Positions 1 through 64,000 of a stretch of 64,000 bases of DNA are shown piece after piece. The notes beneath the pieces are model-generated. The model was not told the DNA's origin and did not search any database. It was given only the letters and a program-made list of their open reading frames with translations. The position numbers and the translations under genes were made by a program. Source of the stretch: a virus; IMG/VR virus record IMGVR_UViG_3300045988_117149; one strand, given 5' to 3'. How positions within the stretch are numbered: position 1 is the first letter of the stretch; each line of letters opens with the position of its first letter.

Positions 1-561
1 ATATACCTTCTCAAGTATACCATGTTCTACATCTGGATGGTCATAATAATTACCAATTTCAATGAATAGGTTTCCGGTTGGGTCAAGCCTGCCCTTGCTC
101 CATTCCTCTAAGTCATTAAAGTATGGTCTTACATATCCTCTAGCAGGTAAGCCAGCATATAAGATTGTATGCAATAATCTCATATCGGCTTGTGTTTGAG
201 AAACGAGGTGTATATCAACTGTGATATCTTTAGTCTCATAGGGAAACTCTGAAGCTTGGTAATTACCGTCTTCTAACTTATCACCAATGATATATTTGTT
301 CACTCCAATATCACCAGCATAATAACCTTGCAGTTCGATTGTTATTCTGGGGAGAGTCTTGGGTCCTTTTACCTGATTGTTTCCTATACCAAACAAGGGT
401 ATAAACTTAGGCATACCCTTGATAGCCTCTGCAAAACGTTTTTCGTTTTCTTGAGACAAGGGCAAGAAGTCTTCTGGATTTAAGGTAAGACCCATTTCTA
501 ACATGGTGCTGAGGAGACATATATAGAATGTTCTCTCAACTACTTCTTCTGAATTTACCAT
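1..561 (-). CDS. hypothetical virion-module protein, N-terminal 187 codons; gene runs off the left edge
   Basis: Own translation. Minus-strand ATG at 561..559 lies 2 nt after the stop of 564..1511, and the frame stays open to position 1 (MVNSEEVVERTFYICLLSTMLEMGLTLNPEDF...). It is absent from the ORF track only because it is truncated. Confidence 0.55.
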   Translation of the reverse strand, partial: MVNSEEVVERTFYICLLSTMLEMGLTLNPEDFLPLSQENEKRFAEAIKGMPKFIPLFGIGNNQVKGPKTLPRITIELQGYYAGDIGVNKYIIGDKLEDGNYQASEFPYETKDITVDIHLVSQTQADMRLLHTILYAGLPARGYVRPYFNDLEEWSKGRLDPTGNLFIEIGNYYDHPDVEHGILEKVY

Positions 562-563
562 AA

Positions 564-1511
564 TTAAGCTTGATCAGGAATAACTCTAAGTCCTTCATCA
601 GCATTTACCCAATTTACTGTACCATCTCCTACTTGTATTTGAGCCTCTACTACTAAGATATATAAAATTCCAAAAAACCTACAGTCATAATGGATAGTAC
701 AGGTTAATTCATCAACACTGGTCGTTGCTGCTGAGGGGTAATTCGTAAACCATAGTTTCCAAGGAATAGGGTCTCCACTTAGATTTGGGATAGTACCATT
801 AACTGTTTCCCCAATCTTGGGTACTCTGAAGGGTCTAATAAACGTAGCTACCTCTTCTCCATTGATAGTGTACACTATGTAACCCCTAAAGGTAGCAGTC
901 TTCACAGCAGGATTATTTGCTACAGAGTGACCTAATCCTGCTACTGGTCTAATTTCATAAGTAACTACTCTAACACTTGGAGATTGAGTTATATTAATAG
1001 CTTTCTCGAATTTTTCACTTTGAATTATCTTGACTACTCCAGTTCTTTCAATTGGATTATAGGTACCCGACTGATACTCCCCATTTCTTGATAGAGTTTT
1101 AATAATAGCCTTTCCTGGTTTATTACCTTCGCCTACCTCTTGGGTTACTTCTAACCAGTCTACGGTAGTTTCGATTTTCCAATCTACAGCTCTATATTCA
1201 TCCTGAGGTACATTGTTGAGGAACTTTTGTTGATAGCTGTATACCTCTATCTCTAAAGTCTCACCCTTTTTAGTACCATCAAAGGTATGGGCAGTTACGT
1301 CTGGAGAAATACTCCAGTATGTATTCCAGGATTCTGCAGGGGTAGTGTTAGCTTTCTGAACCAAGGTTACTTCCCTTTCTACTCCCTGTACTACTACCTT
1401 GAGGATCTGTTCTTTGATATTATCTCGGTCTTCATTTATTGCCTTCGGTTTTACACGAATAGTGGCAGTACCTGTTCCGGATAATGCGGATATTTCAAAA
1501 TCTGCTGCCAT
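564..1511 (-). CDS. virion protein with BACON-like/Ig-like repeat ends (315 aa)
   Basis: Segments GTGTATIRVKP...REVTLVQKA and ERTGVVKIIQSEKFEKAINITQSPS follow the same R-x-x-x-[IVL]-x-[IVL]...[IV]-x-[IV]-x-Q ending as the other BACON-like genes here. TAATG overlap with the upstream gene at 1511. Confidence 0.5.
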   Translation of the reverse strand: MAADFEISALSGTGTATIRVKPKAINEDRDNIKEQILKVVVQGVEREVTLVQKANTTPAESWNTYWSISPDVTAHTFDGTKKGETLEIEVYSYQQKFLNNVPQDEYRAVDWKIETTVDWLEVTQEVGEGNKPGKAIIKTLSRNGEYQSGTYNPIERTGVVKIIQSEKFEKAINITQSPSVRVVTYEIRPVAGLGHSVANNPAVKTATFRGYIVYTINGEEVATFIRPFRVPKIGETVNGTIPNLSGDPIPWKLWFTNYPSAATTSVDELTCTIHYDCRFFGILYILVVEAQIQVGDGTVNWVNADEGLRVIPDQA

Positions 1512-2068
1512 TATTTTACCCTCCTTATTTCTTTTCTGATTTCATTTCGTATTTCCTTTTGTAAGGCTACCTTTCCACCTGCAGCCTTAAATGCAGGACC
1601 CCAGAGAGGACGAGGTGGTAAGTTACCATCTCTGCTACCATACTCGAGCATGATAGCAATCTGATTCAAAGTTTTTCTTGAAGTCTTACCTGTGTAGGTA
1701 ATCTTCCTGATTCCAATTGGTAATCCTACGAAAGTCCTCTTCTTACCTTTTACTATGGTAACGGACTTTGCATATTGACCAGTAAGGTTTAGCATTGTAT
1801 GTTCTCCATACTTCTTAATGGTACCTGGAGAATGTTTTGGCCAAGATACTCCAGAACCCTTTGGAGGTATACCAGTATTTAAACTACGCCTTACTATACG
1901 AAGAAGTTGATTGCCAAACTTCTCGGTACCTTTCGCATAGCCTTTTGTTAAGATACTTGGAGTCTGAGCAATCAACCTTTCTGCACGAGCTTGTTCTCGT
2001 TTATCTACGTATATTTCTAGTGGACCAATTGGAGTCGATATATTAATATTAACCGACTTACTTGGCAT
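1511..2068 (-). CDS. HK97 gp10-like head-tail completion protein
   Basis: C-terminal IAIMLEYGSRDGNLPPRPLWGPAF resembles the lEfGT..p.rPFl.PA signature of the HK97 gp10 family. Preferred ATG is 2068 (MPSKSVNINI), right after the stop of 2070..2591. The track start at 2104 overlaps the upstream gene. Confidence 0.45.
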   Translation of the reverse strand: MPSKSVNINISTPIGPLEIYVDKREQARAERLIAQTPSILTKGYAKGTEKFGNQLLRIVRRSLNTGIPPKGSGVSWPKHSPGTIKKYGEHTMLNLTGQYAKSVTIVKGKKRTFVGLPIGIRKITYTGKTSRKTLNQIAIMLEYGSRDGNLPPRPLWGPAFKAAGGKVALQKEIRNEIRKEIRRVK

Positions 2069-2069
2069 G

Positions 2070-2591
2070 TTACTTGTCTTTAAATAATCCCAGCTCTTCG
2101 GCAATTTTTTCCAGGAGTGCTTCTGACCTATTTAATCGGACATCCACATTACCCATGTAGGCTTTAAATTCTTCGAACTCAGGAGCTGGTTTACTGGGTT
2201 CTTTGTAATTGATAGAGCCTAAAATTTTATCGCATTCTGATACAATTGCCTCATACCTTTCCCGGTTATTAAGAATGTTCACTGCATTCTGTCTCTGATT
2301 AGAAACTTCACTGATAATGTTGTCCAGATTAGTGGTATAATAAATACCATTGTAAATACCTTCCTCTGCCTGAGATGGCAAATAGATTGTGATTTGAGAT
2401 ACTGAATCCTGTATCACAAGTTCAAGGCTATTTACAAATCCATCCTTAACCATGGATGCCATGGGTTTACTTTCACCTACCTTCAGAATCCTTGCTTGGT
2501 CAAAGATAGGATAGAGAGCACGTCGGTCTCTTTCTAAGGAGAAGATTATATCCCCTTTCTGCAACTTTTGAAAAATCATCTTATCGTCCAT
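2070..2591 (-). CDS. hypothetical structural-module protein (173 aa)
   Basis: ORF-track ORF, co-directional, 1-nt gaps to neighbours. No motif recognised. Confidence 0.55.
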   Translation of the reverse strand: MDDKMIFQKLQKGDIIFSLERDRRALYPIFDQARILKVGESKPMASMVKDGFVNSLELVIQDSVSQITIYLPSQAEEGIYNGIYYTTNLDNIISEVSNQRQNAVNILNNRERYEAIVSECDKILGSINYKEPSKPAPEFEEFKAYMGNVDVRLNRSEALLEKIAEELGLFKDK

Positions 2592-2592
2592 G

Positions 2593-2793
2593 TTACTTCT
2601 TATTTATTAAATTTAAACCAAATGAAACTGCACCTGGATTCTTCTGCATGAAGTCTACCAGGTTTAAGAATTGATAGTATCCAAATTGATTTATGAGTAC
2701 CTGAGCTTTGTTTGCTACTTCTTGTGCAATCTCTATATTAGGAGCGGGTAATGCCAATTGTATCTTAAATTCGGTGAGTTGTTCTTGTTCCAT
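2593..2793 (-). CDS. hypothetical protein (66 aa)
   Basis: ORF-track ORF tightly coupled to 2070..2591. First gene after the terminator at 2811..2852. Confidence 0.45.
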   Translation of the reverse strand: MEQEQLTEFKIQLALPAPNIEIAQEVANKAQVLINQFGYYQFLNLVDFMQKNPGAVSFGLNLINKK

Positions 2794-2810
2794 AATTCCT
2801 TAGTTATTGG

Positions 2811-2852
2811 GTTAAAACGAAAAAAGGAGTACACCGGTTAGATGCACTCCTT
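2811..2852 (-). terminator. intrinsic terminator after 2879..3586
   Basis: Stem AAGGAGT (2824..2830) / ACTCCTT (2846..2852). On the minus strand it is followed by TTTTTCGTTTT. Confidence 0.6.
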
Positions 2853-2878
2853 TTCAATCATCTTAGTTTTTGGCAAAT

Positions 2879-3586
2879 TTAAGCCGGTGTAGTAGTGGTG
2901 CCTTTCAATGCAGCAACTACCTGGCTAATGATGTTCTGGTCTCTTTGAGCATCAACTACCCGGTTAAGGCGAGCAATCTCCTGGTCTTTGGCAGTGTTCT
3001 CGATGAGGCACTTGATTTCCTGTTGACCATTCTTCAGATCACAGCAGCAACGTTCCAACTGAAGAGCCAGATCGGATTTCACTTCCTTAATCAAGCCCTT
3101 AGTTTCACAGCAACAGTTTTGCTGTTCGTGTTCCATGTTGCAGAGACGGTCCATTACACGATTGAAGCCTGCGCCCATTTGGTCACGAGAATCTCTGATA
3201 TCAGAGTTCGTTTTGTAACCCAAATCACAAAGACCTCTTTCGGTAGTGAAACGGTTGTTGAGGATTTCTCTTCCAACACCTGCAACGTCTTTTGCTACAC
3301 CGCTGATTTCCTGAGTTACTCCTCTAGCAGCATCAGAGATATCCTTGTAGATACCTGCCTTTGCTTCCTGAACAGTAGATTCTACTTTCTGGATGTCAGC
3401 CTTGGTGTCATTGATTTTGTCCCATACGGAAACTGCAGCAGCACCAAAGCCACCACCTACCAATGCACCACCGACTGCACCCCAACCAGAACCCCAGCCT
3501 GAGTTGTTACGACCATAGTTGCAATCATTGCAACCTCTATCCGCGATTACTACGCCATCGCCAGCACCTTTAACTTCGACTCCCAT
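2879..3586 (-). CDS. glycine-zipper / triple-cysteine protein of unknown function (235 aa)
   Basis: N-terminus has GCNDCNYG, then the hydrophobic Gly-rich stretch GWGSGWGAVGGALVGGGFGAAAV. This is followed by an amphipathic repeat-like region and two CCC motifs (NCCCETK, RCCCDLK). Visibly higher GC than its neighbours, with its own terminator. Confidence 0.6.
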   Translation of the reverse strand: MGVEVKGAGDGVVIADRGCNDCNYGRNNSGWGSGWGAVGGALVGGGFGAAAVSVWDKINDTKADIQKVESTVQEAKAGIYKDISDAARGVTQEISGVAKDVAGVGREILNNRFTTERGLCDLGYKTNSDIRDSRDQMGAGFNRVMDRLCNMEHEQQNCCCETKGLIKEVKSDLALQLERCCCDLKNGQQEIKCLIENTAKDQEIARLNRVVDAQRDQNIISQVVAALKGTTTTPA

Positions 3587-3668
3587 AACGGTTTAGTTTT
3601 AGAAAGTTAATAAATAAGTTTTTGATTTCTCTAATACATTATAAAATACTATACTATGGTGTTGTATT

Positions 3669-5510
3669 TTAAACACTAAAGTAATATTCATAGGTAATCA
3701 CTGCAGCATTCTGAGTTATGTTGACTGTAAGCTCCCAACCGTCATCATCGTTTTCTGCTTGCCTTAATTTAATGGTACCTGACCTTGTTGATTCTACGGT
3801 ATTCTCTGTTAAGGTTAAGGTTAACCCATAGTTTCCATTATCACTTGATAACGTTGTAATTGCTACATTTGTAACCCAACTTGGTTTTGAGGTTACAGTT
3901 AAAGCTAATGGGTATCTTGTACTTATTTCAGAACCGTTTATTACCTTAGTCTTAAAAGAATAAGCTACATCAACTATAAAATTATTACCTCCCAAAGCTG
4001 ATAATCCGGTTCTGGAAGTAGTTCTAGAACCAGTAGGGGAAGTAAATGCCAAGTAATACTTATAAGATACTGAAGCAGCACTCTGAGTAACTGTGATGGT
4101 TTTAGTAGTTGCCCCACTATAGGATGCAGTTACTGTACAACTTCTACTTGAAGTACCCGTGTTCTCTGTAGCAGTAAGTACCGTCTTAGCTGAATTCAAA
4201 CTAAATCCAGTACCACTTGCACTAACCGTAGGTGTAGCACTCTTCGAAGAACCTGCACTTGTTGACCCTGAACTCCAATGGTTGGTAGTAGGTATACTTA
4301 CACTGGCATAAATATTAACACTACCTCCTGAATTAGAGATAGAGTATGAATTTGCCGATAAACTTATTACTGGTGTACCATCGGTAGTACTGGTAATTGA
4401 ATTCGCTGCCTGATATACATCAAGGGTTATAGATTTCGATTTACCATTCAGAGATACTGTACAAGTAAGGGAGCCTACTCTTGTTCTAGCCTTAGATGTA
4501 GTTCCCAAAGAACTTGCACTAACGGCAGTACCATAAGAAATACTAGCACCAGATGTAATCGTACCTCCTCCCGTAGTAGAACCATTCCATCCCCAAGTCT
4601 GTGAATAACTTGGAGCTGTTGTAAATGAACTCCTTGTTCCTCCTGATGCTGGGATATCTGATACTGCTCCACCACTTACTGTGATTTCACTATAGGTTCT
4701 ATAACCTGCAGATTGAGAACAACTAATGGTTAACTTCTTATTGGTTTCTGCTTGAGTTAATACTACACTACCAGACTTTGCCGAAGTAGAAGTATTATTG
4801 GCCATAGTTACCGAAGTACCAGTACCAGTAACTCCTGTATTAGCCCGGGTATAACTTAAAGAAACCTGACTACCATAAGTATGCCCATTTCTGTACTCTT
4901 GTTTGTAAGAAGTTACAGTAAATGTTTTCGTTCCTCCAGTTGCCCCAAATGACATAGATGTTGGATTCACTGAGAAAGTCTGAGTCCAACTTTGAGATGC
5001 TGCTGCCTGAGACCAACCGATAGCAAAAGTTTTACCAGAGCCCTGTTGGAGTATTACTCCATCAGTCTTGGACCTTGCAGTTAAATCTAAGTTCTCTTGA
5101 GCAACCCAACCTCCGGCATCGGACCAAGATATCCAAGAAGGTAATCCAGAAGTAGAGTAATTTACATCCTCTTTAATACCAGTAGCTACACCATCTAAGT
5201 ACTTTTCCCGATTAGAGGTTCCTCCAAAGCCTTTATCTGCATTGGTAGGAGACCCACCTAAAGCAGTAAAGTTTAGAGTAGTATTAGCAAGGGTAAAAGT
5301 ATACTTATAGGTTACCTTATGAATATCTTCGAGTTTAACACCCTCGTTATTTCCATAGGAACTAGCATTGGAGATTTCCAAGCCAACGTAATTTTCCCCC
5401 GTTCCTGTAGGGGTGAGTGCTAACAATTCAGCCTTGGTAGGGCAGTCGTTACCTGTCTTACCAAGGCCTACTTTAGTTTTGACAGCACTCCATGTTGCTA
5501 TCTCTCCCAT
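3669..5510 (-). CDS. S/T-rich fibre or receptor-binding protein with about 4 or more BACON-like repeats (613 aa)
   Basis: Repeat ends are AKSGSVVLTQAETNKKLTISCSQSAG, RVGSLTCTVSLNGKSKSITLDVYQAANS, SRSCTVTASYSGATTKTITVTQSAAS and TRSGTIKLRQAENDDDGWELTVNITQNAA. Lies immediately downstream of the giant fibre gene. Confidence 0.6.
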   Translation of the reverse strand: MGEIATWSAVKTKVGLGKTGNDCPTKAELLALTPTGTGENYVGLEISNASSYGNNEGVKLEDIHKVTYKYTFTLANTTLNFTALGGSPTNADKGFGGTSNREKYLDGVATGIKEDVNYSTSGLPSWISWSDAGGWVAQENLDLTARSKTDGVILQQGSGKTFAIGWSQAAASQSWTQTFSVNPTSMSFGATGGTKTFTVTSYKQEYRNGHTYGSQVSLSYTRANTGVTGTGTSVTMANNTSTSAKSGSVVLTQAETNKKLTISCSQSAGYRTYSEITVSGGAVSDIPASGGTRSSFTTAPSYSQTWGWNGSTTGGGTITSGASISYGTAVSASSLGTTSKARTRVGSLTCTVSLNGKSKSITLDVYQAANSITSTTDGTPVISLSANSYSISNSGGSVNIYASVSIPTTNHWSSGSTSAGSSKSATPTVSASGTGFSLNSAKTVLTATENTGTSSRSCTVTASYSGATTKTITVTQSAASVSYKYYLAFTSPTGSRTTSRTGLSALGGNNFIVDVAYSFKTKVINGSEISTRYPLALTVTSKPSWVTNVAITTLSSDNGNYGLTLTLTENTVESTRSGTIKLRQAENDDDGWELTVNITQNAAVITYEYYFSV

Positions 5511-5511
5511 A

Positions 5512-8500
5512 TTAATCTACATCTTTAAGATTTCTGAGTTCTGAGATTTCAGCCTTCAAAGCCTTAATCTCATCGTAAAGAAGTTTGATACCTTCGATTG
5601 CCAGAGTAGACATCTTATGGTACTTAACTTGTTTTACCAATACGTATTCTTCACCGTCGATAACAACTGTTTCGAATTCCTCAGGATTAGGAACTGAATC
5701 CTTAGTTCTTGGGTCTTCTTCTACGTAGTTATTAAACCCAGCTGCTTCCAAACCTTGTGCAATGGTACCTTCATCTTCCTTACCATCCATGATAAAGGAT
5801 TCTGTAGGTATACTGCAAATTTGTTCCAGAGTATGGGTTAACGGTTTGATGTTAGATTTCAATCTTTCATCGGAAGACTCTTTCCAGAAACCAGAAGGAG
5901 CAGTAGTCTTAGCAAATACTACCTGGTCGGTAGTTGCCAATCCCAACTGGGTTCTAGTTACTGAATGAGGATTATCCTTTCTACCTGCATGGTTACTGAT
6001 AGAAGTCTGAGCAGCAGTACCAGCAGCCTTAGCATCGGCAATGGCAGAAGCTTGAGCGGTAGATACTGGTTTGTTAGCATCCGAGGTATTATCGGCATTA
6101 CCTAAACCTACCTGAGCCTTGGTTACTCCATGAGGATTGCTCTTATTGGCAATATGCTGATTTACCTTGGTTTCCAATGCCGTTAAATCGGTATCAGTAT
6201 TACCTACTGCTTCATCGATGTAAGTTTTCAATTCTGTTCTAAGAGAATTGATAGCATTGGTTCTGTTAGTAATTTCATTTGCCAACCCAGTAACTGTGTT
6301 ATCCAGGTTCTTCTTGTCGGCTGCAGTCATTACACCGGCTACGGTTTGTGTAGCTGCAGGAATATCGAAAGTATGTTGAGTTTCGTTTACCTGGAAACTA
6401 CCATCCTCTTTCCTTTCTGTCCACCAATAACCTATGGTTAATTTAGTAGCAGAAGTAATCAGATTAATTAAATTACCTGAGTTCTCCAAATCTCTACCAA
6501 GGATATGGTCAGGGAAACTGTTAATCTTAGCCGTAATTGCATTATCGGCATTAGTACGATTGGTAGTTTCGGTAGCTATCTGATTAGGTAGGGTAGTGTC
6601 AAGCTTAACCTTATCAGCAGCAGTCATTACACCAGCCTGAGAAGCTGTAGCAGCAGTAATCTGAGAATAATGATCTTGAATATTACCATTACCAAACCAA
6701 CATTTGAAATTCAGTCGTACTGTACTTGCTTGGTAAGTGTTATTATTAAAATGAGATGCACCATTAGCTTTCAGAGAAGCTACCTGGTCTTCCAATTCTT
6801 TACCTCTACCACCATCGAAAGCAGTACCTGTAATTTGTCCAAGGATAAGTACCTGAGCATCTGCCCTTGCAAAGATAGTACCTGTCCAACGGAATTGGTA
6901 AGGAGGTTCACCATTGGTAATATTGATATAAATCTTACCTGCCTCTCCAGTGATAGCATTCTGATGAGCAGCATCCGAATACAATTTGATATTCGTAAGT
7001 TCTCCCGTAGCAGATTTATCATAAGTAGCATATACATCAATGATGTCATCTACGTATGATGGCAATTGGTTAGCCGGTACCGTACCATTAGCATCAAGAG
7101 AAGCAAAGCCATTAGCTTTACCTTTCGTAGCAACAAAGGCATCATGCTTAGCTTCTAGAGCATCAATATTTGCCTGCAATTTATTATCAAGTGCGGTATC
7201 TGCTGCGGTTCTATCGGATATCTCTTTGTCGATTCTTGCACCCAATGCAGTATCAGCATCCGTACGGGCTTTTGCTTCATCGGCTACTGCTTTAGTGAAC
7301 TTAGTATCAAGGGCTGTATCGGCATCTTTACGGTCTTGGATTTCCTTGTTTAGAGCAGCTGTAGAGGAATTAGTCAAAGCCTCGATTGCATCTTTACGGT
7401 CTTGAACCTCTTGAGCAATAGCATCTGGTAATGTCTCATCAAGATTTACCTTATCTGCTGCAGTCATTACACCCGCAAGAGTTTCAGTAGCAGCGGGTAT
7501 ATAAGTAGTCTTAAAATCTCCAGCTTCACTGGTATAAATACCACTCTCTTTTTTAGAAGAGAACTTATGAGTTAAAGTAACATGGCTACTCTGTTGAACT
7601 ACCTCAACTGGTTTATCACCAGATAGGATGATGACCTTATCTGGTATAGAATCGAACAACTTCTTATCAGCTGCTGATTGTACACCAGCCTTTTCGGGAG
7701 TAGATGAAGGCAGAGTAATGGGATTCTGAACTGTAGTACCATCTTCAACATTAGTCTTAGTAGCAGCAATTCCTACAGTAGTTTCATTAGGAGTAACTGC
7801 ACCCAAAGCAAAGTTAGCGGTATTGATTCTGTCCAATTCTACTTTATCTTTCGCAGTCATAGTACCAGCCTTATCTGCTGATACTACCGGTAAATCGAAA
7901 GTATCCGTAGTGTCATCATTCAAGCCATTATCCTTAGTTACTGTAACTGTAACCTTATCAGCATCAGAAGCTGCTGAGATTTCGGTAATAGCATTGGGGT
8001 CTAAGCCATCAAGTTTAACCTTGTCTGCAGCAGACATAACTCCGGCAAGAGTTTGAGTAACTGGCAAAAGGTTCTTAGTTGCCTCTACCTCATCACCATA
8101 CTGATTATTCTCTTGGTCTTTAGTAGAAGTTTTTACCTTGAATGTAAGTTGAGTAGCGTTACGAGTTACAGCACTTACATCTGTAACCATGGTACCAGGC
8201 AAAGCATCAGAAGTACCTTCCTCAGCTACCAATCTTTCCTCATGGTCATTGGTAATTGCAGTGAATTTATTATCCAATGCAGTATCGGCATCGGTTCTGT
8301 CTTGGATTTCTTTATCGATACGAGCATTGATTTTCTTATCTTCTGCAATACGAGCAGCTTCCTCTGCATCGATATTATCCTGGAGAACTTTATCGGCAGC
8401 AATTCTTTCTTCTCTTTCTGTATTGAGGTCAGAAGTATTCTGGTCGATTTTTGCCTCCAATCGGATATCTTCGGATTTACGAGTAGCAATTTCACTTTCC

Positions 8501-11500
8501 AACAAATCCTTGATGGCAGTGTAATTACCATTAACGTTATCTTGAATACCCTGGATTAGTTCCAAGTTACGTTGGATATTTGCCGAATTCTGATTTACCA
8601 AAGCATTGGTAGCATTCAGAGAAGTTAACAACTCTGTACGAGTTTCACTAACGAAAGTTCTCAAATCATTTACCGTTGTGGTAAGAGTAGTACTCAGGTT
8701 AGTGAAAGATTGTTGCAGGTTATCGTCTCCTTGTTCACGCAAGTTCTTTTCAGCAGTAAGCTTATTTTCTAATTCAGTAAGCTTAGCAGTCATAGTTGCA
8801 GCGAAATTTGGGTCATCCCCTAATGCCTTAGCAATCTCTGCTAGAGTATCAAGTACTTCAGGTGCAGAACCAATAATCTTTTGGATAGCTGCCTCTACTT
8901 GTTCTGCATTCTGGAAATCAGAATCATTGAGTAATTCTGATACCTTCGTAATGTAGTTAGCATGTTCTTCGATGCCATCAAGTTTAGCATACAGAAGGTC
9001 GGTAAAATCATTTGCAGAAAGACCCTTGCCATCTACTTTGTCTACCTTCTTATTATCCATTGCCTGGTCTGCAGCAGTACGGTCTGCCTTTTCCTGAGCA
9101 ATAGCATTATTAATAAGGGTATCTTGATTAGCACGTTCTGTGGCCTCCTTATCGATATTGGTTTGCAACAGAGTATCACCTGCCAAACGTTCGTTCTTCT
9201 CAGTAAGGATATCCTGGTTGATAGCAGCCATGTCATCCTTGTGATTCTGAAGATTGGTATCAATCTTTGCCTCAAGAGAAGTTTCCTTGGCAATTGCCCG
9301 GTCTTTCTCTGTATTGATTGCAGTGGTATTATTCTTAACCTGCTCTTTGAGGTCATTCATAGCAGTCGTATTGCCTGCCTCTAGAGTATCAATACGAGCT
9401 CCCAATGCAGTATCAGCCGCAGCTCTGTCCGTTTTTTCTTGGTCAATCTTGGTATTCAATTTACCTACCTCTGATTCCAAAGCTTGTTTGGTATTATCCA
9501 ACTTAGCAGTGAATTCTGTAGACAAGGCTTTATCTGCAGCAGTACGGTCTGCTACTTCTTTATCGAGATTTACCTGAAGAACTTGGTCTGCAGCTGTTCT
9601 CTCAACACGTTCAGTGTTAAGGTCGATATTTACATTATCAATACGAGAACTCAAACCACTGTCAGCATTAGTACGGTCAACGATTTCCTCGTTAATCATA
9701 TCCTTAACCTCCTTGTAGTTATCACCTACTGTCTTGGTTAAGTTAGTGATGGCTTCTGAGTTTCTTTCGATATCGTGCTGATTAGTAGCGATAGCAGTAG
9801 TATTCGCATTAACCTGTTCCGTAAGTTCATTACGAAGAGTGTTAATAGAATCCTGAATGCTCAAAGCCAATTCTGAAACACGTTTGTTTACGTTATTCAA
9901 ACTTACAGTGTAAGCCTCATCAGCAGTCTTTCTGTCGGCAATTTCCTTATCCAAGCTTGCCTGGATTGCGGCATCTGCATCTTTACGGTCTTGGATTTCT
10001 TTGTTCAAGTTATCCTTAACTACATTAAGAGCAGTATCACCAGCAGTGGATTTATTGTCGATATATTCTTTCAGTTTAGTTTCAAGAGCAGTATCTGCAG
10101 CAATTCGGTCTGCCTTTTCTGTAGCTACCTCTGCACTGTTTGCAGCATCACCAGCAATACGGTCTTCCTTCTCTTGGTTAATCTCCTCGGTTAAGGCAGC
10201 TAACTTCTTGGTGATAGTTGTTGCAAAGTTGGGGTCATTACCAAGAGCATCGGCAATTTCCTTCAAGGTATCAAGTACCTCGGGAGCAGAACCTACAATT
10301 TTCTGAATAGCAGCATTAACTTGCTCTTCATTTTGGAAGTCCATATCATTAATCAACTCAGAGAGCTTGGTAATGTAATTGGCTTTCTCTTCAATACCGT
10401 CAAGCTTAGCTTTGAGAATATCCGTAAAGTCATTCTTAGTCAATGAATAACCTTCACGTTTATCTACCTTCTTATTATCAAGAGCAGTATCTGCATCTTT
10501 ACGAGCCTGAGTTTCAGTAGCAATAGCTTCTAACAGTTGAGTCTTATCTGCTTGACCTTGGAGTTTTACATCCTCAATCTTATGATCCAAAACCAAATCC
10601 TGAGCAGCACGAGCAGTAGCTTCGGAATCAATATTATTCTGAAGTACCTGGTCTGCAGAGGTACGAGCTTGAGCCTCTTGGTCAATTTTACCTTGCAAAG
10701 CATTATCTGCATTAGTACGGTCAGCTACCTCTTTAGAAATTTCATTATGAAGAACTTGGTCCTCAGAATGACGGTCTACTGCTTCCTGGTCAATCTTACT
10801 CTGCAATGCTTGAGTATCTGATTGGCGATTAGTGATTTCCTCATTAATCTTAGAATCCAGAATAGTATCTGCATTCGTACGATTAGATACCTCTTCAGCA
10901 ATCTTGGCTTCAAGAGCAGCCTTGTCATTGATGTGAAGAGTTTTGAGTTCATTTACACTTTCCTTGATTTCGTTATCGGCAGCGATACGTTCGTCCTTTT
11001 CTTGTTGGATGAGGCTCTTAAGTTCATCCTTAATCTCATCGCTCTTATCGTTTACCTTATCATTGAGATCCTTAATGTCTTCGGCATTTTTATCTGCCTT
11101 AGCTTCTACCCGAGCAATATCAGCTTTCAAGTCTGCCTTAACAGTATCAATTTTGTTGATTAACTGTTCAGCAGCATATTTCAAGTTATCATCTACCGCA
11201 GCAATAGCAGCACCCAATGCAGCTTCTGCTTCCTTAGCACGACTTACTTCCTCGCTAAGAGAAGTACGAAGCTCGGTAAGTTTATTTGTGATAGTTGTTG
11301 CAAAGTTGGGGTCATTGCCCAAGGCTTCTGCCAACTCCTTAAGAGTATCAAGAGCATCATCAGCACCATCAACCAGGTCACTGATTGCCTTCTTAACATC
11401 CTCTTCAGTTTGGAACTTGAGATCATTTTCAAGCTCTGAAACTTTAGTGATGTAGTTTGCTTTCTCCTCGATTCCATCCAACTTAGCCTTAAGCTCGTCG

Positions 11501-11682
11501 GTAAAATCGTTTTTAGATAAGCCATAACCTTCTTTCTTATCTACCTTATCCTTGATAGAAAGTACGAAGGCCCAGAACTCATTAATAGTTCCGGCAAAGC
11601 CAGCACGAACAAAGTCATCATAGTAACCTTGTAACAACCGCTGGTCAATTTCTTCGCAGGTATAATACTTACTTACATACAT
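5512..11682 (-). CDS. giant fibre protein (2056 aa): coiled-coil rod, repeat modules, C-terminal S74 intramolecular chaperone
   Basis: Long [DE]R..AD..L...ID.E heptad-like arrays. Three ~95-aa repeats (G.[SL][ST].NDFT...KAKLDGIEE.ANYITK...ALG[ND]DPNFA). Six A-G-[VT]-M-[ST]-A-x-D-K-x-x-L-D motifs. C-terminal SDERLKSNIKPL motif. Confidence 0.85.
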   Translation of the reverse strand: MYVSKYYTCEEIDQRLLQGYYDDFVRAGFAGTINEFWAFVLSIKDKVDKKEGYGLSKNDFTDELKAKLDGIEEKANYITKVSELENDLKFQTEEDVKKAISDLVDGADDALDTLKELAEALGNDPNFATTITNKLTELRTSLSEEVSRAKEAEAALGAAIAAVDDNLKYAAEQLINKIDTVKADLKADIARVEAKADKNAEDIKDLNDKVNDKSDEIKDELKSLIQQEKDERIAADNEIKESVNELKTLHINDKAALEAKIAEEVSNRTNADTILDSKINEEITNRQSDTQALQSKIDQEAVDRHSEDQVLHNEISKEVADRTNADNALQGKIDQEAQARTSADQVLQNNIDSEATARAAQDLVLDHKIEDVKLQGQADKTQLLEAIATETQARKDADTALDNKKVDKREGYSLTKNDFTDILKAKLDGIEEKANYITKLSELINDMDFQNEEQVNAAIQKIVGSAPEVLDTLKEIADALGNDPNFATTITKKLAALTEEINQEKEDRIAGDAANSAEVATEKADRIAADTALETKLKEYIDNKSTAGDTALNVVKDNLNKEIQDRKDADAAIQASLDKEIADRKTADEAYTVSLNNVNKRVSELALSIQDSINTLRNELTEQVNANTTAIATNQHDIERNSEAITNLTKTVGDNYKEVKDMINEEIVDRTNADSGLSSRIDNVNIDLNTERVERTAADQVLQVNLDKEVADRTAADKALSTEFTAKLDNTKQALESEVGKLNTKIDQEKTDRAAADTALGARIDTLEAGNTTAMNDLKEQVKNNTTAINTEKDRAIAKETSLEAKIDTNLQNHKDDMAAINQDILTEKNERLAGDTLLQTNIDKEATERANQDTLINNAIAQEKADRTAADQAMDNKKVDKVDGKGLSANDFTDLLYAKLDGIEEHANYITKVSELLNDSDFQNAEQVEAAIQKIIGSAPEVLDTLAEIAKALGDDPNFAATMTAKLTELENKLTAEKNLREQGDDNLQQSFTNLSTTLTTTVNDLRTFVSETRTELLTSLNATNALVNQNSANIQRNLELIQGIQDNVNGNYTAIKDLLESEIATRKSEDIRLEAKIDQNTSDLNTEREERIAADKVLQDNIDAEEAARIAEDKKINARIDKEIQDRTDADTALDNKFTAITNDHEERLVAEEGTSDALPGTMVTDVSAVTRNATQLTFKVKTSTKDQENNQYGDEVEATKNLLPVTQTLAGVMSAADKVKLDGLDPNAITEISAASDADKVTVTVTKDNGLNDDTTDTFDLPVVSADKAGTMTAKDKVELDRINTANFALGAVTPNETTVGIAATKTNVEDGTTVQNPITLPSSTPEKAGVQSAADKKLFDSIPDKVIILSGDKPVEVVQQSSHVTLTHKFSSKKESGIYTSEAGDFKTTYIPAATETLAGVMTAADKVNLDETLPDAIAQEVQDRKDAIEALTNSSTAALNKEIQDRKDADTALDTKFTKAVADEAKARTDADTALGARIDKEISDRTAADTALDNKLQANIDALEAKHDAFVATKGKANGFASLDANGTVPANQLPSYVDDIIDVYATYDKSATGELTNIKLYSDAAHQNAITGEAGKIYINITNGEPPYQFRWTGTIFARADAQVLILGQITGTAFDGGRGKELEDQVASLKANGASHFNNNTYQASTVRLNFKCWFGNGNIQDHYSQITAATASQAGVMTAADKVKLDTTLPNQIATETTNRTNADNAITAKINSFPDHILGRDLENSGNLINLITSATKLTIGYWWTERKEDGSFQVNETQHTFDIPAATQTVAGVMTAADKKNLDNTVTGLANEITNRTNAINSLRTELKTYIDEAVGNTDTDLTALETKVNQHIANKSNPHGVTKAQVGLGNADNTSDANKPVSTAQASAIADAKAAGTAAQTSISNHAGRKDNPHSVTRTQLGLATTDQVVFAKTTAPSGFWKESSDERLKSNIKPLTHTLEQICSIPTESFIMDGKEDEGTIAQGLEAAGFNNYVEEDPRTKDSVPNPEEFETVVIDGEEYVLVKQVKYHKMSTLAIEGIKLLYDEIKALKAEISELRNLKDVD
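5515..5874 (-). other. Peptidase S74-type intramolecular chaperone / autoproteolysis domain of the fibre
   Basis: Last 120 aa begin at S-DERLKSNIKPL...ICSIPTESF, the hallmark of endosialidase/tail-spike C-terminal chaperone domains that cleave at the conserved Ser. Confidence 0.75.
8767..9051 (-). repeat. fibre internal repeat copy 3 (aa ~878-972)
   Basis: KVDGKGLSANDFTDLLYAKLDGIEEHANYITKVSELLNDSDFQNAEQVEAAIQKIIGSAPEVLDTLAEIAKALGDDPNFAATMTAKLTEL. Confidence 0.8.
10189..10473 (-). repeat. fibre internal repeat copy 2 (aa ~404-498)
   Basis: KREGYSLTKNDFTDILKAKLDGIEEKANYITKLSELINDMDFQNEEQVNAAIQKIVGSAPEVLDTLKEIADALGNDPNFATTITKKLAAL. Confidence 0.8.
11263..11544 (-). repeat. fibre internal repeat copy 1 (aa ~47-140)
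   Basis: KKEGYGLSKNDFTDELKAKLDGIEEKANYITKVSELENDLKFQTEEDVKKAISDLVDGADDALDTLKELAEALGNDPNFATTITNKLTEL. Confidence 0.8.
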
Positions 11683-11694
11683 ATTTTTAAAAAT

Positions 11695-12120
11695 TTAAGG
11701 ATTAATTACTGCACGTTGACGACCCAGTAAGAATTCAGAGTCGATATCTCTGAAAGGTTCTTCTTCTGAACCACAGAAAGCATTTTGTGGTACATCTGGA
11801 TTTTCTAGGTCTACATCTCCACCGTCCTCAATATCTCCCCGTATGCAAGCATAATCAGGAAGCCTATTTACCCGGAACTTAATTACCTGGCCAATACCAG
11901 GATGAGGTATTATCTTATCCCAAATATCCCCGAAGTAATCTTGAAAGCAGGTGACAAATTTGTTTCCGGTCATCGATTGAAATGCCGTTACATCATTGCC
12001 ATTACCTTTCATTTCAATATGAACTCCAGAGGTACCGTTAAGGATAACCAAGTTACTATCAAACCAAATTCCATTGTTGGTAGTAATTGGTGTCCACCTC
12101 AGTACTAACATCTTTGCCAT
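11695..12120 (-). CDS. hypothetical structural-module protein (141 aa)
   Basis: ORF-track ORF between the head genes and the fibre. No motif recognised. Confidence 0.55.
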   Translation of the reverse strand: MAKMLVLRWTPITTNNGIWFDSNLVILNGTSGVHIEMKGNGNDVTAFQSMTGNKFVTCFQDYFGDIWDKIIPHPGIGQVIKFRVNRLPDYACIRGDIEDGGDVDLENPDVPQNAFCGSEEEPFRDIDSEFLLGRQRAVINP

Positions 12121-12131
12121 ATACTTTATTT

Positions 12132-12608
12132 TTATTCTACAAATTCTACTTTTGTATCTCGGTCTCTCTTTAGGATAACCATGAAAACCAAAGCCTCATC
12201 CTTAGCTTGAGCCGTTTGAGTATCACCTGATGGCTTATAAACTATACCGTTGATTACAAACCTATCTTGTTCCCAATTAAAATCCCAATAACCTTCCGGT
12301 GTAAGATAACCGATTTGTTCTATATAAGATTTAGAAATTAGTATTGATAAGTTTTCGTCATCCAATTCCCCAGTGATAGTTGCCTTGTTGATAGGCCAGT
12401 TTCTGAAAGCATTGTAGTAACATAATGCTTCGATTTGGATGTTATAATATTTAGGTATACTATCCTCAGCATGGCTGAGAAGTTGGTTAACGTTTTTTGC
12501 CCAAGTGATTGTTTGTCTACCGGCATCCCAATCTAAGAAGTCAGTGATAATTTTCTTGTACCTATCCCAAGAGCGGTTCTTTACCATTCTCCAGGGTTCT
12601 TTTGTCAT
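12132..12608 (-). CDS. hypothetical structural-module protein (158 aa)
   Basis: ORF-track ORF with a 4-nt overlap with the upstream gene. Confidence 0.55.
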   Translation of the reverse strand: MTKEPWRMVKNRSWDRYKKIITDFLDWDAGRQTITWAKNVNQLLSHAEDSIPKYYNIQIEALCYYNAFRNWPINKATITGELDDENLSILISKSYIEQIGYLTPEGYWDFNWEQDRFVINGIVYKPSGDTQTAQAKDEALVFMVILKRDRDTKVEFVE

Positions 12609-13501
12609 AACTCAGTAAGGATTGATTTATTACCACCTTTCACAGGAGTACTTGGATTAGGTCCATCCAATACACCCGGTTGCCTTCGGTTAACTACTCG
12701 AGGAACTACGGTTCGTGATACAGAATCACAGAACGGCAGGTATATTTCTAATCTTGAAGCTAACATACAAAGGTTCTTTCTTAATTCATCTATTAAGCCA
12801 CCTGGTTGCATTGCTTGAGAAAGTGTTTTCCATAATGAGCTTGCAGCTTCTGCCAGAGTGTCATAATATTGAACTTCAGTGGGCCCAGTAGTGATTTGTT
12901 TAATCCTATCACCTCGGGCAAGTTCAGGTTTAGAAGTACCATCACCAGTTTGCTCTTTGGTAGATGTAATTTGACTTAGGTATTCGGAAGTACTTGTCAA
13001 TAGATTAAGTATCTTCACATTAAGAAAGTCCCATGCTGCCAATTCCATTATTAATTGGTTTTCTAGTGCTTCATACCATAATTCATCAGTATATTTATCT
13101 GGTGCTATTGCATGGTTTACTAGCGGTCCAATATAATATTGCCATTTAGTGATGTATATAGATTTCTCTTCCCTGGTCATACCATCGGATATTTCTGAAG
13201 GTATGTAGTAATCGATTAAGTTATATATTGTATCGGCTAATGCCGTATGCCCATAATCACAAACTACCAGAGTCTTATCTACGGTAAGGTCTAAACCGGC
13301 AGAGTTAGTTACGTGTAGGGTAACTGTATAAAAACCGGGAGTTTCATAAGAATAGGAAACATGTCTTCCACCATTGAAAACCTCTCCCTTATCATCGCCA
13401 AAGTCCCAGTCAAAAATAGATTTGGCCGGGACTTTGGATATGACTCTGAATGAAACTTCCAGACCTGACGTAACGTACAAAAAGTCTAGATTGTCTTTCA
13501 T
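12605..13501 (-). CDS. PKD-domain protein (298 aa), head-proximal
   Basis: N-terminal FDWDFGDDKGEVFNGGRHVSYSYETPGFYTVTLHVTNSAG matches the PKD signature (WDFGDG...H.Y...G.Y.V.L.V.N..G). The C-terminal ~200 aa is unrecognised. Confidence 0.65.
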   Translation of the reverse strand: MKDNLDFLYVTSGLEVSFRVISKVPAKSIFDWDFGDDKGEVFNGGRHVSYSYETPGFYTVTLHVTNSAGLDLTVDKTLVVCDYGHTALADTIYNLIDYYIPSEISDGMTREEKSIYITKWQYYIGPLVNHAIAPDKYTDELWYEALENQLIMELAAWDFLNVKILNLLTSTSEYLSQITSTKEQTGDGTSKPELARGDRIKQITTGPTEVQYYDTLAEAASSLWKTLSQAMQPGGLIDELRKNLCMLASRLEIYLPFCDSVSRTVVPRVVNRRQPGVLDGPNPSTPVKGGNKSILTEL

Positions 13502-13530
13502 ATTAGTCTGTCTTATGTAATTTTCATAGA

Positions 13531-13932
13531 CTACCCTTTAGAAGAGGATTCAAAATCTTCCAGCAAAGCCTGCAACAGAGTCTCTACTGTATCGTTCGGT
13601 TCTGCTTCGATTTCGTGGAGTTTTGCAACCAACTTCAGTTCCTCAAGTGAGTAAGCCTTGGCAATTTTTTCCAAAGTCATACCTTTCTTGAACTGAGCAG
13701 TCAATCTCTTGTCCATCTTTTCGATGTCGGCTTCCGAATACTTTTCGATATCGGTTTTGTCGGCAACGATAATCAAATGACCTGCAGCGATAGCCTTTTG
13801 GATTTTCGGTGATCTCCATTGACGGCGGCTGAGTTCTTTGTCTTCTCCTTTACATACGGTAATCCCCGTTGATTGGTCATGAAAACTGTAAGCTCTTGGT
13901 CCCACAGTTACGGTATATTTTTCTTTAGCCAT
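13531..13932 (-). CDS. hypothetical protein (133 aa)
   Basis: ORF-track ORF after the capsid-gene terminator, with a charged helical C-terminus. Confidence 0.5.
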   Translation of the reverse strand: MAKEKYTVTVGPRAYSFHDQSTGITVCKGEDKELSRRQWRSPKIQKAIAAGHLIIVADKTDIEKYSEADIEKMDKRLTAQFKKGMTLEKIAKAYSLEELKLVAKLHEIEAEPNDTVETLLQALLEDFESSSKG

Positions 13933-13961
13933 ATTTTCTAAGATTTAAAAAGTGATAAAGA

Positions 13962-13989
13962 GAGGATAGGCTTTTTAGTTCCTACCCTC
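13962..13989 (-). terminator. hairpin terminator after the capsid gene
   Basis: GAGGATAGG / CCTACCCTC stem (8 of 9 pairs) with a 10-nt loop. On the minus strand it is followed by TTATCACTTTTT. Confidence 0.5.
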
Positions 13990-14023
13990 CCTTGGGAATT
14001 TATATAGATAAAACCGGACTACC

Positions 14024-15142
14024 TTATTCAAGGTTTACCATCAAGTAAGGGTCAACGTTCATGAATTCGGGGAATCCATTTTCGCTGAATCTCTTGTCGG
14101 CAGCCAGCAACAGAGTTGCATCCTGGTACATCTTAGAGAAACCAGTAGTCAAGCTAGCGTAGATAGCCTGAGTTTGGTTAGAAACGATTCTCTCTGATTC
14201 CAGCATCAACTGACGAGCAGTCAGCTTAATCAAAGCGGCAGATGTATCAATCAACAGCAACTGTTGGTCTGGAGTACCCGGATGGATGTAGAAGTCGGCA
14301 TTCTTGGGAACCGGAGACTTCACATTCAGTGTAGCTTCAGTTGTACCAGAGTGGCGGTCTTTGAATTCCGGCAAGTTCAACATTTCGATTGCTTGGTCTT
14401 CACCACCAATCATTGTCTGGAAGTTGCGTCCCATACGAGCAGCACGTACCCAGATATGCAAAAGGTCTTTGTAAGTGATACCGTTGGTTGTTTCGTATAC
14501 ACCGATTACCGGGGCAGACTCAGAGCCATCAGGGTTGTTACCATTGATAGCCACGTCCATAGCCAGAGTATCCAGAGCATAACCCAACTGAACACCAAAG
14601 TCACGAAGATAGATTCCCAAGACATCGAGTGAAACGTAGTTGCGAACTTCGTCAGTAAGTTTGAAACCTTTTCCGATTTTGAAGAGGCTAACTGATTTCT
14701 GTCCGAAGCTAACATCACCCAATGGGATAGTTTCTGCCTCGTTAACCTTTGCAGGTGCAGCATCCGACATGTTAACCATCGGCATGATTGCTTGCAAACC
14801 ATTGATAGGTTGGTCTGATGCAATGATGTTCGGATAGAACGGTGCCTGGCGCATACCCAGAGTGATAGCCGAGCGAATGATTTCCGGAACAATCCAACGG
14901 ACATTCTGCTGAGGCATAGTGAAGATATTCTGCATGGTATCAACTTTCGGATTGATTCCCATCTTTTCAAACAATTCATCTTCGGAAATACCCCATTTAC
15001 CGGTAACCAACTCTCCCAAGGTAATTTCTACAGGCTTCTTTTCCTGTGAACCGGAACGTACAGCTTCCAAGCTTCTTACCATTTCCGGCAGCTCATTCAT
15101 AAAATCCTGAGCCTTCATTTTTGTAATATCAATTTGTCCCAT
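14024..15142 (-). CDS. major capsid protein (HK97-fold type, 372 aa)
   Basis: Size and position (protease-scaffold, decoration-like gene, then this). Raised GC and codon bias typical of a highly expressed late gene. Followed by a terminator. Confidence 0.7.
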   Translation of the reverse strand: MGQIDITKMKAQDFMNELPEMVRSLEAVRSGSQEKKPVEITLGELVTGKWGISEDELFEKMGINPKVDTMQNIFTMPQQNVRWIVPEIIRSAITLGMRQAPFYPNIIASDQPINGLQAIMPMVNMSDAAPAKVNEAETIPLGDVSFGQKSVSLFKIGKGFKLTDEVRNYVSLDVLGIYLRDFGVQLGYALDTLAMDVAINGNNPDGSESAPVIGVYETTNGITYKDLLHIWVRAARMGRNFQTMIGGEDQAIEMLNLPEFKDRHSGTTEATLNVKSPVPKNADFYIHPGTPDQQLLLIDTSAALIKLTARQLMLESERIVSNQTQAIYASLTTGFSKMYQDATLLLAADKRFSENGFPEFMNVDPYLMVNLE

Positions 15143-15156
15143 AATTTCTTTTTGGT

Positions 15157-15630
15157 TTAACGGATGAGTACTTGAATTACATCATTTGCCTCATCTGCGG
15201 GAGTGATGGCAATGAACTGTGATTCATCTGTAGCGGCTTCAGCGATTGTGAAACGGTCATGCAAGAGGTCTGCAGTTGGGTTAATATAACCACAATCTAG
15301 AGCTTCTTTTGCAACCCAATTCAAAATCATATAACCTTGAACTGCTACGGTTACTTCTACTGGGAAGTTACGTTGAGGTTGGTAAGCAGGATTGACATTG
15401 TCAGTTACTGCTATACCCAGATATACCTGGCTACCAGCACCACCCGGGATAAACGGTTCAATCAAACCGTCAGTACCCAAAGCAACTGCCATGCCCTGTA
15501 CAATCTTTGTGTCAGCCTTTACATTGAAGGCTTGATGCAATTTGTGTGATTCACTCTTGTAAATCACCGCTCTCGGAGTTCTTTCTCCAAAGAGAGTCAT
15601 TTGCTGAGGATCGTTTACGATTTTAGTCAT
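15157..15630 (-). CDS. putative head decoration protein (DUF2190-like, 157 aa)
   Basis: Small Gly/Val-rich protein between the protease-scaffold and the MCP, the usual place for DUF2190-type decoration proteins. Confidence 0.35.
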   Translation of the reverse strand: MTKIVNDPQQMTLFGERTPRAVIYKSESHKLHQAFNVKADTKIVQGMAVALGTDGLIEPFIPGGAGSQVYLGIAVTDNVNPAYQPQRNFPVEVTVAVQGYMILNWVAKEALDCGYINPTADLLHDRFTIAEAATDESQFIAITPADEANDVIQVLIR

Positions 15631-15654
15631 AACTCTAAATATTTATATGATAAC

Positions 15655-17175
15655 TTACTTGATTTTCTTCTTGTACAGACTGTCGAGTACGCTGCCGGTT
15701 GAAGAAGGTTCTTGGTTCTGGGTAGTGTCTTCGGTTCCAGTCTTACCCTGAGTGTCATCTTCACTTACAGAAGAAGCACGGTTAACGTCCTTAGAACCGC
15801 ATTTTGCACAAGTGAGAGGGAACTTCTCTTCCAAGCGAGCTTGGTAATCCTTAGTCAAGGAAATAAGAGTAGTGATGCCAGTAGTTTCTGCATTGAGCAT
15901 CGTAACGATTGTCTCATCTGCATTTTCACCCATCAACTTCTTGTAGGTTCCTACGGCATTCTCACGGAGAGAAGCAATGTGATTTTTACCTACTGTTGCC
16001 ATTTCTGTCAAGTTTGCAACCTGAGCATTCAGATTAGTAACCTGTTCCGTAAGAGAATTTTTCTCTGTAGTAAGGTTATCAACAGAAGTTTGCAATTCGT
16101 TTCTGGATGATACCAAATTCTGAATCAAGGATACCGCAGCTTCCTGGGACATCTCTTGACCTTCTCCCAAGGTAAGCATATCCTTACCAAACAGAGATTC
16201 GAGAAATTCTTGTAATTCTTTGTTCATATTTTCTTTATTATTGGTTTTTGATTTCTCATCACCTTCTTGGTTATCATTAAAAGAACCTTGAGTATCGTCC
16301 TTTTCCTGGAAGGATGAAAAGTCTGATTTGTAATCAGTGAAGAAGTATTGCTTGGATTTATCATCCCGGTATTCTTCGTAGGATGACCAAGTCCTTTTGG
16401 CAAATGTAGGATTGATAATTTTACCATCAGAACCAATCTTCTGGGCAAATGAATCAGCACCGTGTGATACCAGAGAAGTTTCCATATACCGAACCACTTC
16501 GGTAACAATTCTTCGTACCATTTCACCCTTTGAATCATAGGTACCGAGTTTTTGATAGAATTCACTCTCTTCCATACTTGGGTGAGATTTATCCCACTTA
16601 AATTGTACGGTAACCGAATTACTATGAATTGAAGGAGGTTCCATAAGGATGCCTCTAGCAATTCTTGGGTTTGCCTTACCATCAATCTTCAGAATACCGT
16701 TGATACCTCCAGGGATAGTGAAGCTACCATCCTTATAAGCCTCTTGCCACATCACTTGAGATACAGCACCGATTGCATTACCAATGTTAGTTTCATGGTC
16801 GCAATTTACTGTTTGCCCAAGTAACATTTTCATAGAAGCCTTGAGTACTCCATTCTGACCGAAGTCTGTCGGATTCCAGTTCTTAGATACAATCGTTTCT
16901 GAGAGTAATCTGAACATCGGTTCGATAAATTCTTCGTCCTTGGGAGTAAGTTCCGATTTATCCAGGTTAGGATAATAGGTATTATAATCTATATCCCCTC
17001 CCCAAAATCCAAATTGAGCAATGGTGTCCGGTGTAGGATTCTTCCATTTGTAATAATTCTCTGAGAAAGTCTGAGCCCCAACTGCTTCTGGGATATACCC
17101 AGCCATGATTGTATGGCCCTGACCTATCGTCATTGAATCAAGATGCTCTTTGTTTTTCTTTGTAAATTTACTCAT
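15655..17175 (-). CDS. prohead protease (HK97 S78/U35-like) fused to a coiled-coil scaffold (506 aa)
   Basis: VNCDHETNIGNAIGAV and ETSLVSHGADSFAQKI resemble the His region and the E-[VI]-S-L-V-x-x-P-A motif of HK97-family proteases. The C-terminal NELQTSVDNLTTEKNSLTEQVTNLNAQVANL is a coiled coil. Confidence 0.55.
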   Translation of the reverse strand: MSKFTKKNKEHLDSMTIGQGHTIMAGYIPEAVGAQTFSENYYKWKNPTPDTIAQFGFWGGDIDYNTYYPNLDKSELTPKDEEFIEPMFRLLSETIVSKNWNPTDFGQNGVLKASMKMLLGQTVNCDHETNIGNAIGAVSQVMWQEAYKDGSFTIPGGINGILKIDGKANPRIARGILMEPPSIHSNSVTVQFKWDKSHPSMEESEFYQKLGTYDSKGEMVRRIVTEVVRYMETSLVSHGADSFAQKIGSDGKIINPTFAKRTWSSYEEYRDDKSKQYFFTDYKSDFSSFQEKDDTQGSFNDNQEGDEKSKTNNKENMNKELQEFLESLFGKDMLTLGEGQEMSQEAAVSLIQNLVSSRNELQTSVDNLTTEKNSLTEQVTNLNAQVANLTEMATVGKNHIASLRENAVGTYKKLMGENADETIVTMLNAETTGITTLISLTKDYQARLEEKFPLTCAKCGSKDVNRASSVSEDDTQGKTGTEDTTQNQEPSSTGSVLDSLYKKKIK

Positions 17176-18659
17176 CTTGGTTTAGTATTTTGGTCCCCTC
17201 GAGAAGGAGCCGGGTTATTCTTATCTCTTGACCTACGAGCAGATTGGTTTTTATCATTCTGCCTTTGTTTCTTCTTGGTACCTTCTTGTGGGTCACCTCC
17301 ACCCTTAGAGAATTGGTCCTCAAGTGAAACTCTTGGTTCATCCTCATCAGGAGAATCGTATCCCATTTCCCAAGCATATTGCTCCTGGCTAATGATACCA
17401 GCTTTGTACAACAAATCAAGGTTCTGTATCTTATACTGACGACCTTGTTGGATTTTGACTTCATCAGAAACTGTAGAAGTTCCCCAATCAATCTTCATCC
17501 CCTTATTATTAAAGCCTGCCAGACGGAGTTCTAGAGAATAAAGTCTTTCCAATACATAAGCAACAAGCATTTGTATATTTTTTAACTGGCTAATCATCTT
17601 AGACAGCATTATGCCCGTTGCACCTTCACCAGTAGTGGCAGATACCCCAATGATAGAACCGTTAACTCCAAGGCCATTAGCAACTGATTGTTGATTCATA
17701 TTCCAAGGCTTCTCTATATTACCCATTTCTTTGGTGGTAGAGTTGAGCTTGAATTCATGGTCATCAATGTAACCAGCTACTACTCCATCTTTCATACTAT
17801 CCCGAATATTACGTTTAAGTAAATTAAGTTCTCGGTTCAATCTAGCTTCATAGGCTTGAATACTTTCATTGGGTCTTTGGTTAGATTTTTGCATCTTAGC
17901 TTCAACAAAACCAACCATACCACAAAGCTCCATGATATGTTTGAAGTTAATCTTCATATCATTTTGACCTTTTAAAGAATCCAATGCAGGCATGAAAGGT
18001 GGAACTCCATAAGGTTCATCGGTATCATTGAACATACCAACATAGAAGTAAGTTTCTGGGTTCAGCTTAATGTAATCTTGTTGCTTCATCCAGAAATTAT
18101 TGTTCTTCTGGTAAGGAGAATACACTCCATTTAGTTCACGTTTAAACTTGATATATTCTGGCTTAAGGAATAATACTGTTGCCAAACCATCAAGCTTATC
18201 ATTTGGAACTCCCTCTACTGATATTGCCCCACTTACAAGAAGTTGAACAATCATTTTGTTAACCAGACCATCTATACCTGCCGTATACCGAGTCCAACCT
18301 TTAGTAGCTTCTTTAAGATGTTCTCTCATCTTAGAGGCTTCGGCATCGGTATTATTAGGGAAAGTTACAGTATGACCGGTGTTAGCTAACTTAAACATAT
18401 CCTGCAATGCAATTCCCATATCAGGATTTACCTTGTATAAATCTCTGATTAAAGGTATTACATCAACACGAAAAGAGGGTTCAACTATTTTAGTTAACCC
18501 TTGTAATGATGTTATTAAGTTATCGCTATCATCGTCAACTGAGACTCTACCAGGTGAGATAGTAGTAGATGGCTTTGCTTCCTTATTCTGGGAAGAATCA
18601 TTCTTGGGAGGGTCCTTTTTACGGCCCCAACCCCAATTAAAATTGAAGTACTTTTTCAT
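17172..18659 (-). CDS. portal protein (495 aa)
   Basis: Immediately downstream of TerL with a 4-nt overlap. Typical size, with a basic/acidic C-terminal tail. Confidence 0.65.
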   Translation of the reverse strand: MKKYFNFNWGWGRKKDPPKNDSSQNKEAKPSTTISPGRVSVDDDSDNLITSLQGLTKIVEPSFRVDVIPLIRDLYKVNPDMGIALQDMFKLANTGHTVTFPNNTDAEASKMREHLKEATKGWTRYTAGIDGLVNKMIVQLLVSGAISVEGVPNDKLDGLATVLFLKPEYIKFKRELNGVYSPYQKNNNFWMKQQDYIKLNPETYFYVGMFNDTDEPYGVPPFMPALDSLKGQNDMKINFKHIMELCGMVGFVEAKMQKSNQRPNESIQAYEARLNRELNLLKRNIRDSMKDGVVAGYIDDHEFKLNSTTKEMGNIEKPWNMNQQSVANGLGVNGSIIGVSATTGEGATGIMLSKMISQLKNIQMLVAYVLERLYSLELRLAGFNNKGMKIDWGTSTVSDEVKIQQGRQYKIQNLDLLYKAGIISQEQYAWEMGYDSPDEDEPRVSLEDQFSKGGGDPQEGTKKKQRQNDKNQSARRSRDKNNPAPSRGDQNTKPR

Positions 18660-20158
18660 CTTGGTTGTACGATTACGTTAGTTTTTCCTTTCCTTATGTG
18701 ATTAGTGATTGCTTTCCCAAAGATGTCATCATCGGAATATACATCACCTTCTAAGTCTACATCCACTGCAGAGTTATTTGCTCTGTGTTTACCCATTGCA
18801 ACAGGTCTACCAATACCATCATATATGAAGGTATAAGCTTCTTGAACGAAGAATGGGTCTTTGATAATTACATTATCATTTCGGATATCCTCTTCTAGGT
18901 TCTCTATTATCACTGAACGATTCTTGGTGGTGGTTAACCAACCTGGAGACTTATCCATCTCTGGTCGGCTTTTGCCCTTTTTCTTGAGCATCTTTTGGTA
19001 GTAATACAAATTCGGATAACCTTCATCCTGGAGTTTAGAAGTTACTGCTAAACCAACGTCATTGGATTCTGGAGCTATCAATGCTTGATTAAATAACATC
19101 CCAGTATCACCAAGTAACTTAGCATAAGTACCCACTGCCATTCTTCCCTTGTATATACATTGTTCTTCTCCTTGCTTATCCATGCAGGTAAATGAAGAGT
19201 AGTCAGTAGCTCTACCTGTTGAAACGTCTGCACCAATGAAATATTCCTTGTCATCCTCTGGTTCACAGAACTGCCTATACTGACCATTGAATCTTCTCTT
19301 TATCACTGGGTAATCACTAAGGCAGTCCTCGATAGCTTTTATGTCAGCTAAGTCGAAGACTGTGTTACCTGATGATAAGAAGTCACCATCAATCTCTTGG
19401 GCAGTTCGTTTAGCTCCCAGGGCAGAAGACATCTGGTTATACCAATTGATATCTCGTTCTGGGTGCATTTGCCAGTATAATCGGATTGGGTTAAATGGGT
19501 TTCCTCCAGCGATAGCATCTACCCAAGTTGAGTGATAGAAGTTACCTACACCGTAAGGAGTTGAATTGACGATAGCAGCACCACCGGTGGATAGAGTTGG
19601 GAATGCGGCTGCCCAAATCTGAGCTGCCCACCGAACTACTGCTGCTTCGTCAATTACCAGGAGTGAAAGTGATTCAGAACGACCGGCTTCTGATGAGGTC
19701 GGAATCGATTCAATGAAAGAACCATTATCGAATTCTATCATTGAAGCAGAACCATATTCTCCAGTTCTACCATTTATGATTGGTGTTTGTAAGTACCATG
19801 GCAAGTTCTTGTACATGAATTTTATTTTCTTCAGTACCTTCTTTGCTGTGGTGTCCTTAATAGAGATGATGTTAATCTTCTTGTTAGGATGATACATAGC
19901 CAACCATAGGCAGTACATTGAAATAAGCTCTGTAATACCAGCCTGACGAAATTTCAGGATGATGTTAAATCTTTCGGCAATGAAATTATACAGAACTGAT
20001 TTCTGGAATGGGTATAGGTCAAATCTTACCTTTCCCAATACTGGGTGTATCACATTACAGAAAAGGCTAAAATAGAAAACATCTACTGAAACCCTTGAGA
20101 GGTTTGCAAGCTCTTCTCGAGTTAAAGTATTTCGAATTTCTGAGATAGTCTTTGCCAT
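18656..20158 (-). CDS. terL: terminase large subunit
   Basis: LYPFQKSVL...KFRQAGITE (Walker A-like R-Q-x-G), LLVIDEAA (Walker B), NSTPYGVGNFY, and a C-terminal nuclease-sized domain. Confidence 0.85.
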   Translation of the reverse strand: MAKTISEIRNTLTREELANLSRVSVDVFYFSLFCNVIHPVLGKVRFDLYPFQKSVLYNFIAERFNIILKFRQAGITELISMYCLWLAMYHPNKKINIISIKDTTAKKVLKKIKFMYKNLPWYLQTPIINGRTGEYGSASMIEFDNGSFIESIPTSSEAGRSESLSLLVIDEAAVVRWAAQIWAAAFPTLSTGGAAIVNSTPYGVGNFYHSTWVDAIAGGNPFNPIRLYWQMHPERDINWYNQMSSALGAKRTAQEIDGDFLSSGNTVFDLADIKAIEDCLSDYPVIKRRFNGQYRQFCEPEDDKEYFIGADVSTGRATDYSSFTCMDKQGEEQCIYKGRMAVGTYAKLLGDTGMLFNQALIAPESNDVGLAVTSKLQDEGYPNLYYYQKMLKKKGKSRPEMDKSPGWLTTTKNRSVIIENLEEDIRNDNVIIKDPFFVQEAYTFIYDGIGRPVAMGKHRANNSAVDVDLEGDVYSDDDIFGKAITNHIRKGKTNVIVQPR

Positions 20159-20160
20159 AT

Positions 20161-20772
20161 CTAAAAGTTATACGTTATTTGAAATTCGATGTCAGTACCT
20201 ATCCCAGATTTTATCTTCGGATAGTAAAATGTATTGACCCCGAGTTTGTAATTAAATCTCTTAGTCTTGATTGAAAGACCAGCTCCCATATCGAAGAGAT
20301 TATTGAAAGGTCTGTATTTGCCATAGACGTATGGACTAAGTGATAGCCTTGCAACTTTCTTTCGAGTTAATTGACCCTCATACCAGTTGTAGTTGTACTT
20401 ATCCAAATCGATATTGAATAGTCTAGTTGAATAAGTTCCTAATTGTTGATTCAGGAAACTTAAGTTCAACTGATTCTTCTTTAAGACAACTTGAACCAGG
20501 GAATCTTGTTTACTGATAACTGGCTGTCTTATGGAATCAGGAAAGAGAGTTGACTGCTTCTTGTTATCGTAAACTAAGATTTTACCTGGTTGAGTTTCTT
20601 CAGAGTACTTCTTCTCTGGTTTGAAGGGTTTGTCTGAGTAGACTGTATCTGGGATTTCATTGACCGCTTGATTCAGAGAATAAACTTCTCGAGTCAGTTT
20701 GTAATTCCTGAAGCAAAGGTAAATAGTAAATCCTAGAAGTACAATGAACAAGGCCCATTTTAATTTCTTCAT
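20161..20772 (-). CDS. signal-anchored protein with beta-rich C-terminus ending in YNF (203 aa)
   Basis: N-terminal KKLKWALFIVLLGFTIYLCF membrane anchor. The C-terminal alternating pattern ends in an aromatic residue, as in outer-membrane beta-barrels. It sits where a small terminase usually lies. Confidence 0.5.
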   Translation of the reverse strand: MKKLKWALFIVLLGFTIYLCFRNYKLTREVYSLNQAVNEIPDTVYSDKPFKPEKKYSEETQPGKILVYDNKKQSTLFPDSIRQPVISKQDSLVQVVLKKNQLNLSFLNQQLGTYSTRLFNIDLDKYNYNWYEGQLTRKKVARLSLSPYVYGKYRPFNNLFDMGAGLSIKTKRFNYKLGVNTFYYPKIKSGIGTDIEFQITYNF

Positions 20773-20819
20773 GGTTCAAAATTTTAGGAAGTTCGCGATT
20801 AATAACATACTATCTAATC

Positions 20820-20840
20820 GGTAATCGCTAAGCGATTACC
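20820..20840. repeat. 21-nt perfect palindrome GGTAATCGCT-A-AGCGATTACC
   Basis: Read directly. A third GCGATTA half-site lies at 20795..20801. Located between the MTase-like gene and the packaging operon. Confidence 0.8.
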
Positions 20841-20880
20841 TTTATCGAACGTAGTGAGATAATATCCCAATATACTACTA

Positions 20881-20990
20881 CTGATATAGATGATATGATA
20901 GCTATATATACGCAGATAAATATATAGATATATATACGTAGTATATTATATATCTATATATTTCAAGGCAGTGTTTGGACTTATATAGAA
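20881..20990. repeat. TA-dinucleotide-rich low-complexity block with TATATATACG direct repeat
   Basis: TATATATACG occurs at 20903..20912 and 20929..20938, within runs of TATA/GATA. Confidence 0.7.
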
Positions 20991-21012
20991 TACTTTCTAT
21001 ATAAAGCTAAAA

Positions 21013-22062
21013 CTAGTGATTCCGTTTAAGGCATTTCTTAAACCAAATCCCCACCTCATAAACCGAACCCTTGGCAATTGTGTACCTTGCCTTGTTTAAC
21101 CAATAATGGTGATTTTTAAAATCCCCTTCATAGGTATCACCTCTGGTAGTTTTGTAGAGGTAAATTTTAAATTTCTCTGGGAATCCCATGATTGCCTTGA
21201 AATCCTCAACTCCCAATGGGTACCCATCTGGTCTAAATTGCCTATCTGCAGGTCTCAAGGTTAATGGAGGTTTATCATCTTCCAATCGATATACTCCCGG
21301 GAGAGTACTCATCTTAGTTGTCTTGATAGGCCACTTCTTTTCCTTGTTGAAGTCTCTAACCCAGAGTCTATGTATCTTTGCTACTGTAAGATTCTTTTTC
21401 TCTGGTAGCTTTCGATAGTCATACATTGCCAGGGTTTTTGCCATAAATGGAATTTGGTTAGTATCAATTTCAGAGCTAAACGTTAGCGGCTTAAGCAACT
21501 CTCTAGTTGTCTTTAGTTCATTAACTTTAAATACTTCATCAAAAGCATTTAAGTATTTCTTACCGGTCTTCTTATGAACTCCAATGATGAGTAATCTCTT
21601 CCTTGACACTTGAGAGTTCCCATAGTCAGAAACTGACCTTTCATGAAAAACTAATTTATAGTCTTTCAGTGTTTCCTCAAAGAAATCCTTGGGTAGCAAG
21701 GATAGTAGTCTTGGTAGATTTTCTATAAGAAATACCTTAGGTTTATACTCTAATATTGCAGCAATTACTAGATTAAGACTACGATTATCCTGGGGATTGC
21801 CCAACTCCTTTACTTTTGATAACCTCATAACTGAGGATGCACCACAGTCTGGGGATGAAATTATGATATCTACTTTCTCATCAAATTCTTGTAAACAGAA
21901 ACCCTTGTAGAATGGTATATCCCCAAAGTTGAGTTTCCATTGTTCTTCGCCCGGTGTATGGAATACTCCTCTAATCTCTATATTCCCTAACAAATTTTTC
22001 TTAAAAGGGAACAGGAGTGCACCCTGTCCAGCGCACACTCCCAATACCTTTAGATTCTTCAT
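21013..22062 (-). CDS. DNA cytosine-5 methyltransferase-like protein (349 aa)
   Basis: Motif I-like LGVCAGQGAL, motif IV-like SSPDCGAS (Cys retained, PDCG instead of PPCQ), motif VI LIENLPRLL, motif VIII-like SQVSRKRLLIIG. Confidence 0.6.
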   Translation of the reverse strand: MKNLKVLGVCAGQGALLFPFKKNLLGNIEIRGVFHTPGEEQWKLNFGDIPFYKGFCLQEFDEKVDIIISSPDCGASSVMRLSKVKELGNPQDNRSLNLVIAAILEYKPKVFLIENLPRLLSLLPKDFFEETLKDYKLVFHERSVSDYGNSQVSRKRLLIIGVHKKTGKKYLNAFDEVFKVNELKTTRELLKPLTFSSEIDTNQIPFMAKTLAMYDYRKLPEKKNLTVAKIHRLWVRDFNKEKKWPIKTTKMSTLPGVYRLEDDKPPLTLRPADRQFRPDGYPLGVEDFKAIMGFPEKFKIYLYKTTRGDTYEGDFKNHHYWLNKARYTIAKGSVYEVGIWFKKCLKRNH

Positions 22063-22499
22063 TTCTTATAACTTCTCAATTTTACGTACTTAAGCCATGC
22101 AAATGGTTTACGATTCTCCAAGTAGTATGGGTCTTTATCATTATTGTGAGCTTCCTCTTCGAAACTTACATCATGATACCTCTCATTCTGTTTGTTCCAA
22201 CCGGCAAAGCACATGATAATAAGATATTCGATTCCATACCAAATGTAAAAGAATCCCAAACCAAGGATAGGAATCCACCAGAAGGATAGACCCAATGAGC
22301 AGAGAATGATTCCTAGAATCAGACCCACAATTGTACACTCAATCTGTTGTACTTGGTGAGTACGTTCGTGATCAATATCCTCTTGCAATAAATCCTCTTC
22401 TTTATCCTTGAAGAAGGAGTTATAGAGGAAGGTAATTGCCTTGTAACTGGGGAAAAGGAATACTTTTGCTACCCAGCTGTTAAAATGACATCTTTTCAT
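22059..22499 (-). CDS. membrane protein with HExxH motif, lysis-cassette partner (146 aa)
   Basis: DIDHERTHQVQQ is followed by 2-3 hydrophobic helices (IVGLILGIILCSLGLSFWWIPILGLGFFYIWYGIEYLIIMCF). 4-nt overlap with the endolysin gene. Confidence 0.45.
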   Translation of the reverse strand: MKRCHFNSWVAKVFLFPSYKAITFLYNSFFKDKEEDLLQEDIDHERTHQVQQIECTIVGLILGIILCSLGLSFWWIPILGLGFFYIWYGIEYLIIMCFAGWNKQNERYHDVSFEEEAHNNDKDPYYLENRKPFAWLKYVKLRSYKK

Positions 22500-23092
22500 A
22501 TCTTATCTTTGAAGTTTTCGTAAGAATTTCTTAGCTTTTGGTCGTAAGCATTTTGTGCATATCCAGGACCATTGTACTTTCTTGCAAAGCCTGCCCAGTC
22601 CTTTTCCTTGAGATTCTTCAAACAACCAGAGGTATTCATGAAGTAGTACATCAATTCTAGTTGTTTTTCGTGAGATTCTGACATCTTATGAACGAATTCA
22701 TAGACATCTTTACAGCTACAAAGATTGTGATTGAAGCCCATGATCTGGAACATTCCCCAACTTGCAGACTTTAAAGCACATTCTTCGTCAATTTCTTTGG
22801 CTAATTCGAGTCTTTTGTACTCATGAACACCTCCGAGATACTTCGATTTATCCCATTTAGGGAAAAATACTGTAGGATACTTCTTGCAAAGATAACCTAA
22901 ATCTCTGTCAGGGAACTTTTTATGAAATTCCTTGTACATGATGTGACCTTCGAAGAGGATTTGAGGTCTACCGTCAGCCAAAAATCCATCTCTACCAGCT
23001 GCTTCTACTACTTGAACAGCTTTGAGTAGAGCTGGTTCTAGACCCAAGCGATTAGCAAGGTCTCTAATCATCTCATTTGTTAATTTATCCAT
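22496..23092 (-). CDS. endolysin, N-acetylmuramidase (pfam11860-type)
   Basis: LLKAVQVVEAAGRDGFLADGRPQILFEGHIMY, SASWGMFQIMGFNH and DWAGFARKYNGPGYAQNAYDQKL match the family signature. Confidence 0.85.
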   Translation of the reverse strand: MDKLTNEMIRDLANRLGLEPALLKAVQVVEAAGRDGFLADGRPQILFEGHIMYKEFHKKFPDRDLGYLCKKYPTVFFPKWDKSKYLGGVHEYKRLELAKEIDEECALKSASWGMFQIMGFNHNLCSCKDVYEFVHKMSESHEKQLELMYYFMNTSGCLKNLKEKDWAGFARKYNGPGYAQNAYDQKLRNSYENFKDKI

Positions 23093-23203
23093 AACTTATC
23101 AGTTTTAATGGTTCAATTTTAGTAACGAAAGTATTGCTTATAACCCATTTTCGGGATGTTAGTTGGTTCTATTATCCTATATAATTCTAAAATATAATGC
23201 AAT

Positions 23204-23728
23204 ATGGAGAAGATTAAGAATGAAAATCGGTGCAAACTATGTAAAGAACCAATCAACCTGGATGATTTTGAATCCTCATTTGAGATACCCCAGTTGATGG
23301 CAAAGAAACACGTTTGCTTTAGTTGTGGTTTTTGGATAAAGAGGAAAGAATATGATGAGAAATTATGGAAAGAGTACTTCAATAGTGGTACTACCAACAG
23401 CTCAAGAATCCCGGTAGTTACTCCTAATTGGGAACATTGGATAGTAAAACCCTTTCAAAATCTACTAATTGAAACGGGTACTTTCTCAAGAGTAAAATTG
23501 GAAGCTACTCGTTATTATATGGCCGTAATAACCGATGCTTACCCCAACAAAGTTTGGTTTATTGATAACAATAACATGTCTCACCAGGGCACTATTCCAG
23601 AGCATCTAAGACATTTATATACTCCAAATGGTATATACCTTTCTCCCATGGAATGGAAACTCTTCCAGGACCGCAAAACAGTTACCTCGGATGAGATAAA
23701 AAATATGATTAATAATGCAATAATATAA
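23204..23728 (+). CDS. zinc-ribbon protein (174 aa)
   Basis: CKLCKEPI...CFSCGFW gives a CxxC...CxxC pair. First gene of a plus-strand cassette. Confidence 0.5.
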   Translation: MEKIKNENRCKLCKEPINLDDFESSFEIPQLMAKKHVCFSCGFWIKRKEYDEKLWKEYFNSGTTNSSRIPVVTPNWEHWIVKPFQNLLIETGTFSRVKLEATRYYMAVITDAYPNKVWFIDNNNMSHQGTIPEHLRHLYTPNGIYLSPMEWKLFQDRKTVTSDEIKNMINNAII

Positions 23729-23739
23729 AATAAATTTCG

Positions 23740-23747
23740 TATATTTG
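23740..23747 (+). promoter_or_regulatory. Bacteroides-type -7 box TATATTTG (plus strand)
   Basis: TTCGTATATTTGCATAAAGA is the same extended box as the minus-strand copies. It lies 27 nt upstream of ATG 23775. Confidence 0.65.
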
Positions 23748-23774
23748 CATAAAGAATTAATTAACTAATTAGAT

Positions 23775-24176
23775 ATGAAAAAAGAAAAGAAAGAAATCAA
23801 AAAGCTCCGTGAAGGTGATGAACTACTCTTCCAACTTGGAGAAAGACAAATCGTAGAGAAGGTGAAAGTAGAATCCATTGATAAGAAAGGTGGGTTTGCA
23901 ATCTTAAGCAATCGAGTAAAAGTTGCTAGAAGTTTGGGTCCTGATGATATCTATGCAAGGTTGGATGGGAAAGATGGAAAGGTATTACCTCTTACCGAGG
24001 AAAACGAGAAATACTTTCAGGCATTCAAGGCATATTTCTCAATTAAGAGAAATTCCGAGATACTGGATAAGGGTCTCAGAAATATGAGTAAGGAAGAACA
24101 AGTAGAAGTACTTATCGAATTCGATAAGAAGTTTACCAAGATTGTTAACAAATACTTCAACAAAGAGGAACAATGA
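23775..24176 (+). CDS. hypothetical protein (133 aa)
   Basis: ORF-track ORF with its own promoter, lysine/glutamate-rich. Confidence 0.55.
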   Translation: MKKEKKEIKKLREGDELLFQLGERQIVEKVKVESIDKKGGFAILSNRVKVARSLGPDDIYARLDGKDGKVLPLTEENEKYFQAFKAYFSIKRNSEILDKGLRNMSKEEQVEVLIEFDKKFTKIVNKYFNKEEQ

Positions 24177-24364
24177 CTACAGTAATATTGACAATTTACC
24201 TGGTATGCTTACCGTTCACAGTATTCTTTGTAAAAGCAACATTAGAATACTTGCCTCAATCACATAAGGTGCATTCACTGGTATTATTCTTATCGGTCTG
24301 GTTTTTGCTACCTTTATTTCCGATTTACCTATTATTGAAATTCATAAAACATAAACTGGTATGA
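24173..24364 (+). CDS. small membrane protein (63 aa)
   Basis: Two hydrophobic helices. ATGA overlap with the upstream gene. Confidence 0.45.
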   Translation: MTTVILTIYLVCLPFTVFFVKATLEYLPQSHKVHSLVLFLSVWFLLPLFPIYLLLKFIKHKLV

Positions 24365-24660
24365 GATACTTTTTTGATAGAGATGGTAATTATGCTGGGT
24401 CATCAATGCAAGGGTGGGAGGTAATACTCCTACTCTGCCTCCCAGTTCTTATTGTATTATTCTTTGTATTCCTTCCCTTAATTATATTGCATAAATATGC
24501 CTCTAGAGAAGAAGATAAGAAATTCGAAGAAGAACATCCGCAAATATTAAAAGTAGATTCTTATATTACCGGCTGGTACCCTTGGCATAGATATTCCCTT
24601 GCATATACCATCTCCCTTGTATGTTGGGTAATTGCAATGCTAATGGCTTTGACTAATTAA
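24361..24660 (+). CDS. small membrane protein (99 aa)
   Basis: Two hydrophobic helices. Its stop overlaps the convergent gene 24653..25411 by 8 nt. Confidence 0.45.
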   Translation: MRYFFDRDGNYAGSSMQGWEVILLLCLPVLIVLFFVFLPLIILHKYASREEDKKFEEEHPQILKVDSYITGWYPWHRYSLAYTISLVCWVIAMLMALTN

Positions 24661-25411
24661 TCTTGATTCTAAGCATAACCCTTTTAACATATCCGTTTAT
24701 CTTATTGCCCAGTATAAGTTCTATAAGTATACCTCCGGAGAAATCTGAAGGAGAAAGGTTTCCTTTTTTAACGGTAATAGAACCATGACTATAGGAACCA
24801 GAGGGAGTCCAATCGGATGGGTCTACTGTATCTATCTTATAATTAATGGCTTGAGAATATTCTCTATCACAACCATAAAATAAACCTTGAGCATCATAGA
24901 GACTCATATTAAAATAGAAATCAGAATAAGGTACCAATTGACTACCTTTTAAGTAGAGCTCGAATATAGCAGTGGGTTCTGTATATGAACCATTATCAGA
25001 CCAAGGGACCTTAGTTACAGGTATAAGTAAATATTCATCTTGAGATGCAGGTAAGGTACCTGAAGTTACATATTGACCATTATAGTTTAAGATATAGGGT
25101 AAGTCTTTATATGTAGTTAGAGAGTTCTTATCATACCTACCCCATATTTCTACATACATTGGGATATCTACTGCCTTCTGAGTGATTGTGATAGTGATAA
25201 CTTTACCAGTAGTGGCTTGGGTAAGAGTGATAGTGGCTGCTCTACTTGAAGAACCTGAGTTTGCAGAAATGTCTACTTCTAAATTGTAAGATACTGCATC
25301 ATTTGATGTCTTCTTAGTAAAAACCCAAGCATTACTTGATGAGATTGGTGGGTCATATGTGATACTTGTAGTAAAGTCAATAATATCTGACTTAGATACT
25401 TTACCATTCAC
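24653..25411 (-). CDS. BACON-like paralog A, body of the gene; 5' end displaced by a C9 tract
   Basis: SGSSSRAATITLTQATTGKVITITITQKA repeat end. The track start is a GTG inside an open frame. The true ATG is probably 25536 (see the repeat feature and findings). Confidence 0.6.
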   Translation of the reverse strand: MNGKVSKSDIIDFTTSITYDPPISSSNAWVFTKKTSNDAVSYNLEVDISANSGSSSRAATITLTQATTGKVITITITQKAVDIPMYVEIWGRYDKNSLTTYKDLPYILNYNGQYVTSGTLPASQDEYLLIPVTKVPWSDNGSYTEPTAIFELYLKGSQLVPYSDFYFNMSLYDAQGLFYGCDREYSQAINYKIDTVDPSDWTPSGSYSHGSITVKKGNLSPSDFSGGILIELILGNKINGYVKRVMLRIKIN

Positions 25412-25512
25412 TACAGTATCTCTATATGAGTGAATGGTAAAGGTCTTTTTGGTTGCATCTGAAGGTACTGTTATTTCCTGAGATGCGGCTCTGGTACTAA
25501 ATACCAGATTTA

Positions 25513-25521
25513 GGGGGGGGG
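25513..25521 (-). repeat. homopolymer C9 (plus-strand G9) in codons 6-8 of the paralog A leader
   Basis: ATG 25536 GAA AAT TTA AAT CCC CCC CCC TAA. One extra C reads through into 24653..25411. Confidence 0.9.
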
Positions 25522-25545
25522 ATTTAAATTTTCCATATCTTTCTT

Positions 25546-26169
25546 TTAATATTGATACATGTCAATTCTGTTACTAGCTATAATGTCCCCATAACTAAAT
25601 CGTATATAAAACCATCCAAAATAAGTTCCGGAACTTCCTCCCTTAGTAGAGATTACCATAGAATCAGTACCTTGAGTTTGGTCTGAAGCTATGGAGAAAC
25701 CACCATTAAAGGGACTTTGTTGAGATATCTCAAAGGTATCAGTAGTTCCCATTCCTTCAGTTTCGATAGTACCATCAGAATAGATATCTGATTTGAAAAC
25801 CTCGAAAATCATTCTGGATATAGTTGAATCTACATGGGTTTCATAAGTTTCTGTGTTGGCATCATAGATATAGTTTCCATTATCCGGATTACCTACACAG
25901 AAATATTTAGTTGAGATTATATATCTCTGAGGAACCTGAGAGTAATTAAGGGTAATCCTCTTACCGGATGCAGGTTGGAGAAGTACTATCTTACCACTTC
26001 GAGTGGAAGAGGTATTATTAGCTGGTACTGTAATGGTTAATTGGGAAGGAACCTCAGAAGTCTTAATAGTACTACCTGAGGGTAAATTCTGAGATTCCAC
26101 TTTCCAATTAGCAGCATATTCTTGAGCTAAGTTACCATTGATGTACTTATAGGTAATAGATTCAACCAT
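25546..26169 (-). CDS. BACON-like paralog B, body of the gene; 5' end displaced by a G7 tract
   Basis: SSTRSGKIVLLQPASGKRITLNYSQVP repeat end. The upstream frame is open back to the tract. The likely true ATG is 26260. Confidence 0.6.
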   Translation of the reverse strand: MVESITYKYINGNLAQEYAANWKVESQNLPSGSTIKTSEVPSQLTITVPANNTSSTRSGKIVLLQPASGKRITLNYSQVPQRYIISTKYFCVGNPDNGNYIYDANTETYETHVDSTISRMIFEVFKSDIYSDGTIETEGMGTTDTFEISQQSPFNGGFSIASDQTQGTDSMVISTKGGSSGTYFGWFYIRFSYGDIIASNRIDMYQY

Positions 26170-26222
26170 TACTACGGTAGTTTCTCCTGCCCCTGCAAAA
26201 CTTAAATCAAGGGTGGTGACCT

Positions 26223-26229
26223 CCCCCCC
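26223..26229 (-). repeat. homopolymer G7 (plus-strand C7) in codons 11-13 of the paralog B leader
   Basis: ATG 26260 ...TTC CGT AGG GGG GGA GGT CAC CAC CCT TGA. One fewer G gives ...RRGEVTTLDLSFAGAGETTVVMVESITYKY in frame. Confidence 0.9.
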
Positions 26230-26271
26230 TACGGAATGATACTACATTTTTCTTTTCCATATCCTTGAAAT

Positions 26272-27243
26272 TTATAAAGTGATTATTTGGTCTGATGAAG
26301 GCAATAGGAAAGTAGACCTTAATTGCCAAGTTTGATTAGTAAATCTATAAGCTGATATACGATCACCTGGGTAAGCCATTTCAGTACTACCATTTTGTAA
26401 ATTTACTCTTACACCCTCAGATTTTTTATACTTATGGACTGAGGTATCATCTAATACAGCGAAATTAAAATAAGCTGTACCAGTACTACCAGTTTGAGGT
26501 GTTTGCCCCTCTTTGAAGAAAGCTCCTGAAAAAGTGTTCAGAGGCCAATTGATTGTAAGGGTGATATCCTGTTCCGCAGCTTTCTGCCATATAGTCACTT
26601 CTCTACGTTGGTCACCACAGGTTACTAAGAGTGTTCCGGACCTTTCTGAAGAACCCGAGTTTGCTGCAGTTGCTTTAACTATAATTTGGTACCAATTAGG
26701 TGCACCTGCCATAATAGACCCATCTTTAACTGTAACCTTAGTTGCCCAAGAAGGAGTTACTCCTACGGATGGTTGTTTGGCCATTACCTCTCCATCACTT
26801 CGAGTCATATAAGATTGAACCATAATCGTAGTAGTATTACCTATATTAGCTCCTATGGTAGCACTTACATTCAATACACCTAAGAAGTAGGTATAAGTGA
26901 AGTTGGGTTCTTGACTTATAGGGAAAGATATAGTTTGACCAGATTCTCTCTGCTTAAATACAAGAGTATGGGTTCTGGCAGAGGAACCTGTATTCTCTTG
27001 CAGGGTGGTAAAAGTTACTTTGCAATCATTGCCCTCAAAAGCATATTTCACGCTTACCCAAGAGGGGATGCTGGATTCCATATCCCAATCTACATTAGTC
27101 TTCTGCCCAGTACTCTTGCCATTAATGTACTTGGTCTTATAGGAGTAGATATAGGTAGTCTTGGTATCCCCAACATTCTGACCTATCTCAAAGACCGATG
27201 CCCTGGGTGCAGCATTGGCTACTCTAAAGTTAAATTCGTTCAT
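26272..27243 (-). CDS. BACON-like paralog C, intact (323 aa, two repeats)
   Basis: TGSSARTHTLVFKQRESGQTISFPISQEP and SGSSERSGTLLVTCGDQRREVTIWQKAAEQ. Normal ATG with no homopolymer. Confidence 0.65.
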   Translation of the reverse strand: MNEFNFRVANAAPRASVFEIGQNVGDTKTTYIYSYKTKYINGKSTGQKTNVDWDMESSIPSWVSVKYAFEGNDCKVTFTTLQENTGSSARTHTLVFKQRESGQTISFPISQEPNFTYTYFLGVLNVSATIGANIGNTTTIMVQSYMTRSDGEVMAKQPSVGVTPSWATKVTVKDGSIMAGAPNWYQIIVKATAANSGSSERSGTLLVTCGDQRREVTIWQKAAEQDITLTINWPLNTFSGAFFKEGQTPQTGSTGTAYFNFAVLDDTSVHKYKKSEGVRVNLQNGSTEMAYPGDRISAYRFTNQTWQLRSTFLLPSSDQIITL

Positions 27244-27343
27244 AATCTAATAAGTTTTATTGGTTTATAATTATTGCTCTCTTGATATTGTAGTCCTCTA
27301 CCCATGGGATGCCATGAGTTCTATATATTTATATAAATGCTAA

Positions 27344-27811
27344 ATGAATATGAGAAGTACAGATTACATAAGTAAGGGAACTGCAGTAGCAAGGCTATAT
27401 AAGGCAAGGGAATACCTATTAATGGATAAAGATTGTAGGAAGGGCTTATGCTTTTACCTAAGGTCAGTAGATATCCTGGATTACCTCGAAGAGATTGGGA
27501 TATGGAATTTAGATACCTTCAGTATAGAAGTTCTATGGGCCTATGAGGATTTTATAAATAGAAGTTGTATAGTGGCTATGGGAAATGTGAAAGTAGTGGA
27601 GAGAAAGTTGAATACCATGTATAGTTGGAAGGATAGCTTTGATGCTAGGAGTTCATCCAAAGAGATATGGGGAATAGCAAGGGATTCTATCCCTGAGATT
27701 TCTCAAAAGAATTTCTATTGGTGGGACCCAAATGATAGAGAGGTAAGGGTGAAGGCAATCGATTTATTAATTAATAAGGTAATGAAGTATGGTGAAGGAA
27801 AAGAAGATTAG
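27344..27811 (+). CDS. hypothetical W/Y-rich protein 1 of plus-strand cassette (155 aa)
   Basis: ORF-track ORF with a C-poor coding strand. Shares GLC..L and [FY]YW[WF].P....[VY]....[IL][DE][LI]L motifs with the next gene. Confidence 0.55.
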   Translation: MNMRSTDYISKGTAVARLYKAREYLLMDKDCRKGLCFYLRSVDILDYLEEIGIWNLDTFSIEVLWAYEDFINRSCIVAMGNVKVVERKLNTMYSWKDSFDARSSSKEIWGIARDSIPEISQKNFYWWDPNDREVRVKAIDLLINKVMKYGEGKED

Positions 27812-28154
27812 GAAAGTGTTCGAAGAAATATACCAAGAGCAGTTAGCTAAACATAGGAGAGGAGGAACAATACAGAATCTTTGTAGGGTAATTAAAACCC
27901 ATTGTGTTTTGAATGGGTATTCAACTTTATGGATAGAGATTCAGCAATGGTTTAAACCTGAAAGATATGGTTTAACGGAGTTATATTATACGATAGATGT
28001 TAATACCCCTACCCCGATTGAGATGATTCCTTATGAGGATAGAGATAGGTATTATTGGTTTCCTGTACATCAGGTATATAATTTGAAGAGATTGGAGATT
28101 CTTGAAATGGAGATAGATAATCAATTAAAGGAGGAAGGTTATGGTGAAGGTTGA
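27789..28154 (+). CDS. hypothetical W/Y-rich protein 2, paralog of protein 1 (121 aa)
   Basis: 23-nt overlap with the upstream gene. QNLCRVIK...RYYWFPVHQVYNLKRLEILE parallels KGLCFYLR...NFYWWDPNDREVRVKAIDLL. Confidence 0.55.
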   Translation: MVKEKKIRKVFEEIYQEQLAKHRRGGTIQNLCRVIKTHCVLNGYSTLWIEIQQWFKPERYGLTELYYTIDVNTPTPIEMIPYEDRDRYYWFPVHQVYNLKRLEILEMEIDNQLKEEGYGEG

Positions 28155-28404
28155 GACTTTGAAGGAAGATGGGTTTGTTAGAATCCTAAGATGTAGGGAA
28201 GGTAATAGGATTTGGTATCAGATGTGGCTTACCGATTTGGAGAAGGGTTGCATTGATAGATATTTCCTTGATATGGAAGTTAAGGCTTGGTGGTTGATTA
28301 ATCTTCAGAGATGGTATGTTTTCTTTTATGAGAAGAATGGTAGGAGAGTTAGGGGAGTATTGGGGAAAGATAGGACTAAGGATTTACTTAGGAGTATTTT
28401 GTAG
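28141..28404 (+). CDS. hypothetical W-rich protein 3 (87 aa)
   Basis: 14-nt overlap with the upstream gene. Last gene before the bidirectional terminator. Confidence 0.5.
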   Translation: MVKVETLKEDGFVRILRCREGNRIWYQMWLTDLEKGCIDRYFLDMEVKAWWLINLQRWYVFFYEKNGRRVRGVLGKDRTKDLLRSIL

Positions 28405-28560
28405 GTATAGGCCCGGGATGGTTAATCTGTTCTGGGCTTCTTTGTGTGAGCATGTGTGGTGTGTGGATGTGGGGTACCCCTTAATACGAGGTGTCAAAAT
28501 CATGGCCTACTAAAACGAGCGTACGGTTACGTTAAATTTAACATTTAAAAATAAAAAGTA

Positions 28561-28586
28561 AGGGACAAACATTTTTATGTGTCCCT
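28561..28586. terminator. bidirectional intrinsic terminator between convergent units
   Basis: AGGGACA (28561..28567) / TGTCCCT (28580..28586). T-run TTGTTTTC follows on the plus strand and ACTTTTTATTTTT on the minus strand. Confidence 0.7.
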
Positions 28587-28593
28587 TTGTTTT

Positions 28594-28890
28594 CTAATTA
28601 TCTACTAAATGATTATTTAAATTTTCTTTAAATTGTTCATTTAAACAATAACATAAGTATAGTAAAAAAGTTTTAAAAGAAAATTTTTTATAAATTGTAT
28701 ATTCAACTTCTTTTAAATAGTTCATGCTTATTTGTTCAATCAATAGAAATTGCTCTGCATTAATTAATTGAAAAGTTTGCACGTCAATAATAGTAGATAT
28801 TATTCTATGATTTGACTTTAAAAGAATATAAACTACATATAAAGCACTAACAAAAACAGCTAATAAGATAACAAACAAGATTAATAACAT
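28594..28890 (-). CDS. small membrane protein in low-GC insert (98 aa)
   Basis: N-terminal MLLILFVILLAVFVSALYVVYILL helix. Extremely AT-rich codons compared with the rest of the window. Confidence 0.45.
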   Translation of the reverse strand: MLLILFVILLAVFVSALYVVYILLKSNHRIISTIIDVQTFQLINAEQFLLIEQISMNYLKEVEYTIYKKFSFKTFLLYLCYCLNEQFKENLNNHLVDN

Positions 28891-28907
28891 AATAATTTTA
28901 TTTTTAT

Positions 28908-28935
28908 GATAGGGAGTAAAATTTTACTCCCTATC
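28908..28935. repeat. 28-nt perfect palindrome GATAGGGAGTAAAA/TTTTACTCCCTATC
   Basis: Read directly, between the two low-GC genes. T-run (TGATTTTTGTTTT) only on the plus-strand side. Confidence 0.8.
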
Positions 28936-28946
28936 TGATTTTTGTT

Positions 28947-29357
28947 TTACTTCATTGATTTTTTCACGATTTCGAGACCTTTTATTAATATCGCTTTCTT
29001 TTCTTCTTTTGTATTCTCACTTGCAATTGAATTAAATGAAAAATCATTTAATGTATAGACTTGTTTATAAAAGTCTATAAAGCCCTCAATTAGTTTTTTA
29101 TCTGCATTGTTTGCAATCGTTGAAAGAAAATTGAAAGTTACGTTTCTGAACTTTTTACGTAACGATTTGATTTGCTTTTCGTTTGCACCCTCAAAAAGTT
29201 CTTTTTTGTAAATTTCTGTTTTTGTCCCTAAAGAAGTTTTGAAAAGACCAGCATTTTTTTCTTTAACGCTTTTCAATACGTCTAAAGCAATTAAACTATT
29301 TGCTTTTGCGTTTGCACTTGCTTTTTCTACATTTACATTATTAATTTGCTTTTTCAT
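28947..29357 (-). CDS. hypothetical lysine-rich helical protein in low-GC insert (136 aa)
   Basis: ORF-track ORF downstream of two tandem promoter copies. Confidence 0.55.
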   Translation of the reverse strand: MKKQINNVNVEKASANAKANSLIALDVLKSVKEKNAGLFKTSLGTKTEIYKKELFEGANEKQIKSLRKKFRNVTFNFLSTIANNADKKLIEGFIDFYKQVYTLNDFSFNSIASENTKEEKKAILIKGLEIVKKSMK

Positions 29358-29469
29358 AATAAAATGCTTGAAAGTTTTATTATTAATTATTTTTATTACC
29401 TTTTCAAATAGACCCTCAAGACTTTTTAAACTATTCTAATAAGGTAGTATTTATTTCATTTCTGTATTG

Positions 29470-29477
29470 CAAATATA
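29470..29477 (-). promoter_or_regulatory. -7 box TATATTTG with -33 TTTG (minus strand), copy 1
   Basis: Minus strand reads TTTGTAGATTAAAAAATAGTTCTTATATTTGCAAT, i.e. TTTG-N19-TAnnTTTG. Confidence 0.65.
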
Positions 29478-29575
29478 AGAACTATTTTTTAATCTACAAA
29501 ATTTTTAGAGAATTATTTTCTTAAAAAGTTTTAATTAAAAATTTATTCAAATATCTTTTTGTTTTTCTCACATTG

Positions 29576-29583
29576 CAAAGATA
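29576..29583 (-). promoter_or_regulatory. -7 box TATCTTTG with -33 TTTG (minus strand), copy 2
   Basis: A ~55-nt segment about 75 percent identical to copy 1, 107 nt upstream (ATTGCAAAGATACGGACTTTATTTTAATCTACAAAC). Confidence 0.55.
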
Positions 29584-29846
29584 CGGACTTTATTTTAATC
29601 TACAAACATTTTCAAGAAAATTTTTTGAGAAAATGAATATTTTTATTTTCAAAATTATTTTCGTGAAAAATTCATAAAATAGAAAATATTGTGCACCCTA
29701 AAAGGACTTAATATTTGCACTTAATTTTGGAGGTTCACAAGGGAAATCTTCACACGCCTTGTAGTGGGCATATATGATATGTATATAGGTAATCCTATAT
29801 AGCTTATGCCTGTCCTCTTGAGAGTGTATTATATACCTGTATATTG

Positions 29847-30039
29847 AAGGCCATTAATGGACTAAGGTGATAAAGAATTAAGGCCAATTAGCTATATCCA
29901 TATTATTGCCATCTATAAACCTATTAGGTCCTAATTCAATAAGGCCATATAGGGACTATGGTAAGCCTATAGAGATTAGGATAGCCTATAAGGGCTTACT
30001 AAGTTAGCGTAAGTAAAAACCCAGTACTTAGGTAAGCCT
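29847..30039. repeat. cluster of short repeated words (AAGGCCA x3, GGTAAGCCT x2, CCATTAATGG)
   Basis: AAGGCCA at 29847, 29880 and 29941. GGTAAGCCT at 29960 and 30031. Palindrome CCATTAATGG at 29851..29860. Confidence 0.75.
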
Positions 30040-30054
30040 GGGTCAAAGTTAGGA

Positions 30055-30441
30055 TTAGAGAGTATAGGGATGGGTAACGATATATGTATTATTGATATAG
30101 GTTACTGTAGGGGCAAGAGGTGAAGCCTCATAATCGAGAGGGAATGCTTTGTGTAATTCGTAGGAGCAAAGCTGTTCTTGTCTAGTATTCAGTTCGTTAT
30201 CTGAATAGAATATTAGTGTATGTAAGCCATCGCCTTCTTCTTCGTTCTCTGTTGAGGTAATTGAGATTAGGTGAAAGCCTTGTTTGAGAAATTCTGAGTC
30301 TTTGTCAAGAGAACCGAGATAGCAATTGAGGTATTCGGTATAGCCCTGTACTGAAGGATTAGAAGCATTAGAGATTACTAAGGCATTATTAGTAAGTTCT
30401 GATTCAGTGTTGAGAACGAGGTACTTAATATTATTTTTCAT
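30055..30441 (-). CDS. hypothetical acidic protein (128 aa) embedded between repeat arrays
   Basis: ORF-track ORF with its own -7 box at 30484. Confidence 0.5.
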   Translation of the reverse strand: MKNNIKYLVLNTESELTNNALVISNASNPSVQGYTEYLNCYLGSLDKDSEFLKQGFHLISITSTENEEEGDGLHTLIFYSDNELNTRQEQLCSYELHKAFPLDYEASPLAPTVTYINNTYIVTHPYTL

Positions 30442-30483
30442 AATGTTTAAAAATTAAATTGTTAGTATTTCTTTTTCTTTCTA

Positions 30484-30491
30484 CAAAGATA
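30484..30491 (-). promoter_or_regulatory. -7 box TATCTTTG (minus strand)
   Basis: About 45 nt upstream of ATG 30441. Confidence 0.5.
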
Positions 30492-30563
30492 CAAATAATA
30501 AATAATATATGCAATATGCCCCATTTGCCTTCGTAGGTTATTGATGGCCTTATAAATCCCCTG

Positions 30564-31116
30564 GGCCATTAATGGAGATTGCCTTAATCCTAATTTGCCC
30601 AGTACCTACTAATATATAATACTATATAAACTAACCTGAGGCAAAAGGCAATCAAGGCAATCGAAATCACCAAATTGTCCTAGAGTTCTGCAAATAATGC
30701 TAATATAAATACTAAGCCAATTACTTACATAGTTACTAGGAATATTGCCTAAATATTACCTATAAAAGCCCTAATTCCTATTTACCATTTAGCCTTAAAA
30801 CCCTAATCCTATTTGCCTAATCACAAATCCTAACTCCAATACTTATTATATAATACCTAATATAATAACTTGGTGAAGGCAATCAAGGTAAATTGTGATG
30901 GCCATTAATCGACGATGTACTAAAGCTATACTACCCACATACATAGAAGCTACATAACATACCTGTATTATATAATCCCCTACCTTCGAATTACCTTGAA
31001 TGCAATCTATAATATAATACATATAAAGGGTACTCAAGGCAATCGGATTTAGACGGATTTAGAGGCCATTAATGGTCGGATTTTGTGTACCTTTTAGGCC
31101 TTTTTGTGATTGCCTT
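30564..31116. repeat. iteron/palindrome array: AAGGCAATC x5 direct + x2 inverted, GGCCATTAATGG x3, CGGATTT x3
   Basis: AAGGCAATC at 30645, 30654 (tandem), 30876 and 31036. Degenerate AAGGTAA at 30885. Inverted GATTGCCTT at 30577 and 31108. GGCCATTAATGG at 30564 and 31064, GGCCATTAATCG at 30900. CGGATTT at 31044, 31054 and 31077. Confidence 0.85.
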
Positions 31117-31527
31117 TAAAGTGTGTAGTAGAGCTATATGGTATAGTGGCTATATAGTGAGTTGAGTGGCTTTGTATAGTAGTAGGTAGGTACCTAGATC
31201 TCATTCTCAATTTTTCCCACCCCCGGCGAGGTACCCCAAGGGAAGGAAGGTAAGTATGTATTATGATTAGTATATGTTATATTGATGGTATATAGGATAG
31301 GTGTATTAGTTATATGTGTACCTTAGTTAGCGCTATTAAGATTTTGATTATTTGTTTTGTTTGGTGGGTAGTATGTGGATGGGTAGTATTATAGGATTAC
31401 CTTGAATAGGTATTCGATTAGGATATTGTATAGTAATAGGTATATTAGGTACTTGGTTATTATGTAGGCTTTGGGATATTTTATTTGGTTTTCTTTGTGT
31501 TGGGAGTAGGTCTTCTCTACGTCTAGG

Positions 31528-31560
31528 ATCCTTAGTAGGAAGTAGAGCCCTACTAAGGAT
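31528..31560. terminator. 12-bp perfect hairpin at the end of the early gene array
   Basis: ATCCTTAGTAGG (31528..31539) / CCTACTAAGGAT (31549..31560) with a 9-nt loop, 26 nt after the stop of 31586..31846. No clear U-tract. Confidence 0.45.
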
Positions 31561-31585
31561 TTGGATAATATGTATAGGATTTGTA

Positions 31586-31846
31586 TCATAATTCTGGTAT
31601 TCCTTGTTTCTGTATTACGGTTCCTCCTCGATTAAAGGATATCTCTTGGCATTCTAAGTGTATTGTCTCGAAGTATTCCTGGATGCCCTGAAGACTGAAG
31701 AAGGTTAATTTCTCGTTACCGTATATGTTATTTACCTGGTCTATGATTTCTTGTTTGGCTTTGGTAGGGTCCTCATTGAGGGAATGTATTATATCCTGTA
31801 CTTCGTTATCTTCGATAATTACTAAGGTAGTGATTGTTATTTTCAT
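31586..31846 (-). CDS. hypothetical protein (86 aa)
   Basis: ORF-track ORF. Last gene of the minus-strand early array. Confidence 0.5.
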   Translation of the reverse strand: MKITITTLVIIEDNEVQDIIHSLNEDPTKAKQEIIDQVNNIYGNEKLTFFSLQGIQEYFETIHLECQEISFNRGGTVIQKQGIPEL

Positions 31847-31849
31847 GTT

Positions 31850-32128
31850 CTAGTCGATATATAGGTTATACTTAATGTTTTCTAGTGTGAAGGATATGAA
31901 GGGTTTTTCCTCTGTTTCTTCCTTGGGATAGGCATTGAGGATTAGGTCATCCGTATTTAGGATTAGGTTTACTTCCTGTCCTCCATTAGTTGTGATGATG
32001 GTGATATCTTCCTCAAGGTCTCTGTCTTTCTCATCGCCCAGTGAATTAAGGAGGATAGCCGACCATGGATAATCTTGGACCTGTGATATAAGGATGATAA
32101 GCAGTTGGTTAAAAGCTCTTGTTGTCAT
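31850..32128 (-). CDS. hypothetical acidic protein (92 aa)
   Basis: ORF-track ORF downstream of the promoter at 32191. Confidence 0.5.
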   Translation of the reverse strand: MTTRAFNQLLIILISQVQDYPWSAILLNSLGDEKDRDLEEDITIITTNGGQEVNLILNTDDLILNAYPKEETEEKPFISFTLENIKYNLYID

Positions 32129-32190
32129 AATGTTAATGTGTTAGTGACCCGTTCGAGGTCGGTTAATATTATATTTTTATTTCTCTATTG

Positions 32191-32198
32191 CAAATATA
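32191..32198 (-). promoter_or_regulatory. -7 box TATATTTG (minus strand)
   Basis: Minus strand reads TTCGTATATTTGCAATAGAG. Confidence 0.6.
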
Positions 32199-32243
32199 CG
32201 AAATAAATATAATACGTGCAAATTAATATAATAATATATGGGG

Positions 32244-32477
32244 TTAACTGGGTACCCTAATGAAGTCCAGTATTTCGATATCATAATAGGGCATTCCCAT
32301 TAGTTCTCGGATTACCTGTTTGGTAAAATATACATGTAGGTGATTAGGATTTAATGTTTGCCTTGGATATCTGAGATATGGGTTTAATTCTTCAGTACGA
32401 TATGTAACAAGGAAAGGCTCGCAAAAGCCTTCTCCTTGAATATTAAATGATACCAGGAATGTGTCTTTAGTTATCAT
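32244..32477 (-). CDS. hypothetical protein (77 aa)
   Basis: ORF-track ORF. Confidence 0.5.
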   Translation of the reverse strand: MITKDTFLVSFNIQGEGFCEPFLVTYRTEELNPYLRYPRQTLNPNHLHVYFTKQVIRELMGMPYYDIEILDFIRVPS

Positions 32478-32617
32478 ATCAGTATGGGTATTAGTTGTGT
32501 ATTTTCGATTGTTAAAACCGTATCTTTTGTTAAAGGTCGGGAACCGATACCGAATATAGTGATAGCGGTTCCCTGAGGTAGTCTAATCATTAATAGGAAG
32601 ATGATGTAGTCTTTCAT
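32474..32617 (-). CDS. possible small ORF (47 aa), below the track cutoff
   Basis: Own translation: MKDYIIFLLMIRLPQGTAITIFGIGSRPLTKDTVLTIENTQLIPILI. ATGA overlap with the 32477 start fills an otherwise empty 140-nt gap. Confidence 0.3.
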   Translation of the reverse strand: MKDYIIFLLMIRLPQGTAITIFGIGSRPLTKDTVLTIENTQLIPILI

Positions 32618-32620
32618 TTG

Positions 32621-32911
32621 TTACCCGAAATAGAATTTGCATAAGTCTTCTATGAAAGTCTCTTCTTCGTCCATGATTGTATCGGATTGTATGTATTCAA
32701 ATTTGAATTGAGAATAGAATGGTCCGAATATCAGTATCATTATGTTATCTTGCAGGTCGCATAATGATTGTTCCTCCTCTTCAGAGAGAGTAGATTGGTC
32801 CTTGTTAATGATATCAGAATAATTCTTAAGCAGAGCCTTGAGATTCTGAATACCTTCTGGGTTATTGGTTTCTATATCCAGCAATGTGGATTTCATTTCT
32901 TCTGTAATCAT
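32621..32911 (-). CDS. hypothetical very acidic protein (96 aa)
   Basis: ORF-track ORF with EEEEQS and DEEETFIED runs. Confidence 0.5.
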   Translation of the reverse strand: MITEEMKSTLLDIETNNPEGIQNLKALLKNYSDIINKDQSTLSEEEEQSLCDLQDNIMILIFGPFYSQFKFEYIQSDTIMDEEETFIEDLCKFYFG

Positions 32912-33297
32912 GATTGTATAGTTTTATAGGGTTTAGCAATTACTGATATGAACCCTTGTGGATATTGGGTATATAACAGTTGGAATGATACACCTTCTAC
33001 GTTTGGTAAAAATACCCGTATGATATTTGCGAGCAATGGGTAGATTTTCCATTGGTTCTCGTCCAGGAATTGTTGCCATTCAGCATGTTCATCCTCGTCA
33101 TAGTTACCTGTTAGTTGGATATGGTATCCCTCTGGTGGAGGTGTAGGAAGAAATAAGTTGGTTACAACTTCGATTTCGTTGGTTTCCTTTTTGTATTGAG
33201 AGATAGGATACCAGATACCTTCGGTTTTCCATTTGTCTAATTGGAACAGGGTCATTCCCTGTTCCAGTGCGTTAAGCAGTTTGTATAAGTTTACCAT
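32908..33297 (-). CDS. hypothetical protein (129 aa)
   Basis: ORF-track ORF with a 4-nt overlap downstream. Confidence 0.5.
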   Translation of the reverse strand: MVNLYKLLNALEQGMTLFQLDKWKTEGIWYPISQYKKETNEIEVVTNLFLPTPPPEGYHIQLTGNYDEDEHAEWQQFLDENQWKIYPLLANIIRVFLPNVEGVSFQLLYTQYPQGFISVIAKPYKTIQS

Positions 33298-33303
33298 AGT
33301 TGA

Positions 33304-33810
33304 TTAGAGTTTATTGATTGTTTCTGAAATGTAAAGCCCAGAGAATAATTCCGTTTCTCTGTGATCTGATTCGTATTTTTCGAGTGATTCAAGAGTATCG
33401 GAATATTGAGATATCATGTCTTCGTCATTTTCCTCGTTAGCAATGAAGTTTCTTAAATGGGTTTTGAGACCTTCGATTGTATAATCTTGGTGTTCAAGAG
33501 TTAATTGAGGAATAGCATAAATGATAGCCTCTACCTGTGAAGGAGAATAATCGTAGTATTGGTCATCGGCACCCTCTTCTAAGTCCATTGATTTGATATT
33601 TGATTTGATATCATTGAAGAGAATATCTTCGTTGGGATAGATGCAAAGAGTAGCAGATGCACCTTGGTAATCGTCGGTTTCCTCGATGTCAATTTCAAAG
33701 ATTTCGATACCGTCTGAAACTGAAAGACCTTCTGTGTAATCGAAAGTATGAAACTTGTTAGCATCGATTATCGATTTGAGTTCGGGGAGGGTTTTAATAA
33801 TTTTTTCCAT
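33304..33810 (-). CDS. hypothetical acidic protein (168 aa)
   Basis: The track start 33849 is a GTG abutting the -7 box. The ATG at 33810 (MEKIIKTL) is 42 nt from the box and is preferred. Confidence 0.5.
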   Translation of the reverse strand: MEKIIKTLPELKSIIDANKFHTFDYTEGLSVSDGIEIFEIDIEETDDYQGASATLCIYPNEDILFNDIKSNIKSMDLEEGADDQYYDYSPSQVEAIIYAIPQLTLEHQDYTIEGLKTHLRNFIANEENDEDMISQYSDTLESLEKYESDHRETELFSGLYISETINKL

Positions 33811-33851
33811 TTTGTCTATATTAAAAATTGTTTGAGAAATATTTCTCACTG

Positions 33852-33859
33852 CAAATATA
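33852..33859 (-). promoter_or_regulatory. -7 box TATATTTG (minus strand)
   Basis: Minus strand reads TTGTATATTTGCAGTGAG. Confidence 0.6.
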
Positions 33860-33910
33860 CAAAATTATTTTATAACTTGTATCACTATATAATATTATTT
33901 TTAAAAATAG

Positions 33911-33947
33911 AGAGGTACTCAGTTTTGGTTATGTACTGAGCACCTCT
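33911..33947 (-). terminator. intrinsic terminator after 33966..34532
   Basis: AGAGGTACTCAG / CTGAGCACCTCT (11 of 12 pairs) with a 13-nt loop. On the minus strand it is followed by CTATTTTTAAAAA. Confidence 0.65.
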
Positions 33948-33965
33948 GAGGATATATAGAACTGG

Positions 33966-34532
33966 TTAGGGAATTATTGGTAGGCCATTATCTTCATTGA
34001 AATATCTTAATTTCCTTCGAGTTATTCGGCCTTCCTTTTCCTTTAATCCGTCTACCCACTTGGGATAGGATTTTATGGTAGTTTCGGTTTTATTACCATG
34101 ATTATCTTTAATGATTACAAAAGAATCTTCTATGGTGATCTTATAAGTACTTCGATAGGTAGTAATGGTTTCTGGTATGCAGATGATTCCCTCTGATTTA
34201 CGCATGCCTGCGTTTGTAGCCTTAGGATAATCTGTATATTTAATAATACCGTTCTCAGTAGTAGCATAATGTAACCTTCTTCGGGTTATTCTTTTACCGT
34301 ATGAAAGTTTCAGCTTGCTATACCAGGTTTGGTATTCCTCTAGAGAATTAAGCATAATAATTTGACTTGTTCCTTTAGCAGGAGTCTTAGATTTACTTAT
34401 GGCTTGCTGAATAAGGATTTTATCAGGTTGCATAGTTAGCGAATATACAACCCGTTTGTAATTAAAGCTGAATACTGAACCAGAGGAGCATTCTATTTCC
34501 TCTGGTACGATAATAGGTTTTTGTTCATTCAT
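33966..34532 (-). CDS. hypothetical protein with internal duplication (188 aa)
   Basis: YQTWYSKLKLSYGKRITRRRLHYATTENGII versus YPKWVDGLKEKEGRITRRKLRYFNEDNGLPI. Confidence 0.55.
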   Translation of the reverse strand: MNEQKPIIVPEEIECSSGSVFSFNYKRVVYSLTMQPDKILIQQAISKSKTPAKGTSQIIMLNSLEEYQTWYSKLKLSYGKRITRRRLHYATTENGIIKYTDYPKATNAGMRKSEGIICIPETITTYRSTYKITIEDSFVIIKDNHGNKTETTIKSYPKWVDGLKEKEGRITRRKLRYFNEDNGLPIIP

Positions 34533-34705
34533 AATGTATACTCCTTTCTGATATCATCAAATTGTAGTAATGTCTTAAGTATCTTAGTTTTAGACCAAGT
34601 AGGTTCAAAGCCTATGCAAGGTATATATTCGTTATGAGGTACGAATAAAGTCATCCGACCTTGTTTTTGTAGGTCGGATTTTAGTTTCTTGTAATTAGTA
34701 GCCAT
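34529..34705 (-). CDS. possible small ORF (58 aa), below the track cutoff
   Basis: Own translation: MATNYKKLKSDLQKQGRMTLFVPHNEYIPCIGFEPTWSKTKILKTLLQFDDIRKEYTL. The ATG is 2 nt after the upstream stop, with an ATGA overlap downstream. Confidence 0.4.
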   Translation of the reverse strand: MATNYKKLKSDLQKQGRMTLFVPHNEYIPCIGFEPTWSKTKILKTLLQFDDIRKEYTL

Positions 34706-34707
34706 AG

Positions 34708-35091
34708 TTATGATATTCTGAAGTTAAGTTGATAAATCCAATTATTGGAATCCATCTTAGTGAACGAGATGAATATACCATCGTTATCCGTGAACTTTTG
34801 CATGAATTTCAGAGCAGCATCAGCAGCTTGATTCTTTTTCTCGGTAGTATCAAGAGTTACCATACTCTCTAAGATGAAAGTGTAATAGGTAGTCTCATAT
34901 TGACTGAAACAATTGATGTCTATCACCTGGAGATTGTGTAGTTCTGATAACTGGTATAGTTCAGTCATTAATAGGTTGTAGAGATTCTTTTTCTCATCTC
35001 GATCTAAATCAAAGTCGGATTTGTTCTTTATGAACTTAGTTACTACTTGAGCAAGTTGTTCATCCTGATTGTAAGTTACTGGGCTTCTCAT
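34708..35091 (-). CDS. hypothetical protein (127 aa)
   Basis: The track N-terminus MHIKFKIDKN starts at a TTG inside the promoter box. The real ATG is 35091 (MRSPVTYNQ). Confidence 0.55.
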   Translation of the reverse strand: MRSPVTYNQDEQLAQVVTKFIKNKSDFDLDRDEKKNLYNLLMTELYQLSELHNLQVIDINCFSQYETTYYTFILESMVTLDTTEKKNQAADAALKFMQKFTDNDGIFISFTKMDSNNWIYQLNFRIS

Positions 35092-35118
35092 ATTTTTGTC
35101 TATTTTAAATTTGATATG

Positions 35119-35126
35119 CAAATATA
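35119..35126 (-). promoter_or_regulatory. -7 box TATATTTG (minus strand), duplicated promoter-leader copy 1
   Basis: 38-nt block 35089..35126 is 37/38 identical to 37420..37457. Confidence 0.65.
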
Positions 35127-35200
35127 ATCATTTTTATTTATATTACAAAATAATACTCTTTTATTTTAAAATGAGCTGAGGATGTGTATACACACTAAAG

Positions 35201-35223
35201 AAGGCAGTGGATTAGACTGCCTT
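35201..35223 (-). terminator. hairpin after 35230..35715
   Basis: AAGGCAGT / ACTGCCTT 8-bp perfect stem with a 7-nt loop. Weak U-tract (CTTTAG). Confidence 0.45.
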
Positions 35224-35229
35224 TCGAAT

Positions 35230-35715
35230 TTAGACCTTATTGATTACAGTGTATAAGGCTGACCTAATTATTGATTCTCTGGTAGAGTTATCAAGCTTTT
35301 TCTCTACTTCATTTCTGAAGCATTCTTTTACGATATGACTCAATTCCTCTTTCAGTCTGGAAGCTATTTCATCTGTAAACTTTTGTACCTTGAATGCTTT
35401 AGTTAATTCCTCTTTAGCACCCTCTAAAGGCTTATTTTCTACTAATTGAATGGTCTCATTAAGATATACTTCAAAGGTTTCATAACCTATCCATTCTATA
35501 TCATTTAACCAATTTTCAAATTCCTCGTATACCAAGAAGGTATCTGGTTCATGCCCAGTGCAGGCATCAAATATGGGCATGATATTTCTGAGGAGCTCAG
35601 TGCCCACTAACTGTGTTGGACTTACTTCGGTATGTATCTTATATAAACCGTGTTCATTCTTTAGACCCACTATCAAGTGAGTCACTAATGGGTTTTTCCT
35701 CTTGTTTATTAACAT
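35230..35715 (-). CDS. hypothetical protein (161 aa)
   Basis: ORF-track ORF. Confidence 0.5.
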   Translation of the reverse strand: MLINKRKNPLVTHLIVGLKNEHGLYKIHTEVSPTQLVGTELLRNIMPIFDACTGHEPDTFLVYEEFENWLNDIEWIGYETFEVYLNETIQLVENKPLEGAKEELTKAFKVQKFTDEIASRLKEELSHIVKECFRNEVEKKLDNSTRESIIRSALYTVINKV

Positions 35716-36031
35716 AACTAAGTTTTTGTATTATGAGTTGAACGTAGGTATTTTTCTCTTTGTATATGAACATTACCGATAAAAGTATATCATGTTTCGG
35801 TAATATCATCTGTATGAAATTGCCTGGAGCAATTACCGTAGCAACTACTGGAGAATCCTTTTGTGAGAAATTCTCCAGTATCATTTCTGTTCTTCTAATA
35901 TGTTCAGGCTTTGTTGGGTCCAAAGTTAGGATGGGAGCAGTTAAACATTCTTTGATACCATTGGTTAAGGCATTGTATAACCATTCATCATTCTTTAAAT
36001 CCTCAGCCTGGAGAGTCTTCATTATAATCAT
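35654..36031 (-). CDS. hypothetical protein (125 aa)
   Basis: ORF-track ORF with a 62-nt overlap downstream, so the start of the downstream gene may lie later. Confidence 0.45.
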   Translation of the reverse strand: MIIMKTLQAEDLKNDEWLYNALTNGIKECLTAPILTLDPTKPEHIRRTEMILENFSQKDSPVVATVIAPGNFIQMILPKHDILLSVMFIYKEKNTYVQLIIQKLSYVNKQEEKPISDSLDSGSKE

Positions 36032-36375
36032 ATCCGGAACCTATTTAGTATGGTATTATTGTTATCAATCTCGAATAACCATAATTCATGGTCCCGATAG
36101 GAGTTTGTTATCTTACTAAATTTGGATATCTGAAAGATAACATGAGTTGTTGTTCTTGAAAGCATACTTGCATGGCAAGTAACATTGTCCGAAGATAGTT
36201 TGTTCTTGAAAGCTTTTAGCAAGTCTTCATCACTTTTATTAGCATTGTCTTCTAAAGTTTTGATAAACTCTATTTCGACATTTTCTGTCATACTTACCTT
36301 TCGGAAAGCGAATTTCTCTTTATTTTCCATGTTCTTCATTGTTTTTACCGATAGTCTCTTCTGTAATTTCTTCAA
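36028..36375 (-). CDS. hypothetical protein (115 aa)
   Basis: ORF-track ORF. Confidence 0.45.
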   Translation of the reverse strand: MKKLQKRLSVKTMKNMENKEKFAFRKVSMTENVEIEFIKTLEDNANKSDEDLLKAFKNKLSSDNVTCHASMLSRTTTHVIFQISKFSKITNSYRDHELWLFEIDNNNTILNRFRI

Positions 36376-36949
36376 GAGTCCTTTCGATGATGTTTTTAAC
36401 TATGGTTTGATTCTCTACTTTAGCATAACTATAGATTAGGTCCAGCTGACTGCTTATGTAAGCATCTACCATTGATAAGTCCTTGAATAGTTCCCATTCT
36501 TTTAGGAAATTGAGCCTAATCATATTAGTAAACATATTCTCATCATAAGGAATTTCAATGTAAGCACCTACCCTATTGAAGATATGTATTAAATGTTCTT
36601 CGATATACTTGGGTAATTCAAAGCAAGATGGTATTTTAGAATAAGTAATCCTACTCGGTATTAAATACTCGAAGGTAAAACGTTTAGAGAATGTTATTCC
36701 TGGGAAACGTTTACCAAATATCAAGGGTATCTTATACTGTAATAACTGAGGAGTAGTATCATATATTACATAATGTTTAAGATATTCATTGTACATATCA
36801 AAGTATAACCGTTCGTCAAATTTACCAGACTCTATCATGCAGAGTTCAAGAATCCGGTAAATAGATTTCACTGGCCCTTTGAATACCAGGTTACCCTTAT
36901 CAAGGTAGATAAGGTTTTTAGAGCATTTCTTTCGTTTAAATAGGTTCAT
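36320..36949 (-). CDS. hypothetical protein (209 aa)
   Basis: ORF-track ORF. Confidence 0.5.
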   Translation of the reverse strand: MNLFKRKKCSKNLIYLDKGNLVFKGPVKSIYRILELCMIESGKFDERLYFDMYNEYLKHYVIYDTTPQLLQYKIPLIFGKRFPGITFSKRFTFEYLIPSRITYSKIPSCFELPKYIEEHLIHIFNRVGAYIEIPYDENMFTNMIRLNFLKEWELFKDLSMVDAYISSQLDLIYSYAKVENQTIVKNIIERTLEEITEETIGKNNEEHGK

Positions 36950-36953
36950 GTGC

Positions 36954-37166
36954 TTAGAATGTAAAATTTATGTATATTTCTCTGTTTCCCTTGAGGAATT
37001 TCTCATGATTAGTATCTTCGTACTTATAGCAAGAATAAGTCTTAGAGGCTTTGTCATATTCGCCCCTTACCCATACCGGAGCAGTTTCTGTTGGTCTGAG
37101 TTTAAAATAAGTCCCTTGATTAACCTTGTTAACTTGGGTTTTCTTGTATTCTAAATTGATATCCAT
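36954..37166 (-). CDS. hypothetical protein (70 aa)
   Basis: ORF-track ORF, 1-nt gap to the upstream gene. Confidence 0.5.
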   Translation of the reverse strand: MDINLEYKKTQVNKVNQGTYFKLRPTETAPVWVRGEYDKASKTYSCYKYEDTNHEKFLKGNREIYINFTF

Positions 37167-37167
37167 A

Positions 37168-37422
37168 TCAGTATACGATTAAACCTGGGAACCCAAGTTG
37201 ATTTGTTTCTAAGTTTATGGGTGTTTTGTATACCTTAACACTGCCATAGTAATTCCTAAGGTCATCATAGGAATGATGTTCATAGATGTCTGAATAAAGA
37301 TCATCCTCTCCCTCCTGATATAGGTCGATTAAACGTTTCTCGGCTTGTTCATCGGATGTTTCCATTACTTGGAATAGGAAGTCTCCGGTAATAAGCGTGT
37401 AGATGTAACAATCTGTTTTCAT
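37168..37422 (-). CDS. hypothetical acidic protein (84 aa)
   Basis: The track N-terminus MHINFKIDKN starts at a TTG in the promoter box. The real ATG is 37422 (MKTDCYIYT). Confidence 0.55.
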   Translation of the reverse strand: MKTDCYIYTLITGDFLFQVMETSDEQAEKRLIDLYQEGEDDLYSDIYEHHSYDDLRNYYGSVKVYKTPINLETNQLGFPGLIVY

Positions 37423-37449
37423 ATTTTTGTCTATTTTAAAATTGATATG

Positions 37450-37457
37450 CAAATATA
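37450..37457 (-). promoter_or_regulatory. -7 box TATATTTG (minus strand), duplicated promoter-leader copy 2
   Basis: See 35119..35126. Confidence 0.65.
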
Positions 37458-37496
37458 TAAATTTTCAATATAATATGCAATGAACCTATTTAACTA

Positions 37497-38408
37497 CTAG
37501 AGCCTCTTACTACGTAAGAATTGAGATGCAAAGGAGCCCATATCTTCCTCCTCTGGTACTTCCTCATATTGATACAATTCTGGGTCCTCCCCATCTGGGT
37601 CAATACGCATTTCTATTTCTCTACGTATCTCATGATGTTCATCAGGGAATAACTCCATAGCTCCCTTATAATCATCGGTAATCTGGGCTAACTCTGCCTT
37701 GTTAAGGTTAAGACCTTCCTTACTGGTATCTACTCCCTCTTGCTTAGTAGCAACTACCTCAGGTAATGAAGCTATATCATATCTTTCCTCTAATAGTTTA
37801 GCCTCTTCAGTCTTATCCAGTATCTTTTGAGATTCTAATACTATTTGACGTGCCTCGTCGATTGAAATAGTGTTCTGAGGTTGATTTACATTGTTCTGAT
37901 TGAACTGAGCAAATATATTGGTAGTACTTCCTCCAGTAATATTACGTACGATAGATTGAAGAGATGTAGAGGATTCCAACTTTAACTTTAAAGCCTTACC
38001 CAGCTCCGCAGATATAAATGGCATATACTTACCTCCCTGGGATTCTCTCAATACGTTTACCTGATGGGCTATCTCCATACGGTCTTCTAGTACCCAAGCA
38101 AGTTGTTCTCCCATTAATGCTTGCAGTAAATCTTCTGATTTTTCTTTGTCCCAGATTCTTGAGCTTAATAGCCTATCTCTCATAAAGATACGTATGTAAT
38201 TGATATCTATACCCATACGGTATGAGAAGGTATTAATATCATACGTAATACCACATAATACACCATTACCCATTAACCATTGATTGATAAGGTAGTTGTG
38301 TATATTTACCAGAAGTGTATCATTTGGGTTCTTCTGATATTCTAAAGCCATTGCCGTAACTCCCATAGGTCTTGGGAACCTTACGATTTTATTTCTTTTT
38401 TCTAACAT
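37497..38408 (-). CDS. hypothetical protein with acidic C-terminus (303 aa)
   Basis: ORF-track ORF. No motif recognised. Confidence 0.55.
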   Translation of the reverse strand: MLEKRNKIVRFPRPMGVTAMALEYQKNPNDTLLVNIHNYLINQWLMGNGVLCGITYDINTFSYRMGIDINYIRIFMRDRLLSSRIWDKEKSEDLLQALMGEQLAWVLEDRMEIAHQVNVLRESQGGKYMPFISAELGKALKLKLESSTSLQSIVRNITGGSTTNIFAQFNQNNVNQPQNTISIDEARQIVLESQKILDKTEEAKLLEERYDIASLPEVVATKQEGVDTSKEGLNLNKAELAQITDDYKGAMELFPDEHHEIRREIEMRIDPDGEDPELYQYEEVPEEEDMGSFASQFLRSKRL

Positions 38409-38667
38409 ACAAATGAGATTTTCTTATGTCCGAACTTTCATCATATCCCACATACTCTAAATCGTACCTTACATACAGATTCAAAGATAGGTTGTAGAAA
38501 TACCCTAAATACCTATCCCTTATTACCGATAAATTAAAAGCTTCACCAGAGATTAGGTCCCTGGTGAATACTAAATTACCTTTCCCAGTAATAGGGATTT
38601 CAAGGCAAAGTTTATAATCTCCTACCTTGAATTTATTCCCATGAAGGTCTGTGATTTCCCTTGCCAT
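38389..38667 (-). CDS. hypothetical protein (92 aa)
   Basis: ORF-track ORF. Confidence 0.45.
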   Translation of the reverse strand: MAREITDLHGNKFKVGDYKLCLEIPITGKGNLVFTRDLISGEAFNLSVIRDRYLGYFYNLSLNLYVRYDLEYVGYDESSDIRKSHLYVRKKK

Positions 38668-39070
38668 AATTTACCTTTTTACGGTTCGTAGGTTTTTTGT
38701 CTTGTTTACTACGGTTATATTCTGCCCTTGCCCTAAAATTGGGCAATTCCTCAATCATCTTTTGAATATCGGGGAATAATTGGGTCCTTAGAGGAACTAC
38801 CTGGGTAGCGAAAAAGGCATTCCATAACTTCTGGGTAAAGGGTTCTCCTAACTTTAACTTGGAGATTGCCCAGAATTTGGTTTCGAAATTCTTAACTATT
38901 TCCTTAAACCGATAGTAGTATAGTTTATGGGTCTTAGGATTAATGCCAATGGTAGTAGTTTGGCAATAATCTAGAAATTCGTTACCTAATTCGGATATAA
39001 ACTCTTTCCTTTTAAAATCATAGTTCTCTTGGTCGAGCTTAAATAATTTAACGTAATCGATTGCTTCCAT
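38633..39070 (-). CDS. hypothetical protein (145 aa)
   Basis: ORF-track ORF. Confidence 0.5.
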   Translation of the reverse strand: MEAIDYVKLFKLDQENYDFKRKEFISELGNEFLDYCQTTTIGINPKTHKLYYYRFKEIVKNFETKFWAISKLKLGEPFTQKLWNAFFATQVVPLRTQLFPDIQKMIEELPNFRARAEYNRSKQDKKPTNRKKVNYGKGNHRPSWE

Positions 39071-39071
39071 G

Positions 39072-39422
39072 TTATTGTTTAATTATGAGTTTAGGGTATC
39101 CATCCGTAACCTGGAATAGATATCCCCTTATATCATCTTCATAGTATGAAGACCAAATTGTTTTCTCTAATCGAAAATTATCTAAGATTGCCCCTTTCGG
39201 AATACCAGTAACATATATCTGATGTTTGGGCATTATTGGGGTTATCCCGAATTTACCCTCTTTGTAATTACCATATGTACCATAATCCGGCATATTGCCT
39301 GTGAACCCAGTGGGTTGTAATACATCACTTACCAAGGTAGTTGGTTGTAACTCCCTTTTATTACAGAAGAACCGTAATTTCGATTTGCCTATATATAGGT
39401 CTTTAACTATTGCCCCAAACAT
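39072..39422 (-). CDS. hypothetical protein (116 aa)
   Basis: ORF-track ORF. Confidence 0.5.
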   Translation of the reverse strand: MFGAIVKDLYIGKSKLRFFCNKRELQPTTLVSDVLQPTGFTGNMPDYGTYGNYKEGKFGITPIMPKHQIYVTGIPKGAILDNFRLEKTIWSSYYEDDIRGYLFQVTDGYPKLIIKQ

Positions 39423-39706
39423 TTGTATATGATTATATGGGTTATACCTTCTTTCTTGAAATAGAATTGGTTCTGTGAACGTTCTTCTAGTTTCTTCAAT
39501 TCTCTTCGAGATTCAGTACAGATTCTGTCAGATTTTCTTAGAATATCCGAGATGCTATCCCAGATGGGTGCCATTTCCTTTACAGGCCCAGCATAGACAA
39601 TTTTATGTTTAGCCTCAATTTGGGGATACTTTGATTTATACTGGTATTTACCTTTGAGGTAAAGTACATTATACTTTTCTGTTCCGTTTCTTCTTTCGTT
39701 TTCCAT
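39407..39706 (-). CDS. hypothetical protein (99 aa)
   Basis: ORF-track ORF. Confidence 0.45.
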   Translation of the reverse strand: MENERRNGTEKYNVLYLKGKYQYKSKYPQIEAKHKIVYAGPVKEMAPIWDSISDILRKSDRICTESRRELKKLEERSQNQFYFKKEGITHIIIYKCLGQ

Positions 39707-39971
39707 TCTTAGTATTATTATCTATGTAATCTGAAATATCATCAAGCTGCCCTAAAAGCAATGCTTGAATAAAGATGTGTATAGGCCTGAAAAAGAAATT
39801 CCTTACGTTATGTGGATTGATATACCAATCGTAAACTATAAAGAACTTCTTTATCTTAGAATGCTTAAGTGAATGCTGAACAAGCCAAGATTTACAACAT
39901 CGTTTATGTAATTCGACAAGTTCTTTATCTTGTTTAAGCATCTCCTTATCAGAGAAGATAGTGTAATCCAT
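39669..39971 (-). CDS. hypothetical protein (100 aa)
   Basis: ORF-track ORF. Confidence 0.45.
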   Translation of the reverse strand: MDYTIFSDKEMLKQDKELVELHKRCCKSWLVQHSLKHSKIKKFFIVYDWYINPHNVRNFFFRPIHIFIQALLLGQLDDISDYIDNNTKNGKRKKKRNRKV

Positions 39972-40030
39972 TATGATTCTTTATAAAAGTTCCCAGACTG
40001 ATTAGCCCGGGAACTTAGGTTAATAAAGGG

Positions 40031-40510
40031 TTATGCAACTTGTTCGGGTTTGAGAACCTTTTTACGAAAGTCCTCATATGCCTTAGCAGCAGCCTTGAAC
40101 TCTTTGGAGTTTTGGTCTTTGATACGAGCCATGGCAAGTTCCAATCGATGAAGTTCGTTTCGAGTTTGTTGTCTCCATTTCTTCCGAGCAAGAGTGTCAA
40201 CTACATCCTCGGGATATACGTATTTTACTTCCCGATTTGAGATTACCTGTTCGATGATGGAAGGTTTTTGTTGTTCCTTAACTTCCTTGACAACCTGTGC
40301 CTTCTTGGAAGTTTTACCTTTAGGAGAGAGTTCTACCAATTTAGCATTAGCAAAGTTTGTGGCAGCTTCTTGAGCATCTTGTACCAATTCCTTTTTAGTC
40401 TTTTTGGCCTTTGCCTTAGAAGTTGTAGTCTTGGAATTTTTGATTCCTTCAAGTTGTTCAGCAACCTTGTTGCTAATAAGGTTAGTAACCTTGGTTTCAT
40501 TCTTTTTCAT
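40031..40510 (-). CDS. lysine-rich protein (159 aa)
   Basis: KTTTSKAKAKKTKKELV... Raised GC, with its own promoter at 40552. Confidence 0.55.
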   Translation of the reverse strand: MKKNETKVTNLISNKVAEQLEGIKNSKTTTSKAKAKKTKKELVQDAQEAATNFANAKLVELSPKGKTSKKAQVVKEVKEQQKPSIIEQVISNREVKYVYPEDVVDTLARKKWRQQTRNELHRLELAMARIKDQNSKEFKAAAKAYEDFRKKVLKPEQVA

Positions 40511-40551
40511 AACGTCTATATTTAAAAAGTGATTAATTAATTATCTTTATG

Positions 40552-40559
40552 CAAATATA
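40552..40559 (-). promoter_or_regulatory. -7 box TATATTTG with -33 TTTG (minus strand)
   Basis: Minus strand reads TTTTTGTAATTAAAATATAGTTCGTATATTTGCATAAAGATAATT. The 25-nt core 40539..40563 is identical to 41737..41761. Confidence 0.7.
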
Positions 40560-40614
40560 CGAACTATATTTTAATTACAAAAATAAATCGAATAAATTTT
40601 TATATTTGCTAAGG

Positions 40615-41100
40615 TTAATCGGCTAGGAAGTCGAAGATTTCTGGAGGATAGTTGATTTCGTCTTCCGGGTCATCTATGTATCCTTCATAATCATCATTGT
40701 ACCTGTCGTAGATGTTTTCTTCTGAGGTATTAGATACCAGGGTGCATTTATCCAAGTTATTGATAACGTAGTTATAAGCTTCTTGGGTATTCATTACCTT
40801 ATCAGATATAAATTCATAGGTTTTATAGGAGTAGCCAGAACTTCTTCTAGAAATTTCATATTGGTTATATCCAGATTTCTCAATCTTATATAACTTCTTT
40901 TCTGGAGTTGATTCTATTTCTACCCTATATTTATACCATTGTTTCTTTTCCTCCTTGGGTTTATCTTTAGGCTTAGGCCTAACAAACTCAGAAGGAGCAA
41001 TGCTCACTTCCCGGTCGAGATTTGATGGTCTAGACCCAAAAAGTAGCATTACTCCCAGTACAAGGGATATCCCTCCTATTATTTTAGTTCCTGAGTTCAT
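40615..41100 (-). CDS. membrane-anchored protein with acidic C-terminus (161 aa)
   Basis: N-terminal KIIGGISLVLGVMLLFG helix. Confidence 0.5.
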   Translation of the reverse strand: MNSGTKIIGGISLVLGVMLLFGSRPSNLDREVSIAPSEFVRPKPKDKPKEEKKQWYKYRVEIESTPEKKLYKIEKSGYNQYEISRRSSGYSYKTYEFISDKVMNTQEAYNYVINNLDKCTLVSNTSEENIYDRYNDDYEGYIDDPEDEINYPPEIFDFLAD

Positions 41101-41350
41101 ATCCAGTAGTTTTAAACTTATTCTTTATATGTTCTCCCAGGTATTTACCCTTAGATTCTGCAAGGTGTAAACCATTGCATATCTTATAAGGTACTTCATC
41201 ATACCGATATACTCTGTTATTTTTAAAAGCTACCCAAAGTTGTTTTTTCTTTGAGTCATAACCATAGCCCTCAATGTTAGAGGATTCGCAGGGAATCATT
41301 TCAACTCCCGTATTCATTTCAACTGATTCTAAGTATTCGTTCTTTTCCAT
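41084..41350 (-). CDS. KTSC-domain protein (88 aa)
   Basis: IEGYGYDSKKKQLWVAFKNNRVYRYDEVPYKICNGLHLAESKGKYLGEHIKNKF fits the KTSC pattern (igYd...L.v.F.ng..Y.Y..Vp......l..a.SkG.y....Ik). Confidence 0.6.
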   Translation of the reverse strand: MEKNEYLESVEMNTGVEMIPCESSNIEGYGYDSKKKQLWVAFKNNRVYRYDEVPYKICNGLHLAESKGKYLGEHIKNKFKTTGYELRN

Positions 41351-41357
41351 GTCTATA

Positions 41358-41729
41358 TTAAAGTTTTAAGAGTGTTAGTTCAGGGTGAAACTTAAGGTTT
41401 GATTTCTGGAAGATTGCCCAGGTTCCCAATACGCCTTGAGAATTGGTATGTACCCATTCATCCTCCATTCTGAATAAGATATGTGAGCATACCAACATTT
41501 GATATTCAGAGATAGTCTGAATTAATTGGGGTGTTTGCTCAATGTCTACATATAATTGGATGTGGTCATCCAGTGCCATGGTAATCTCATCGTTATCAAT
41601 CTGAAGTAGTTTCTTGATTAAGTCATCGGCAATGTTATTGCCCTTAGAAACATCCTCCTTAAAAGAATTTAGTGATTCGATTTGAATACCAGCGATTAGC
41701 TTGATAATGTCTTTTGTTTCTTTGTCCAT
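41358..41729 (-). CDS. hypothetical protein (123 aa)
   Basis: ORF-track ORF, 21 nt downstream of the promoter box at 41750. Confidence 0.5.
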   Translation of the reverse strand: MDKETKDIIKLIAGIQIESLNSFKEDVSKGNNIADDLIKKLLQIDNDEITMALDDHIQLYVDIEQTPQLIQTISEYQMLVCSHILFRMEDEWVHTNSQGVLGTWAIFQKSNLKFHPELTLLKL

Positions 41730-41749
41730 AATTAAAAATTATCTTTATG

Positions 41750-41757
41750 CAAATATA
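41750..41757 (-). promoter_or_regulatory. -7 box TATATTTG (minus strand)
   Basis: Minus strand reads TTCGTATATTTGCATAAAGATAATT. Confidence 0.65.
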
Positions 41758-41807
41758 CGAAATTTATTTTATATAATATACTCTTTTATTAAATAGGGAG
41801 GTAGATG

Positions 41808-42653
41808 TTAGCGGTTGATTACCTCTTCCATCTTCTCCTTGATTGAATCTGGGAAGATTACATCCCTATACCATCTCATAAAGAATTTCGAAGGCTTTTT
41901 CTCTGGGTTGAGAAGTAATTGCCTTTGCTCTGTAGAGAACTTAATTCGTTCTTCCTCTAACATATACTTAGGCAATTTAGTAAACTCTGCTTGAGAAAAA
42001 GAGATAGTACTCTTACCAACTTTAGTTCTCATTGGTTTACGCCTTTCCTTATATAGGTACGGAATAATCTTTTTCGACGGTCCGTTAAGGATGCTAAAGC
42101 CGAAGATAACCATTGGGTCGAACTTATCTGCTTTTGGGTCTTTTGCACGTTTGATACATCTTGCCATCCAGGAGAATGAATTTGGATATTGCTTATTCTC
42201 CGTCGGTTCTCCCACATCTTTTGCATCAAATTCAAATCCTGGAAAGTGAAACAGAAAGTCCTCAGTAAGGATAAATACAAATCCAAGTTTTCTTAGGTAT
42301 TTGATTATCTCTTGCTGAGTTTTTCCCTCCTCTACCATTTTCTCTACGTCTGCAAGGATATCCTCCCTTGGTGATTCCAATTCTTTGTTATTAGAAGACC
42401 CAGCAGGTCTCCCTCTTCCTGCACTGGGATTCTTTATGGGAAGGATTCCTACCAATCTCTCTAAGTAAGATTTGAAGTTATCCACATCTTGTTGATTAGT
42501 AAGAGTTACTTCTACTCTTATTGGACCCTTATGCTGTACCTTTGGTCCCGAGTTCATCTCGGTATAAGCATCTACTAACCTATCAGATAGGGGAGTGCCA
42601 TTCTCGGATAAGGTAGTGATTCTTAATTTTGGTTTATATACTTCTTGTTCCAT
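41808..42653 (-). CDS. hypothetical protein with AT-hook-like GRGRPAG (281 aa)
   Basis: The track start 42689 is a TTG inside the terminator hairpin. ATG 42653 (MEQEVYKPK) is preferred. Confidence 0.5.
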   Translation of the reverse strand: MEQEVYKPKLRITTLSENGTPLSDRLVDAYTEMNSGPKVQHKGPIRVEVTLTNQQDVDNFKSYLERLVGILPIKNPSAGRGRPAGSSNNKELESPREDILADVEKMVEEGKTQQEIIKYLRKLGFVFILTEDFLFHFPGFEFDAKDVGEPTENKQYPNSFSWMARCIKRAKDPKADKFDPMVIFGFSILNGPSKKIIPYLYKERRKPMRTKVGKSTISFSQAEFTKLPKYMLEEERIKFSTEQRQLLLNPEKKPSKFFMRWYRDVIFPDSIKEKMEEVINR

Positions 42654-42675
42654 ACACTGTTTCTTAGATAAAATA

Positions 42676-42710
42676 AAAGGCCTGAACAAATTTTATATTG
42701 CCAGGCCTTT
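42676..42710 (-). terminator. intrinsic terminator after 42754..43308
   Basis: AAAGGCCTG / CAGGCCTTT 9-bp perfect stem. On the minus strand it is followed by TTATTTTATC. Confidence 0.7.
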
Positions 42711-42753
42711 CATCACATTAACGAATACTTAAATAACATTATGAGAGTTGGAG

Positions 42754-43308
42754 TTAATCTTCCTCTTTAGCGGCCTTCTTCTTTTTCTTGTCTTTCTTTT
42801 TATCGGCCTTCTTTTCCTTTTTATCGGAAGCAGGTTTTTCTTTTACCTTTTCCTTTTTTGCCTTCTTGGCTTCCTTCTCCTCCTTGGGAGCATTACCTGA
42901 AGCAAGCTTTCTTTGCTCCATACGGTATTTTTTCTTTTCGGCAGAAGTCATTTCCCGGCCATCGATAAGAGGGTAATCGTATTTGGTAGCAGTTCTACCA
43001 GCAGATTTCTTTTCCTTCTTCTCTTCTTTTTTTCCGGACTTCTCTTTTTCCTTCTTCTCTTTGAGTTTTACCAACTTCTTGTTGTTGTCGGCATCCTTTT
43101 CCGGATAGGCAGCAGCAACCTTATCTCTTTCCTTGTTCAACTTGTTAACAAGTTCGGTAATCTTCTTACCATGTTTCTTGTCCTTGGTCCAATCTTTAGT
43201 TGGGTCCAACTTGTTCTCTTTGAGATAAGCATCCAAAGCTTTCTTTGCCTTTGTGAGTTCTGGAGTCTTGGATTCCGGTTTACTCTTCTTGTCTTCTTTC
43301 TTAGCCAT
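42754..43308 (-). CDS. extremely lysine-rich protein (184 aa)
   Basis: Runs such as KEKKEKEKSGKKEEKKEKKS and KKEKKADKKKDKKKKKAAKEED. Flanked by a terminator. Confidence 0.6.
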   Translation of the reverse strand: MAKKEDKKSKPESKTPELTKAKKALDAYLKENKLDPTKDWTKDKKHGKKITELVNKLNKERDKVAAAYPEKDADNNKKLVKLKEKKEKEKSGKKEEKKEKKSAGRTATKYDYPLIDGREMTSAEKKKYRMEQRKLASGNAPKEEKEAKKAKKEKVKEKPASDKKEKKADKKKDKKKKKAAKEED

Positions 43309-43361
43309 TTTCTTAAAATTTTATGGTGAATAATGAATATCCGATTTACATAATACCATAG

Positions 43362-43742
43362 TTATACTTCCCTTATTTGGGTTGGGATTTCCTTAATTTC
43401 TAGGATATTTATTTCTACTCCCTCCATGATAGCCCTTACTTGCATGATGTCTACTATCTCTTGCTGAGTGAGATTAGTAAAAGTTTGTTCAAAAGTTTTT
43501 GTATTTATGGGAGTAGCTACTTGATATGTAACGGTTAGTATGGTACCTTTTAGTTTATTAGTTAACCTGTCCATTAAACCCTTGAGTTTTCTTTTCAGAT
43601 AATCTAATCTTAACTTATGCCTTTGCCAATCACCTTTCTTACCTTTGTTCAGGGCTATGCTCATTTGGTAGTGAGTGAACTGAATATCATTTCTTACTAC
43701 CTTGATACTTGATAGGAGGGTTCTTATGTTTACTTCTTCCAT
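43362..43742 (-). CDS. hypothetical protein (126 aa)
   Basis: ORF-track ORF. Confidence 0.5.
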   Translation of the reverse strand: MEEVNIRTLLSSIKVVRNDIQFTHYQMSIALNKGKKGDWQRHKLRLDYLKRKLKGLMDRLTNKLKGTILTVTYQVATPINTKTFEQTFTNLTQQEIVDIMQVRAIMEGVEINILEIKEIPTQIREV

Positions 43743-43951
43743 TTTGGTCTTGGTATTACTTGGTTATTTACTTCCTGGGTTTCTTCTGATAGCATTAATC
43801 TTGCCTCATTTATTATATCAATAGCAAGTTCCCTTTCATCTGGTCCCAGGTTTAATTGTTTATCTTCTAGTGCATCAGTATAAGTATTTATTAGATTATC
43901 TAATGCAAGTATTCTAATATTCTTTCGAATAGCTAATCTTTCTTGGTCCAT
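43730..43951 (-). CDS. hypothetical protein (73 aa)
   Basis: ORF-track ORF. Confidence 0.45.
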   Translation of the reverse strand: MDQERLAIRKNIRILALDNLINTYTDALEDKQLNLGPDERELAIDIINEARLMLSEETQEVNNQVIPRPKWKK

Positions 43952-44100
43952 ACTGGTATAAAAATTAAAAGCCCACTACCTTCGCAGGCAATGAGCTTTT
44001 GGCTGAACAACGTCCTAAGTGTGAGTGAGGGGTTGTTACTACGTATAACATTAACTTTCTAAACCTAAACCATTGGTTTGGCGGTAATTAGAGAAAATAA

Positions 44101-44481
44101 TCAGTCCTCAGATTCTTCTTCTGATTCCTCGCCTTTGTTCTTCTTGTTCTTGGGAGAACAGATAACTCCGTGGTTCTTCTTTGACTTAACTGTCAGATTA
44201 CCAGGAACGAAGGAAACTGAAGTAGAGATTGGTTTACCATCGGTTACCAGAACGGAAGTAACCACTACTCCCTGATAACCTTCCTTGTTCTTTACGGCAT
44301 AACCGTAGTTACGAACTTCGGATTTTTCGTTGATGGCAATAACGTCAATCTGTTTACTGTTCGGACGTTGCTCTGCCGGTCTGTTTTTCAGTGCCTCTTG
44401 ACGAGCTTTACGTTTAGCTTCTTTCTCAGCATCTTTTTCTGCACCCTTTTTCTTGGTGTCTTCTTTTTTCTTTGTTGCCAT
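44101..44481 (-). CDS. protein with basic N-terminus and acidic tail (126 aa)
   Basis: MATKKKEDTKKKGAEKDAEKEAKRKARQ... ending in GEESEEESED. Raised GC. Confidence 0.55.
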   Translation of the reverse strand: MATKKKEDTKKKGAEKDAEKEAKRKARQEALKNRPAEQRPNSKQIDVIAINEKSEVRNYGYAVKNKEGYQGVVVTSVLVTDGKPISTSVSFVPGNLTVKSKKNHGVICSPKNKKNKGEESEEESED

Positions 44482-44544
44482 GATTTCTATGGTTTTTAAT
44501 GATTAAAAATTTTGAGTATAACTTCTACGTTTGGTAATAGTTAA

Positions 44545-44568
44545 AAGGGATGGAATTACCCATCCCTT
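44545..44568 (-). terminator. hairpin terminator after the acidic-protein gene
   Basis: AAGGGATGG / CCATCCCTT 9-bp stem with a 6-nt loop. On the minus strand it is followed by TTTAACTATT. Confidence 0.55.
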
Positions 44569-44592
44569 AAATCTTGAATACTGTTACCAAGT

Positions 44593-45105
44593 TTACTTTT
44601 TTCCTTTTTTGCCTTTTCCTTTGGCTTCCTTCTTTGCCGGCAATTTGAGACCGAGTTCCTTGGCAATTGCCTTGCGGAGTTTCTCGATATCGTCTTCGTC
44701 AAAGTCGTCTGGGTCAGTTTCAAGGTCCTTGTCATCGCAGACATCTTCCAGTTCTTCGAAGTCCATTTCGGCAAGAGCTTCGGCAGTCAGTTCCTCTTCC
44801 TCCTCGTCTTCGTCATCGTCATCAGAGTCCTCATCGTCGTCTTCCTCTTCCTCGTCGTCATCGGAATCATCTTCATCTTCGTCCTCATCATCCGAATCGT
44901 CATCATCGTCATCTGATTCTTCCTCCTCTTCTTCGTCATCGTCTTCTTCCTCTGAACCGAAGAGATCTTCAGCTTCCTCCTTGGTGAGTTTGATAGGAGC
45001 AGGGATAATTACTACTGAACCATCTTCGTAAGTGATGATTATTGCACCATTGATTTCTTTTCTGGAAACTTCTTTCAGTTCCACTTCTTTTTTCTTCTTA
45101 GCCAT
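44593..45105 (-). CDS. poly-acidic protein with lysine-rich termini (170 aa)
   Basis: About 55 consecutive D/E/S residues (EEEDDDEEEEEESDDDDDDSDDEDEDEDDSDDDEEEEDDDEDSDDDDEDEEEEE). N-terminal MAKKKKE, C-terminal KKEAKGKGKKGKK. Confidence 0.65.
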   Translation of the reverse strand: MAKKKKEVELKEVSRKEINGAIIITYEDGSVVIIPAPIKLTKEEAEDLFGSEEEDDDEEEEEESDDDDDDSDDEDEDEDDSDDDEEEEDDDEDSDDDDEDEEEEELTAEALAEMDFEELEDVCDDKDLETDPDDFDEDDIEKLRKAIAKELGLKLPAKKEAKGKGKKGKK

Positions 45106-45143
45106 TTTCGTAATGTTTAAGTTGGTTAATTAATAAATTTATA

Positions 45144-45383
45144 TCACTCTGTTATAAGTTTCTTGGTTAGCTTAAGAAAACCCTCTAATTGAGCATGTGC
45201 ATCATTATATTGTTTAATGCTATCAAGAGTTGTCTTTAATTCTTCTTGAGACTCAATAGTTACCGTTTCGGTATTAACTACTTGGTCAACCTGATTATAG
45301 GTAAGTATCTTAAAAGTCTTACCCATAAAAGGGTTTAGTGGTTTATGTGTAACCAGGTTTGTTTTTGATAATTTATCATTCAT
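45144..45383 (-). CDS. hypothetical protein (79 aa)
   Basis: ORF-track ORF. Confidence 0.45.
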   Translation of the reverse strand: MNDKLSKTNLVTHKPLNPFMGKTFKILTYNQVDQVVNTETVTIESQEELKTTLDSIKQYNDAHAQLEGFLKLTKKLITE

Positions 45384-46008
45384 TGCTGTATTGAATTTTA
45401 GTTATTCCAGGAATACCAACCTTTCCGAATACTTCGGTATAAAATTTGTATTTCCCTTTTTGCATTGTTTTATAGTTATCGGCTAATCTAACTGGGTATA
45501 CCCAATATTGATTTTCTATCATCCGATTGGTCATTATGTAAGCATAAGCCTTTCGGATTTTTATATTCTCTAAAGGAACAAAGCATTGAAATAATAGAGA
45601 CTTCTTGATATGCCTTTCTTTGGGCAAATATCCCATAAACCTAATAGATGCCTCATCGAATATTTCAATCATATCCCTTTGTGCTTTGATAAATAGTACT
45701 TTCTGTATTGGGATATTCATTTTCTTTCTCAGATATAAAGCCAATGAACCTACCAATGGTGGGTACTGTAAGAATAATAGGTTGAATTTAACCTTCTCCT
45801 CTTGACTCAGCCTCTCGTAAATCCTGTAAGATAGAAGAATAGATTTGTAATCTCTTCTGCTTCGTATAGGCGGGAGATATGCCTTGCCGTTGTCCATAGA
45901 GTTTGATTGAGTATCTTTCATCGAATGCCTTTTTTCCTTTTGACTTAAAGACCCGGTGCATTTGAACCATGAATCTTCTTCGTCGGTGTTTATCAATCTT
46001 ATATTCAT
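45376..46008 (-). CDS. hypothetical basic protein (up to 210 aa; start uncertain)
   Basis: ORF-track ORF. Its first 73 codons overlap 45788..46351 in another frame, so either a later Met or a frameshift is involved. Confidence 0.4.
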   Translation of the reverse strand: MNIRLINTDEEDSWFKCTGSLSQKEKRHSMKDTQSNSMDNGKAYLPPIRSRRDYKSILLSYRIYERLSQEEKVKFNLLFLQYPPLVGSLALYLRKKMNIPIQKVLFIKAQRDMIEIFDEASIRFMGYLPKERHIKKSLLFQCFVPLENIKIRKAYAYIMTNRMIENQYWVYPVRLADNYKTMQKGKYKFYTEVFGKVGIPGITKIQYSNE

Positions 46009-46351
46009 CTGGTATTATGAATTTCTTTGCCCTAACGAATTTACCCTTAAACCAGAATTTAGTAGCTCCCCTTTTTAAGAGTTTACCATTCATGTCGGAT
46101 AATTCTCTAATACCTTGTTGCAAGAGTTTCCTTCCAGATATAATATGAATATATTGTAGGACATCTACCCCATATAAGTAAACCAGGGTAACCTTTACAT
46201 GGTGTCTAGTAAAGTATGGTATACCAGTTAGATGTTTCCGATATAATTTCTTCTCGGTGATAATCTTATTGGTTGTATCTGGTCGCCATGTCCATATATA
46301 ATATCTATCTGGAAGAATAGGCCCAATATTACTTTCCTTTAGCTTTACCAT
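45788..46351 (-). CDS. hypothetical basic protein (187 aa)
   Basis: ORF-track ORF. See the overlap note on 45376..46008. Confidence 0.45.
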   Translation of the reverse strand: MVKLKESNIGPILPDRYYIWTWRPDTTNKIITEKKLYRKHLTGIPYFTRHHVKVTLVYLYGVDVLQYIHIISGRKLLQQGIRELSDMNGKLLKRGATKFWFKGKFVRAKKFIIPDEYKIDKHRRRRFMVQMHRVFKSKGKKAFDERYSIKLYGQRQGISPAYTKQKRLQIYSSILQDLREAESRGEG

Positions 46352-46907
46352 TGATATTCCTCTTTGCCATCCTATACCAAAGATTAATAGATTTCTCGTT
46401 TGCTTCAGGGAACTTCTTTTTCATCCTTCGAATAATTCTATCGATATCAAACCCCTTTGCAGTTAATTCCCATACATAGGATTTCTTAGTACCCTTGATG
46501 AGATTAAATTCATCCCTTTCTCTGGGTGGCTTTTTCTCTCTTGGCTTCTTTATCCCGGGAACCCGTTTAGTTCTTCTTTGCCCGTTTTCCCCTTCCTCTC
46601 CGAGAAACCCAAGCCTTAATCGTGAATTCCTTAATGGGTCATCCTTCGAATAACCAATCGTTTCCAATTGTTTATCCATCCAATCATCGTACTTATCAAT
46701 TAAGGATTTATCTGGTCTCTCTTCTGAACTTTGAATGTAATGTAATAAATCAAATACTCCAGCAGAGCAGGCATCTGGAAAAGGCATACCCAGTATAATG
46801 GCTTTCCTTTTCAAATCCTTGTAAGTCATGTTTCTCCCGGATGCTCCGAGAAAATTGGATTTCTCTTTGGATGGAGCTTTCAGGTCTTTTCTTTTCTTTT
46901 TTGCCAT
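46329..46907 (-). CDS. hypothetical basic protein (192 aa)
   Basis: ORF-track ORF with its own promoter at 46944. Confidence 0.5.
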   Translation of the reverse strand: MAKKKRKDLKAPSKEKSNFLGASGRNMTYKDLKRKAIILGMPFPDACSAGVFDLLHYIQSSEERPDKSLIDKYDDWMDKQLETIGYSKDDPLRNSRLRLGFLGEEGENGQRRTKRVPGIKKPREKKPPRERDEFNLIKGTKKSYVWELTAKGFDIDRIIRRMKKKFPEANEKSINLWYRMAKRNINGKAKGK

Positions 46908-46943
46908 ATCTATAATATTTTTAAGTATTCATTAAATTGTATG

Positions 46944-46951
46944 CAAATATA
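46944..46951 (-). promoter_or_regulatory. -7 box TATATTTG (minus strand)
   Basis: Minus strand reads TTTTATATTTGCATACAAT, 37 nt upstream of ATG 46907. Confidence 0.6.
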
Positions 46952-46984
46952 AAAATAATATTTTAAATAAAAATACATTCTTAC

Positions 46985-47962
46985 TTATTTCTTATAAAAA
47001 TCCGAGGTTTTTGCCCGGTCCACAGCAGTGGATTTGGGTTTCTTCGGTTTTTTATGTGTGTGGATATTATAGGCCATATCCAATTTCTTGATATTGAATT
47101 CTATGTTATTCACAGAATTATAGTTCAATGCTTTTTCCACACAGCATCTGTACTCAGGCCAGAATTTTTGTCCCAGTTTTACAGACTCGGTTTTAATCAT
47201 AAACTTAGATACCATGAAACCAAAAGTATCGGCATCATCCCGAGTTTCGAACACATACATATAGAATCTACTAAATTCATCGATTACCTCTTGCAATGGT
47301 CTTACTGGCAATAATAAGTAACCATCTGTGTATAGTTCTTCGGATATTAAGGCTACCCAGTATTTCTTTTTGCCGGGTTTTACCTTATACCTAAATCTCT
47401 CTCTGAGTTTAGTGTGCATCCAATCTGGTACCCTATTAAGTAGGTATTTGATGTATATCTTATCCTTCTTATTCGAACGTCTTTTAAACGCAGAAGGCTG
47501 TTGTAGCATCCTTGGTAGTATTCTAAAATTATTCCATCTATCAAATTCAAGAATTAATCTTAGAGTATCTTTATCCCATTCATCTTCTGACTCTTTCAAC
47601 CGTTTCATATTTCTCTCGATGTTCTTGGTATTTACCTTCGGGAGTAATTGGGCAGAGTCTCCGGTATATAGGCTTGCTTCTTTCCTTTTTAACCGTTTCT
47701 CTAAACATCCTTCCATGTAATCTTGAAAGTTTCTTTCACAAGGACAGTCTGGTCGAAAGATAGAAGTGTGTTTCTCAAAAAAATCCGAGAACAGCCTAAA
47801 GAATTTCTCTGACCTTTCTCGGATTTCAAGATACTTGTAATGAGACAACTTTAAAATTTCACCAGCTTCCCATGAAGACTTACTTTCTGATAGTTGAAGG
47901 AATAAAGATTGTTGTTCTTTGTCTATTAAACAACTCCATGCTTTCTTTTGAGCTTCATTCAT
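46985..47962 (-). CDS. putative transcription regulator with N-terminal sigma-region-4-like HTH (325 aa)
   Basis: LIDKEQQSLFLQLSESKSSWEAGEILKLSHYKYLEIRERS resembles the L..e..v..l....g.s..EIa..l.is pattern of region 4/LuxR HTH domains. Adjacent to the NusG-like gene. Confidence 0.3.
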   Translation of the reverse strand: MNEAQKKAWSCLIDKEQQSLFLQLSESKSSWEAGEILKLSHYKYLEIRERSEKFFRLFSDFFEKHTSIFRPDCPCERNFQDYMEGCLEKRLKRKEASLYTGDSAQLLPKVNTKNIERNMKRLKESEDEWDKDTLRLILEFDRWNNFRILPRMLQQPSAFKRRSNKKDKIYIKYLLNRVPDWMHTKLRERFRYKVKPGKKKYWVALISEELYTDGYLLLPVRPLQEVIDEFSRFYMYVFETRDDADTFGFMVSKFMIKTESVKLGQKFWPEYRCCVEKALNYNSVNNIEFNIKKLDMAYNIHTHKKPKKPKSTAVDRAKTSDFYKK

Positions 47963-47966
47963 AACA

Positions 47967-48680
47967 CTATCGTCTAAAATTAATTAAATTATCTATCGCT
48001 TCACTGGTAATCTGATTTGGGTCAAAATCTCCCTGATTAGCATAAAGCTTATCTGGATCATGGTTATAGTAAACACTGTAGATTACATTATCGAATGGCA
48101 ACCATACCTCCATTCTTCCCATCTCTGGGTATATAAGTACTTTTACCCTCTTACATAAATGATCAACTTCTAATACAGTAGCATCTATCCCCTCATAAGG
48201 ATACCCACGTAGTACTAAGTAATCCCCAGGGTTTACTTTGACTAAATCTTCAACTGAAAACCTTTTGTTCTCTTTAGAGAGTCTTCTAAATCTCCTTACT
48301 TCCTTTCTGCTTGCAGTAGCCACCAATGAAAAATCATCAAAGTCTTCGCCATTATCGATTCTAACTTTCTTTTTCCTTTGGTGCATTGTCTCTGTATTCC
48401 TCAACCAAGTTCTGATACCAGATATATTCCTTCGTAATTTGTTGAGAAAGGGTCTAGAGAATGCAAGTTCAGTTGGCATCTTCATAAAACCATAGTTGAA
48501 TAATACTGGTACTTCTTCAAATATCATCTTACCTTTTATGGTTTTCTTCAATACACTTACTGTAGGGATAATCGCCTTAAGTTGGTCATACCCCTTTTCC
48601 TTGAGTTCTTGATTAATCCTATCGGAGTACTTTCTTTCGATATAAAAGATGCAATACGAATATGGGGTACGTTTCTTCAT
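47967..48680 (-). CDS. nusG: NusG/UpxY-like transcription antitermination factor (237 aa)
   Basis: NGN-like N-terminus (YSYCIFYIERKYSDRINQELKEKGYDQLKAIIPTV...VPVLFNYGFMKMP) and a KOW-like motif (VNPGDYLVLRGYPYEGIDATVLEVD). Confidence 0.55.
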   Translation of the reverse strand: MKKRTPYSYCIFYIERKYSDRINQELKEKGYDQLKAIIPTVSVLKKTIKGKMIFEEVPVLFNYGFMKMPTELAFSRPFLNKLRRNISGIRTWLRNTETMHQRKKKVRIDNGEDFDDFSLVATASRKEVRRFRRLSKENKRFSVEDLVKVNPGDYLVLRGYPYEGIDATVLEVDHLCKRVKVLIYPEMGRMEVWLPFDNVIYSVYYNHDPDKLYANQGDFDPNQITSEAIDNLINFRR

Positions 48681-48683
48681 GGC

Positions 48684-49205
48684 TTAGGAGTTTTTAAGAA
48701 TTAATTTTGCTTGCTTATGAATTAACTTATATGGAGTTCTTAATACTTCACTAGCCATAAATACCATAAGAGTATTTCCAGGTACTTGTATATACATTAC
48801 CCTATCAACGTATTGGGCAATTAAATCTCCCAACTTGATACCTACAACAAAAAAGAATTCCTCTGCAGGCATAGAGTTATATCTCATACAAAGAATAGGC
48901 ACCTTATTACCTCTCTTTGCATCTTTAGAAGCTTGTTCCCAGAATTTGAGTATATCACAACCTTTGTTACCAAGCAGTATATGTTCAAACTTAATCTCTT
49001 TATAATTTTTACACTCAACAGATATCTTACATCTATGAGCATGTCTTTCATCGGTACAGGTAAGGTCTGAAGTAGAATCCTTATTCGAATGCCAAGCTCC
49101 TGAGCCTGCCCGATTTCTTTCAAACTTAAACCCGGTCCACTTTGTAAAAAACCCAGCTATTTTCCTTTCAAATCTTGAACCCTTATTTTTGCTGTTTATT
49201 GACAT
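48684..49205 (-). CDS. PD-(D/E)xK nuclease, Holliday-junction-resolvase-like (173 aa)
   Basis: KGSRFERKIAGFF... D-x(n)-E-C-K (SDLTCTD...SVECKNYKE) pattern. Lies in the recombination module. Confidence 0.45.
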   Translation of the reverse strand: MSINSKNKGSRFERKIAGFFTKWTGFKFERNRAGSGAWHSNKDSTSDLTCTDERHAHRCKISVECKNYKEIKFEHILLGNKGCDILKFWEQASKDAKRGNKVPILCMRYNSMPAEEFFFVVGIKLGDLIAQYVDRVMYIQVPGNTLMVFMASEVLRTPYKLIHKQAKLILKNS

Positions 49206-49743
49206 AACAAAATTTATCTTTATACTTAATAAGACCCTTACCTTTCAAGATTCTACGAACTGAAGAAATATGAATCGGTAATATGTTAGCTATCTCTCTT
49301 ACACTTAAACCTTGATTATAAAGATTATGTACATCGTTATAATAAATAATCTTATTTGGGGTTGGTAAACAACCATCAAACCAAGCCTGTAAAGTATTAT
49401 CTAACTCAGTACCCCATTTAAGATTTTTAACTCTGCAATCCCTTTTGTTATTATTAAGGTGCATTACTACTGGTAGACCATCTGGGTTAGGAAGGTAAAT
49501 AGTAGCTACTAAACGATGTAATAACCAAGATTTTAAATCTATCTTACACTTTAAATAACTGTCGGGTTTACCATCTGAATATACAGAAATCCTTACCCAT
49601 TTGAAATCTCCAAGATATCTGTAAACTCTACCATTTTTAGAAACATAATAATTATGACCTGGTACATTGGGTTTCCATTTAGGCCTAATTATTATGTTTC
49701 TACCATGTTTTATAGCAGAGTATAAATTACTAAAGGTTTTCAT
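49183..49743 (-). mobile_element. free-standing HNH homing endonuclease (NUMOD4 + HNH_3 + C-terminal HTH), 186 aa
   Basis: YYVSKNGRVYRY (NUMOD4-like), LHRLVATIYLPNP...VMHLNNNKRDCRVKNLKWGT (HNH_3), LSVREIANILPIHISSVRRIL (HTH). Confidence 0.65.
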
Positions 49744-49772
49744 CTTCCTGTCTTGTTAAAGTTTATATACCA

Positions 49773-51485
49773 TTATAGTAATTGGTACCTACTAAGGCCG
49801 TTGGTTTTTTCCACTTGCAGGATTTTCGTATTACCAAGAGGAAGTGAGTCTAAATGAGTAATTAAGAATAGGGTTTTATCTTTGAATATATGTCTTATCA
49901 GGGAAGTTACAACCTCAACGTTATCTGAACTCAAAGATTCAAATACCTCATCTAAGAAAGCAAGATTTATACCTTTAGATGCAGTAAGAGCTTCATTCAT
50001 TGCAAAAGCCATTGCCACATTAACTAATTGTTTTTCTCCACCGCTAAGTTCATCATAATCAATGATTTGCCCATCTCTTTCAATAAGAGTAACAAATTCT
50101 TTTCTAGCAGTTCCTAAATCGATATTAAACTCTATCCTAAAACCTAATACCTCTGCATACTTATCCAAGCATTTGTTTAAGAACTCAAGTGATGAATCAA
50201 ATAAATATGCCTTGATTCCGTTATTTCCCAATGGGTCATTGATTAACCAATTGTAATTCTCTAACTCTGCTTCTTTGTTATGAAAGTCTTCATCAACCTT
50301 CCGTAAATTTTTCCTAATCTCTCTAAGCTTTTGTTTATACTTGGGAGACATGACTTTAAGTTTCTCTGCTTTGAGTTTAGATAAATCCTCATCAACAGTA
50401 GCAATGTCAGAAGCAATATCATCACATTCAGATTTTAGTTTCCTATACTTATCATTAACACTACTTAATTCCTCTAACCTCTCTAAAGCCTCTTGATACT
50501 CTTTATCATATTTGTCAAGGTCAGAGAATGCCTTATATATTGATTTAGCATCTCGCAATGCACGTTTGTAGTGGCCAGCTTCTAACTGTATTACTAACTC
50601 TTTAATTACCTTCTTAAGAGGTACATTAGATAAACTCTTAGCATCTTTTATCTTACCTCTTAAGTCCAAGATTACCTTATTCTGTTTCTTAATCTTTATC
50701 TGAATAGAAGCATCTACTTCATCCTTAATCTGTTTCTGTTTCTGTATAAGTAACGAAGTTAGCTTTTCTCTATCTTGCTTTAGTTCTCTCCGTTCTTCTT
50801 TTATACGTTTCTTAAAAGACTTTTCCCTGTCACGTAAATCAAAGTAAGCCTCTTTGTTAACCTCTAATTCCCTTTTAAGAATTTGAGATTGGTGTTCTAC
50901 CTCGTTTATCTGGGCAATTACATTATTCTTATCCTGCAATGCAATGCCTTTGGCAAGGTTTAAGAATTCTAAGTCAAATACTTCTTCGAATATCTTTTTC
51001 TTATCCGAATTAGATTCTTGTATAAGTCGTTTGATACCTTGTCCGAACATGATTGAATTCATGAACAGTGTATATGATAACCCTATTTCTCTATTTATTA
51101 CGTCCTGGATTTTACCTTTCCCTTTTACATCGATAGTATCACCATCCTTGATAATGATAAGCCTATCTTTCCCTTTAGACCCATCATCAAGTAAACCGTC
51201 ATACTTCTGACAACGTATTACTTTATATGTATGAGAATCTTTTTGAAAGTATACCTGGACTTTGGTACCTTGGTATTCTTTGGGTCTTATCTGTTTCCAG
51301 GTGTTTACCTCAGATACACCCTTTAGGTTTTTCCCATATATTGCCCATACCAATGCAGATAAGATAGTTGACTTACCTTTCCCATTTGGTGCCTTGATTA
51401 GCATGATACAAGTGGGGTTTAATTGTAAGTGTAGGGATTCTATTGAACAAAAACCCTCTACATCCATATTTAGGAATGTTAACAT
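49773..51485 (-). CDS. sbcC: SbcC/Rad50-like (T4 gp46-like) recombination ATPase
   Basis: Walker A APNGKGKSTIL, a long central coiled coil, signature LSGGEKQLV, and Walker B LAFLDEVF. Confidence 0.85.
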   Translation of the reverse strand: MLTFLNMDVEGFCSIESLHLQLNPTCIMLIKAPNGKGKSTILSALVWAIYGKNLKGVSEVNTWKQIRPKEYQGTKVQVYFQKDSHTYKVIRCQKYDGLLDDGSKGKDRLIIIKDGDTIDVKGKGKIQDVINREIGLSYTLFMNSIMFGQGIKRLIQESNSDKKKIFEEVFDLEFLNLAKGIALQDKNNVIAQINEVEHQSQILKRELEVNKEAYFDLRDREKSFKKRIKEERRELKQDREKLTSLLIQKQKQIKDEVDASIQIKIKKQNKVILDLRGKIKDAKSLSNVPLKKVIKELVIQLEAGHYKRALRDAKSIYKAFSDLDKYDKEYQEALERLEELSSVNDKYRKLKSECDDIASDIATVDEDLSKLKAEKLKVMSPKYKQKLREIRKNLRKVDEDFHNKEAELENYNWLINDPLGNNGIKAYLFDSSLEFLNKCLDKYAEVLGFRIEFNIDLGTARKEFVTLIERDGQIIDYDELSGGEKQLVNVAMAFAMNEALTASKGINLAFLDEVFESLSSDNVEVVTSLIRHIFKDKTLFLITHLDSLPLGNTKILQVEKTNGLSRYQLL

Positions 51486-52441
51486 GATTCAGCCTTTTTA
51501 AGTGTTTCGATTAATAGATTAGTTTTTACCTCATCTTTAATGCCTTTCTCTTTTAGGTATCTCTTTGCTAGAGTTTTCTTAGAAAGTTGCTTAGTAATCT
51601 TATGTTTGTTATTAACTGGAGTACTAGCTTTTTGAGGAATTATGGTATAATAATTGCCATCATCCTTGATATCTTCTTCGGATTCTACATCCTTGAATTT
51701 TGGGAAACCTTTCAGAGGTACAAACTCCATGGATAGGTCTTCATATATTTTCCAATACCCAAGTTTGCAATTCTTATCTGTTCTTCTCTGTTGGTTAGGA
51801 GCCCCAATCATATAAACCTTTTTCCCAAGCCTTTGAGGTTTATGTATATGTCCACATAATACCAAGTCAAACCTATTCAGGGTATTCAGATTTAGGTTCT
51901 CTACAGAATCTATTTCCCTACCATCGGTATCCTTTGCTCCCGGGTAATCCGTATGAAGAAGAAGTATATGCTTTTTACTCTTATCTAATTTGAGTTCTGA
52001 AAGATACTTACTTATTCCGATATTATTATCAATATATGGAACCCCATGCACTTCTATTTCTTTGTGATATCCGGATAGTATACGAGTAGTGTAGTCTATT
52101 ATCTCTATACCATATCTTTCTACTGTATACAACCAACTGTAGGGTGGATTACCCACTCTACTTACCTTCTTAATATCATGGTTGCCCGATATAGCATATA
52201 TCCAAAGACCTCCCAATTTATTGAGCTCATTATAAACTATCTCTGAAAGGTCTTGGTCCATAGTCTCTGCCTTATGAAATAGGTCTCCACAGAATAGAGC
52301 AGGACAATTGTACTCTTTACATACTTTCTGTATAATCGACAAAACCCTGAACGAATTCAGGGTCCTGTGGTTATTGTCATTGAACTTAGCCCAGAGATTT
52401 ATGTGTAAATCTGAGAAAGCTACTGCAATTACATCTTTCAT
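51479..52441 (-). CDS. sbcD: SbcD/Mre11-like (T4 gp47-like) nuclease
   Basis: Phosphoesterase motifs AFSDLH, GDLFH, GNHD, LLLHTD and CGHIH. ATG 52441 forms an ATGA overlap with the upstream stop, whereas the track start 52516 overlaps 79 nt. Confidence 0.8.
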   Translation of the reverse strand: MKDVIAVAFSDLHINLWAKFNDNNHRTLNSFRVLSIIQKVCKEYNCPALFCGDLFHKAETMDQDLSEIVYNELNKLGGLWIYAISGNHDIKKVSRVGNPPYSWLYTVERYGIEIIDYTTRILSGYHKEIEVHGVPYIDNNIGISKYLSELKLDKSKKHILLLHTDYPGAKDTDGREIDSVENLNLNTLNRFDLVLCGHIHKPQRLGKKVYMIGAPNQQRRTDKNCKLGYWKIYEDLSMEFVPLKGFPKFKDVESEEDIKDDGNYYTIIPQKASTPVNNKHKITKQLSKKTLAKRYLKEKGIKDEVKTNLLIETLKKAESC

Positions 52442-53019
52442 AATAAATGTCCTTTTATCTGACTGAGTCTGGTATTCAAATCCAATTGAGGTATAACCAA
52501 AGTTGGTATTTCCCAATCTGCAAGAAGTTCTCCCATCATTCCTGATATATGTACTTGATAATACCGATTAGTGATTCTTTTATGATTATCTTCCATATTC
52601 CAATCCTTATAAGTTGACATGCTTAATGGAAGGTATATTGCTAAGTCACATTGACTTCTCATAAGAGTTCCACATTTACAGAAAAAATCTTCTAATTCGC
52701 ATTCAGGGAGATGTCTATCTTGTTTATACCAAAAGTAAGCAGCTAAATCTGCATAACTACGGTCTGTAACAAATGTTTCCTTATCCCTGAACAATCTATT
52801 TCTCAAAGTTAACAGTTGATAATCTGATTGTTGTAAACTCTTCGAACCAAGAGATAATAACTCTGAGTGAGTTATATCTTTAGTAGCGGGGAGTAAATCA
52901 CTCATACTACCAGAGATAAAAGGAATCCCACAAATCTCTTCTACTGCTTTTGCCAATGTAGTTTTCCCTATACCTGAGGGACCTACAAACATTATTCGTT
53001 TTGGTTTAATCCATTCCAT
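52438..53019 (-). CDS. P-loop kinase, candidate dNMP kinase (193 aa)
   Basis: FVGPSGIGKTTLAKA Walker A, the size of small nucleotide kinases, and replication-module context. Confidence 0.45.
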   Translation of the reverse strand: MEWIKPKRIMFVGPSGIGKTTLAKAVEEICGIPFISGSMSDLLPATKDITHSELLSLGSKSLQQSDYQLLTLRNRLFRDKETFVTDRSYADLAAYFWYKQDRHLPECELEDFFCKCGTLMRSQCDLAIYLPLSMSTYKDWNMEDNHKRITNRYYQVHISGMMGELLADWEIPTLVIPQLDLNTRLSQIKGHLL

Positions 53020-53887
53020 CTTGTAATTCTTTAAAGGGTTTTATAAATTCATTTGTCAAGAATGATGCTAAAGAGTATTCGATACAAATAGCTTTGAACT
53101 TTTCGTATTTGAACTTCTTCTTTATTTTGATAGGTAACTTGTCAAGAGGATTATGACCCACAAAGTAGAATAGGTCAATCAATTGCCTATTTCTTTCCCA
53201 TATCTCTAAGTACTTTTCTCGATTACCCTCATCCTCTAAGAACTTATGTATAGTTCCCTCATCAAGTATCTTCCTTGCTTTTACTGGCCCAATACCTGGG
53301 AACCCTGGAATATCATCGGATGTATCCCCAACCATGGCAAGGTATGATACAGTTTCATGTGAATGATAACCAAATAGTTTTTTGCAATTCTCCATCCGAA
53401 TCATCTCGTCCTTCCTTGGGTTGTATATCCGAAGGTTATTACTTAGCAACTGGTTAAAATCCTTGTCTGATGATATAAGTATCATCTTATCGGATTGGAA
53501 TTTTTTAATTGCAAGGTATGCTAAGAAATCATCTCCTTCATATACTGTAGATTTTCTTTTATCGAATATATAATTAATTCTTAGCATACCCAATAACTTC
53601 ATGATAATTACCTTTTGACTTTGCAATGATTCGTAGTCTACAGATATATTCTTTCTGTGTCCCTTATAATTGGGTAACAGCTCCATTCTCAAAGGTGAAT
53701 GCCCATTATCGAATGATATATAAACATCATCTGGTTCAAACCTTGTAAGGTACATATGTAATGATTTAAAAAATCCGAATATTGCCCCACTGGGTTTACC
53801 ATCAGTACTCTTAAGTTTTTCGAACTTATGAAAGGATTGATGGAGAATATTCTCCCCATCAATCAATAATATTGTTTTCTTACTCAT
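53006..53887 (-). CDS. 5'-3' exonuclease / flap endonuclease (T4 RNase H / Pol I N-terminal family)
   Basis: ILLIDGENILHQSFH, PNYKGHR, EGDDFLA, ISSDKDFNQL, GDTSDDIPGFPGIGPVKARKIL. ATG 53887 (MSKKTILLIDG) is preferred. Confidence 0.8.
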   Translation of the reverse strand: MSKKTILLIDGENILHQSFHKFEKLKSTDGKPSGAIFGFFKSLHMYLTRFEPDDVYISFDNGHSPLRMELLPNYKGHRKNISVDYESLQSQKVIIMKLLGMLRINYIFDKRKSTVYEGDDFLAYLAIKKFQSDKMILISSDKDFNQLLSNNLRIYNPRKDEMIRMENCKKLFGYHSHETVSYLAMVGDTSDDIPGFPGIGPVKARKILDEGTIHKFLEDEGNREKYLEIWERNRQLIDLFYFVGHNPLDKLPIKIKKKFKYEKFKAICIEYSLASFLTNEFIKPFKELQDGMD

Positions 53888-55028
53888 CGTCTTCCTCCTC
53901 GTCTTCTGATTCATTAAATGATTCATATTCTACTCCATCTACTGGATAATAATTAGTAGTCAGAGCTTCTAACTTCTTTCTAGTAGTACCGATGGTATTA
54001 ATATCAGCTTTACGAAGTAACTTACGACGAAGGTCATCATCTTCCTCAAGAAGCTTTTGGAATTTCTCTTCTCCTCTTGCAAGGGTTTTACCTTTAAACT
54101 TATAAACCCCACCTGAGGATTTTTCGATAATGTCGTTCTCTACTAAGACGTCTTCGAGTCCGAAGCATCTATCAAAGCCGACTTCATGGAATTTAGGATT
54201 GAAGTATACCGGGCATTTAGAGATCGTTGGTCTTGGAGGAGCCACTTTATTCTTAATAAGTCGAATAGTAACGAGTTTGCCTGCTTTTCGTTCTTTACCT
54301 TTTTGCTTAACAGTAATGCTTCTACCAGAATAGAACGCAGCCCGGATTGAAGCATAAAACTTGAGTGCTGCTCCTCCAGTAGTGGTTGTATTATCTTTTC
54401 CAAATCCGACATTGAGTGCTGTTCTTAATTGGTTAATGTATATTTGACAAATTCCGAGTTTGTAGAAAAGTTCACTCCTGATACGGAAGTATTTATAAAG
54501 AGCCTTTGCTCTACCTCCCATCTCTGCTTTACCCTCTGCCATTTTAGCATCTATGTTATCTGCACAGTCCATAGCAGCAATAGAATCGATTACTAAGAGT
54601 ATCGGTTCATTATTAGTTAACTGAGAACGAAGGTATATTGCTAAGTCTGCTACTGCATCCGATACGTACTCTATACGGGTATCATTAATGCAAGTTACCT
54701 TAGTTGGGTCTACACCATTAATCTCTGCCCAGGAATTCATCCAAGATTGTTCGGCATCTACCCATATTACGTGTCCACCAAGTTGAATTGTAGAATATGC
54801 AAAGTTGTATGCAATAAGAGACTTACCTGAAGATTCTTCTCCAGCAATTTCAATGGATTTTCCCCAGGGTATGCCCCCTCCGAATAAATAGTTGAGAGCA
54901 AAGAATGTTGAAGGTAACCATAAACCTGTTTCCTTAGTTTCTGATGCTACCTTAATCATCCCACCATATTTTTTCAATATCTCATTTTTGGTTGGTACTT
55001 TTAAACCTACTTTTGTTTTCTTTGCCAT
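53880..55028 (-). CDS. recA: RecA/UvsX-like recombinase
   Basis: Walker A GEESSGKS, Walker B LLVIDSIAAM, and RecA-like loop regions. Confidence 0.8.
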   Translation of the reverse strand: MAKKTKVGLKVPTKNEILKKYGGMIKVASETKETGLWLPSTFFALNYLFGGGIPWGKSIEIAGEESSGKSLIAYNFAYSTIQLGGHVIWVDAEQSWMNSWAEINGVDPTKVTCINDTRIEYVSDAVADLAIYLRSQLTNNEPILLVIDSIAAMDCADNIDAKMAEGKAEMGGRAKALYKYFRIRSELFYKLGICQIYINQLRTALNVGFGKDNTTTTGGAALKFYASIRAAFYSGRSITVKQKGKERKAGKLVTIRLIKNKVAPPRPTISKCPVYFNPKFHEVGFDRCFGLEDVLVENDIIEKSSGGVYKFKGKTLARGEEKFQKLLEEDDDLRRKLLRKADINTIGTTRKKLEALTTNYYPVDGVEYESFNESEDEEEDDE

Positions 55029-55029
55029 C

Positions 55030-55443
55030 TTAAATACCTCCTTTGTTTTTCAAAATACGAATTGCATCACGTAGTACTTCTTTTTCTTCGTCGTCGTAAT
55101 TCATAAGAGAACTTTTATCGAAAACGAATTCCATAAGATTATAACCCAAAAATGGTACTTCAGTCTTCTTTCCATTTGGGAGCTCTACCTTATTATACAT
55201 CCATGATAATACCATATCGGCCATTATTGGGTCTATCAATTTTAACACCAATACGGGATTTTCATAAGCCATGGTATTATTTGTTAACCTTGCTTGCCTA
55301 TAACCTTCCTGTACTCTCTCATGATATTCTCTTGCTTTAGCATAATCAAAATCTTTTCCTAAACCAAGTTCTTCACAAAATTTCCCTATTACATAGGACT
55401 TATCTTCATCGGATAATTTTTCCCATTGTTCTTTATCTACCAT
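55030..55443 (-). CDS. hypothetical protein (137 aa)
   Basis: ORF-track ORF, 1-nt gap to recA. Confidence 0.5.
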   Translation of the reverse strand: MVDKEQWEKLSDEDKSYVIGKFCEELGLGKDFDYAKAREYHERVQEGYRQARLTNNTMAYENPVLVLKLIDPIMADMVLSWMYNKVELPNGKKTEVPFLGYNLMEFVFDKSSLMNYDDEEKEVLRDAIRILKNKGGI

Positions 55444-55465
55444 AATGTATTCTGTTTAAACTAAA

Positions 55466-55501
55466 GAAGGTGATAACAGAACGAATCTAATTACCACCTT
55501 C
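55466..55501 (-). terminator. intrinsic terminator after the SSB-like gene
   Basis: GAAGGTGATAA / TTACCACCTTC (10 of 11 pairs). On the minus strand it is followed by TTTAGTTTAAA. Confidence 0.6.
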
Positions 55502-55525
55502 GAATGAAACCATATTTACTAACCC

Positions 55526-56338
55526 TTAAATATCCGACTTATATTTTTTCTTCTTTTTCTTGGGTTCATCATCTTCCATGTAATGGTCTTTGTGAATACC
55601 CTTTTTCTTTTTCTTCTTTTTAGGTTCGTCATCTTCAGAGTCATGGTCCTCGTTGAGATACTGTGCAAGTAGTTTCTCAAGTTCATCATAATCTTTTATC
55701 TGAGAACGAACGATGTTTTCCAAGTCTACGTTACCTTGGTATTTCTTATCCAACTTAGTTGGTTTGCAAGCACGGGCAGAATAGGTAGTGTCTAACTTAC
55801 CTGAACCAGAACGGATGATTTTAATATCGTATCCAGTTCTTGGGTCTGTCATATCACCAGCCTCATCCTCATCAAGGTAAAGGTCAATTATATCCTGATA
55901 TACTGAGCGAGGTACTAAAACTCCCTTATCTTTCCCGTCGTAATCGAATTTAGTACCCTTTTCATCAGCATATACTGGTCCACCAATAACGTACCTTCTT
56001 CTTGGTACAAGGTTCTTTGCAAGTTCCTTGTCATCCTCATCTTTGGAATTTTTCAGTTCTTGATACTTTTCCATAAATGGGCAAGGCTCATCGAAAGTAG
56101 CAGGAGATATAACTCCACCCAAATTACCTCCCAGATAGAATTGGATAATCTCTATACCCAATTCTTGGTCATCACCTGGGGATTTAATTCTCATGCGTAA
56201 TGTACCTTCTTTGGGATATACCAATCCATTACCGTTTCCCTTAGACTCTAGCTGTTTTTTTCTAGCTAGCATCTTTTCCTTAGTAGAAAGTCCTTCTGAA
56301 GATACTTTCTTTTTCTTTTTGTCCTTGTCTTTTATCAT
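55526..56338 (-). CDS. putative ssDNA-binding protein (gp32-like architecture, 270 aa)
   Basis: Basic N-terminus, an OB-sized core with a CP...motif, and an acidic/basic tail. Sits beside the recombinase and chaperonin genes. Similarity to T4 gp32 was judged only from memory. Confidence 0.4.
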   Translation of the reverse strand: MIKDKDKKKKKVSSEGLSTKEKMLARKKQLESKGNGNGLVYPKEGTLRMRIKSPGDDQELGIEIIQFYLGGNLGGVISPATFDEPCPFMEKYQELKNSKDEDDKELAKNLVPRRRYVIGGPVYADEKGTKFDYDGKDKGVLVPRSVYQDIIDLYLDEDEAGDMTDPRTGYDIKIIRSGSGKLDTTYSARACKPTKLDKKYQGNVDLENIVRSQIKDYDELEKLLAQYLNEDHDSEDDEPKKKKKKKGIHKDHYMEDDEPKKKKKKYKSDI

Positions 56339-56342
56339 AATA

Positions 56343-56735
56343 TTAATTTTGATTGTTCGGTTCTGAGTATACTATCTCATTCATAGACAGTACCGTAAGA
56401 TTGTTCTTCTCCAAAAGTTGTTGCAATGCAGGAGATAATTCATCGGTTGGGAATTCAAGTTCCTTGCCTGCATACAAACCATAGGTAACGATATTACCAA
56501 TCTTTACCAAATCCCGGTAGGTTTTGTATTCCTCTGTGATTTCCCCACTCTTTACTACCACGCCCTTACGAGGTACTCCCTCTTTTACTTGTTCCGGAAT
56601 GATAAGCCCAGATTTAGTTTGGTTTACTTCTTTCGGTGATAGGATAAGTACCCGATTTTCGGTTGGGCATCCCGGTAATTCTTGATTGAATTTCTCAGCT
56701 ACAAGAGTTGAGATAAATGACATTGAATAATTCAT
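56343..56735 (-). CDS. groES: GroES-like co-chaperonin (130 aa)
   Basis: ENRVLILSPKEVNQTKSGLIIPEQVKEGVPRKGVVVKSG...VKIGNIVTYGLYAGKELEF parallels E. coli GroES (DRVIVKR.E.ETKSAGGIVL...G.V.AVG...VKVGD.V.F..Y.G). Confidence 0.6.
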   Translation of the reverse strand: MNYSMSFISTLVAEKFNQELPGCPTENRVLILSPKEVNQTKSGLIIPEQVKEGVPRKGVVVKSGEITEEYKTYRDLVKIGNIVTYGLYAGKELEFPTDELSPALQQLLEKNNLTVLSMNEIVYSEPNNQN

Positions 56736-56783
56736 ATTCTAATACTGTTTTTAAAAGTTAGTAATTGTTTATAGTTCAATAGG

Positions 56784-57200
56784 TTATCCCTTTCTAAGGT
56801 TTGCATTAATAGTTCTTAGTATATTTTCGCGTGATTCATAAGCTCTACATATACTGATGAACTTATTTGCTTTCTCTACTGCTTTAAGATATCTTTCGCA
56901 TATAGAGGCATACTTCTTATTAAGATTTGCCTTATGAGATACGTAATCGTTATTCCATCTCTCATTAGCATCCTTATAATATATCCAAGCTTGGGAATAG
57001 GCTTCTTCCTTTTCCCTTGCTAGTAAGTCCCTTTCCCTTATATACTTATCTCTCAGTGAGCATAAGATATAATAACTAGAGGGAGAATCTCGTAGCTGAG
57101 AATTGATAATATTCTCATTGATAGATAATTCCTTTTGTATATCTATCTCGATTGATTTACCCTCAAATTTCACCTTCAGTTTCTTCAGTTCTATCTTCAT
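56784..57200 (-). CDS. hypothetical protein (138 aa)
   Basis: ORF-track ORF. Confidence 0.5.
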   Translation of the reverse strand: MKIELKKLKVKFEGKSIEIDIQKELSINENIINSQLRDSPSSYYILCSLRDKYIRERDLLAREKEEAYSQAWIYYKDANERWNNDYVSHKANLNKKYASICERYLKAVEKANKFISICRAYESRENILRTINANLRKG

Positions 57201-57693
57201 GGACTTTCAGTAGGTTTTTAAAATCTTCTTTACTGTATTTGCCTTCTTGAATTGCCTTTGATACTTGAGCGAATGCTGCAAAGTAGGCCCTATCTAAACC
57301 GGGTAAGTGTAGGAGAGATTCATATTTACCTATTATATCAACTAAAGCTTTAAACCTTAAGTCGCATAGTTCATCTGAACCACCCCTATCTACCAATACA
57401 AGAAACGTAACCCAGTATATATGAACAGCATCTTCGTAAGCTAACTTGGCTTCATCATCGTTACCCATTACGTTAAATGCCAAGTCCTCTAATATTTTTA
57501 GATTGCCTTGCAATTGACCTATTTGTTCTTTTACTCGATTGAATAACATTTTATCCCTACCTGCTAACTTTAAGTTAGCTTTTGCCAGATAATCGAATAG
57601 CCCATCTATTGAATATACCAAGCATGCCGATATCATATATGTTAGGGATGATAATCTGTTGGCATCTAGCCTTGCTTTTTCCGCATTCGTCAT
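57163..57693 (-). CDS. hypothetical protein (176 aa)
   Basis: ORF-track ORF. Confidence 0.5.
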   Translation of the reverse strand: MTNAEKARLDANRLSSLTYMISACLVYSIDGLFDYLAKANLKLAGRDKMLFNRVKEQIGQLQGNLKILEDLAFNVMGNDDEAKLAYEDAVHIYWVTFLVLVDRGGSDELCDLRFKALVDIIGKYESLLHLPGLDRAYFAAFAQVSKAIQEGKYSKEDFKNLLKVHEDRTEETEGEI

Positions 57694-57714
57694 AGTCTCA
57701 TAATTTTATATTAT

Positions 57715-57936
57715 TTATGTAGACATAGTATCCTCTTTCCTCAAGTTGGTAGTTGTTTTTGCTGAATCTGAATGCTTTAAGCTAATTTTACAATTTGGGC
57801 AATGTACTACTCTAAAGATACTATTGTCAGCAACATTATATACTCGTTCTGTTTCACTAGTATCATATTCAAATTCGCAATCACAGCAAGGACATTTAGC
57901 TCGCCATACCGTGGGCCCGTTCAAAATCTTTTTCAT
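57715..57936 (-). CDS. zinc-ribbon protein (73 aa)
   Basis: CPCCDC...HCPNC. Confidence 0.5.
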   Translation of the reverse strand: MKKILNGPTVWRAKCPCCDCEFEYDTSETERVYNVADNSIFRVVHCPNCKISLKHSDSAKTTTNLRKEDTMST

Positions 57937-60187
57937 ACTTCTTTATTTGTTTGTTAAACCTTTCCTTGAATTGCTTGGTGTGAATATGCTTATACTTCTT
58001 ATGTTCTTCCATATATTCCTCAACTGAGAAATCTGGTTGAAGCATCTTGTTATAATCATACCCAGGAATAAAGGGTAATTCCTCTGCCATTGACCTACCA
58101 ATAGTAAAGTCCATATCCATATCTACATCATCTACTTGGAAACCAAAGTATTTCTTTGTACTTGGATTACGTAGAATATTCCAGATAGTATATACTGTCC
58201 AGGTGTTTATATCTTGTGGCTTAGAATACATATAAACCGCATCATGAACTGTACAAGCTTCTTTCATCATGGGCAATTTGCCTTGTCTCATTAACCAGTA
58301 TACAAGAATTGCTCCAAAGTTTGTCATATTTGCTGCAGCACCCTGACATGGGAAATTCAAACCTAATCGGATAGCATAAGCAACTTCTTGTTTATCGTTA
58401 GAATATATCTGAGGTAATCTTCTCTTAGTTCCGAATAATTGGGTGTAATAACCATTCTTACGTAAGAACTTCTCTTGCTTCTCTTTGAACTTAAGTATCT
58501 TTGGGTGTTTCTTAAAGAATTCATCCATTTCCTTACGAGCTTCTTCTTTCGAAACTATAATACCAGCTTTTGGGTCAGATAATTTAACTGCTAGAAGAGC
58601 ATCACCAATACCATAGATAAGTCCAAAAGCAATTTGTTTAGCTTGCTTTCTCCTTACCTTCCATAACTTATGGTCTGGGTGTGATTCATCCTCATATATT
58701 TTAGAAGCTTCCTCAATGGGTACTCCATACTTTGCTGCTGCTATACCAAGGTGAGGATCTACTCCCTTGGCAAATGCTTCAAGATAAGTTTCATCACCAG
58801 ATAAGTGAGCCATCATTCTTAACTCTGCTTGGGAGTAGTCGAATGCCATGTATAAATATCCGGGAGGAGCAACTAATTGTTTTTTGATATTGGGGTCTAC
58901 AGATGTCTTTGGTATCTGCTGCATGTTTGGGTCTGCAGAACTAAACCTATTAGAGTCAGTACCATGTATATTATATCTACCATGTAATCGAGAGTCATCT
59001 TGTACTTTCTCCCACCATCCATAAATATAAGTCTTATACATTTTCTCTAACCCTCTAAGTTCCAATAACTTGTCAAGGAATATTGCTTTTGGTGATTCTG
59101 GGTTTTCTACCTTAAGCCTTAGATTAGTTAAAGTTTCCTCATCTGTACTTGGTTTACCAGATTCATTATCCTTGATTACCTCAAAATTAAACCCATGCTT
59201 TGAATACATAAGTGCAGGCAAATCAACTGGACTACCAAGGTTAATTGGTCTTATCAAATCCTGTTCCTTTTTAGTTGTGAATATACCTGCCTTGATATTA
59301 GATATCTTCTGTTCCCTTGATGCAATCTTTCGTTTGTCTTTTGGGTCATTATAATCTAACTCTTCAAGTTCTGCTTGGATAGCTTCTATATATTTATCAA
59401 TCTTAGCCTGGTTAAATCTCTTTTCGAATTTCTTAACTCTTGGCAAGTCGTATATTGCTTGTCTAGCAGCATCAATCTTTGGCTTATATTCTTCCAGAAG
59501 CTTTTTATTGAACTCGGTATCTACATATAATCCCTCTTTCTCTACAGAAGTAAGTACTCGAGAATTACACATAAATAAATTACGAAATACTGAATACATT
59601 CCCAAGTCAATTAACTTCTTCTCAAAGAATAGCATTAATCTCAAAGTATAATCTGTATCTTGACACCCATAATGGCAAAGTGGGTCTAATTCTTTTTTAT
59701 CCCAGGGTATCTTATCAAAAGCATCCTGCTTTTCATAATTACCATATTCTGGCAAATACCTTCTTACCATTGATTTTAGGTCATGTGGTTTTTCTTCATT
59801 GAGTACGTATTTTGCAAGCATACCATCTAAGCAAGTACCCCTATAGAATATTTTATACTTCTGATTTATCTGGTCATCAAATTTCCAGTTCCAGGCAACC
59901 TTAACTACATCGTAATTTTCGATTACCTCTTCCCCAAATTTCCTTAGCATCTTTTTCCAATTCCATCCTGGAGCAGTATATTCTTTAGTCTGAAAATGGT
60001 CTAAAGGTATAGAAGCACCAAATCCTGGCATCCAAGATACTGATAAGATTGTTGGTTTAAAAGATTTGTTGTATATGGGTTCTGCATTGGTTTCATAGTC
60101 ACAACAAGCATAACCCGTTGCTATACAACAAGCAATAAGTCGTTTGAGTTCTTTCTTGTTTCTTATTATCTTATATCTTGTCTCCAT
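57896..60187 (-). CDS. polA: family A DNA polymerase with 3'-5' exonuclease domain
   Basis: Exo I CCDYETNA, motif A DYSQAELRMMAHLSGDE, motif B RRKQAKQIAFGLIYG, motif C TVHDAVYM. ATG 60187 (METRYKII) is preferred over the hydrophobic track extension to 60232. Confidence 0.9.
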   Translation of the reverse strand: METRYKIIRNKKELKRLIACCIATGYACCDYETNAEPIYNKSFKPTILSVSWMPGFGASIPLDHFQTKEYTAPGWNWKKMLRKFGEEVIENYDVVKVAWNWKFDDQINQKYKIFYRGTCLDGMLAKYVLNEEKPHDLKSMVRRYLPEYGNYEKQDAFDKIPWDKKELDPLCHYGCQDTDYTLRLMLFFEKKLIDLGMYSVFRNLFMCNSRVLTSVEKEGLYVDTEFNKKLLEEYKPKIDAARQAIYDLPRVKKFEKRFNQAKIDKYIEAIQAELEELDYNDPKDKRKIASREQKISNIKAGIFTTKKEQDLIRPINLGSPVDLPALMYSKHGFNFEVIKDNESGKPSTDEETLTNLRLKVENPESPKAIFLDKLLELRGLEKMYKTYIYGWWEKVQDDSRLHGRYNIHGTDSNRFSSADPNMQQIPKTSVDPNIKKQLVAPPGYLYMAFDYSQAELRMMAHLSGDETYLEAFAKGVDPHLGIAAAKYGVPIEEASKIYEDESHPDHKLWKVRRKQAKQIAFGLIYGIGDALLAVKLSDPKAGIIVSKEEARKEMDEFFKKHPKILKFKEKQEKFLRKNGYYTQLFGTKRRLPQIYSNDKQEVAYAIRLGLNFPCQGAAANMTNFGAILVYWLMRQGKLPMMKEACTVHDAVYMYSKPQDINTWTVYTIWNILRNPSTKKYFGFQVDDVDMDMDFTIGRSMAEELPFIPGYDYNKMLQPDFSVEEYMEEHKKYKHIHTKQFKERFNKQIKKYEKDFERAHGMAS

Positions 60188-60241
60188 AATTATAAATAGA
60201 AAGAGGGACATACCTACCAGTAGCAGATACATCCCTCTTAA

Positions 60242-61012
60242 TTAGTATTTATCTTGTAAATCTTCCAGATTAGAGCTCAAAGCTAACCAATCCTTCTTAT
60301 AAGCATGGAGAGAATCGATAGTATGATACAGATAACCTGGTTTAACCCCAACCTCTTGAGCAACATATTCCATAAGTCTCCATGCAAGATATACGTCATT
60401 ACCAAAGTGAGTAACAAAATCTGAACTCCTTTGGTGATAACAAATATGTAATACCTTTTCTCCCTTACCATTCTCTCGGATAAGGAAATCATAATACATG
60501 GAACATGGGATACGTTTACTACCATCGAGATATCTTAAGTCTGAACCAAAGAATATTGGGAGTACTGCTTTCCGAGTATCACTATCCCTTTTAAGCAATT
60601 CGATAACCGTTTGTAGATGATATTCAGAATTGAACGGTAGTTTACCACCAACTGGGAATTCTTTCCAAATTCTCTCTGGGTAGGTATAATCAAACTTACC
60701 ATCTACCAAGAACTGTTCCCATAAATCCTTTCTCAATTTCCAAGCTTTTCCTGGGTTATAATCGTACCAACCAATTCTTTCCTTAAATTCGGCATCTGCC
60801 CATTCTTTTGACTTTGAGAATATAAACAACCATACTGGGTCTCCCAAAGATGTCAAGCAATATTGTTGGCAAATTACTTCCTTGGTTATAAAGTCATCAT
60901 TACCCTCGATGACTTTATTCTGATAGGTCTTTGGTTTTACAGTTTGACCATAACTGTTGAGCTCTCTGCCCAATTCGGACATTAGCTCGAATGAATTACT
61001 GAATATTCTCAT
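60242..61012 (-). CDS. ThyA-fold pyrimidine-nucleotide C5 transferase, dCMP-hydroxymethylase-like (256 aa)
   Basis: LLKRDSDTRKAVLPIF, catalytic RIPCSMYYDF, HQRSSDFVTHFGNDVY and DSLHAY align with ThyA (DPDSRRIIVSAW, APCHAFFQF, YQRSCDVFLGLPFNIASY, GDTHLY). The residue aligned with ThyA N177 is Asp, as in T4 gp42 (MRSNDVVFGFRNDYAW). Confidence 0.65.
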   Translation of the reverse strand: MRIFSNSFELMSELGRELNSYGQTVKPKTYQNKVIEGNDDFITKEVICQQYCLTSLGDPVWLFIFSKSKEWADAEFKERIGWYDYNPGKAWKLRKDLWEQFLVDGKFDYTYPERIWKEFPVGGKLPFNSEYHLQTVIELLKRDSDTRKAVLPIFFGSDLRYLDGSKRIPCSMYYDFLIRENGKGEKVLHICYHQRSSDFVTHFGNDVYLAWRLMEYVAQEVGVKPGYLYHTIDSLHAYKKDWLALSSNLEDLQDKY

Positions 61013-61922
61013 TGTTCTTCTGTTTTAAGAGTTTCTTCTTATATGCTTTTCTCTGAGAGTAAGAGATTACATTCTCTGGGTACTCAATATCTTCATACTC
61101 GAGAAGTAATTCTTTTGCTTTCATTGATTTATATGTTTCCTCATATAAGTCTGGTCTGAGTACTTTGAAACTTCTAAAGAATACCTTGAAAGATGAGAAG
61201 TCTTTCTCTTGGCCATTCTTAAATTTCTTCCATATCTCTTTTACCCTTTTATTCCAGGCATTCTCTTCTGCCCCCTTGAGTACTTTCTTCAAGGGTTTAT
61301 GAGTATGATACATCAAGAGGGTCTCTACATTCCCGTACATCTGTGTCGCAAATAGGTTGATTTGTACTGACTGGTCTGGCCCATACACATATTCTGCCAT
61401 CCGTTGAATCAATAGGAAGTCGAATATCAACCGCTTGGTAATTTCCGAAGCACGGATTACCATTGTAATAACTGGTATGTCTTCCCCAAACCTTTTCGAA
61501 AATGTTGCAGCTATCAAACATTGTTTTCCATTATCATGATGATTATTAAACATATAGGTTATATTGTAATTCTGATTGTACTTATTTCTCAGTACTCTCA
61601 GTTTACTACGCAACAAGTCAAGCTTATTAAAATCTATGTAGTTATTCAATAAGCTAGTCCACTTAGTTTCTTTGTAATTGAAACACCTACCATAATCAAA
61701 TTCGGGGTCTACCCAAGCCTTTCGTATTTTAATAAATACGTTATATACTACGGCTACCCCAGAATTTGCTATTGCCCCTTTCTCAAAGAGAGCTGGGTCT
61801 AATCGAAGGAACCCTTCATTTAGTTTTTCCCATGCTTCTTGAGATGTGGCGAATTCTAACGAATGGAGGGACTCCTCCGCATTAAGCTGAAGCCCATCTA
61901 ATTTCTTATTCCATCCACTCAT
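60996..61922 (-). CDS. second, divergent ThyA-fold paralog (308 aa)
   Basis: GKQCLIAATF...VITMVIRASEITKRLIFDFLLIQRMAEYV...ATQMYGN is collinear with RIPCSMYYDF...LHICYHQRSSDFVTHFGNDVYLAWRLMEYV...DSLHAYKK of the neighbouring gene. Confidence 0.4.
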   Translation of the reverse strand: MSGWNKKLDGLQLNAEESLHSLEFATSQEAWEKLNEGFLRLDPALFEKGAIANSGVAVVYNVFIKIRKAWVDPEFDYGRCFNYKETKWTSLLNNYIDFNKLDLLRSKLRVLRNKYNQNYNITYMFNNHHDNGKQCLIAATFSKRFGEDIPVITMVIRASEITKRLIFDFLLIQRMAEYVYGPDQSVQINLFATQMYGNVETLLMYHTHKPLKKVLKGAEENAWNKRVKEIWKKFKNGQEKDFSSFKVFFRSFKVLRPDLYEETYKSMKAKELLLEYEDIEYPENVISYSQRKAYKKKLLKQKNNENIQ

Positions 61923-61923
61923 A

Positions 61924-62754
61924 TCAATAATTGGTATTCTGTCTCCAGAGATTTAACCTTTGTTTCTTATAGAATAACCTAAATAGGTTTTCATCTGTAA
62001 ACCCATTCAATGCAAGGAATCCCATATACAAGTAGAATGATTTTACCAAAGCCTCCTGATAATCTAATTCCTTAGTCATCACCTGAGTTTGTTTCCAAGG
62101 CCTTGACTTTAATAGGTTTCTTGCCTTGTTCAATTCGTATATAACATCGAACAAGTGTAATTTCTCATCCTCATGTAGTACTTCGTTCAGATTATGGAAT
62201 CCCGGTGTATATTGTATCACTGATTCATAATTCGGAGTATGAGATGGGTGAATTACACAGTACCCAATCCTTTGCCCAGGATATTCGCTCTCTCCTGAAA
62301 TTAATATCTCCTTAACCCCAATAGCCATTACATCAAACAAGCTCTTTGCATTCTTATAGCTAAGAATATCTTCAGGAAGAATATTTGAATAAGCTAGAAG
62401 AGTAATATAGAAACCAATTGCATCAGCCTGTTCCTCATTTGCATTAGCTAAATGATTTAGTACTTCTTGATACTCCTCTTCGGTGAGATTATCAATATTC
62501 CAACCATATTTCTTAGTGAGTGTTACAGCAGCATCGGTTGATTCAAAACCTTCGGTGAGTTCTTCAATAACTCTACCAATAAAGTCCTTCAAAATAACTT
62601 GGCTTTTTGAGTTATTGATATCCAAAGGGTATACAGGTAATTTCTCTATATTCCTATACCCTTCGAATTGCTCAATGCCAAGTTTATAGATTTCCTGGAG
62701 TATGTTTTCTTGTGATACTTCAGGAACTGCTCCTTTTATATTTCGTATATCCAT
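61924..62754 (-). CDS. hypothetical; possible all-alpha NTP pyrophosphohydrolase (MazG/dimeric dUTPase-like, 276 aa)
   Basis: FIGRVIEELTEGFES and NEEQADAIGFYITLLAY resemble the paired EExxE / EExxD helices of MazG-like enzymes. Weak, by eye only. Confidence 0.25.
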   Translation of the reverse strand: MDIRNIKGAVPEVSQENILQEIYKLGIEQFEGYRNIEKLPVYPLDINNSKSQVILKDFIGRVIEELTEGFESTDAAVTLTKKYGWNIDNLTEEEYQEVLNHLANANEEQADAIGFYITLLAYSNILPEDILSYKNAKSLFDVMAIGVKEILISGESEYPGQRIGYCVIHPSHTPNYESVIQYTPGFHNLNEVLHEDEKLHLFDVIYELNKARNLLKSRPWKQTQVMTKELDYQEALVKSFYLYMGFLALNGFTDENLFRLFYKKQRLNLWRQNTNY

Positions 62755-62756
62755 AG

Positions 62757-63296
62757 TTATCTATCTCCTGTTGAACCAAAACCATTTGCTCCTCTACTTC
62801 CCCACATTTGAGATTCAGAATAATACTCCTCTTGTTGAATCTCCTCAGGCTCGGTAAGATATACAGGAACATGTATAAACTGTACAACCTTTTTCCCAGC
62901 TTCCAACCTAACAAGATAATTAGAGGTATTTACTATCCCAATATGTACTTCACCTACATAGGGAGAATCTACAATCTCGGCAGTAAAAATAAGACCTTGA
63001 TTTGTAGAAATACCCGATTTGTTTGAAGCCATAAGCATAGATTCCCTTGGTTCAATTAATACCTTGATACCTGATGGGATTAGTACTCGGCAATGGGGTG
63101 GTATTTCTATTACCTGAATATGATTTGTGTTTAAATCACAAGCATACCGAATTTGCTGTTCGGTATTTACCGAAGTACCCATCAATTCTATGGGTGTAAG
63201 GTTAGTTGGGATGTAAAAATCTAAACCGGCATCTCCGGCATTGCCTCTTGAAGGTGAGGGAACCTCTCTTACTTTTGTAAATCTTAATTTGTTCAT
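62757..63296 (-). CDS. dut: trimeric dUTPase
   Basis: GNAGDAGLDFY (motif 1-2), IVDSPYVGEVHIGIVN (motif 3), SRGANGFGSTG (motif 5). Confidence 0.85.
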   Translation of the reverse strand: MNKLRFTKVREVPSPSRGNAGDAGLDFYIPTNLTPIELMGTSVNTEQQIRYACDLNTNHIQVIEIPPHCRVLIPSGIKVLIEPRESMLMASNKSGISTNQGLIFTAEIVDSPYVGEVHIGIVNTSNYLVRLEAGKKVVQFIHVPVYLTEPEEIQQEEYYSESQMWGSRGANGFGSTGDR

Positions 63297-63481
63297 ACGT
63301 TAATTCCTATTTTAGTTAGTAATTGTCCAAAGGTTAATCCTCTTTGAGGAATGATTCCGAGTGAATGGCAGATTCGGTTAACATCCTTTTCACCCTCCAT
63401 ACAAATCTCAGAGAGTACATCATTCTGTTTTACGAAATAGTTTGGGTTGTTAAGATATATCTTAAGCATTGCCCATATCAT
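63293..63481 (-). CDS. hypothetical small protein (62 aa from ATG 63481; track ORF extends to 63550)
   Basis: ATG 63481 lies 1 nt after the upstream stop, with an ATGA overlap with dut downstream. The longer track ORF overlaps the upstream gene by 68 nt. Confidence 0.4.
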   Translation of the reverse strand: MIWAMLKIYLNNPNYFVKQNDVLSEICMEGEKDVNRICHSLGIIPQRGLTFGQLLTKIGINV

Positions 63482-63482
63482 A

Positions 63483-63872
63483 TCAAGCTTTTTCATTGCA
63501 CTCTCTATAAAGTTCTCTAATACGTTTCTTAGGTACTTCGAATTTCTCAACCGTTTTTGAAATAATCTCTTTTCTGTCTTTCCCTTTTCGAATCAAGCCT
63601 CGGATGTATTTCTTGATACCAACCGTGTCTTCTAATACATCCAAATCTTTGTATTGATTTCTCTGTTCTAACTCTTTCCTTGTAACGTTCAGATTCTGGG
63701 ACATCTTGAACGCACATAGCTCTGAATCCCCACATAGTTTACATTCTTTAGTTGATAAATCATACCCAATACCAAAGCATGGGTCTCCATTAGTACCAAG
63801 CTGAGATACATCCAAAGGAGTAAGTATATCCTGCTTAGATAGGTCTGGTAGTTGTTTCTTTTTCTTAGCCAT
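63483..63872 (-). CDS. hypothetical Cys-containing basic protein (129 aa)
   Basis: ORF-track ORF. C..G....C.LC......C pattern (CFGIGYDLSTKECKLCGDSELC). Confidence 0.5.
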   Translation of the reverse strand: MAKKKKQLPDLSKQDILTPLDVSQLGTNGDPCFGIGYDLSTKECKLCGDSELCAFKMSQNLNVTRKELEQRNQYKDLDVLEDTVGIKKYIRGLIRKGKDRKEIISKTVEKFEVPKKRIRELYRECNEKA

Positions 63873-63875
63873 TAG

Positions 63876-64000
63876 TCATCTATTTTTTTTTCGTTGATGT
63901 ATACACTATCGAACTGTTTACCATCTATCTGTAGATAAGAAAAGCCGATATTATTAATAAATAGTTCCCTGAGTTCCTCTAATTGTTGGTATGTACCATC
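63876..64000 (-). CDS. C-terminal end of a gene entering from the right edge
   Basis: Own translation of the minus strand: ...QQLEELRELFINNIGFSYLQIDGKQFDSVYINEKKNR, stop TGA at 63878..63876. Confidence 0.45.

What the first reader, a model, noticed from the sequence alone, without database searches (positions are those of the whole stretch)
30442..31130. About 0.7 kb of non-coding DNA packed with iterons and palindromes: candidate replication origin or protein-binding array
Seen in the sequence: there is no credible ORF here. The 9-mer AAGGCAATC occurs at 30645, 30654 (tandem), 30876 and 31036, and inverted (GATTGCCTT) at 30577 and 31108. The 12-mer palindrome GGCCATTAATGG occurs at 30564 and 31064, with a 1-mismatch copy at 30900 and another CCATTAATGG at 29851. 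CGGATTT occurs three times within 40 nt (31044, 31054, 31077). CCTAAT(C/T)CTA-TTTGCC-like words recur at about 30585-30820. Palindrome and 9-mer copies occur as paired modules. Chance recurrence of 9-12-mers at this density in under 1 kb is negligible. Inference: these are iterons for an initiator, partition or regulatory protein, flanked by AT-rich DNA, lying between the early and late halves of the genome. Alternatively, the complementary 9-mers could form long-range helices of a large non-coding RNA.
Basis: partly seen in the sequence, partly recalled or inferred. Interest (0 to 1): 0.65.

Follow-up and report, generated by a model that had tools for sequence, protein, structure and literature searches.

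The report
Conserved iteron-rich non-coding region, gut phage
This 0.8 kb gene-free stretch of a common human-gut Bacteroides phage (Flandersviridae-like) is a conserved array of short protein-binding-type repeats around AT-rich boxes; it is most likely a replication origin or a similar protein-assembly site, but its function is unproven.

Summary
AAGGCAATC occurs exactly 10 times in 64 kb (0.6 expected), six of them in 30577-31116. GGCCATTAATGG occurs only at 29849, 30564 and 31064 (0 expected). No ORF appears under any stop-codon recoding.

The window is a roughly 85 kb Flandersviridae-like phage with Bacteroidetes-type promoters. The finding is the upstream half (NCR-1, about 30442-31240) of a 2 kb non-coding island. 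That island flanks a swappable promoter-gene-terminator cassette (30055-30441) and precedes a highly conserved 136-aa gene.

NCR-1 contains three units. Each has inverted WAGGYAAWY words around a TATTATATAATA-type AT box, next to an ATT(A/C)ATGGCC dyad.

More than 100 related phage contigs keep this layout. NCR-1 diverges 2.4 times more slowly than neighbouring synonymous sites. Distant genera keep the architecture but use different repeat words.

There is no Rfam match and no covariation, the stems are not conserved, and no host-type promoter lies inside the region. An RNA reading is therefore unsupported.

GC skew does not inflect here, and no initiator or partition protein is recognisable.

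Best reading: a cis-acting protein-binding array, most likely a replication origin (about 0.4). A transcriptional control region is the main rival. It would be an undescribed member of a known kind; interest is moderate.

The parts
31260..31500 (-). C/A-rich, almost G-free tract on the transcribed (-) strand at the end of the upstream early operon. It overlaps the doubtful 66-aa ORF at 31389-31589. It may be a Rho-utilisation-like termination zone.
   Evidence: The + strand GC skew in 60-nt windows is +0.5 to +1.0. The sequence is shown.
31322..31330 (-). Conserved word CTAACTAAG, within the invariant stretch GCGCTAACTAAGGTACA. Its only other copy, CTAACTTAG, is at 29999-30007 in NCR-2.
   Evidence: (two copies in the window, both in the island).
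31219..31232 (-). Small conserved hairpin, ACCTC-GCC-GGGGT. In most relatives a run of TTTT follows it, suggesting a terminator of the upstream operon. The T run is lost in this window.
   Evidence: Alignments. Variants keep the pairing (U:G to C:G in L001; the other change is in the loop).
30989..31116 (.). Module A. Components: (-) AAGGTAATT 30989-30997; AT box 31008-31021; (+) AAGGCAATC 31036-31044; CGGATTT x3 (31044, 31054, 31077); dyad GGCCATTAATGG 31064-31075; (-) AAGGCAATC 31108-31116. This is the best-conserved module of the family.
   Evidence: column entropy 0.17-0.29 for 31054-31116.
30811..30976 (.). Module B. Components: (-) TAGGCAAAT 30811-30819; AT box 30844-30860; (+) AAGGCAATC 30876-30884 and AAGGTAAAT 30885-30893; dyad-like GGCCATTAATCG 30900-30911; AT box 30964-30976. 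It is a diverged copy of modules A and C, and it is present in some relatives and absent in others.
   Evidence: families D1, D5, D15, spacing 164; 72% over 75 nt to module C; indel in L001 and L005-L009.
30769..30817 (-). Two of the three copies of GGYAAATWGGAWTTARGG (30801-30817 and 30769-30786). The tract is G-rich on the - strand. The third copy is at 30582-30599.
   Evidence: three copies, all in this region; GC skew -0.8.
30674..30776 (-). Conserved core, ATTCCTAGTAACTATGTAAGTAATTGGCTTAGTATTTATATTAGCATTA...CTCTAGGACAAT. This is the only block of NCR-1 still alignable to a phage whose 136-aa protein homologue is only 56% identical.
   Evidence: 76% over 105 nt to L212; the 19-mer is found in more than 115 IMG/VR stretches; entropy 0.21.
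30523..30662 (.). Module C. Components: (-) AAGGCAAAT 30523-30531; dyad GGCCATTAATGG 30564-30575; (-) AAGGCAATC 30577-30585; AT box 30610-30630; (+) AAGGCAATC x2 at 30645-30662.
   Evidence: (I5). The left-hand words vary among relatives (GATTGCC, GATTACC or AATTACC).
30484..30491 (-). Bacteroidetes-type -7 promoter box TATCTTTG of the cassette gene.
   Evidence: The equivalent box in L156 is TATATTTG.
30055..30441 (-). 128-aa cassette (moron-like) gene with no known family. Other family members carry unrelated genes in the same slot.
   Evidence: (found in only 12 of 76 loci).
30015..30042 (-). Intrinsic terminator of the cassette, CCCAGG-N12-CTGGG followed by T5. It is conserved across the family.
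29358..30014 (.). NCR-2, the second conserved non-coding block. It carries the fourth dyad, GGCCATTAATGG, at 29849-29860. At its downstream end lies an AT-rich stretch (12-25% GC) with two tandem promoters.
   Evidence: (the layout is kept in L208, where p136 is 69% identical).
29470..29606 (-). Two duplicated canonical Bacteroidetes promoters of the form TTTG-N19-TAnnTTTG (29576-29606 and 29470-29500) that drive the 136-aa gene.
   Evidence: (D2).
28947..29357 (-). 136-aa helical, lysine-rich protein (p136), the best-conserved gene of the neighbourhood. It is a candidate partner of the array, but nothing demonstrates this.
   Evidence: median 91% aa identity; AF2 mean pLDDT 82.5; no Pfam, PDB sequence or PDB fold match.

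Best explanation
NCR-1 (about 30442-31240) is a cis-acting DNA element rather than a gene. It consists of three similar units. In each unit, short WAGGYAAWY words in opposite orientation flank a near-palindromic AT-rich box of the TATTATATAATA type, and an ATT(A/C)ATGGCC dyad lies beside them. The most likely function is a replication origin. In that model a phage early protein binds the inverted iterons, a dimeric factor binds the dyads, and the AT boxes between them are opened so that the phage helicase, primase and PolA can be loaded.

Shown: the repeats, their arrangement, their conservation and the purifying selection on them. Also shown are the change of repeat word with retained architecture in distant relatives, the absence of coding capacity and the absence of RNA-structure signal. 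Inferred: that proteins bind here, and that the outcome is initiation of replication rather than another DNA transaction.
For: The repeats are far above chance and exclusive to this region.

The same layout recurs in about 60 and then 135 related IMG/VR loci. In 28 of 38 complete intervals there are four ATT[AC]ATGGCC sites at fixed spacing, and all 38 intervals hold 9-14 iterons.

Mean pairwise divergence of NCR-1 is 0.118, against 0.286 at four-fold degenerate sites of the adjacent p136 gene. NCR-1 is the slower of the two in 93% of 1653 pairs. Neighbouring early proteins are only 33-50% identical.

Distant genera (p136 40-56% identical) keep a 1-1.6 kb non-coding block of the same design but use other words. 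L212 has AATCACA, four direct copies spaced 21, 11 and 11 bp plus three inverted copies, around the homologous AT box. L285 has four modules of inverted GGATT/AATCACA words around (TA)n centres. This pattern is what one expects if binding sites co-evolve with a binding protein.

Inverted words are kept where stem potential is lost, which favours recognition of double-stranded DNA.

No canonical host promoter lies inside NCR-1, although five clear ones lie elsewhere on the - strand, and a termination zone precedes the region. The DNA is therefore probably little transcribed.

The phage encodes its own PolA, SSB, UvsX-like recombinase and SbcCD. According to the family description it also has DnaB and DnaG (PMC8008677). 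No origin has been assigned for this family.

From my own knowledge, iterons plus an AT-rich stretch plus a dyad in conserved non-coding DNA at the edge of the early region is the classical signature of phage origins (lambda ori; lactococcal c2 and sk1; the S. thermophilus Sfi21-type ori).
Against: GC and AT skew show no inflection at the region. In a genome with nearly all genes on one strand this test is weak.

No DnaA boxes are present. No recognisable initiator, helicase loader or other DNA-binding protein lies next to the region. The replication genes are more than 18 kb away.

As a class, the iterons are not better conserved than the spacers between them. The near-uniform conservation over 750 bp exceeds what a simple origin would need.

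The tandem 9-mers of module C and the perfect proximal palindrome are minority variants within the family.

There is no direct evidence of binding or initiation.
Confidence: 0.4

Rival explanations
1. NCR-1 is a transcriptional control region. In this model it is an operator or insulator array bound by a phage regulator, possibly the conserved 136-aa protein. The array would end early transcription and control the cassette gene, p136 and perhaps the switch to lysis and structural genes.
For: The region sits between a termination zone (31219-31500) and the cassette promoter (30484-31491 region; -7 box at 30484-30491). The proximal dyad and iteron lie 70-100 bp upstream of that promoter. A fourth dyad lies upstream of the duplicated p136 promoters. 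p136 and the non-coding blocks are conserved together while the surrounding genes diverge. The dyad ATT(A/C)ATGGCC survives in L212, where the iterons differ, as expected for a site read by a conserved factor. Sigma-70-like TTGCCT-17-TATTAT matches occur in modules A and C.
Against: Three or four modules spread over 700 bp are many more sites than one or two promoters need. p136 shows no DNA-binding fold or family. The sigma-70-like matches are no more frequent than in shuffles (18 against 16.0 +/- 3.5), and Bacteroidetes RNA polymerase uses the TTTG/TAnnTTTG promoter type. The motifs are absent upstream of the late genes.
Confidence: 0.25
2. The region encodes one or more non-coding RNAs. Examples would be an antisense or decoy RNA whose complementary 9-mers pair in cis or in trans, or a protein-sponge RNA carrying repeated AGG-rich motifs.
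For: Primary-sequence conservation is long and nearly uniform. Complementary 9-mers can form a 23-bp imperfect stem in module C (I5, z = -2.9). The - strand block 30655-30835 folds with z = -2.4. L285 modules fold strongly (z = -4.8).
Against: No Rfam family matches at the gathering threshold or at E-values up to 5. Sliding-window z-scores mostly lie between -2 and +1. RNAalifold on 85-102 distinct sequences gives only singleton double changes, 4-7% non-canonical cells, and similar results on both strands. The module C stem is absent in the typical relative L156 (z = +0.7). An apparent compensatory pair, CTTG..CAAG versus CTAG..CTAG, dissolved when counted. No TAnnTTTG promoter is found on either strand inside NCR-1.
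Confidence: 0.1
3. The conserved non-coding blocks serve mainly as homology arms. Recombination between co-infecting relatives would swap the promoter-gene-terminator cassette that lies between them, as proposed for the PeSL mobile regulatory cassettes of T4-type phages. On this reading the repeats are by-products.
For: Different genes occupy the slot between NCR-1 and NCR-2 (p128 here, an unrelated roughly 89-aa gene in L156, one to three genes in L284, L285 and L289, none in L212). Conservation stops exactly at the cassette borders. Many public contigs end inside this island, as expected at a polymorphic junction.
Against: Homology arms do not require internal inverted iterons, dyads at fixed spacing, or purifying selection 2.4 times stronger than at synonymous sites. 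L212 keeps the full 1.56 kb block with no cassette at all. This role is compatible with the other explanations and does not exclude them.
Confidence: 0.1
4. The array is a centromere-like or maintenance site that allows the phage genome to persist as an extrachromosomal circle in a carrier state.
For: Repeated words in both orientations in several modules resemble plasmid and phage centromeres. The family description speculates about P1-like episomal persistence (PMC8008677). No copy is integrated in 185,579 species genomes; the only family hit is one misbinned 3.6 kb fragment.
Against: No ParA, ParB or ParM-like gene was detected near the region, and the published family annotation reports none. 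There is no similarity to any PLSDB plasmid.
Confidence: 0.07

Closest known systems
Iteron-type phage origins: lambda ori, and the non-coding ori of lactococcal c2/sk1 and Streptococcus thermophilus Sfi21-type phages (recalled from my own knowledge, not tested here)
   Same: A cluster of short repeated words, AT-rich DNA and a dyad lies in non-coding DNA at the edge of the early/replication region. The sequence is strongly conserved among related phages. Distant relatives show different repeat words on a conserved layout.
   Different: Here there are three (two to four in relatives) separate modules spread over 700 bp. The iterons are inverted around each AT box rather than forming one tandem direct array. 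No cognate initiator gene is recognisable, and the replication genes are more than 18 kb away. Origin activity is untested.
Origins with an AT-rich centre flanked by inverted initiator sites (HSV-1 oriS with its UL9 boxes; the SV40 core origin with its GAGGC pentamers) (own knowledge)
   Same: The unit geometry matches: inverted binding words on both sides of a short, near-palindromic AT-rich centre.
   Different: Those origins belong to eukaryotic viruses with unrelated initiators. Their arms are 10-20 bp apart, whereas here the words are 40-60 bp apart. This is an analogy of design only.
Satellite phage P4 ori plus crr (own knowledge)
   Same: Two separated non-coding blocks share the same short words in direct and inverted orientation. 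Here NCR-1 and NCR-2 share the GGCCATTAATGG dyad and the CTAACTWAG word.
   Different: In P4 the alpha primase-helicase that binds the sites is encoded between them. Here an unrelated, swappable small gene lies between the blocks.
PeSL mobile regulatory cassettes and morons of T4-type and lambdoid phages (own knowledge)
   Same: A promoter-gene-terminator unit is flanked by conserved non-coding sequence, and different genes occupy the same slot in relatives.
   Different: PeSLs are short promoter and stem-loop elements. Here the flanks are 0.7-0.8 kb blocks with their own internal repeat architecture.
Plasmid and phage centromeres (P1 parS, F sopC, the dispersed N15 sites) (own knowledge)
   Same: Arrays of short words in both orientations lie in non-coding DNA.
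   Different: No partner ParA/ParB genes are found, and the units carry AT-rich centres that centromeres do not need.

Membership tests
Iteron-type replication origin | Cluster of repeated short words (iterons) in non-coding DNA, far above chance | tested here: met
   Six of the 10 exact AAGGCAATC copies lie within 540 bp (0.6 expected in the whole window). The word WAGGYAAWY has 10 copies in 799 bp, 19 times the background density.
Iteron-type replication origin | AT-rich, easily melted DNA next to or between the iterons | tested here: met
   TATTATATWWT boxes lie at 30610-30630, 30844-30860, 30964-30976 and 31008-31021. Apart from one copy at 32167, they occur only in this region. Local GC is 23-28%. 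Whether they actually melt is untested.
Iteron-type replication origin | Helical phasing of the iterons (about 11 or 22 bp) | tested here: inconclusive
   The tandem pairs in the window are 9 bp apart. In the relative L212 the spacing is 21, 11, 11 bp for the direct copies and 12, 9 bp for the inverted copies.
Iteron-type replication origin | A cognate initiator or origin-binding protein encoded by the element | tested here: not met
   None of the flanking proteins scanned between 23 and 47 kb gave a DNA-binding, Rep, DnaA-like or helicase-loader hit in Pfam or PHROGs. p136 has no known fold. An unrecognisable initiator cannot be excluded.
Iteron-type replication origin | Strand-composition inflection at the site | tested here: not met
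   The cumulative GC skew has its minimum at about 22-23 kb and its maximum at about 35 kb, and is flat over 29-31 kb. At fine scale the sign alternates. The test is weak for a genome transcribed almost entirely from one strand.
Iteron-type replication origin | Initiation of DNA synthesis at the site (coverage peak, 2D gels, autonomous or phage-dependent plasmid replication) | not testable with these tools
   No read data or experiments were available.
Structured non-coding RNA (Rfam families, large ornate phage RNAs) | Match to a curated covariance model | tested here: not met
   No match at the gathering threshold in 64 kb. The only match at E up to 5 in 29200-31700 was one chance hit outside the region.
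Structured non-coding RNA (Rfam families, large ornate phage RNAs) | Base pairs supported by compensatory changes | tested here: not met
   RNAalifold on 85-102 distinct sequences, four blocks plus the whole region, both strands. Double changes are singletons, 4-7% of cells are non-canonical, and the strands do not differ. A candidate pair was rejected. Power is limited by the low divergence.
Structured non-coding RNA (Rfam families, large ornate phage RNAs) | A promoter and a terminator that delimit a transcript | tested here: not met
   No TAnnTTTG box lies inside NCR-1 on either strand. The only one, at 30484-30491, belongs to the cassette gene.
Partition (centromere) site | Adjacent ParA/ParB or ParM/ParR genes | tested here: not met
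   No such Pfam or PHROG hit near the region. None is reported for the family (PMC8008677).
Moron / mobile regulatory cassette slot | An autonomous promoter-gene-terminator unit, with different genes at the same position in relatives, flanked by conserved sequence | tested here: met
   p128 has a -7 box at 30484-30491 and a terminator at 30015-30042. The gene is present in 12 of 76 loci, other genes occupy the slot in L156, L284, L285 and L289, and L212 has none. This describes the gene between the two non-coding blocks, not NCR-1 itself.
'Flandersviridae' (proposed gut phage family) | Genome of about 85 kb, PolA-based replication module, BACON-domain structural protein, roughly 20 kb block of unknown ORFs, Bacteroides/Parabacteroides host | tested here: met
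   Related contigs are 84-88 kb. PolA, SSB, UvsX-like recombinase and SbcCD are present. A BACON domain is found. ORFs without hits span 31-49 kb. Promoters are of the Bacteroidetes type. This matches the description in PMC8008677. TerL/PolA phylogeny, the formal criterion, was not run.

The most novel reading that the evidence does not exclude
NCR-1, NCR-2 and the co-conserved, strongly promoted 136-aa protein of unknown fold together form a previously unknown replication-control or episome-maintenance module. Such a module would let these very prevalent gut phages persist as extrachromosomal circles without recognisable partition or lysogeny genes. The swappable cassette between the two blocks would then be a payload slot.
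Probability: 0.08. Interest if true: 0.8.

Novelty: new member of a known kind. Interest (0 to 1): 0.45.

Why it matters
Flandersviridae-like phages are among the most prevalent human-gut phages (PMC8008677; PMC13370021). Their replication start, lifestyle and regulation are unknown, and I found no paper that mentions this region. The work here defines a 2 kb non-coding island that is under purifying selection and has a clear modular anatomy. That gives a concrete target for marker-frequency analysis of existing metagenomes and for binding assays with early proteins. It could also inform the design of shuttle or reporter constructs for Bacteroides phages. In addition, it marks a natural, promoter- and terminator-equipped cassette slot where accessory genes are exchanged. 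If the region is simply the origin, that is useful annotation but not a surprise.

Tried and rejected
1. Hidden coding capacity. No ORF longer than 63 aa exists under the standard code, and none above about 145 aa when any single stop codon is read through. The longest of those lie over the known p128 gene or in AT-rich frames.

2. Known RNA families. None matched. No tRNA or tmRNA was found.

3. RNA or DNA structure. Sliding z-scores, block-wise RNAalifold on both strands and single-module folds in three genomes gave no conserved structure.

4. An apparent compensatory change, CTTG..CAAG versus CTAG..CTAG, beside the left iteron of module C. Counting 105 sequences showed 34 mixed, non-complementary states, so I rejected it.

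5. p136 as an identifiable DNA-binding protein. It has no Pfam, PHROG, PDB-sequence or PDB-fold match, even though the model is confident. This led nowhere.

6. The four extra exact AAGGCAATC copies inside genes (11383, 21190, 27752, 57501; 0.6 expected for the whole window). I tested whether they are dispersed sites. The two checked, 21190 and 27752, vary among relatives at the 9-mer positions themselves, so I treat them as coding coincidence.

7. DnaA boxes are under-represented and are not clustered here.

8. Similarity to plasmids, GenBank phages or bacterial genomes. None was found apart from one misbinned fragment.

9. Genome termini or a packaging site. The ends of public contigs fall at different positions within the island. 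Chunked storage makes locus ends unreliable, and terS/terL are 10 kb away. This reading is neither supported nor strictly excluded.

10. The 18-mer AAGGCAATCAAGGCAATC as a search key returned mostly unrelated coding repeats.
Full report
OBSERVATION. AAGGCAATC is exact at 30645, 30654, 30876 and 31036 on the + strand and at 30577 and 31108 on the - strand. The window holds 10 exact copies against 0.60 +/- 0.82 in dinucleotide shuffles. GGCCATTAATGG is exact only at 29849, 30564 and 31064, with a 1-mismatch copy at 30900; shuffles give none. CGGATTT occurs three times within 40 nt. The longest ORF in 30442-31388 is a 63-aa TTG ORF, and reading through TAG, TGA or TAA creates no credible gene. 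The window contains no tRNA, tmRNA or Rfam family.

CONTEXT. Nearly all genes lie on the - strand. The order along that strand is as follows:
- nucleotide metabolism and replication genes: thymidylate synthase, PolA at 57896-60232, SSB, UvsX-like recombinase and SbcCD;
- about 18 kb of small ORFs with no family;
- the non-coding island;
- a few small genes, a BACON-domain protein, an endolysin and a methyltransferase;
- the terminase, portal, protease, major head protein and tail genes.

Canonical Bacteroidetes promoters of the form TTTG-N17-23-TAnnTTTG lie on the - strand at 29500, 29606, 32222, 35149 and 40581, all in intergenic DNA. GenBank phages contain no close relative. Contig sizes of 84-88 kb and the gene content match the published description of the proposed family 'Flandersviridae', which infects Bacteroides and Parabacteroides. 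That paper reports no recognisable partition or lysogeny genes (PMC8008677).

ANATOMY. The finding is the upstream half (NCR-1, about 30442-31240) of a 2 kb non-coding island spanning 29358-31388. Read in the direction of transcription, the island has these parts:
- The upstream operon ends in a C/A-rich, nearly G-free tract at 31260-31500. A small conserved hairpin follows at 31219-31232. In most relatives, though not in this window, a T run comes after it.
- Three related units follow. Each has a WAGGYAAWY word on one strand, a near-palindromic AT box of the TATTATATAATA type, and one or two WAGGYAAWY words on the other strand. An ATT(A/C)ATGGCC dyad lies beside each unit.
- Between units B and C lie a G-rich tract with copies of GGYAAATWGGAWTTARGG and a roughly 100-nt core at 30674-30776.
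- The degenerate iteron has 10 copies in 799 bp, five per strand, which is 19 times the density in the rest of the window.
- The AT box, the 18-mer and the word CTAACTWAG are confined to the island, apart from one AT-box match at 32167.
- Downstream come a host-type -7 box at 30484-30491, the 128-aa gene and a conserved intrinsic terminator at 30015-30042.
- NCR-2 follows, carrying a fourth dyad at 29849 and two duplicated strong promoters. It ends at a 136-aa gene, p136.

RELATIVES. The 128-aa protein retrieved nine IMG/VR loci. A motif-pair pattern retrieved about 60 contigs. A 19-mer from the core retrieved enough further loci to give 135 in all.

The 128-aa gene is present in only 12 of 76 loci. 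Other genes occupy its slot, each with its own TAnnTTTG promoter and the same terminator. It is therefore a swappable, moron-like cassette.

In 38 complete intervals between the flanking genes, NCR-1 and NCR-2 are nearly invariant, and conservation stops at the cassette borders. The same holds for 104 distinct NCR-1 sequences.

Four ATT[AC]ATGGCC sites at fixed spacing occur in 28 of 38 intervals, and every interval has 9-14 iterons. The A-to-B spacing is 154 bp in relatives and 164 bp here, because this window carries a private 10-bp tandem duplication that created one of the three CGGATTT copies.

Neighbouring early proteins are 33-50% identical to those of the window, whereas p136 is 91% and the adjacent 98-aa protein 95% identical. 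Using the four-fold degenerate sites of p136 as a neutral yardstick, mean pairwise divergence is 0.286 at those sites, 0.118 in NCR-1 and 0.051 at codon positions 1 and 2. NCR-1 is the slower of the two in 93% of 1653 pairs. This shows purifying selection on the non-coding DNA. Two caveats apply: gapped columns are ignored, and recombination may homogenise the block.

DISTANT GENERA. p136 belongs to a wider family of 130 clusters at 50% identity. Contigs encoding homologues 40-56% identical to p136 keep the same order: a non-coding block of about 1-1.6 kb, then none to three or four small genes, then a block of about 0.8 kb, then the p136 homologue, followed by the endolysin, methylase and terminase.

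The repeat words differ in these genomes:
- L212 has four direct AATCACA copies spaced 21, 11 and 11 bp, plus three inverted copies. They surround an AT box homologous to box C of the window. L212 also keeps the core (76% over 105 nt) and a CCATTCATGGCC dyad.
- L285 has four modules of inverted GGATT/AATCACA words around (TA)n centres.
- L284 keeps AGGCAATC.

A conserved architecture with changing words is what binding sites that co-evolve with a binding protein would produce.

RNA READING. Rfam gives nothing. Sliding-window folding gives z-scores mostly between -2 and +1; the best values are -2.9 and -3.1. RNAalifold on 85-102 distinct sequences, in four blocks and over the whole region, gives similar results on both strands. 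Double changes are singletons and 4-7% of cells are non-canonical.

The 9-mer arms of module C can form a stem in this window (z = -2.9). The typical relative L156 keeps inverted words in an order that cannot pair (z = +0.7), while L285 folds well. An apparent compensatory pair disappeared on counting. No host-type promoter lies inside NCR-1.

The evidence therefore favours recognition of double-stranded DNA. An RNA is not excluded, because low divergence limits the power of the covariation tests.

ORIGIN READING. The design is iterons in opposite orientation around AT-rich boxes, with dyads beside them, in conserved non-coding DNA at the border of the early region, in a phage that brings its own replisome. 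From my own knowledge, that is the classical signature of phage origins.

Several points weigh against it. The GC skew has no inflection here; the extremes are at about 22-23 kb and about 35 kb. DnaA boxes are not enriched. No initiator is recognisable nearby. p136 gave a confident model (mean pLDDT 82.5) with no PDB fold or family match. As a class, the iterons are not better conserved than the spacers. The best-conserved islands are the distal composite at 31054-31116, the proximal composite at 30564-30585 and the core.

I therefore put a cis-acting protein-binding array at about 0.7, and a replication origin specifically at about 0.4. The alternatives are a transcriptional control array (0.25), non-coding RNA (0.1), recombination arms for cassette exchange as the main role (0.1; compatible with the others) and a maintenance or centromere-like site (0.07).

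NOVELTY. I found no paper that mentions this region. It has no similarity to plasmids, GenBank phages or bacterial genomes, apart from one misbinned fragment. It is best filed as an undescribed member of a known kind, namely iteron-rich cis-acting non-coding regions of phages. It is notable for its conservation in a very prevalent gut phage family and for its link to a cassette slot.

VERDICT. Interest is moderate (0.45).

Noticed in passing
window 20773-21012: A second repeat-rich non-coding region lies directly upstream of the 203-aa gene that precedes the large terminase. It has a near-perfect 21-bp palindrome, GGTAATCGCTAAGCGATTACC (20820-20840), a perfect 17-bp inverted repeat (20918-20934 and 20947-20963) and ATAGNTATATAT repeats every 26 bp. 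It may be a pac site or a late promoter. It shares the GGTAATC word and a GTATATTATATAT box with the finding.
   Followed up: partly
window 28947-29357 (-): This 136-aa lysine-rich helical protein is driven by two duplicated canonical promoters and is the best-conserved gene of the neighbourhood. The homologue search returned 2255 proteins, and the representative search returned 130 clusters at 50% identity. The AF2 model is confident, but there is no Pfam, PHROG or PDB match, so it may have a new fold or function.
   Followed up: partly
window 30055-30441 and the homologous slot in L156:7658-7926, L284, L285, L289: A hypervariable cassette slot holds unrelated small genes in different relatives. 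Each has its own TAnnTTTG promoter and shares a common terminator. Many public contigs break within or beside this island.
   Followed up: partly
window 31000-35000: The - strand genes here have a positive + strand GC skew (+0.07 to +0.31), opposite to all other - strand coding regions of the window. This is unexplained; these small early genes may have a different origin or expression class.
   Followed up: no
window 31044-31063: A private 10-bp tandem duplication, (CGGATTTAGA)x2, is absent from about 60 relatives. It lengthens the spacing between the first two dyads from 154 to 164 bp, close to one helical turn.
   Followed up: yes
window 28908-28935: A perfect 12-bp-stem hairpin, GATAGGGAGTAA-AATT-TTACTCCCTATC, lies between p136 and the 98-aa membrane protein gene. 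It may be a bidirectional terminator facing the converging + strand genes at 27344-28513.
   Followed up: no
window 11383, 21190, 27752, 57501: Four further exact AAGGCAATC copies lie inside genes (0.6 expected for the whole window). Some extend to 12-15 nt of identity with copies in the non-coding island. The two examined, 21190 and 27752, are not strictly conserved in relatives.
   Followed up: partly
L207 (DBEZMF010000040.1, a 'Collinsella sp.' MAG): This 3.6 kb contig, binned into a Collinsella genome, is 89% identical to the phage non-coding region over 534 nt. It is almost certainly a misbinned fragment of a Bacteroidales phage.
   Followed up: yes
L212:1304-1560: A distant relative shows a textbook origin-like unit. 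Four direct AATCACA words spaced 21, 11 and 11 bp and three inverted copies flank a 170-bp AT-rich centre. That centre contains a long inverted repeat (ACGAGATACGTAAAG and CTTACGTATCTCAT).
   Followed up: partly

What the first reader, a model, noticed from the sequence alone, without database searches (positions are those of the whole stretch)
60242..63296. T4-like logic for a modified pyrimidine: ThyA-fold enzyme with Asp at the base-specificity site, plus dUTPase, a MazG-like protein and a P-loop kinase
Seen in the sequence: the 256-aa protein has the ThyA catalytic core (PC, QRSSD, HAY). Thirteen residues after the Q of QRS it has Asp (HQRSSDFVTHFGND), where E. coli ThyA has Asn177 (YQRSCDVFLGLPFN). 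The T4 dCMP hydroxymethylase motif as I remember it (MRSNDVVFGFRND) matches the phage pattern. Established: this Asn-versus-Asp position discriminates uracil from cytosine in the ThyA/dCMP-hydroxymethylase family. In T-even phages hydroxymethylase, dCTPase and dNMP kinase together replace C by 5-hmC. Here the neighbours are a trimeric dUTPase, a possible all-alpha NTP pyrophosphatase (61924..62754) and, 8 kb away, a small P-loop kinase (52438..53019). Inference: the phage may synthesise 5-hydroxymethyl-dCMP or another C5-modified pyrimidine and carry hypermodified DNA, which would be an anti-restriction strategy.
Basis: partly seen in the sequence, partly recalled or inferred. Interest (0 to 1): 0.65.

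Follow-up and report, generated by a model that had tools for sequence, protein, structure and literature searches.

The report
Cytosine-modifying nucleotide cassette in gut phage
A very common human-gut phage carries a tight four-gene block that looks built to replace normal cytosine in its DNA, but its key enzyme fits none of the known product classes and is always partnered with a second, previously unrecognised enzyme of the same fold.

Summary
The 256-aa protein (60242-61012, minus strand) is a ThyA-fold enzyme. It has Asp at the E. coli Asn177 position, and 126 of 128 family representatives share it.

The T4-like logic is partly supported:
- The 276-aa neighbour belongs to the same dimeric d(C/U)TPase Pfam family as T4 gp56.
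- The 179-aa protein is a trimeric dUTPase.
- The distant P-loop "kinase" is only weakly supported.

Two findings change the picture.

1. The enzyme fails the published T4 hydroxymethylase signature: it has an invariant Arg where T4 has the essential Asp145, and Tyr where T4 has Ser94. It also lacks the Asp169Asn mark of 5-hydroxy-dCMP synthases. [quoted passage not shown] Its product therefore cannot be assigned.

2. The unannotated 308-aa gene between it and the pyrophosphatase (60996-61922) is a second, very divergent ThyA-fold protein. It keeps the catalytic Cys, Tyr, Arg and the cytosine-type Asp, and it overlaps the first gene by 17 nt.

This pair sits side by side in every lineage examined: Clostridium, Serratia, Pseudomonas, Yersinia, Gordonia and Brevundimonas phages, and 25 of 25 diverse IMG/VR loci.

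Verdict: a widespread, uncharacterised variant of the phage cytosine-modification pathway. It can be tested directly in phages that are already cultured.

The parts
62757..63296 (-). Trimeric dUTPase (179 aa), first gene of the block
   Evidence: Pfam PF00692 at 3.3e-13, 50 bits against a cut-off of 22. NCBIfam dut at 1.4e-19, but below its curated cut-off. All 58 PDB sequence matches are dUTPases, best 1.4e-10. The C-terminal RGxxGFGSTG motif is present.
61924..62754 (-). Dimeric d(C/U)TPase-family all-alpha NTP pyrophosphatase (276 aa); candidate dCTPase, analogous to T4 gp56
   Evidence: Pfam dUTPase_2 (PF08761) at 20.6 bits, just under the 22.9 cut-off. Its orthologues pass the cut-off: CPD4 44.6, Serbin 33.7 and MT121964 25.1 bits. 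T4 gp56 itself hits the same family at 25.4 bits. hhalign against T4 gp56 gives probability 71%, E 3.7e-5, over the C-terminal 47 residues. Invariant EExxE, EExxD, KxxPWKQ and K..N..RQ..Y motifs. PHROG 12184, nucleotide pyrophosphohydrolase, 4.5e-18.
60996..61922 (-). It keeps the Cys146, Tyr94, Arg166 and Asp-for-Asn177 equivalents (Cys135, Tyr83, Arg157, Asp168) and has Glu160 for Asp169. It lacks the Arg126/Arg127 pair.
   Evidence: No Pfam or NCBIfam match; PHROG 34294 'unknown function'. AlphaFold2 model: pLDDT 81.3, pTM 0.81. The top 50 Foldseek PDB hits are ThyA-superfamily structures apart from one de novo designed hydrolase at rank 36: AfhB 9iqu 1.4e-5, then MilA, T4 dCH and TS. In BFVD its nearest neighbours are 'uncharacterized protein' entries, then ThyA/dCMP-HMase. 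hhalign against the ThyA family gives E 1.7e-4, probability 50%, with the catalytic residues in register. Invariant residues.
60242..61012 (-). 'ThyL': ThyA-fold enzyme (256 aa) with the cytosine-type Asp (Asp206 = E. coli 177), nucleophile Cys170 (=146), invariant Arg167 (=143), Ser171 (=147), Asp198 (=169) and Glu75 (=58). Short C-terminus.
   Evidence: Pfam PF00303 at 2e-13. PDB sequence matches: AfhB-type 9e-9, MilA 1e-6, TS 7e-4 or worse. AlphaFold2 pLDDT 93.4; Foldseek best MilA 1.1e-15 (TM 0.75), AfhB 4e-14, TS about 2e-13. Residue tables.
60996..61012 (-). 17-nt overlap between the end of X and the start of ThyL (translational coupling)
   Evidence: ORF coordinates. Close relatives have the same 17-nt overlap. 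Overlaps of 1-4 nt are seen in Serbin, PMBT14, Vine and Strzyga and in most of the 25 IMG/VR loci.
57896..60232 (-). Family A DNA polymerase (778 aa), 9 nt downstream of ThyL. This is the polymerase that would have to use the altered dNTP pool.
   Evidence: Pfam DNA_pol_A_exo1 + DNA_pol_A recorded on the orthologue in relatives. PolA follows the cassette in CPD4, Serbin, PMBT14, P744, Vine and Strzyga and in 19 of 25 IMG/VR loci.
52438..53019 (-). P-loop protein (193 aa); possible nucleotide kinase. A weakly supported member of the pathway.
   Evidence: Pfam AAA_28 at 9.9e-9; PHROG 2107 'thymidylate kinase' at 1.1e-7. PDB matches cover only the P-loop. No significant similarity to the cassette kinases of CPD4 or Serbin.

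Best explanation
The interval is one tightly packed early operon: trimeric dUTPase, dimeric d(C/U)TPase, X, ThyL, then DNA polymerase A. I read it as a pre-replicative pathway that rewrites the deoxycytidine pool. It has the same logic as T4 gp56 + gp42 + gp1, but the core enzyme belongs to a different, uncharacterised class.

Proposed steps:
1. The dimeric pyrophosphatase hydrolyses dCTP (and dCDP) to dCMP. This removes the normal substrate and feeds the next step. (Inferred from family membership, and from the fact that a separate trimeric dUTPase already covers dUTP.)
2. ThyL binds dCMP. Asp206 reads the cytosine N3/N4 face. Cys170 attacks C6. A one-carbon unit is transferred from methylene-tetrahydrofolate to C5. 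(Inferred: the catalytic set Glu58, Trp80, Tyr94, Arg126, Cys146, Arg166, Ser167, Asp169 and His207 is kept.)
3. How the exocyclic-methylene intermediate is resolved is not known. The water-activating Asp of T4 dCH is replaced by an invariant Arg, and the hydride-transfer tail of thymidylate synthase is absent.
4. X is either an obligatory partner subunit of ThyL or catalyses a second step on the same cytosine nucleotide. It is a second ThyA-fold protein with its own Cys/Tyr/Arg/Asp set, and it is translationally coupled to ThyL. (Inferred from invariable adjacency.)
5. The product is phosphorylated (phage P-loop protein or host kinases) and incorporated by the phage PolA.

My split for the C5 group:
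- hydroxymethyl or a derivative bearing a hydroxyl: about 45%
- methyl: about 25%
- another, undescribed substituent: about 20%
- no DNA modification at all: about 10%
For: - Asp177 and a complete catalytic set are conserved in 124-128 of 128 representatives and in 25 of 25 independent IMG/VR loci.
- The nearest solved relatives, by sequence and by fold, are cytosine-specific enzymes.
- The 276-aa protein and T4 gp56 fall in the same Pfam family and align at the C-terminus.
- The order (kinase)-NTP pyrophosphatase-X-ThyL-(deaminase)-PolA recurs in phages of Clostridium, Serratia, Pseudomonas, Yersinia, Gordonia and Brevundimonas.
- X is followed directly by an R143/D177 ThyL in 25 of 25 loci that have downstream sequence.
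- The neighbours of that pair are dCMP deaminase in 23, PolA in 19 and PRA-PH in 7. These are the same domains reported around Asp177 ThyA homologues on contigs experimentally enriched for modified cytosine (PMC8670742; bioRxiv 10.1101/2024.12.05.627091).
- In the gut relative MT121964, an IspD cytidylyltransferase (1.4e-26) and a LicD phosphotransferase (8e-39) are inserted exactly between ThyL and PolA. That fits a base carrying a hydroxyl that can be decorated further.
- X has a ThyA fold with the catalytic residues in register.
Against: - No chemistry was measured; everything rests on sequence and predicted structure.
- ThyL fails the hydroxymethylase signature (Arg for T4 Asp145, Tyr for Ser94; PMC6400193), so step 3 is open.
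- The window protein's dUTPase_2 score is just below Pfam's cut-off. Substrate choice (dCTP or dUTP) cannot be read from sequence.
- The kinase is weakly supported and lies 8 kb away.
- No glycosyltransferase, deaminase or DHFR was found in the window ORFs scanned or in the 10 kb upstream in close relatives.
- The genome strongly avoids GATC, GCGC and CGCG. This is unexpected if every C were protected. However, T4 and an RB69-like phage, whose cytosines are known to be fully replaced, also avoid GATC, as do the untested Serbin and BF486P2, so this is not decisive.
Confidence: 0.6

Rival explanations
1. Exactly the first reader's model. ThyL is a T4-type dCMP hydroxymethylase making 5-hydroxymethyl-dCMP on its own, and virion DNA carries plain 5-hmC. 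X is irrelevant.
For: Asp177, a short C-terminus like T4 gp42, and retained Glu58/Tyr94/Asp169. The best fold match is the CMP hydroxymethylase MilA. A gp56-family pyrophosphatase lies next door. IspD/LicD genes in a relative suggest a hydroxyl acceptor.
Against: The position three residues before the catalytic Cys is Arg in 127 of 128 representatives and in 25 of 25 IMG/VR loci. All characterised hydroxymethylases compared here have Asp there: T4 gp42 and Goe9 gp29, and MilA as stated in PMC13326640. T4 D145N is inactive (PMC6400193). The Ser94 partner is Tyr or His. The family HMM scores T4 gp42 lower (60 bits) than E. coli ThyA (66 bits). The universal pairing with X would be left unexplained.
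Confidence: 0.25
2. XP12/PaMx74-like logic. ThyL (perhaps with X) is a 5-methyl-dCMP synthase and the phage replaces C by 5-methylcytosine.
For: Asp177 ThyA homologues next to dCMP deaminase, PRA-PH and PolA were shown to make 5-methyl-dCMP in 5 of 7 cases tested (bioRxiv 10.1101/2024.12.05.627091). Relatives of the X-ThyL cassette have exactly these neighbours. Position 143 is not acidic.
Against: The validated 5mC-phage enzyme compared here (PaMx74 gp52) keeps a ThyA-like C-terminal tail, 63 residues after His207 against 20 in ThyL, and sits beside a DHFR with no X. ThyL lacks the tail that seals the site for hydride transfer in TS (PMC6400193). The window and its close relatives show no deaminase or DHFR. 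Whether any tested enzyme in that preprint was of the Arg143 type could not be checked, because no supplement is held.
Confidence: 0.2
3. An ordinary thymidylate synthase. Together with the dUTPases it supplies dTMP for an AT-rich genome (37% G+C), and the Asp is a tolerated variant.
For: Database annotations call all relatives 'thymidylate synthase'. Two dUTP-hydrolysing enzymes upstream would supply dUMP.
Against: Asn177 to Asp is the experimentally established switch from dUMP to dCMP (cited in PMC8670742 and PMC13326640). The Asp is invariant across the clade. His147, Trp83, Leu143 and the whole C-terminal tail of TS are missing. All NCBIfam TS equivalog models score far below their cut-offs, for example 47.6 against 174.6 bits.
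Confidence: 0.05
4. A flavin- and O2-dependent 5-hydroxy-dCMP synthase of the RB69 gp48 / AfhB type.
For: AfhB (9iqu/9iqc) is the best PDB sequence match at 9e-9 and the second-best fold match. The family HMM scores the RB69-type protein at 89 bits, higher than T4 gp42.
Against: The diagnostic Asp169Asn change is absent: Asp in 124 of 128. Glu58, lost in the RB69-type protein, is retained here. The reaction needs molecular oxygen, while this family infects strict anaerobes: C. perfringens phages and a Bacteroidota host inferred from BACON-domain proteins.
Confidence: 0.03

Closest known systems
T4 deoxycytidylate pathway: gp56 dCTPase/dUTPase, gp42 dCMP hydroxymethylase, gp1 dNMP kinase
   Same: A gp56-family dimeric pyrophosphatase next to a ThyA-fold enzyme with Asp at the base-specificity site. 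The enzyme has a short C-terminus and retains Glu58/Tyr94/Cys146/Arg166/Asp169/His207. The block lies close to the phage DNA polymerase gene.
   Different: Arg instead of the essential Asp145, and Tyr instead of Ser94. An extra ThyA-fold partner gene (X) that T4 lacks. A separate trimeric dUTPase. No glucosyltransferase. The kinase is unrelated or uncertain.
MilA, CMP 5-hydroxymethylase of mildiomycin biosynthesis (PDB 5b6d, 5jnh)
   Same: Best structural match (Foldseek 1.1e-15, TM 0.75) and second-best sequence match (1e-6). Asp at the 177 position.
   Different: MilA has Asp at the 143 position (PMC13326640), acts on a ribonucleotide in an antibiotic pathway, and is about 320 aa.
RB69 gp48 / HY126 AfhB 5-hydroxy-dCMP synthase (PDB 9iqu, 9iqc)
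   Same: Closest solved sequence relative (9e-9). Small size, Asp177, Ser205, short C-terminus.
   Different: AfhB-type enzymes carry Asp169Asn and Glu143 and use flavin + O2. ThyL has Asp169, Arg143 and Glu58, and occurs in phages of anaerobes.
Xp12 / PaMx74 5-methyl-dCMP synthase cassette (NTP pyrophosphatase, ThyA homologue, dCMP deaminase, DHFR)
   Same: Pyrophosphatase directly upstream of an Asp177 ThyA homologue near a family A polymerase. Relatives of the X-ThyL cassette also carry the deaminase.
   Different: The PaMx74 enzyme is full length (298 aa, TS-like tail) with Asn143. Its pyrophosphatase is PRA-PH type. There is no X gene, and a DHFR is present.
PHROG 34294 / uncharacterised proteins upstream of 'thymidylate synthase' in C. 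perfringens phages, Serbin, PMBT14 and P744
   Same: These are the X family. One GenBank record (Yersinia phage P744 ORF027) already labels it 'pyrimidine hmase synthase'.
   Different: No function, fold assignment or experiment was found in the literature searched.

Membership tests
Thymidylate synthase / dCMP hydroxymethylase superfamily (Pfam PF00303): ThyL | Fold and profile match | tested here: met
   PF00303 at 50.5 bits against a cut-off of 24.3. AlphaFold2 pLDDT 93.4. 396 Foldseek PDB matches at E<=0.001; all 50 listed are ThyA-superfamily structures.
Thymidylate synthase / dCMP hydroxymethylase superfamily: ThyL | Catalytic Cys146, Arg166-Ser167, Tyr94, Arg126, His207 | tested here: met
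   All are present in the window protein and in 125-128 of 128 representatives.
Canonical thymidylate synthase (dUMP to dTMP) | Asn177 reading uracil | tested here: not met
   Asp in the window protein and in 126 of 128 representatives.
Canonical thymidylate synthase (dUMP to dTMP) | C-terminal tail closing over the folate; Leu143/Trp83 hydrophobic gate; His147 | tested here: not met
   20 residues after His207, against 57 in E. coli ThyA. Arg143, Phe83, Ser147. NCBIfam TS equivalogs score far below their cut-offs.
T4-type dCMP hydroxymethylase | Asp at the base-specificity site (T4 Asp179) | tested here: met
T4-type dCMP hydroxymethylase | Asp/Glu three residues before the catalytic Cys (T4 Asp145), essential for water activation, and its partner Ser/Thr94 (PMC6400193) | tested here: not met
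   Arg in 127 of 128 representatives and in 25 of 25 IMG/VR loci. Position 92 (E. coli numbering) is Tyr in the window protein and His in the proteobacterial-type members.
5-hydroxy-dCMP synthase (RB69 gp48 / AfhB) | Asp169Asn signature (PMC13326640) | tested here: not met
   Asp169 in the window protein and in 124 of 128 representatives.
5-hydroxy-dCMP synthase (RB69 gp48 / AfhB) | Flavin cofactor and O2 as oxygen source | not testable with these tools
   Indirect only: hosts are anaerobes.
5-methyl-dCMP synthase (Xp12/PaMx74 type) | Asp177 combined with a TS-like full-length C-terminus. This is my own comparison with PaMx74 gp52; no published residue signature was found. | tested here: not met
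   Asp177 is present but the tail is absent.
Dimeric d(C/U)TPase (Pfam PF08761; T4 gp56): the 276-aa protein | Profile match above the gathering score | tested here: inconclusive
   The window protein scores 20.6 bits against a cut-off of 22.9. Orthologues at 25-39% identity score 25.1-44.6 bits, and T4 gp56 scores 25.4 bits.
Dimeric d(C/U)TPase (Pfam PF08761; T4 gp56): the 276-aa protein | Conserved acidic metal-binding motifs and the C-terminal K..N..RQ..Y motif shared with gp56 | tested here: met
   Invariant E64/E65/E68, E107/E108/D111, K264/N268/R271/Q272/Y276. hhalign to gp56 gives probability 71%.
Dimeric d(C/U)TPase: the 276-aa protein | dCTP (rather than dUTP) hydrolysis | not testable with these tools
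   Only the redundancy argument: a trimeric dUTPase is encoded 2 nt upstream.
Trimeric dUTPase: the 179-aa protein | Profile match and C-terminal motif V | tested here: met
   PF00692 at 50 bits against a cut-off of 22. PDB matches are all dUTPases; RGANGFGSTG aligns with motif V.
ThyA fold: protein X (308 aa) | Fold | tested here: met
   Model pLDDT 81.3, pTM 0.81. Foldseek top 50 are ThyA-superfamily structures apart from one designed protein, best E 1.4e-5, TM 0.42-0.57.
ThyA fold: protein X (308 aa) | Sequence-profile membership (PF00303) | tested here: not met
   No Pfam, NCBIfam or PDB sequence match. Only profile-profile matches at E 3e-3 to 1.7e-4, probability 10-50%.
ThyA fold: protein X (308 aa) | Catalytic Cys, Tyr94, Arg166 and position-177 residue in register; Arg126/127 pair | tested here: inconclusive
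   Cys135, Tyr83, Arg157 and Asp168 are invariant and align to 146/94/166/177. The Arg126/127 pair is absent. The register rests on a weak profile alignment.
dNMP kinase (T4 gp1-like): the 193-aa protein | Homology to a characterised dNMP kinase | tested here: inconclusive
   P-loop plus AAA_28; PHROG 'thymidylate kinase' at 1e-7. No similarity to the CPD4, Serbin or phiE142 kinases beyond the P-loop. T4 gp1 itself was not compared.

The most novel reading that the evidence does not exclude
The Arg143/Asp177 enzyme and its ThyA-fold partner X together make a C5-substituted deoxycytidylate that is none of methyl, hydroxymethyl or hydroxy. One way this could happen: the invariant Arg positions an anionic or other non-water nucleophile onto the exocyclic-methylene intermediate. 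Another: X uses its own Cys to re-activate the first product for a second substitution. The cassette would then define a fifth product class of the thymidylate-synthase superfamily. That class would be spread across phages of Bacteroidota, Clostridium, Actinobacteria and Proteobacteria, and further decorated in some gut relatives by an IspD/LicD phospho-alcohol transfer system.
Probability: 0.2. Interest if true: 0.9.

Novelty: new variant of a known kind. Interest (0 to 1): 0.68.

Why it matters
Phage base modifications decide how phages fare against restriction enzymes and CRISPR. They have also supplied tools for epigenome sequencing.

This cassette sits in one of the most frequently assembled phage families of the human gut:
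- over 1,400 protein clusters at 90% identity for ThyL;
- 475 IMG/VR loci for X;
- genomes of about 86 kb.

The same X-ThyL pair occurs in cultured phages of Clostridium perfringens, Serratia, Pseudomonas, Yersinia and Gordonia. Every database calls ThyL 'thymidylate synthase' and X 'hypothetical'.

If the pair makes modified cytosine, many gut viromes contain non-canonical DNA that current pipelines ignore. In that case the published residue rules for predicting products of ThyA homologues (positions 143, 169 and 177) would need a new class.

If it does not, the Asn177Asp rule used to mine metagenomes for modified-cytosine phages has a large exception.

Either answer can be obtained with an established one-day E. 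coli co-expression and LC-MS assay.

Tried and rejected
1. Restriction-site avoidance as a test of modification. The window is strongly depleted in GATC (observed/expected 0.10), GCGC (0.14), CGCG (0.15), CTAG (0.26) and ATGCAT (0 of about 16). 5-hmC DNA resists Sau3AI, HhaI and BstUI in vitro, so I first read this as evidence against full cytosine replacement. The control removed that argument. T4 (0.27-0.33) and an RB69-like phage (0.16), both with fully replaced cytosine, also avoid GATC. So do Serbin (0 of 44) and BF486P2 (0.03), whose DNA chemistry has not been measured. I therefore dropped it as a discriminator.

2. Sequence searches for X against the PDB, as a single sequence and as a profile, found nothing. 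Only structure prediction and profile-profile comparison revealed the fold.

3. BLASTP of X against ThyL was not significant.

4. A profile search of the pyrophosphatase family against the PDB gave only a marginal MazG-like hit (E 0.22). The link to T4 gp56 came from Pfam and hhalign.

5. The kinase: I looked for homology with the cassette kinases of CPD4, Serbin and phiE142 and found none beyond the P-loop. PDB matches were AAA+ P-loops only.

6. The first IMG/VR scan with the gut-type X alignment returned only near-identical genomes, so it was uninformative for diversity. A second scan with proteobacterial-type X gave the diverse set.

7. The literature held no experiment on PMBT14, Serbin, P744, CPD4 or Strzyga DNA chemistry. 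Supplements that might list tested ThyA sequences were not held.

8. Pfam scans of 20 further window ORFs, and PHROG scans of the unannotated genes upstream in relatives, found no glycosyltransferase, deaminase, DHFR or methyltransferase.

Full report
**What is in the interval.**
Between 60242 and 63296 the minus strand carries four closely packed genes, followed 9 nt later by a family A DNA polymerase at 57896-60232:
- a 179-aa dUTPase-like protein (62757-63296);
- a 276-aa protein (61924-62754), 2 nt downstream;
- a 308-aa protein (60996-61922), 1 nt further on;
- the 256-aa ThyA-like protein (60242-61012), which overlaps the end of the 308-aa gene by 17 nt.

BACON-domain proteins elsewhere in the window (24653-27243) point to a Bacteroidota host. 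Close relatives are complete metagenomic genomes of about 86-87 kb. The nearest GenBank records are human-faecal phage contigs (MT121964, MT836181, MT121960; 61-66% protein identity).

The 256-aa protein (called ThyL here) matches Pfam Thymidylat_synt at 2e-13. I aligned it with E. coli ThyA (NC_000913), T4 gp42 (NC_000866) and an RB69-type enzyme. The aligned columns are:
- RIPCS with LAPCH (Cys146);
- QRSSD with QRSCD (165-169);
- the final Asp of FVTHFGND with Asn177 of E. coli and Asp179 of T4.

An exhaustive HMMER search of 1.84 billion cluster representatives found 1,915 relatives at E<=0.001. Among the 128 full-length sequences in the best 150:
- position 177 is Asp in 126;
- Cys146 is kept in 126;
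- Arg166/Ser167 in 126;
- Tyr94 in 128;
- Asp169 in 124.

So the Asp is a fixed feature of a large clade. It is not an accident of one sequence.

**Which kind of ThyA-fold enzyme is it?**
By sequence, the best solved relatives are the phage HY126 dCMP hydroxylase AfhB (9iqu/9iqc, 9e-9) and the CMP hydroxymethylase MilA (1e-6). True thymidylate synthases start at 7e-4. A confident AlphaFold2 model (pLDDT 93.4) is closest to MilA (1.1e-15, TM 0.75), then AfhB, then thymidylate synthases. The nearest neighbours are therefore the cytosine-specific members.

The literature now offers residue rules for the product:
- Asn177Asp switches dUMP to dCMP (PMC8670742, PMC13326640).
- An Asp or Glu three residues before the catalytic Cys (T4 Asp145, E. 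coli position 143), with its partner Ser94, activates the water that makes a hydroxymethyl group. D145N is dead. The authors propose this as the signature of hydroxymethylases (PMC6400193).
- Asp169Asn marks the flavin-dependent 5-hydroxy-dCMP synthases (PMC13326640).

I tabulated these positions for ThyL, its relatives and reference enzymes fetched from GenBank:

| Enzyme | Position 143 | Other marks |
|---|---|---|
| T4 gp42 | Asp | Ser at the Ser94 position |
| SPO1-type dUMP hydroxymethylase (Goe9 gp29) | Asp | Asn177 |
| RB69-type enzyme | Glu | Asn169 |
| PaMx74 5-methyl-dCMP synthase | Asn | TS-length C-terminal tail, 63 residues after His207 |
| E. coli ThyA | Leu | tail of 57 residues |
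| ThyL | Arg | Tyr at the Ser94 position, Asp169, 20 residues after His207 |

The Arg is present in 127 of 128 representatives and is invariant in a 60-sequence alignment. ThyL is therefore cytosine-type, but it fits none of the four characterised cytosine or uracil product classes.

Glu58, Trp80, Tyr94, Asp169 and His207 are retained. That favours folate-dependent one-carbon chemistry over the flavin/O2 route. The flavin/O2 route is also implausible for phages of strict anaerobes.

**The missed gene.**
The 308-aa protein (X) has no Pfam, NCBIfam or PDB sequence match, and it falls in a PHROG of unknown function. By eye it carries GKQC...IRASE...D, which resembles the ThyA core.

An AlphaFold2 model built on 23 homologues (pLDDT 81.3, pTM 0.81) gave Foldseek hits in the PDB that are almost all ThyA-superfamily structures. 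AfhB is best at 1.4e-5, followed by MilA, T4 dCH and many thymidylate synthases. In the viral structure library its nearest neighbours are uncharacterised proteins, including the PMBT14 orthologue, and then annotated ThyA/dCMP hydroxymethylases.

Profile-profile comparison aligns these residues (E 3e-3 with shallow alignments and 1.7e-4 with deeper ones):
- X Tyr83 with Tyr94;
- Cys135 with Cys146;
- Arg157 with Arg166;
- Glu160 with Asp169;
- Asp168 with Asn177.

All of these X residues are invariant across homologues as distant as 21-24% identity. X lacks the Arg126/Arg127 pair, which in ThyA dimers reaches into the partner's active site.

**The pair and the cassette are conserved far beyond the gut.**
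Homologues of the pyrophosphatase, X and ThyL lie in the same order in C. perfringens phages such as CPD4, preceded by a small kinase and followed by PolA.

The same order (kinase, NTP pyrophosphatase, X, ThyL, usually a cytidylate deaminase, then PolA) is seen in:
- Serratia phage Serbin;
- Pseudomonas phage PMBT14;
- Yersinia phage P744;
- Gordonia phage Vine;
- Brevundimonas phage Strzyga.

One GenBank record already labels the X gene 'pyrimidine hmase synthase'.

An IMG/VR scan with proteobacterial-type X sequences returned 26 diverse loci. In all 25 that extend downstream, X is followed directly by a ThyL gene, mostly with a 4-nt overlap. All 25 ThyL proteins have Arg143, Cys146, Asp169 and Asp177. 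Their neighbours include a dCMP/cytidine deaminase in 23, PolA in 19 and a PRA-PH pyrophosphatase in 7.

These are the same domains reported around Asp177 ThyA homologues on contigs experimentally enriched for modified cytosine. I could not verify that the contigs in those studies carry the Arg143 type.

**The accessory enzymes.**
- *The 276-aa protein.* It has invariant EExxE and EExxD motifs and a C-terminal KxxPWKQ...K..N..RQ..Y. Its Pfam dUTPase_2 score is just under threshold (20.6 against 22.9 bits). Its orthologues pass, and T4 gp56, the dCTPase/dUTPase, hits the same family at 25.4 bits. hhalign links the family to gp56 over the C-terminal 47 residues (probability 71%). So 'MazG-like' is better stated as 'dimeric d(C/U)TPase, the gp56 family'.
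- *The 179-aa protein.* It is a standard trimeric dUTPase. Having both enzymes argues, by redundancy only, that the dimeric one has another job, such as clearing dCTP.
- *The P-loop protein at 52438-53019.* This is the weakest link. It has an AAA_28 match and a weak PHROG 'thymidylate kinase' match. It shows no similarity to the cassette kinases of other phages, and it lies 8 kb away among recombination genes.

**A hint about the product.**
In the gut relative MT121964:
- X is duplicated;
- an IspD-type cytidylyltransferase (1.4e-26) and a LicD-family phosphotransferase (8e-39) are inserted exactly between ThyL and PolA.

Such pairs activate and transfer phospho-alcohols (choline, ribitol, glycerol) onto hydroxyl acceptors; this is established knowledge of the families. 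Their position suggests that the base made by X and ThyL carries a hydroxyl that can be decorated. That is why I rank a hydroxymethyl-type product first, despite the failed T4 signature. The window phage has no such genes.

**Evidence that cuts the other way.**
No glycosyltransferase, deaminase, DHFR or methyltransferase was found in 20 further window ORFs or in the 10 kb upstream in relatives.

The window strongly avoids GATC, GCGC, CGCG, CTAG and ATGCAT. At first sight this argues that its cytosines are exposed to restriction. But T4 and an RB69-like phage, whose cytosines are fully replaced, also avoid GATC. So do Serbin and a Bacteroides phage with T4-type hydroxymethylase genes, whose DNA has not been analysed. 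The pattern does not discriminate.

**Conclusion.**
The specific assignment to 5-hydroxymethyl-dCMP is not, because a defining residue of hydroxymethylases was tested and is not met.

The most likely reading is a new variant of the phage cytosine-modification pathway, made of a gp56-family pyrophosphatase plus an obligate pair of ThyA-fold proteins. One has an Arg143/Asp177 active site. The other is too divergent for sequence profiles to recognise. The product and the role of X are inferred, not shown.

Cultured phages with the same pair exist, so the question can be settled quickly by nucleoside mass spectrometry and by the established E. coli co-expression assay.

Noticed in passing
window 1-64000 (whole window); GATC positions listed: Extreme depletion of short C-containing palindromes relative to a first-order Markov expectation: GATC 24 observed against about 246 expected (0.10), GCGC 0.14, CGCG 0.15, CTAG 0.26, ATGCAT 0 against about 16, CCTAGG 0 against about 14. 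Close relatives have 0-2 GATC in 21 kb. The IspD/LicD-carrying relative MT121964 is much less depleted (0.57).
   Followed up: partly
L002 (MT121964) 6000-10774: In a 66%-identical gut relative, X is duplicated (329 and 261 aa). An IspD-like cytidylyltransferase and a LicD-family transferase are inserted between ThyL and PolA. This suggests a further phospho-alcohol decoration of the modified base. The GenBank title also mentions a DNA cytosine methyltransferase elsewhere in that record.
   Followed up: partly
L002 10895-14173: The PolA of MT121964 is 1092 aa against 778 aa here. The extra ~310 residues sit inside the conserved IHG/T..RLSS motif. They begin with Cys and end with Asn before Thr, which looks like an intein carrying a homing-endonuclease-like module.
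   Followed up: no
L008 (Bacteroides phage BF486P2) 1865-2626 and 4698-5378: A cultured B. fragilis phage encodes two ThyA-fold paralogues, both with the T4-type signature (Asp143, Asp177), plus a dUTPase and a P-loop protein. This is a different solution from the Arg143 + X pair in the window.
   Followed up: partly
window 24653-27243: Three adjacent ORFs (252, 207 and 323 aa) carry BACON domains, typical of Bacteroidota-associated proteins and of some gut phages. This is the basis for the host inference.
   Followed up: no
L098-L123 (IMG/VR loci), genes downstream of ThyL: In 18 of 25 diverse cassette loci, an ORF among the five neighbouring ORFs scanned per locus matches the uracil-DNA-glycosylase superfamily (PF03167, best 5e-35). 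The tally does not say which neighbour carries the match. Its role next to a cytosine-modification cassette and a deaminase is unexplained.
   Followed up: no
window 48684-49743: An HNH endonuclease (49183-49743, with an HTH) and a phage PDDEXK nuclease (48684-49205) lie just downstream of the SbcCD-like genes.
   Followed up: no
window 51479-53019: The Mre11/SbcD-like ORF, read from its first start codon (TTG at 52516), would overlap the P-loop gene by 79 nt. In relatives the P-loop gene is called at 232 aa and shares only 48% identity with the window's 193-aa protein, so start sites and boundaries here are uncertain.
   Followed up: no
window 55526-56735: A gp32-type single-strand-binding protein (55526-56338) and a Cpn10/GroES-like protein (56343-56735) sit in the replication module, according to the Pfam families recorded for the orthologues in relatives.
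   Followed up: no
L018-L022: Several IMG/VR genomes, mostly from dataset 3300045988 (for example UViG_3300045988_037528, 86,249 bp), encode an X protein 100% identical to the window's. The window probably comes from this population.
   Followed up: no
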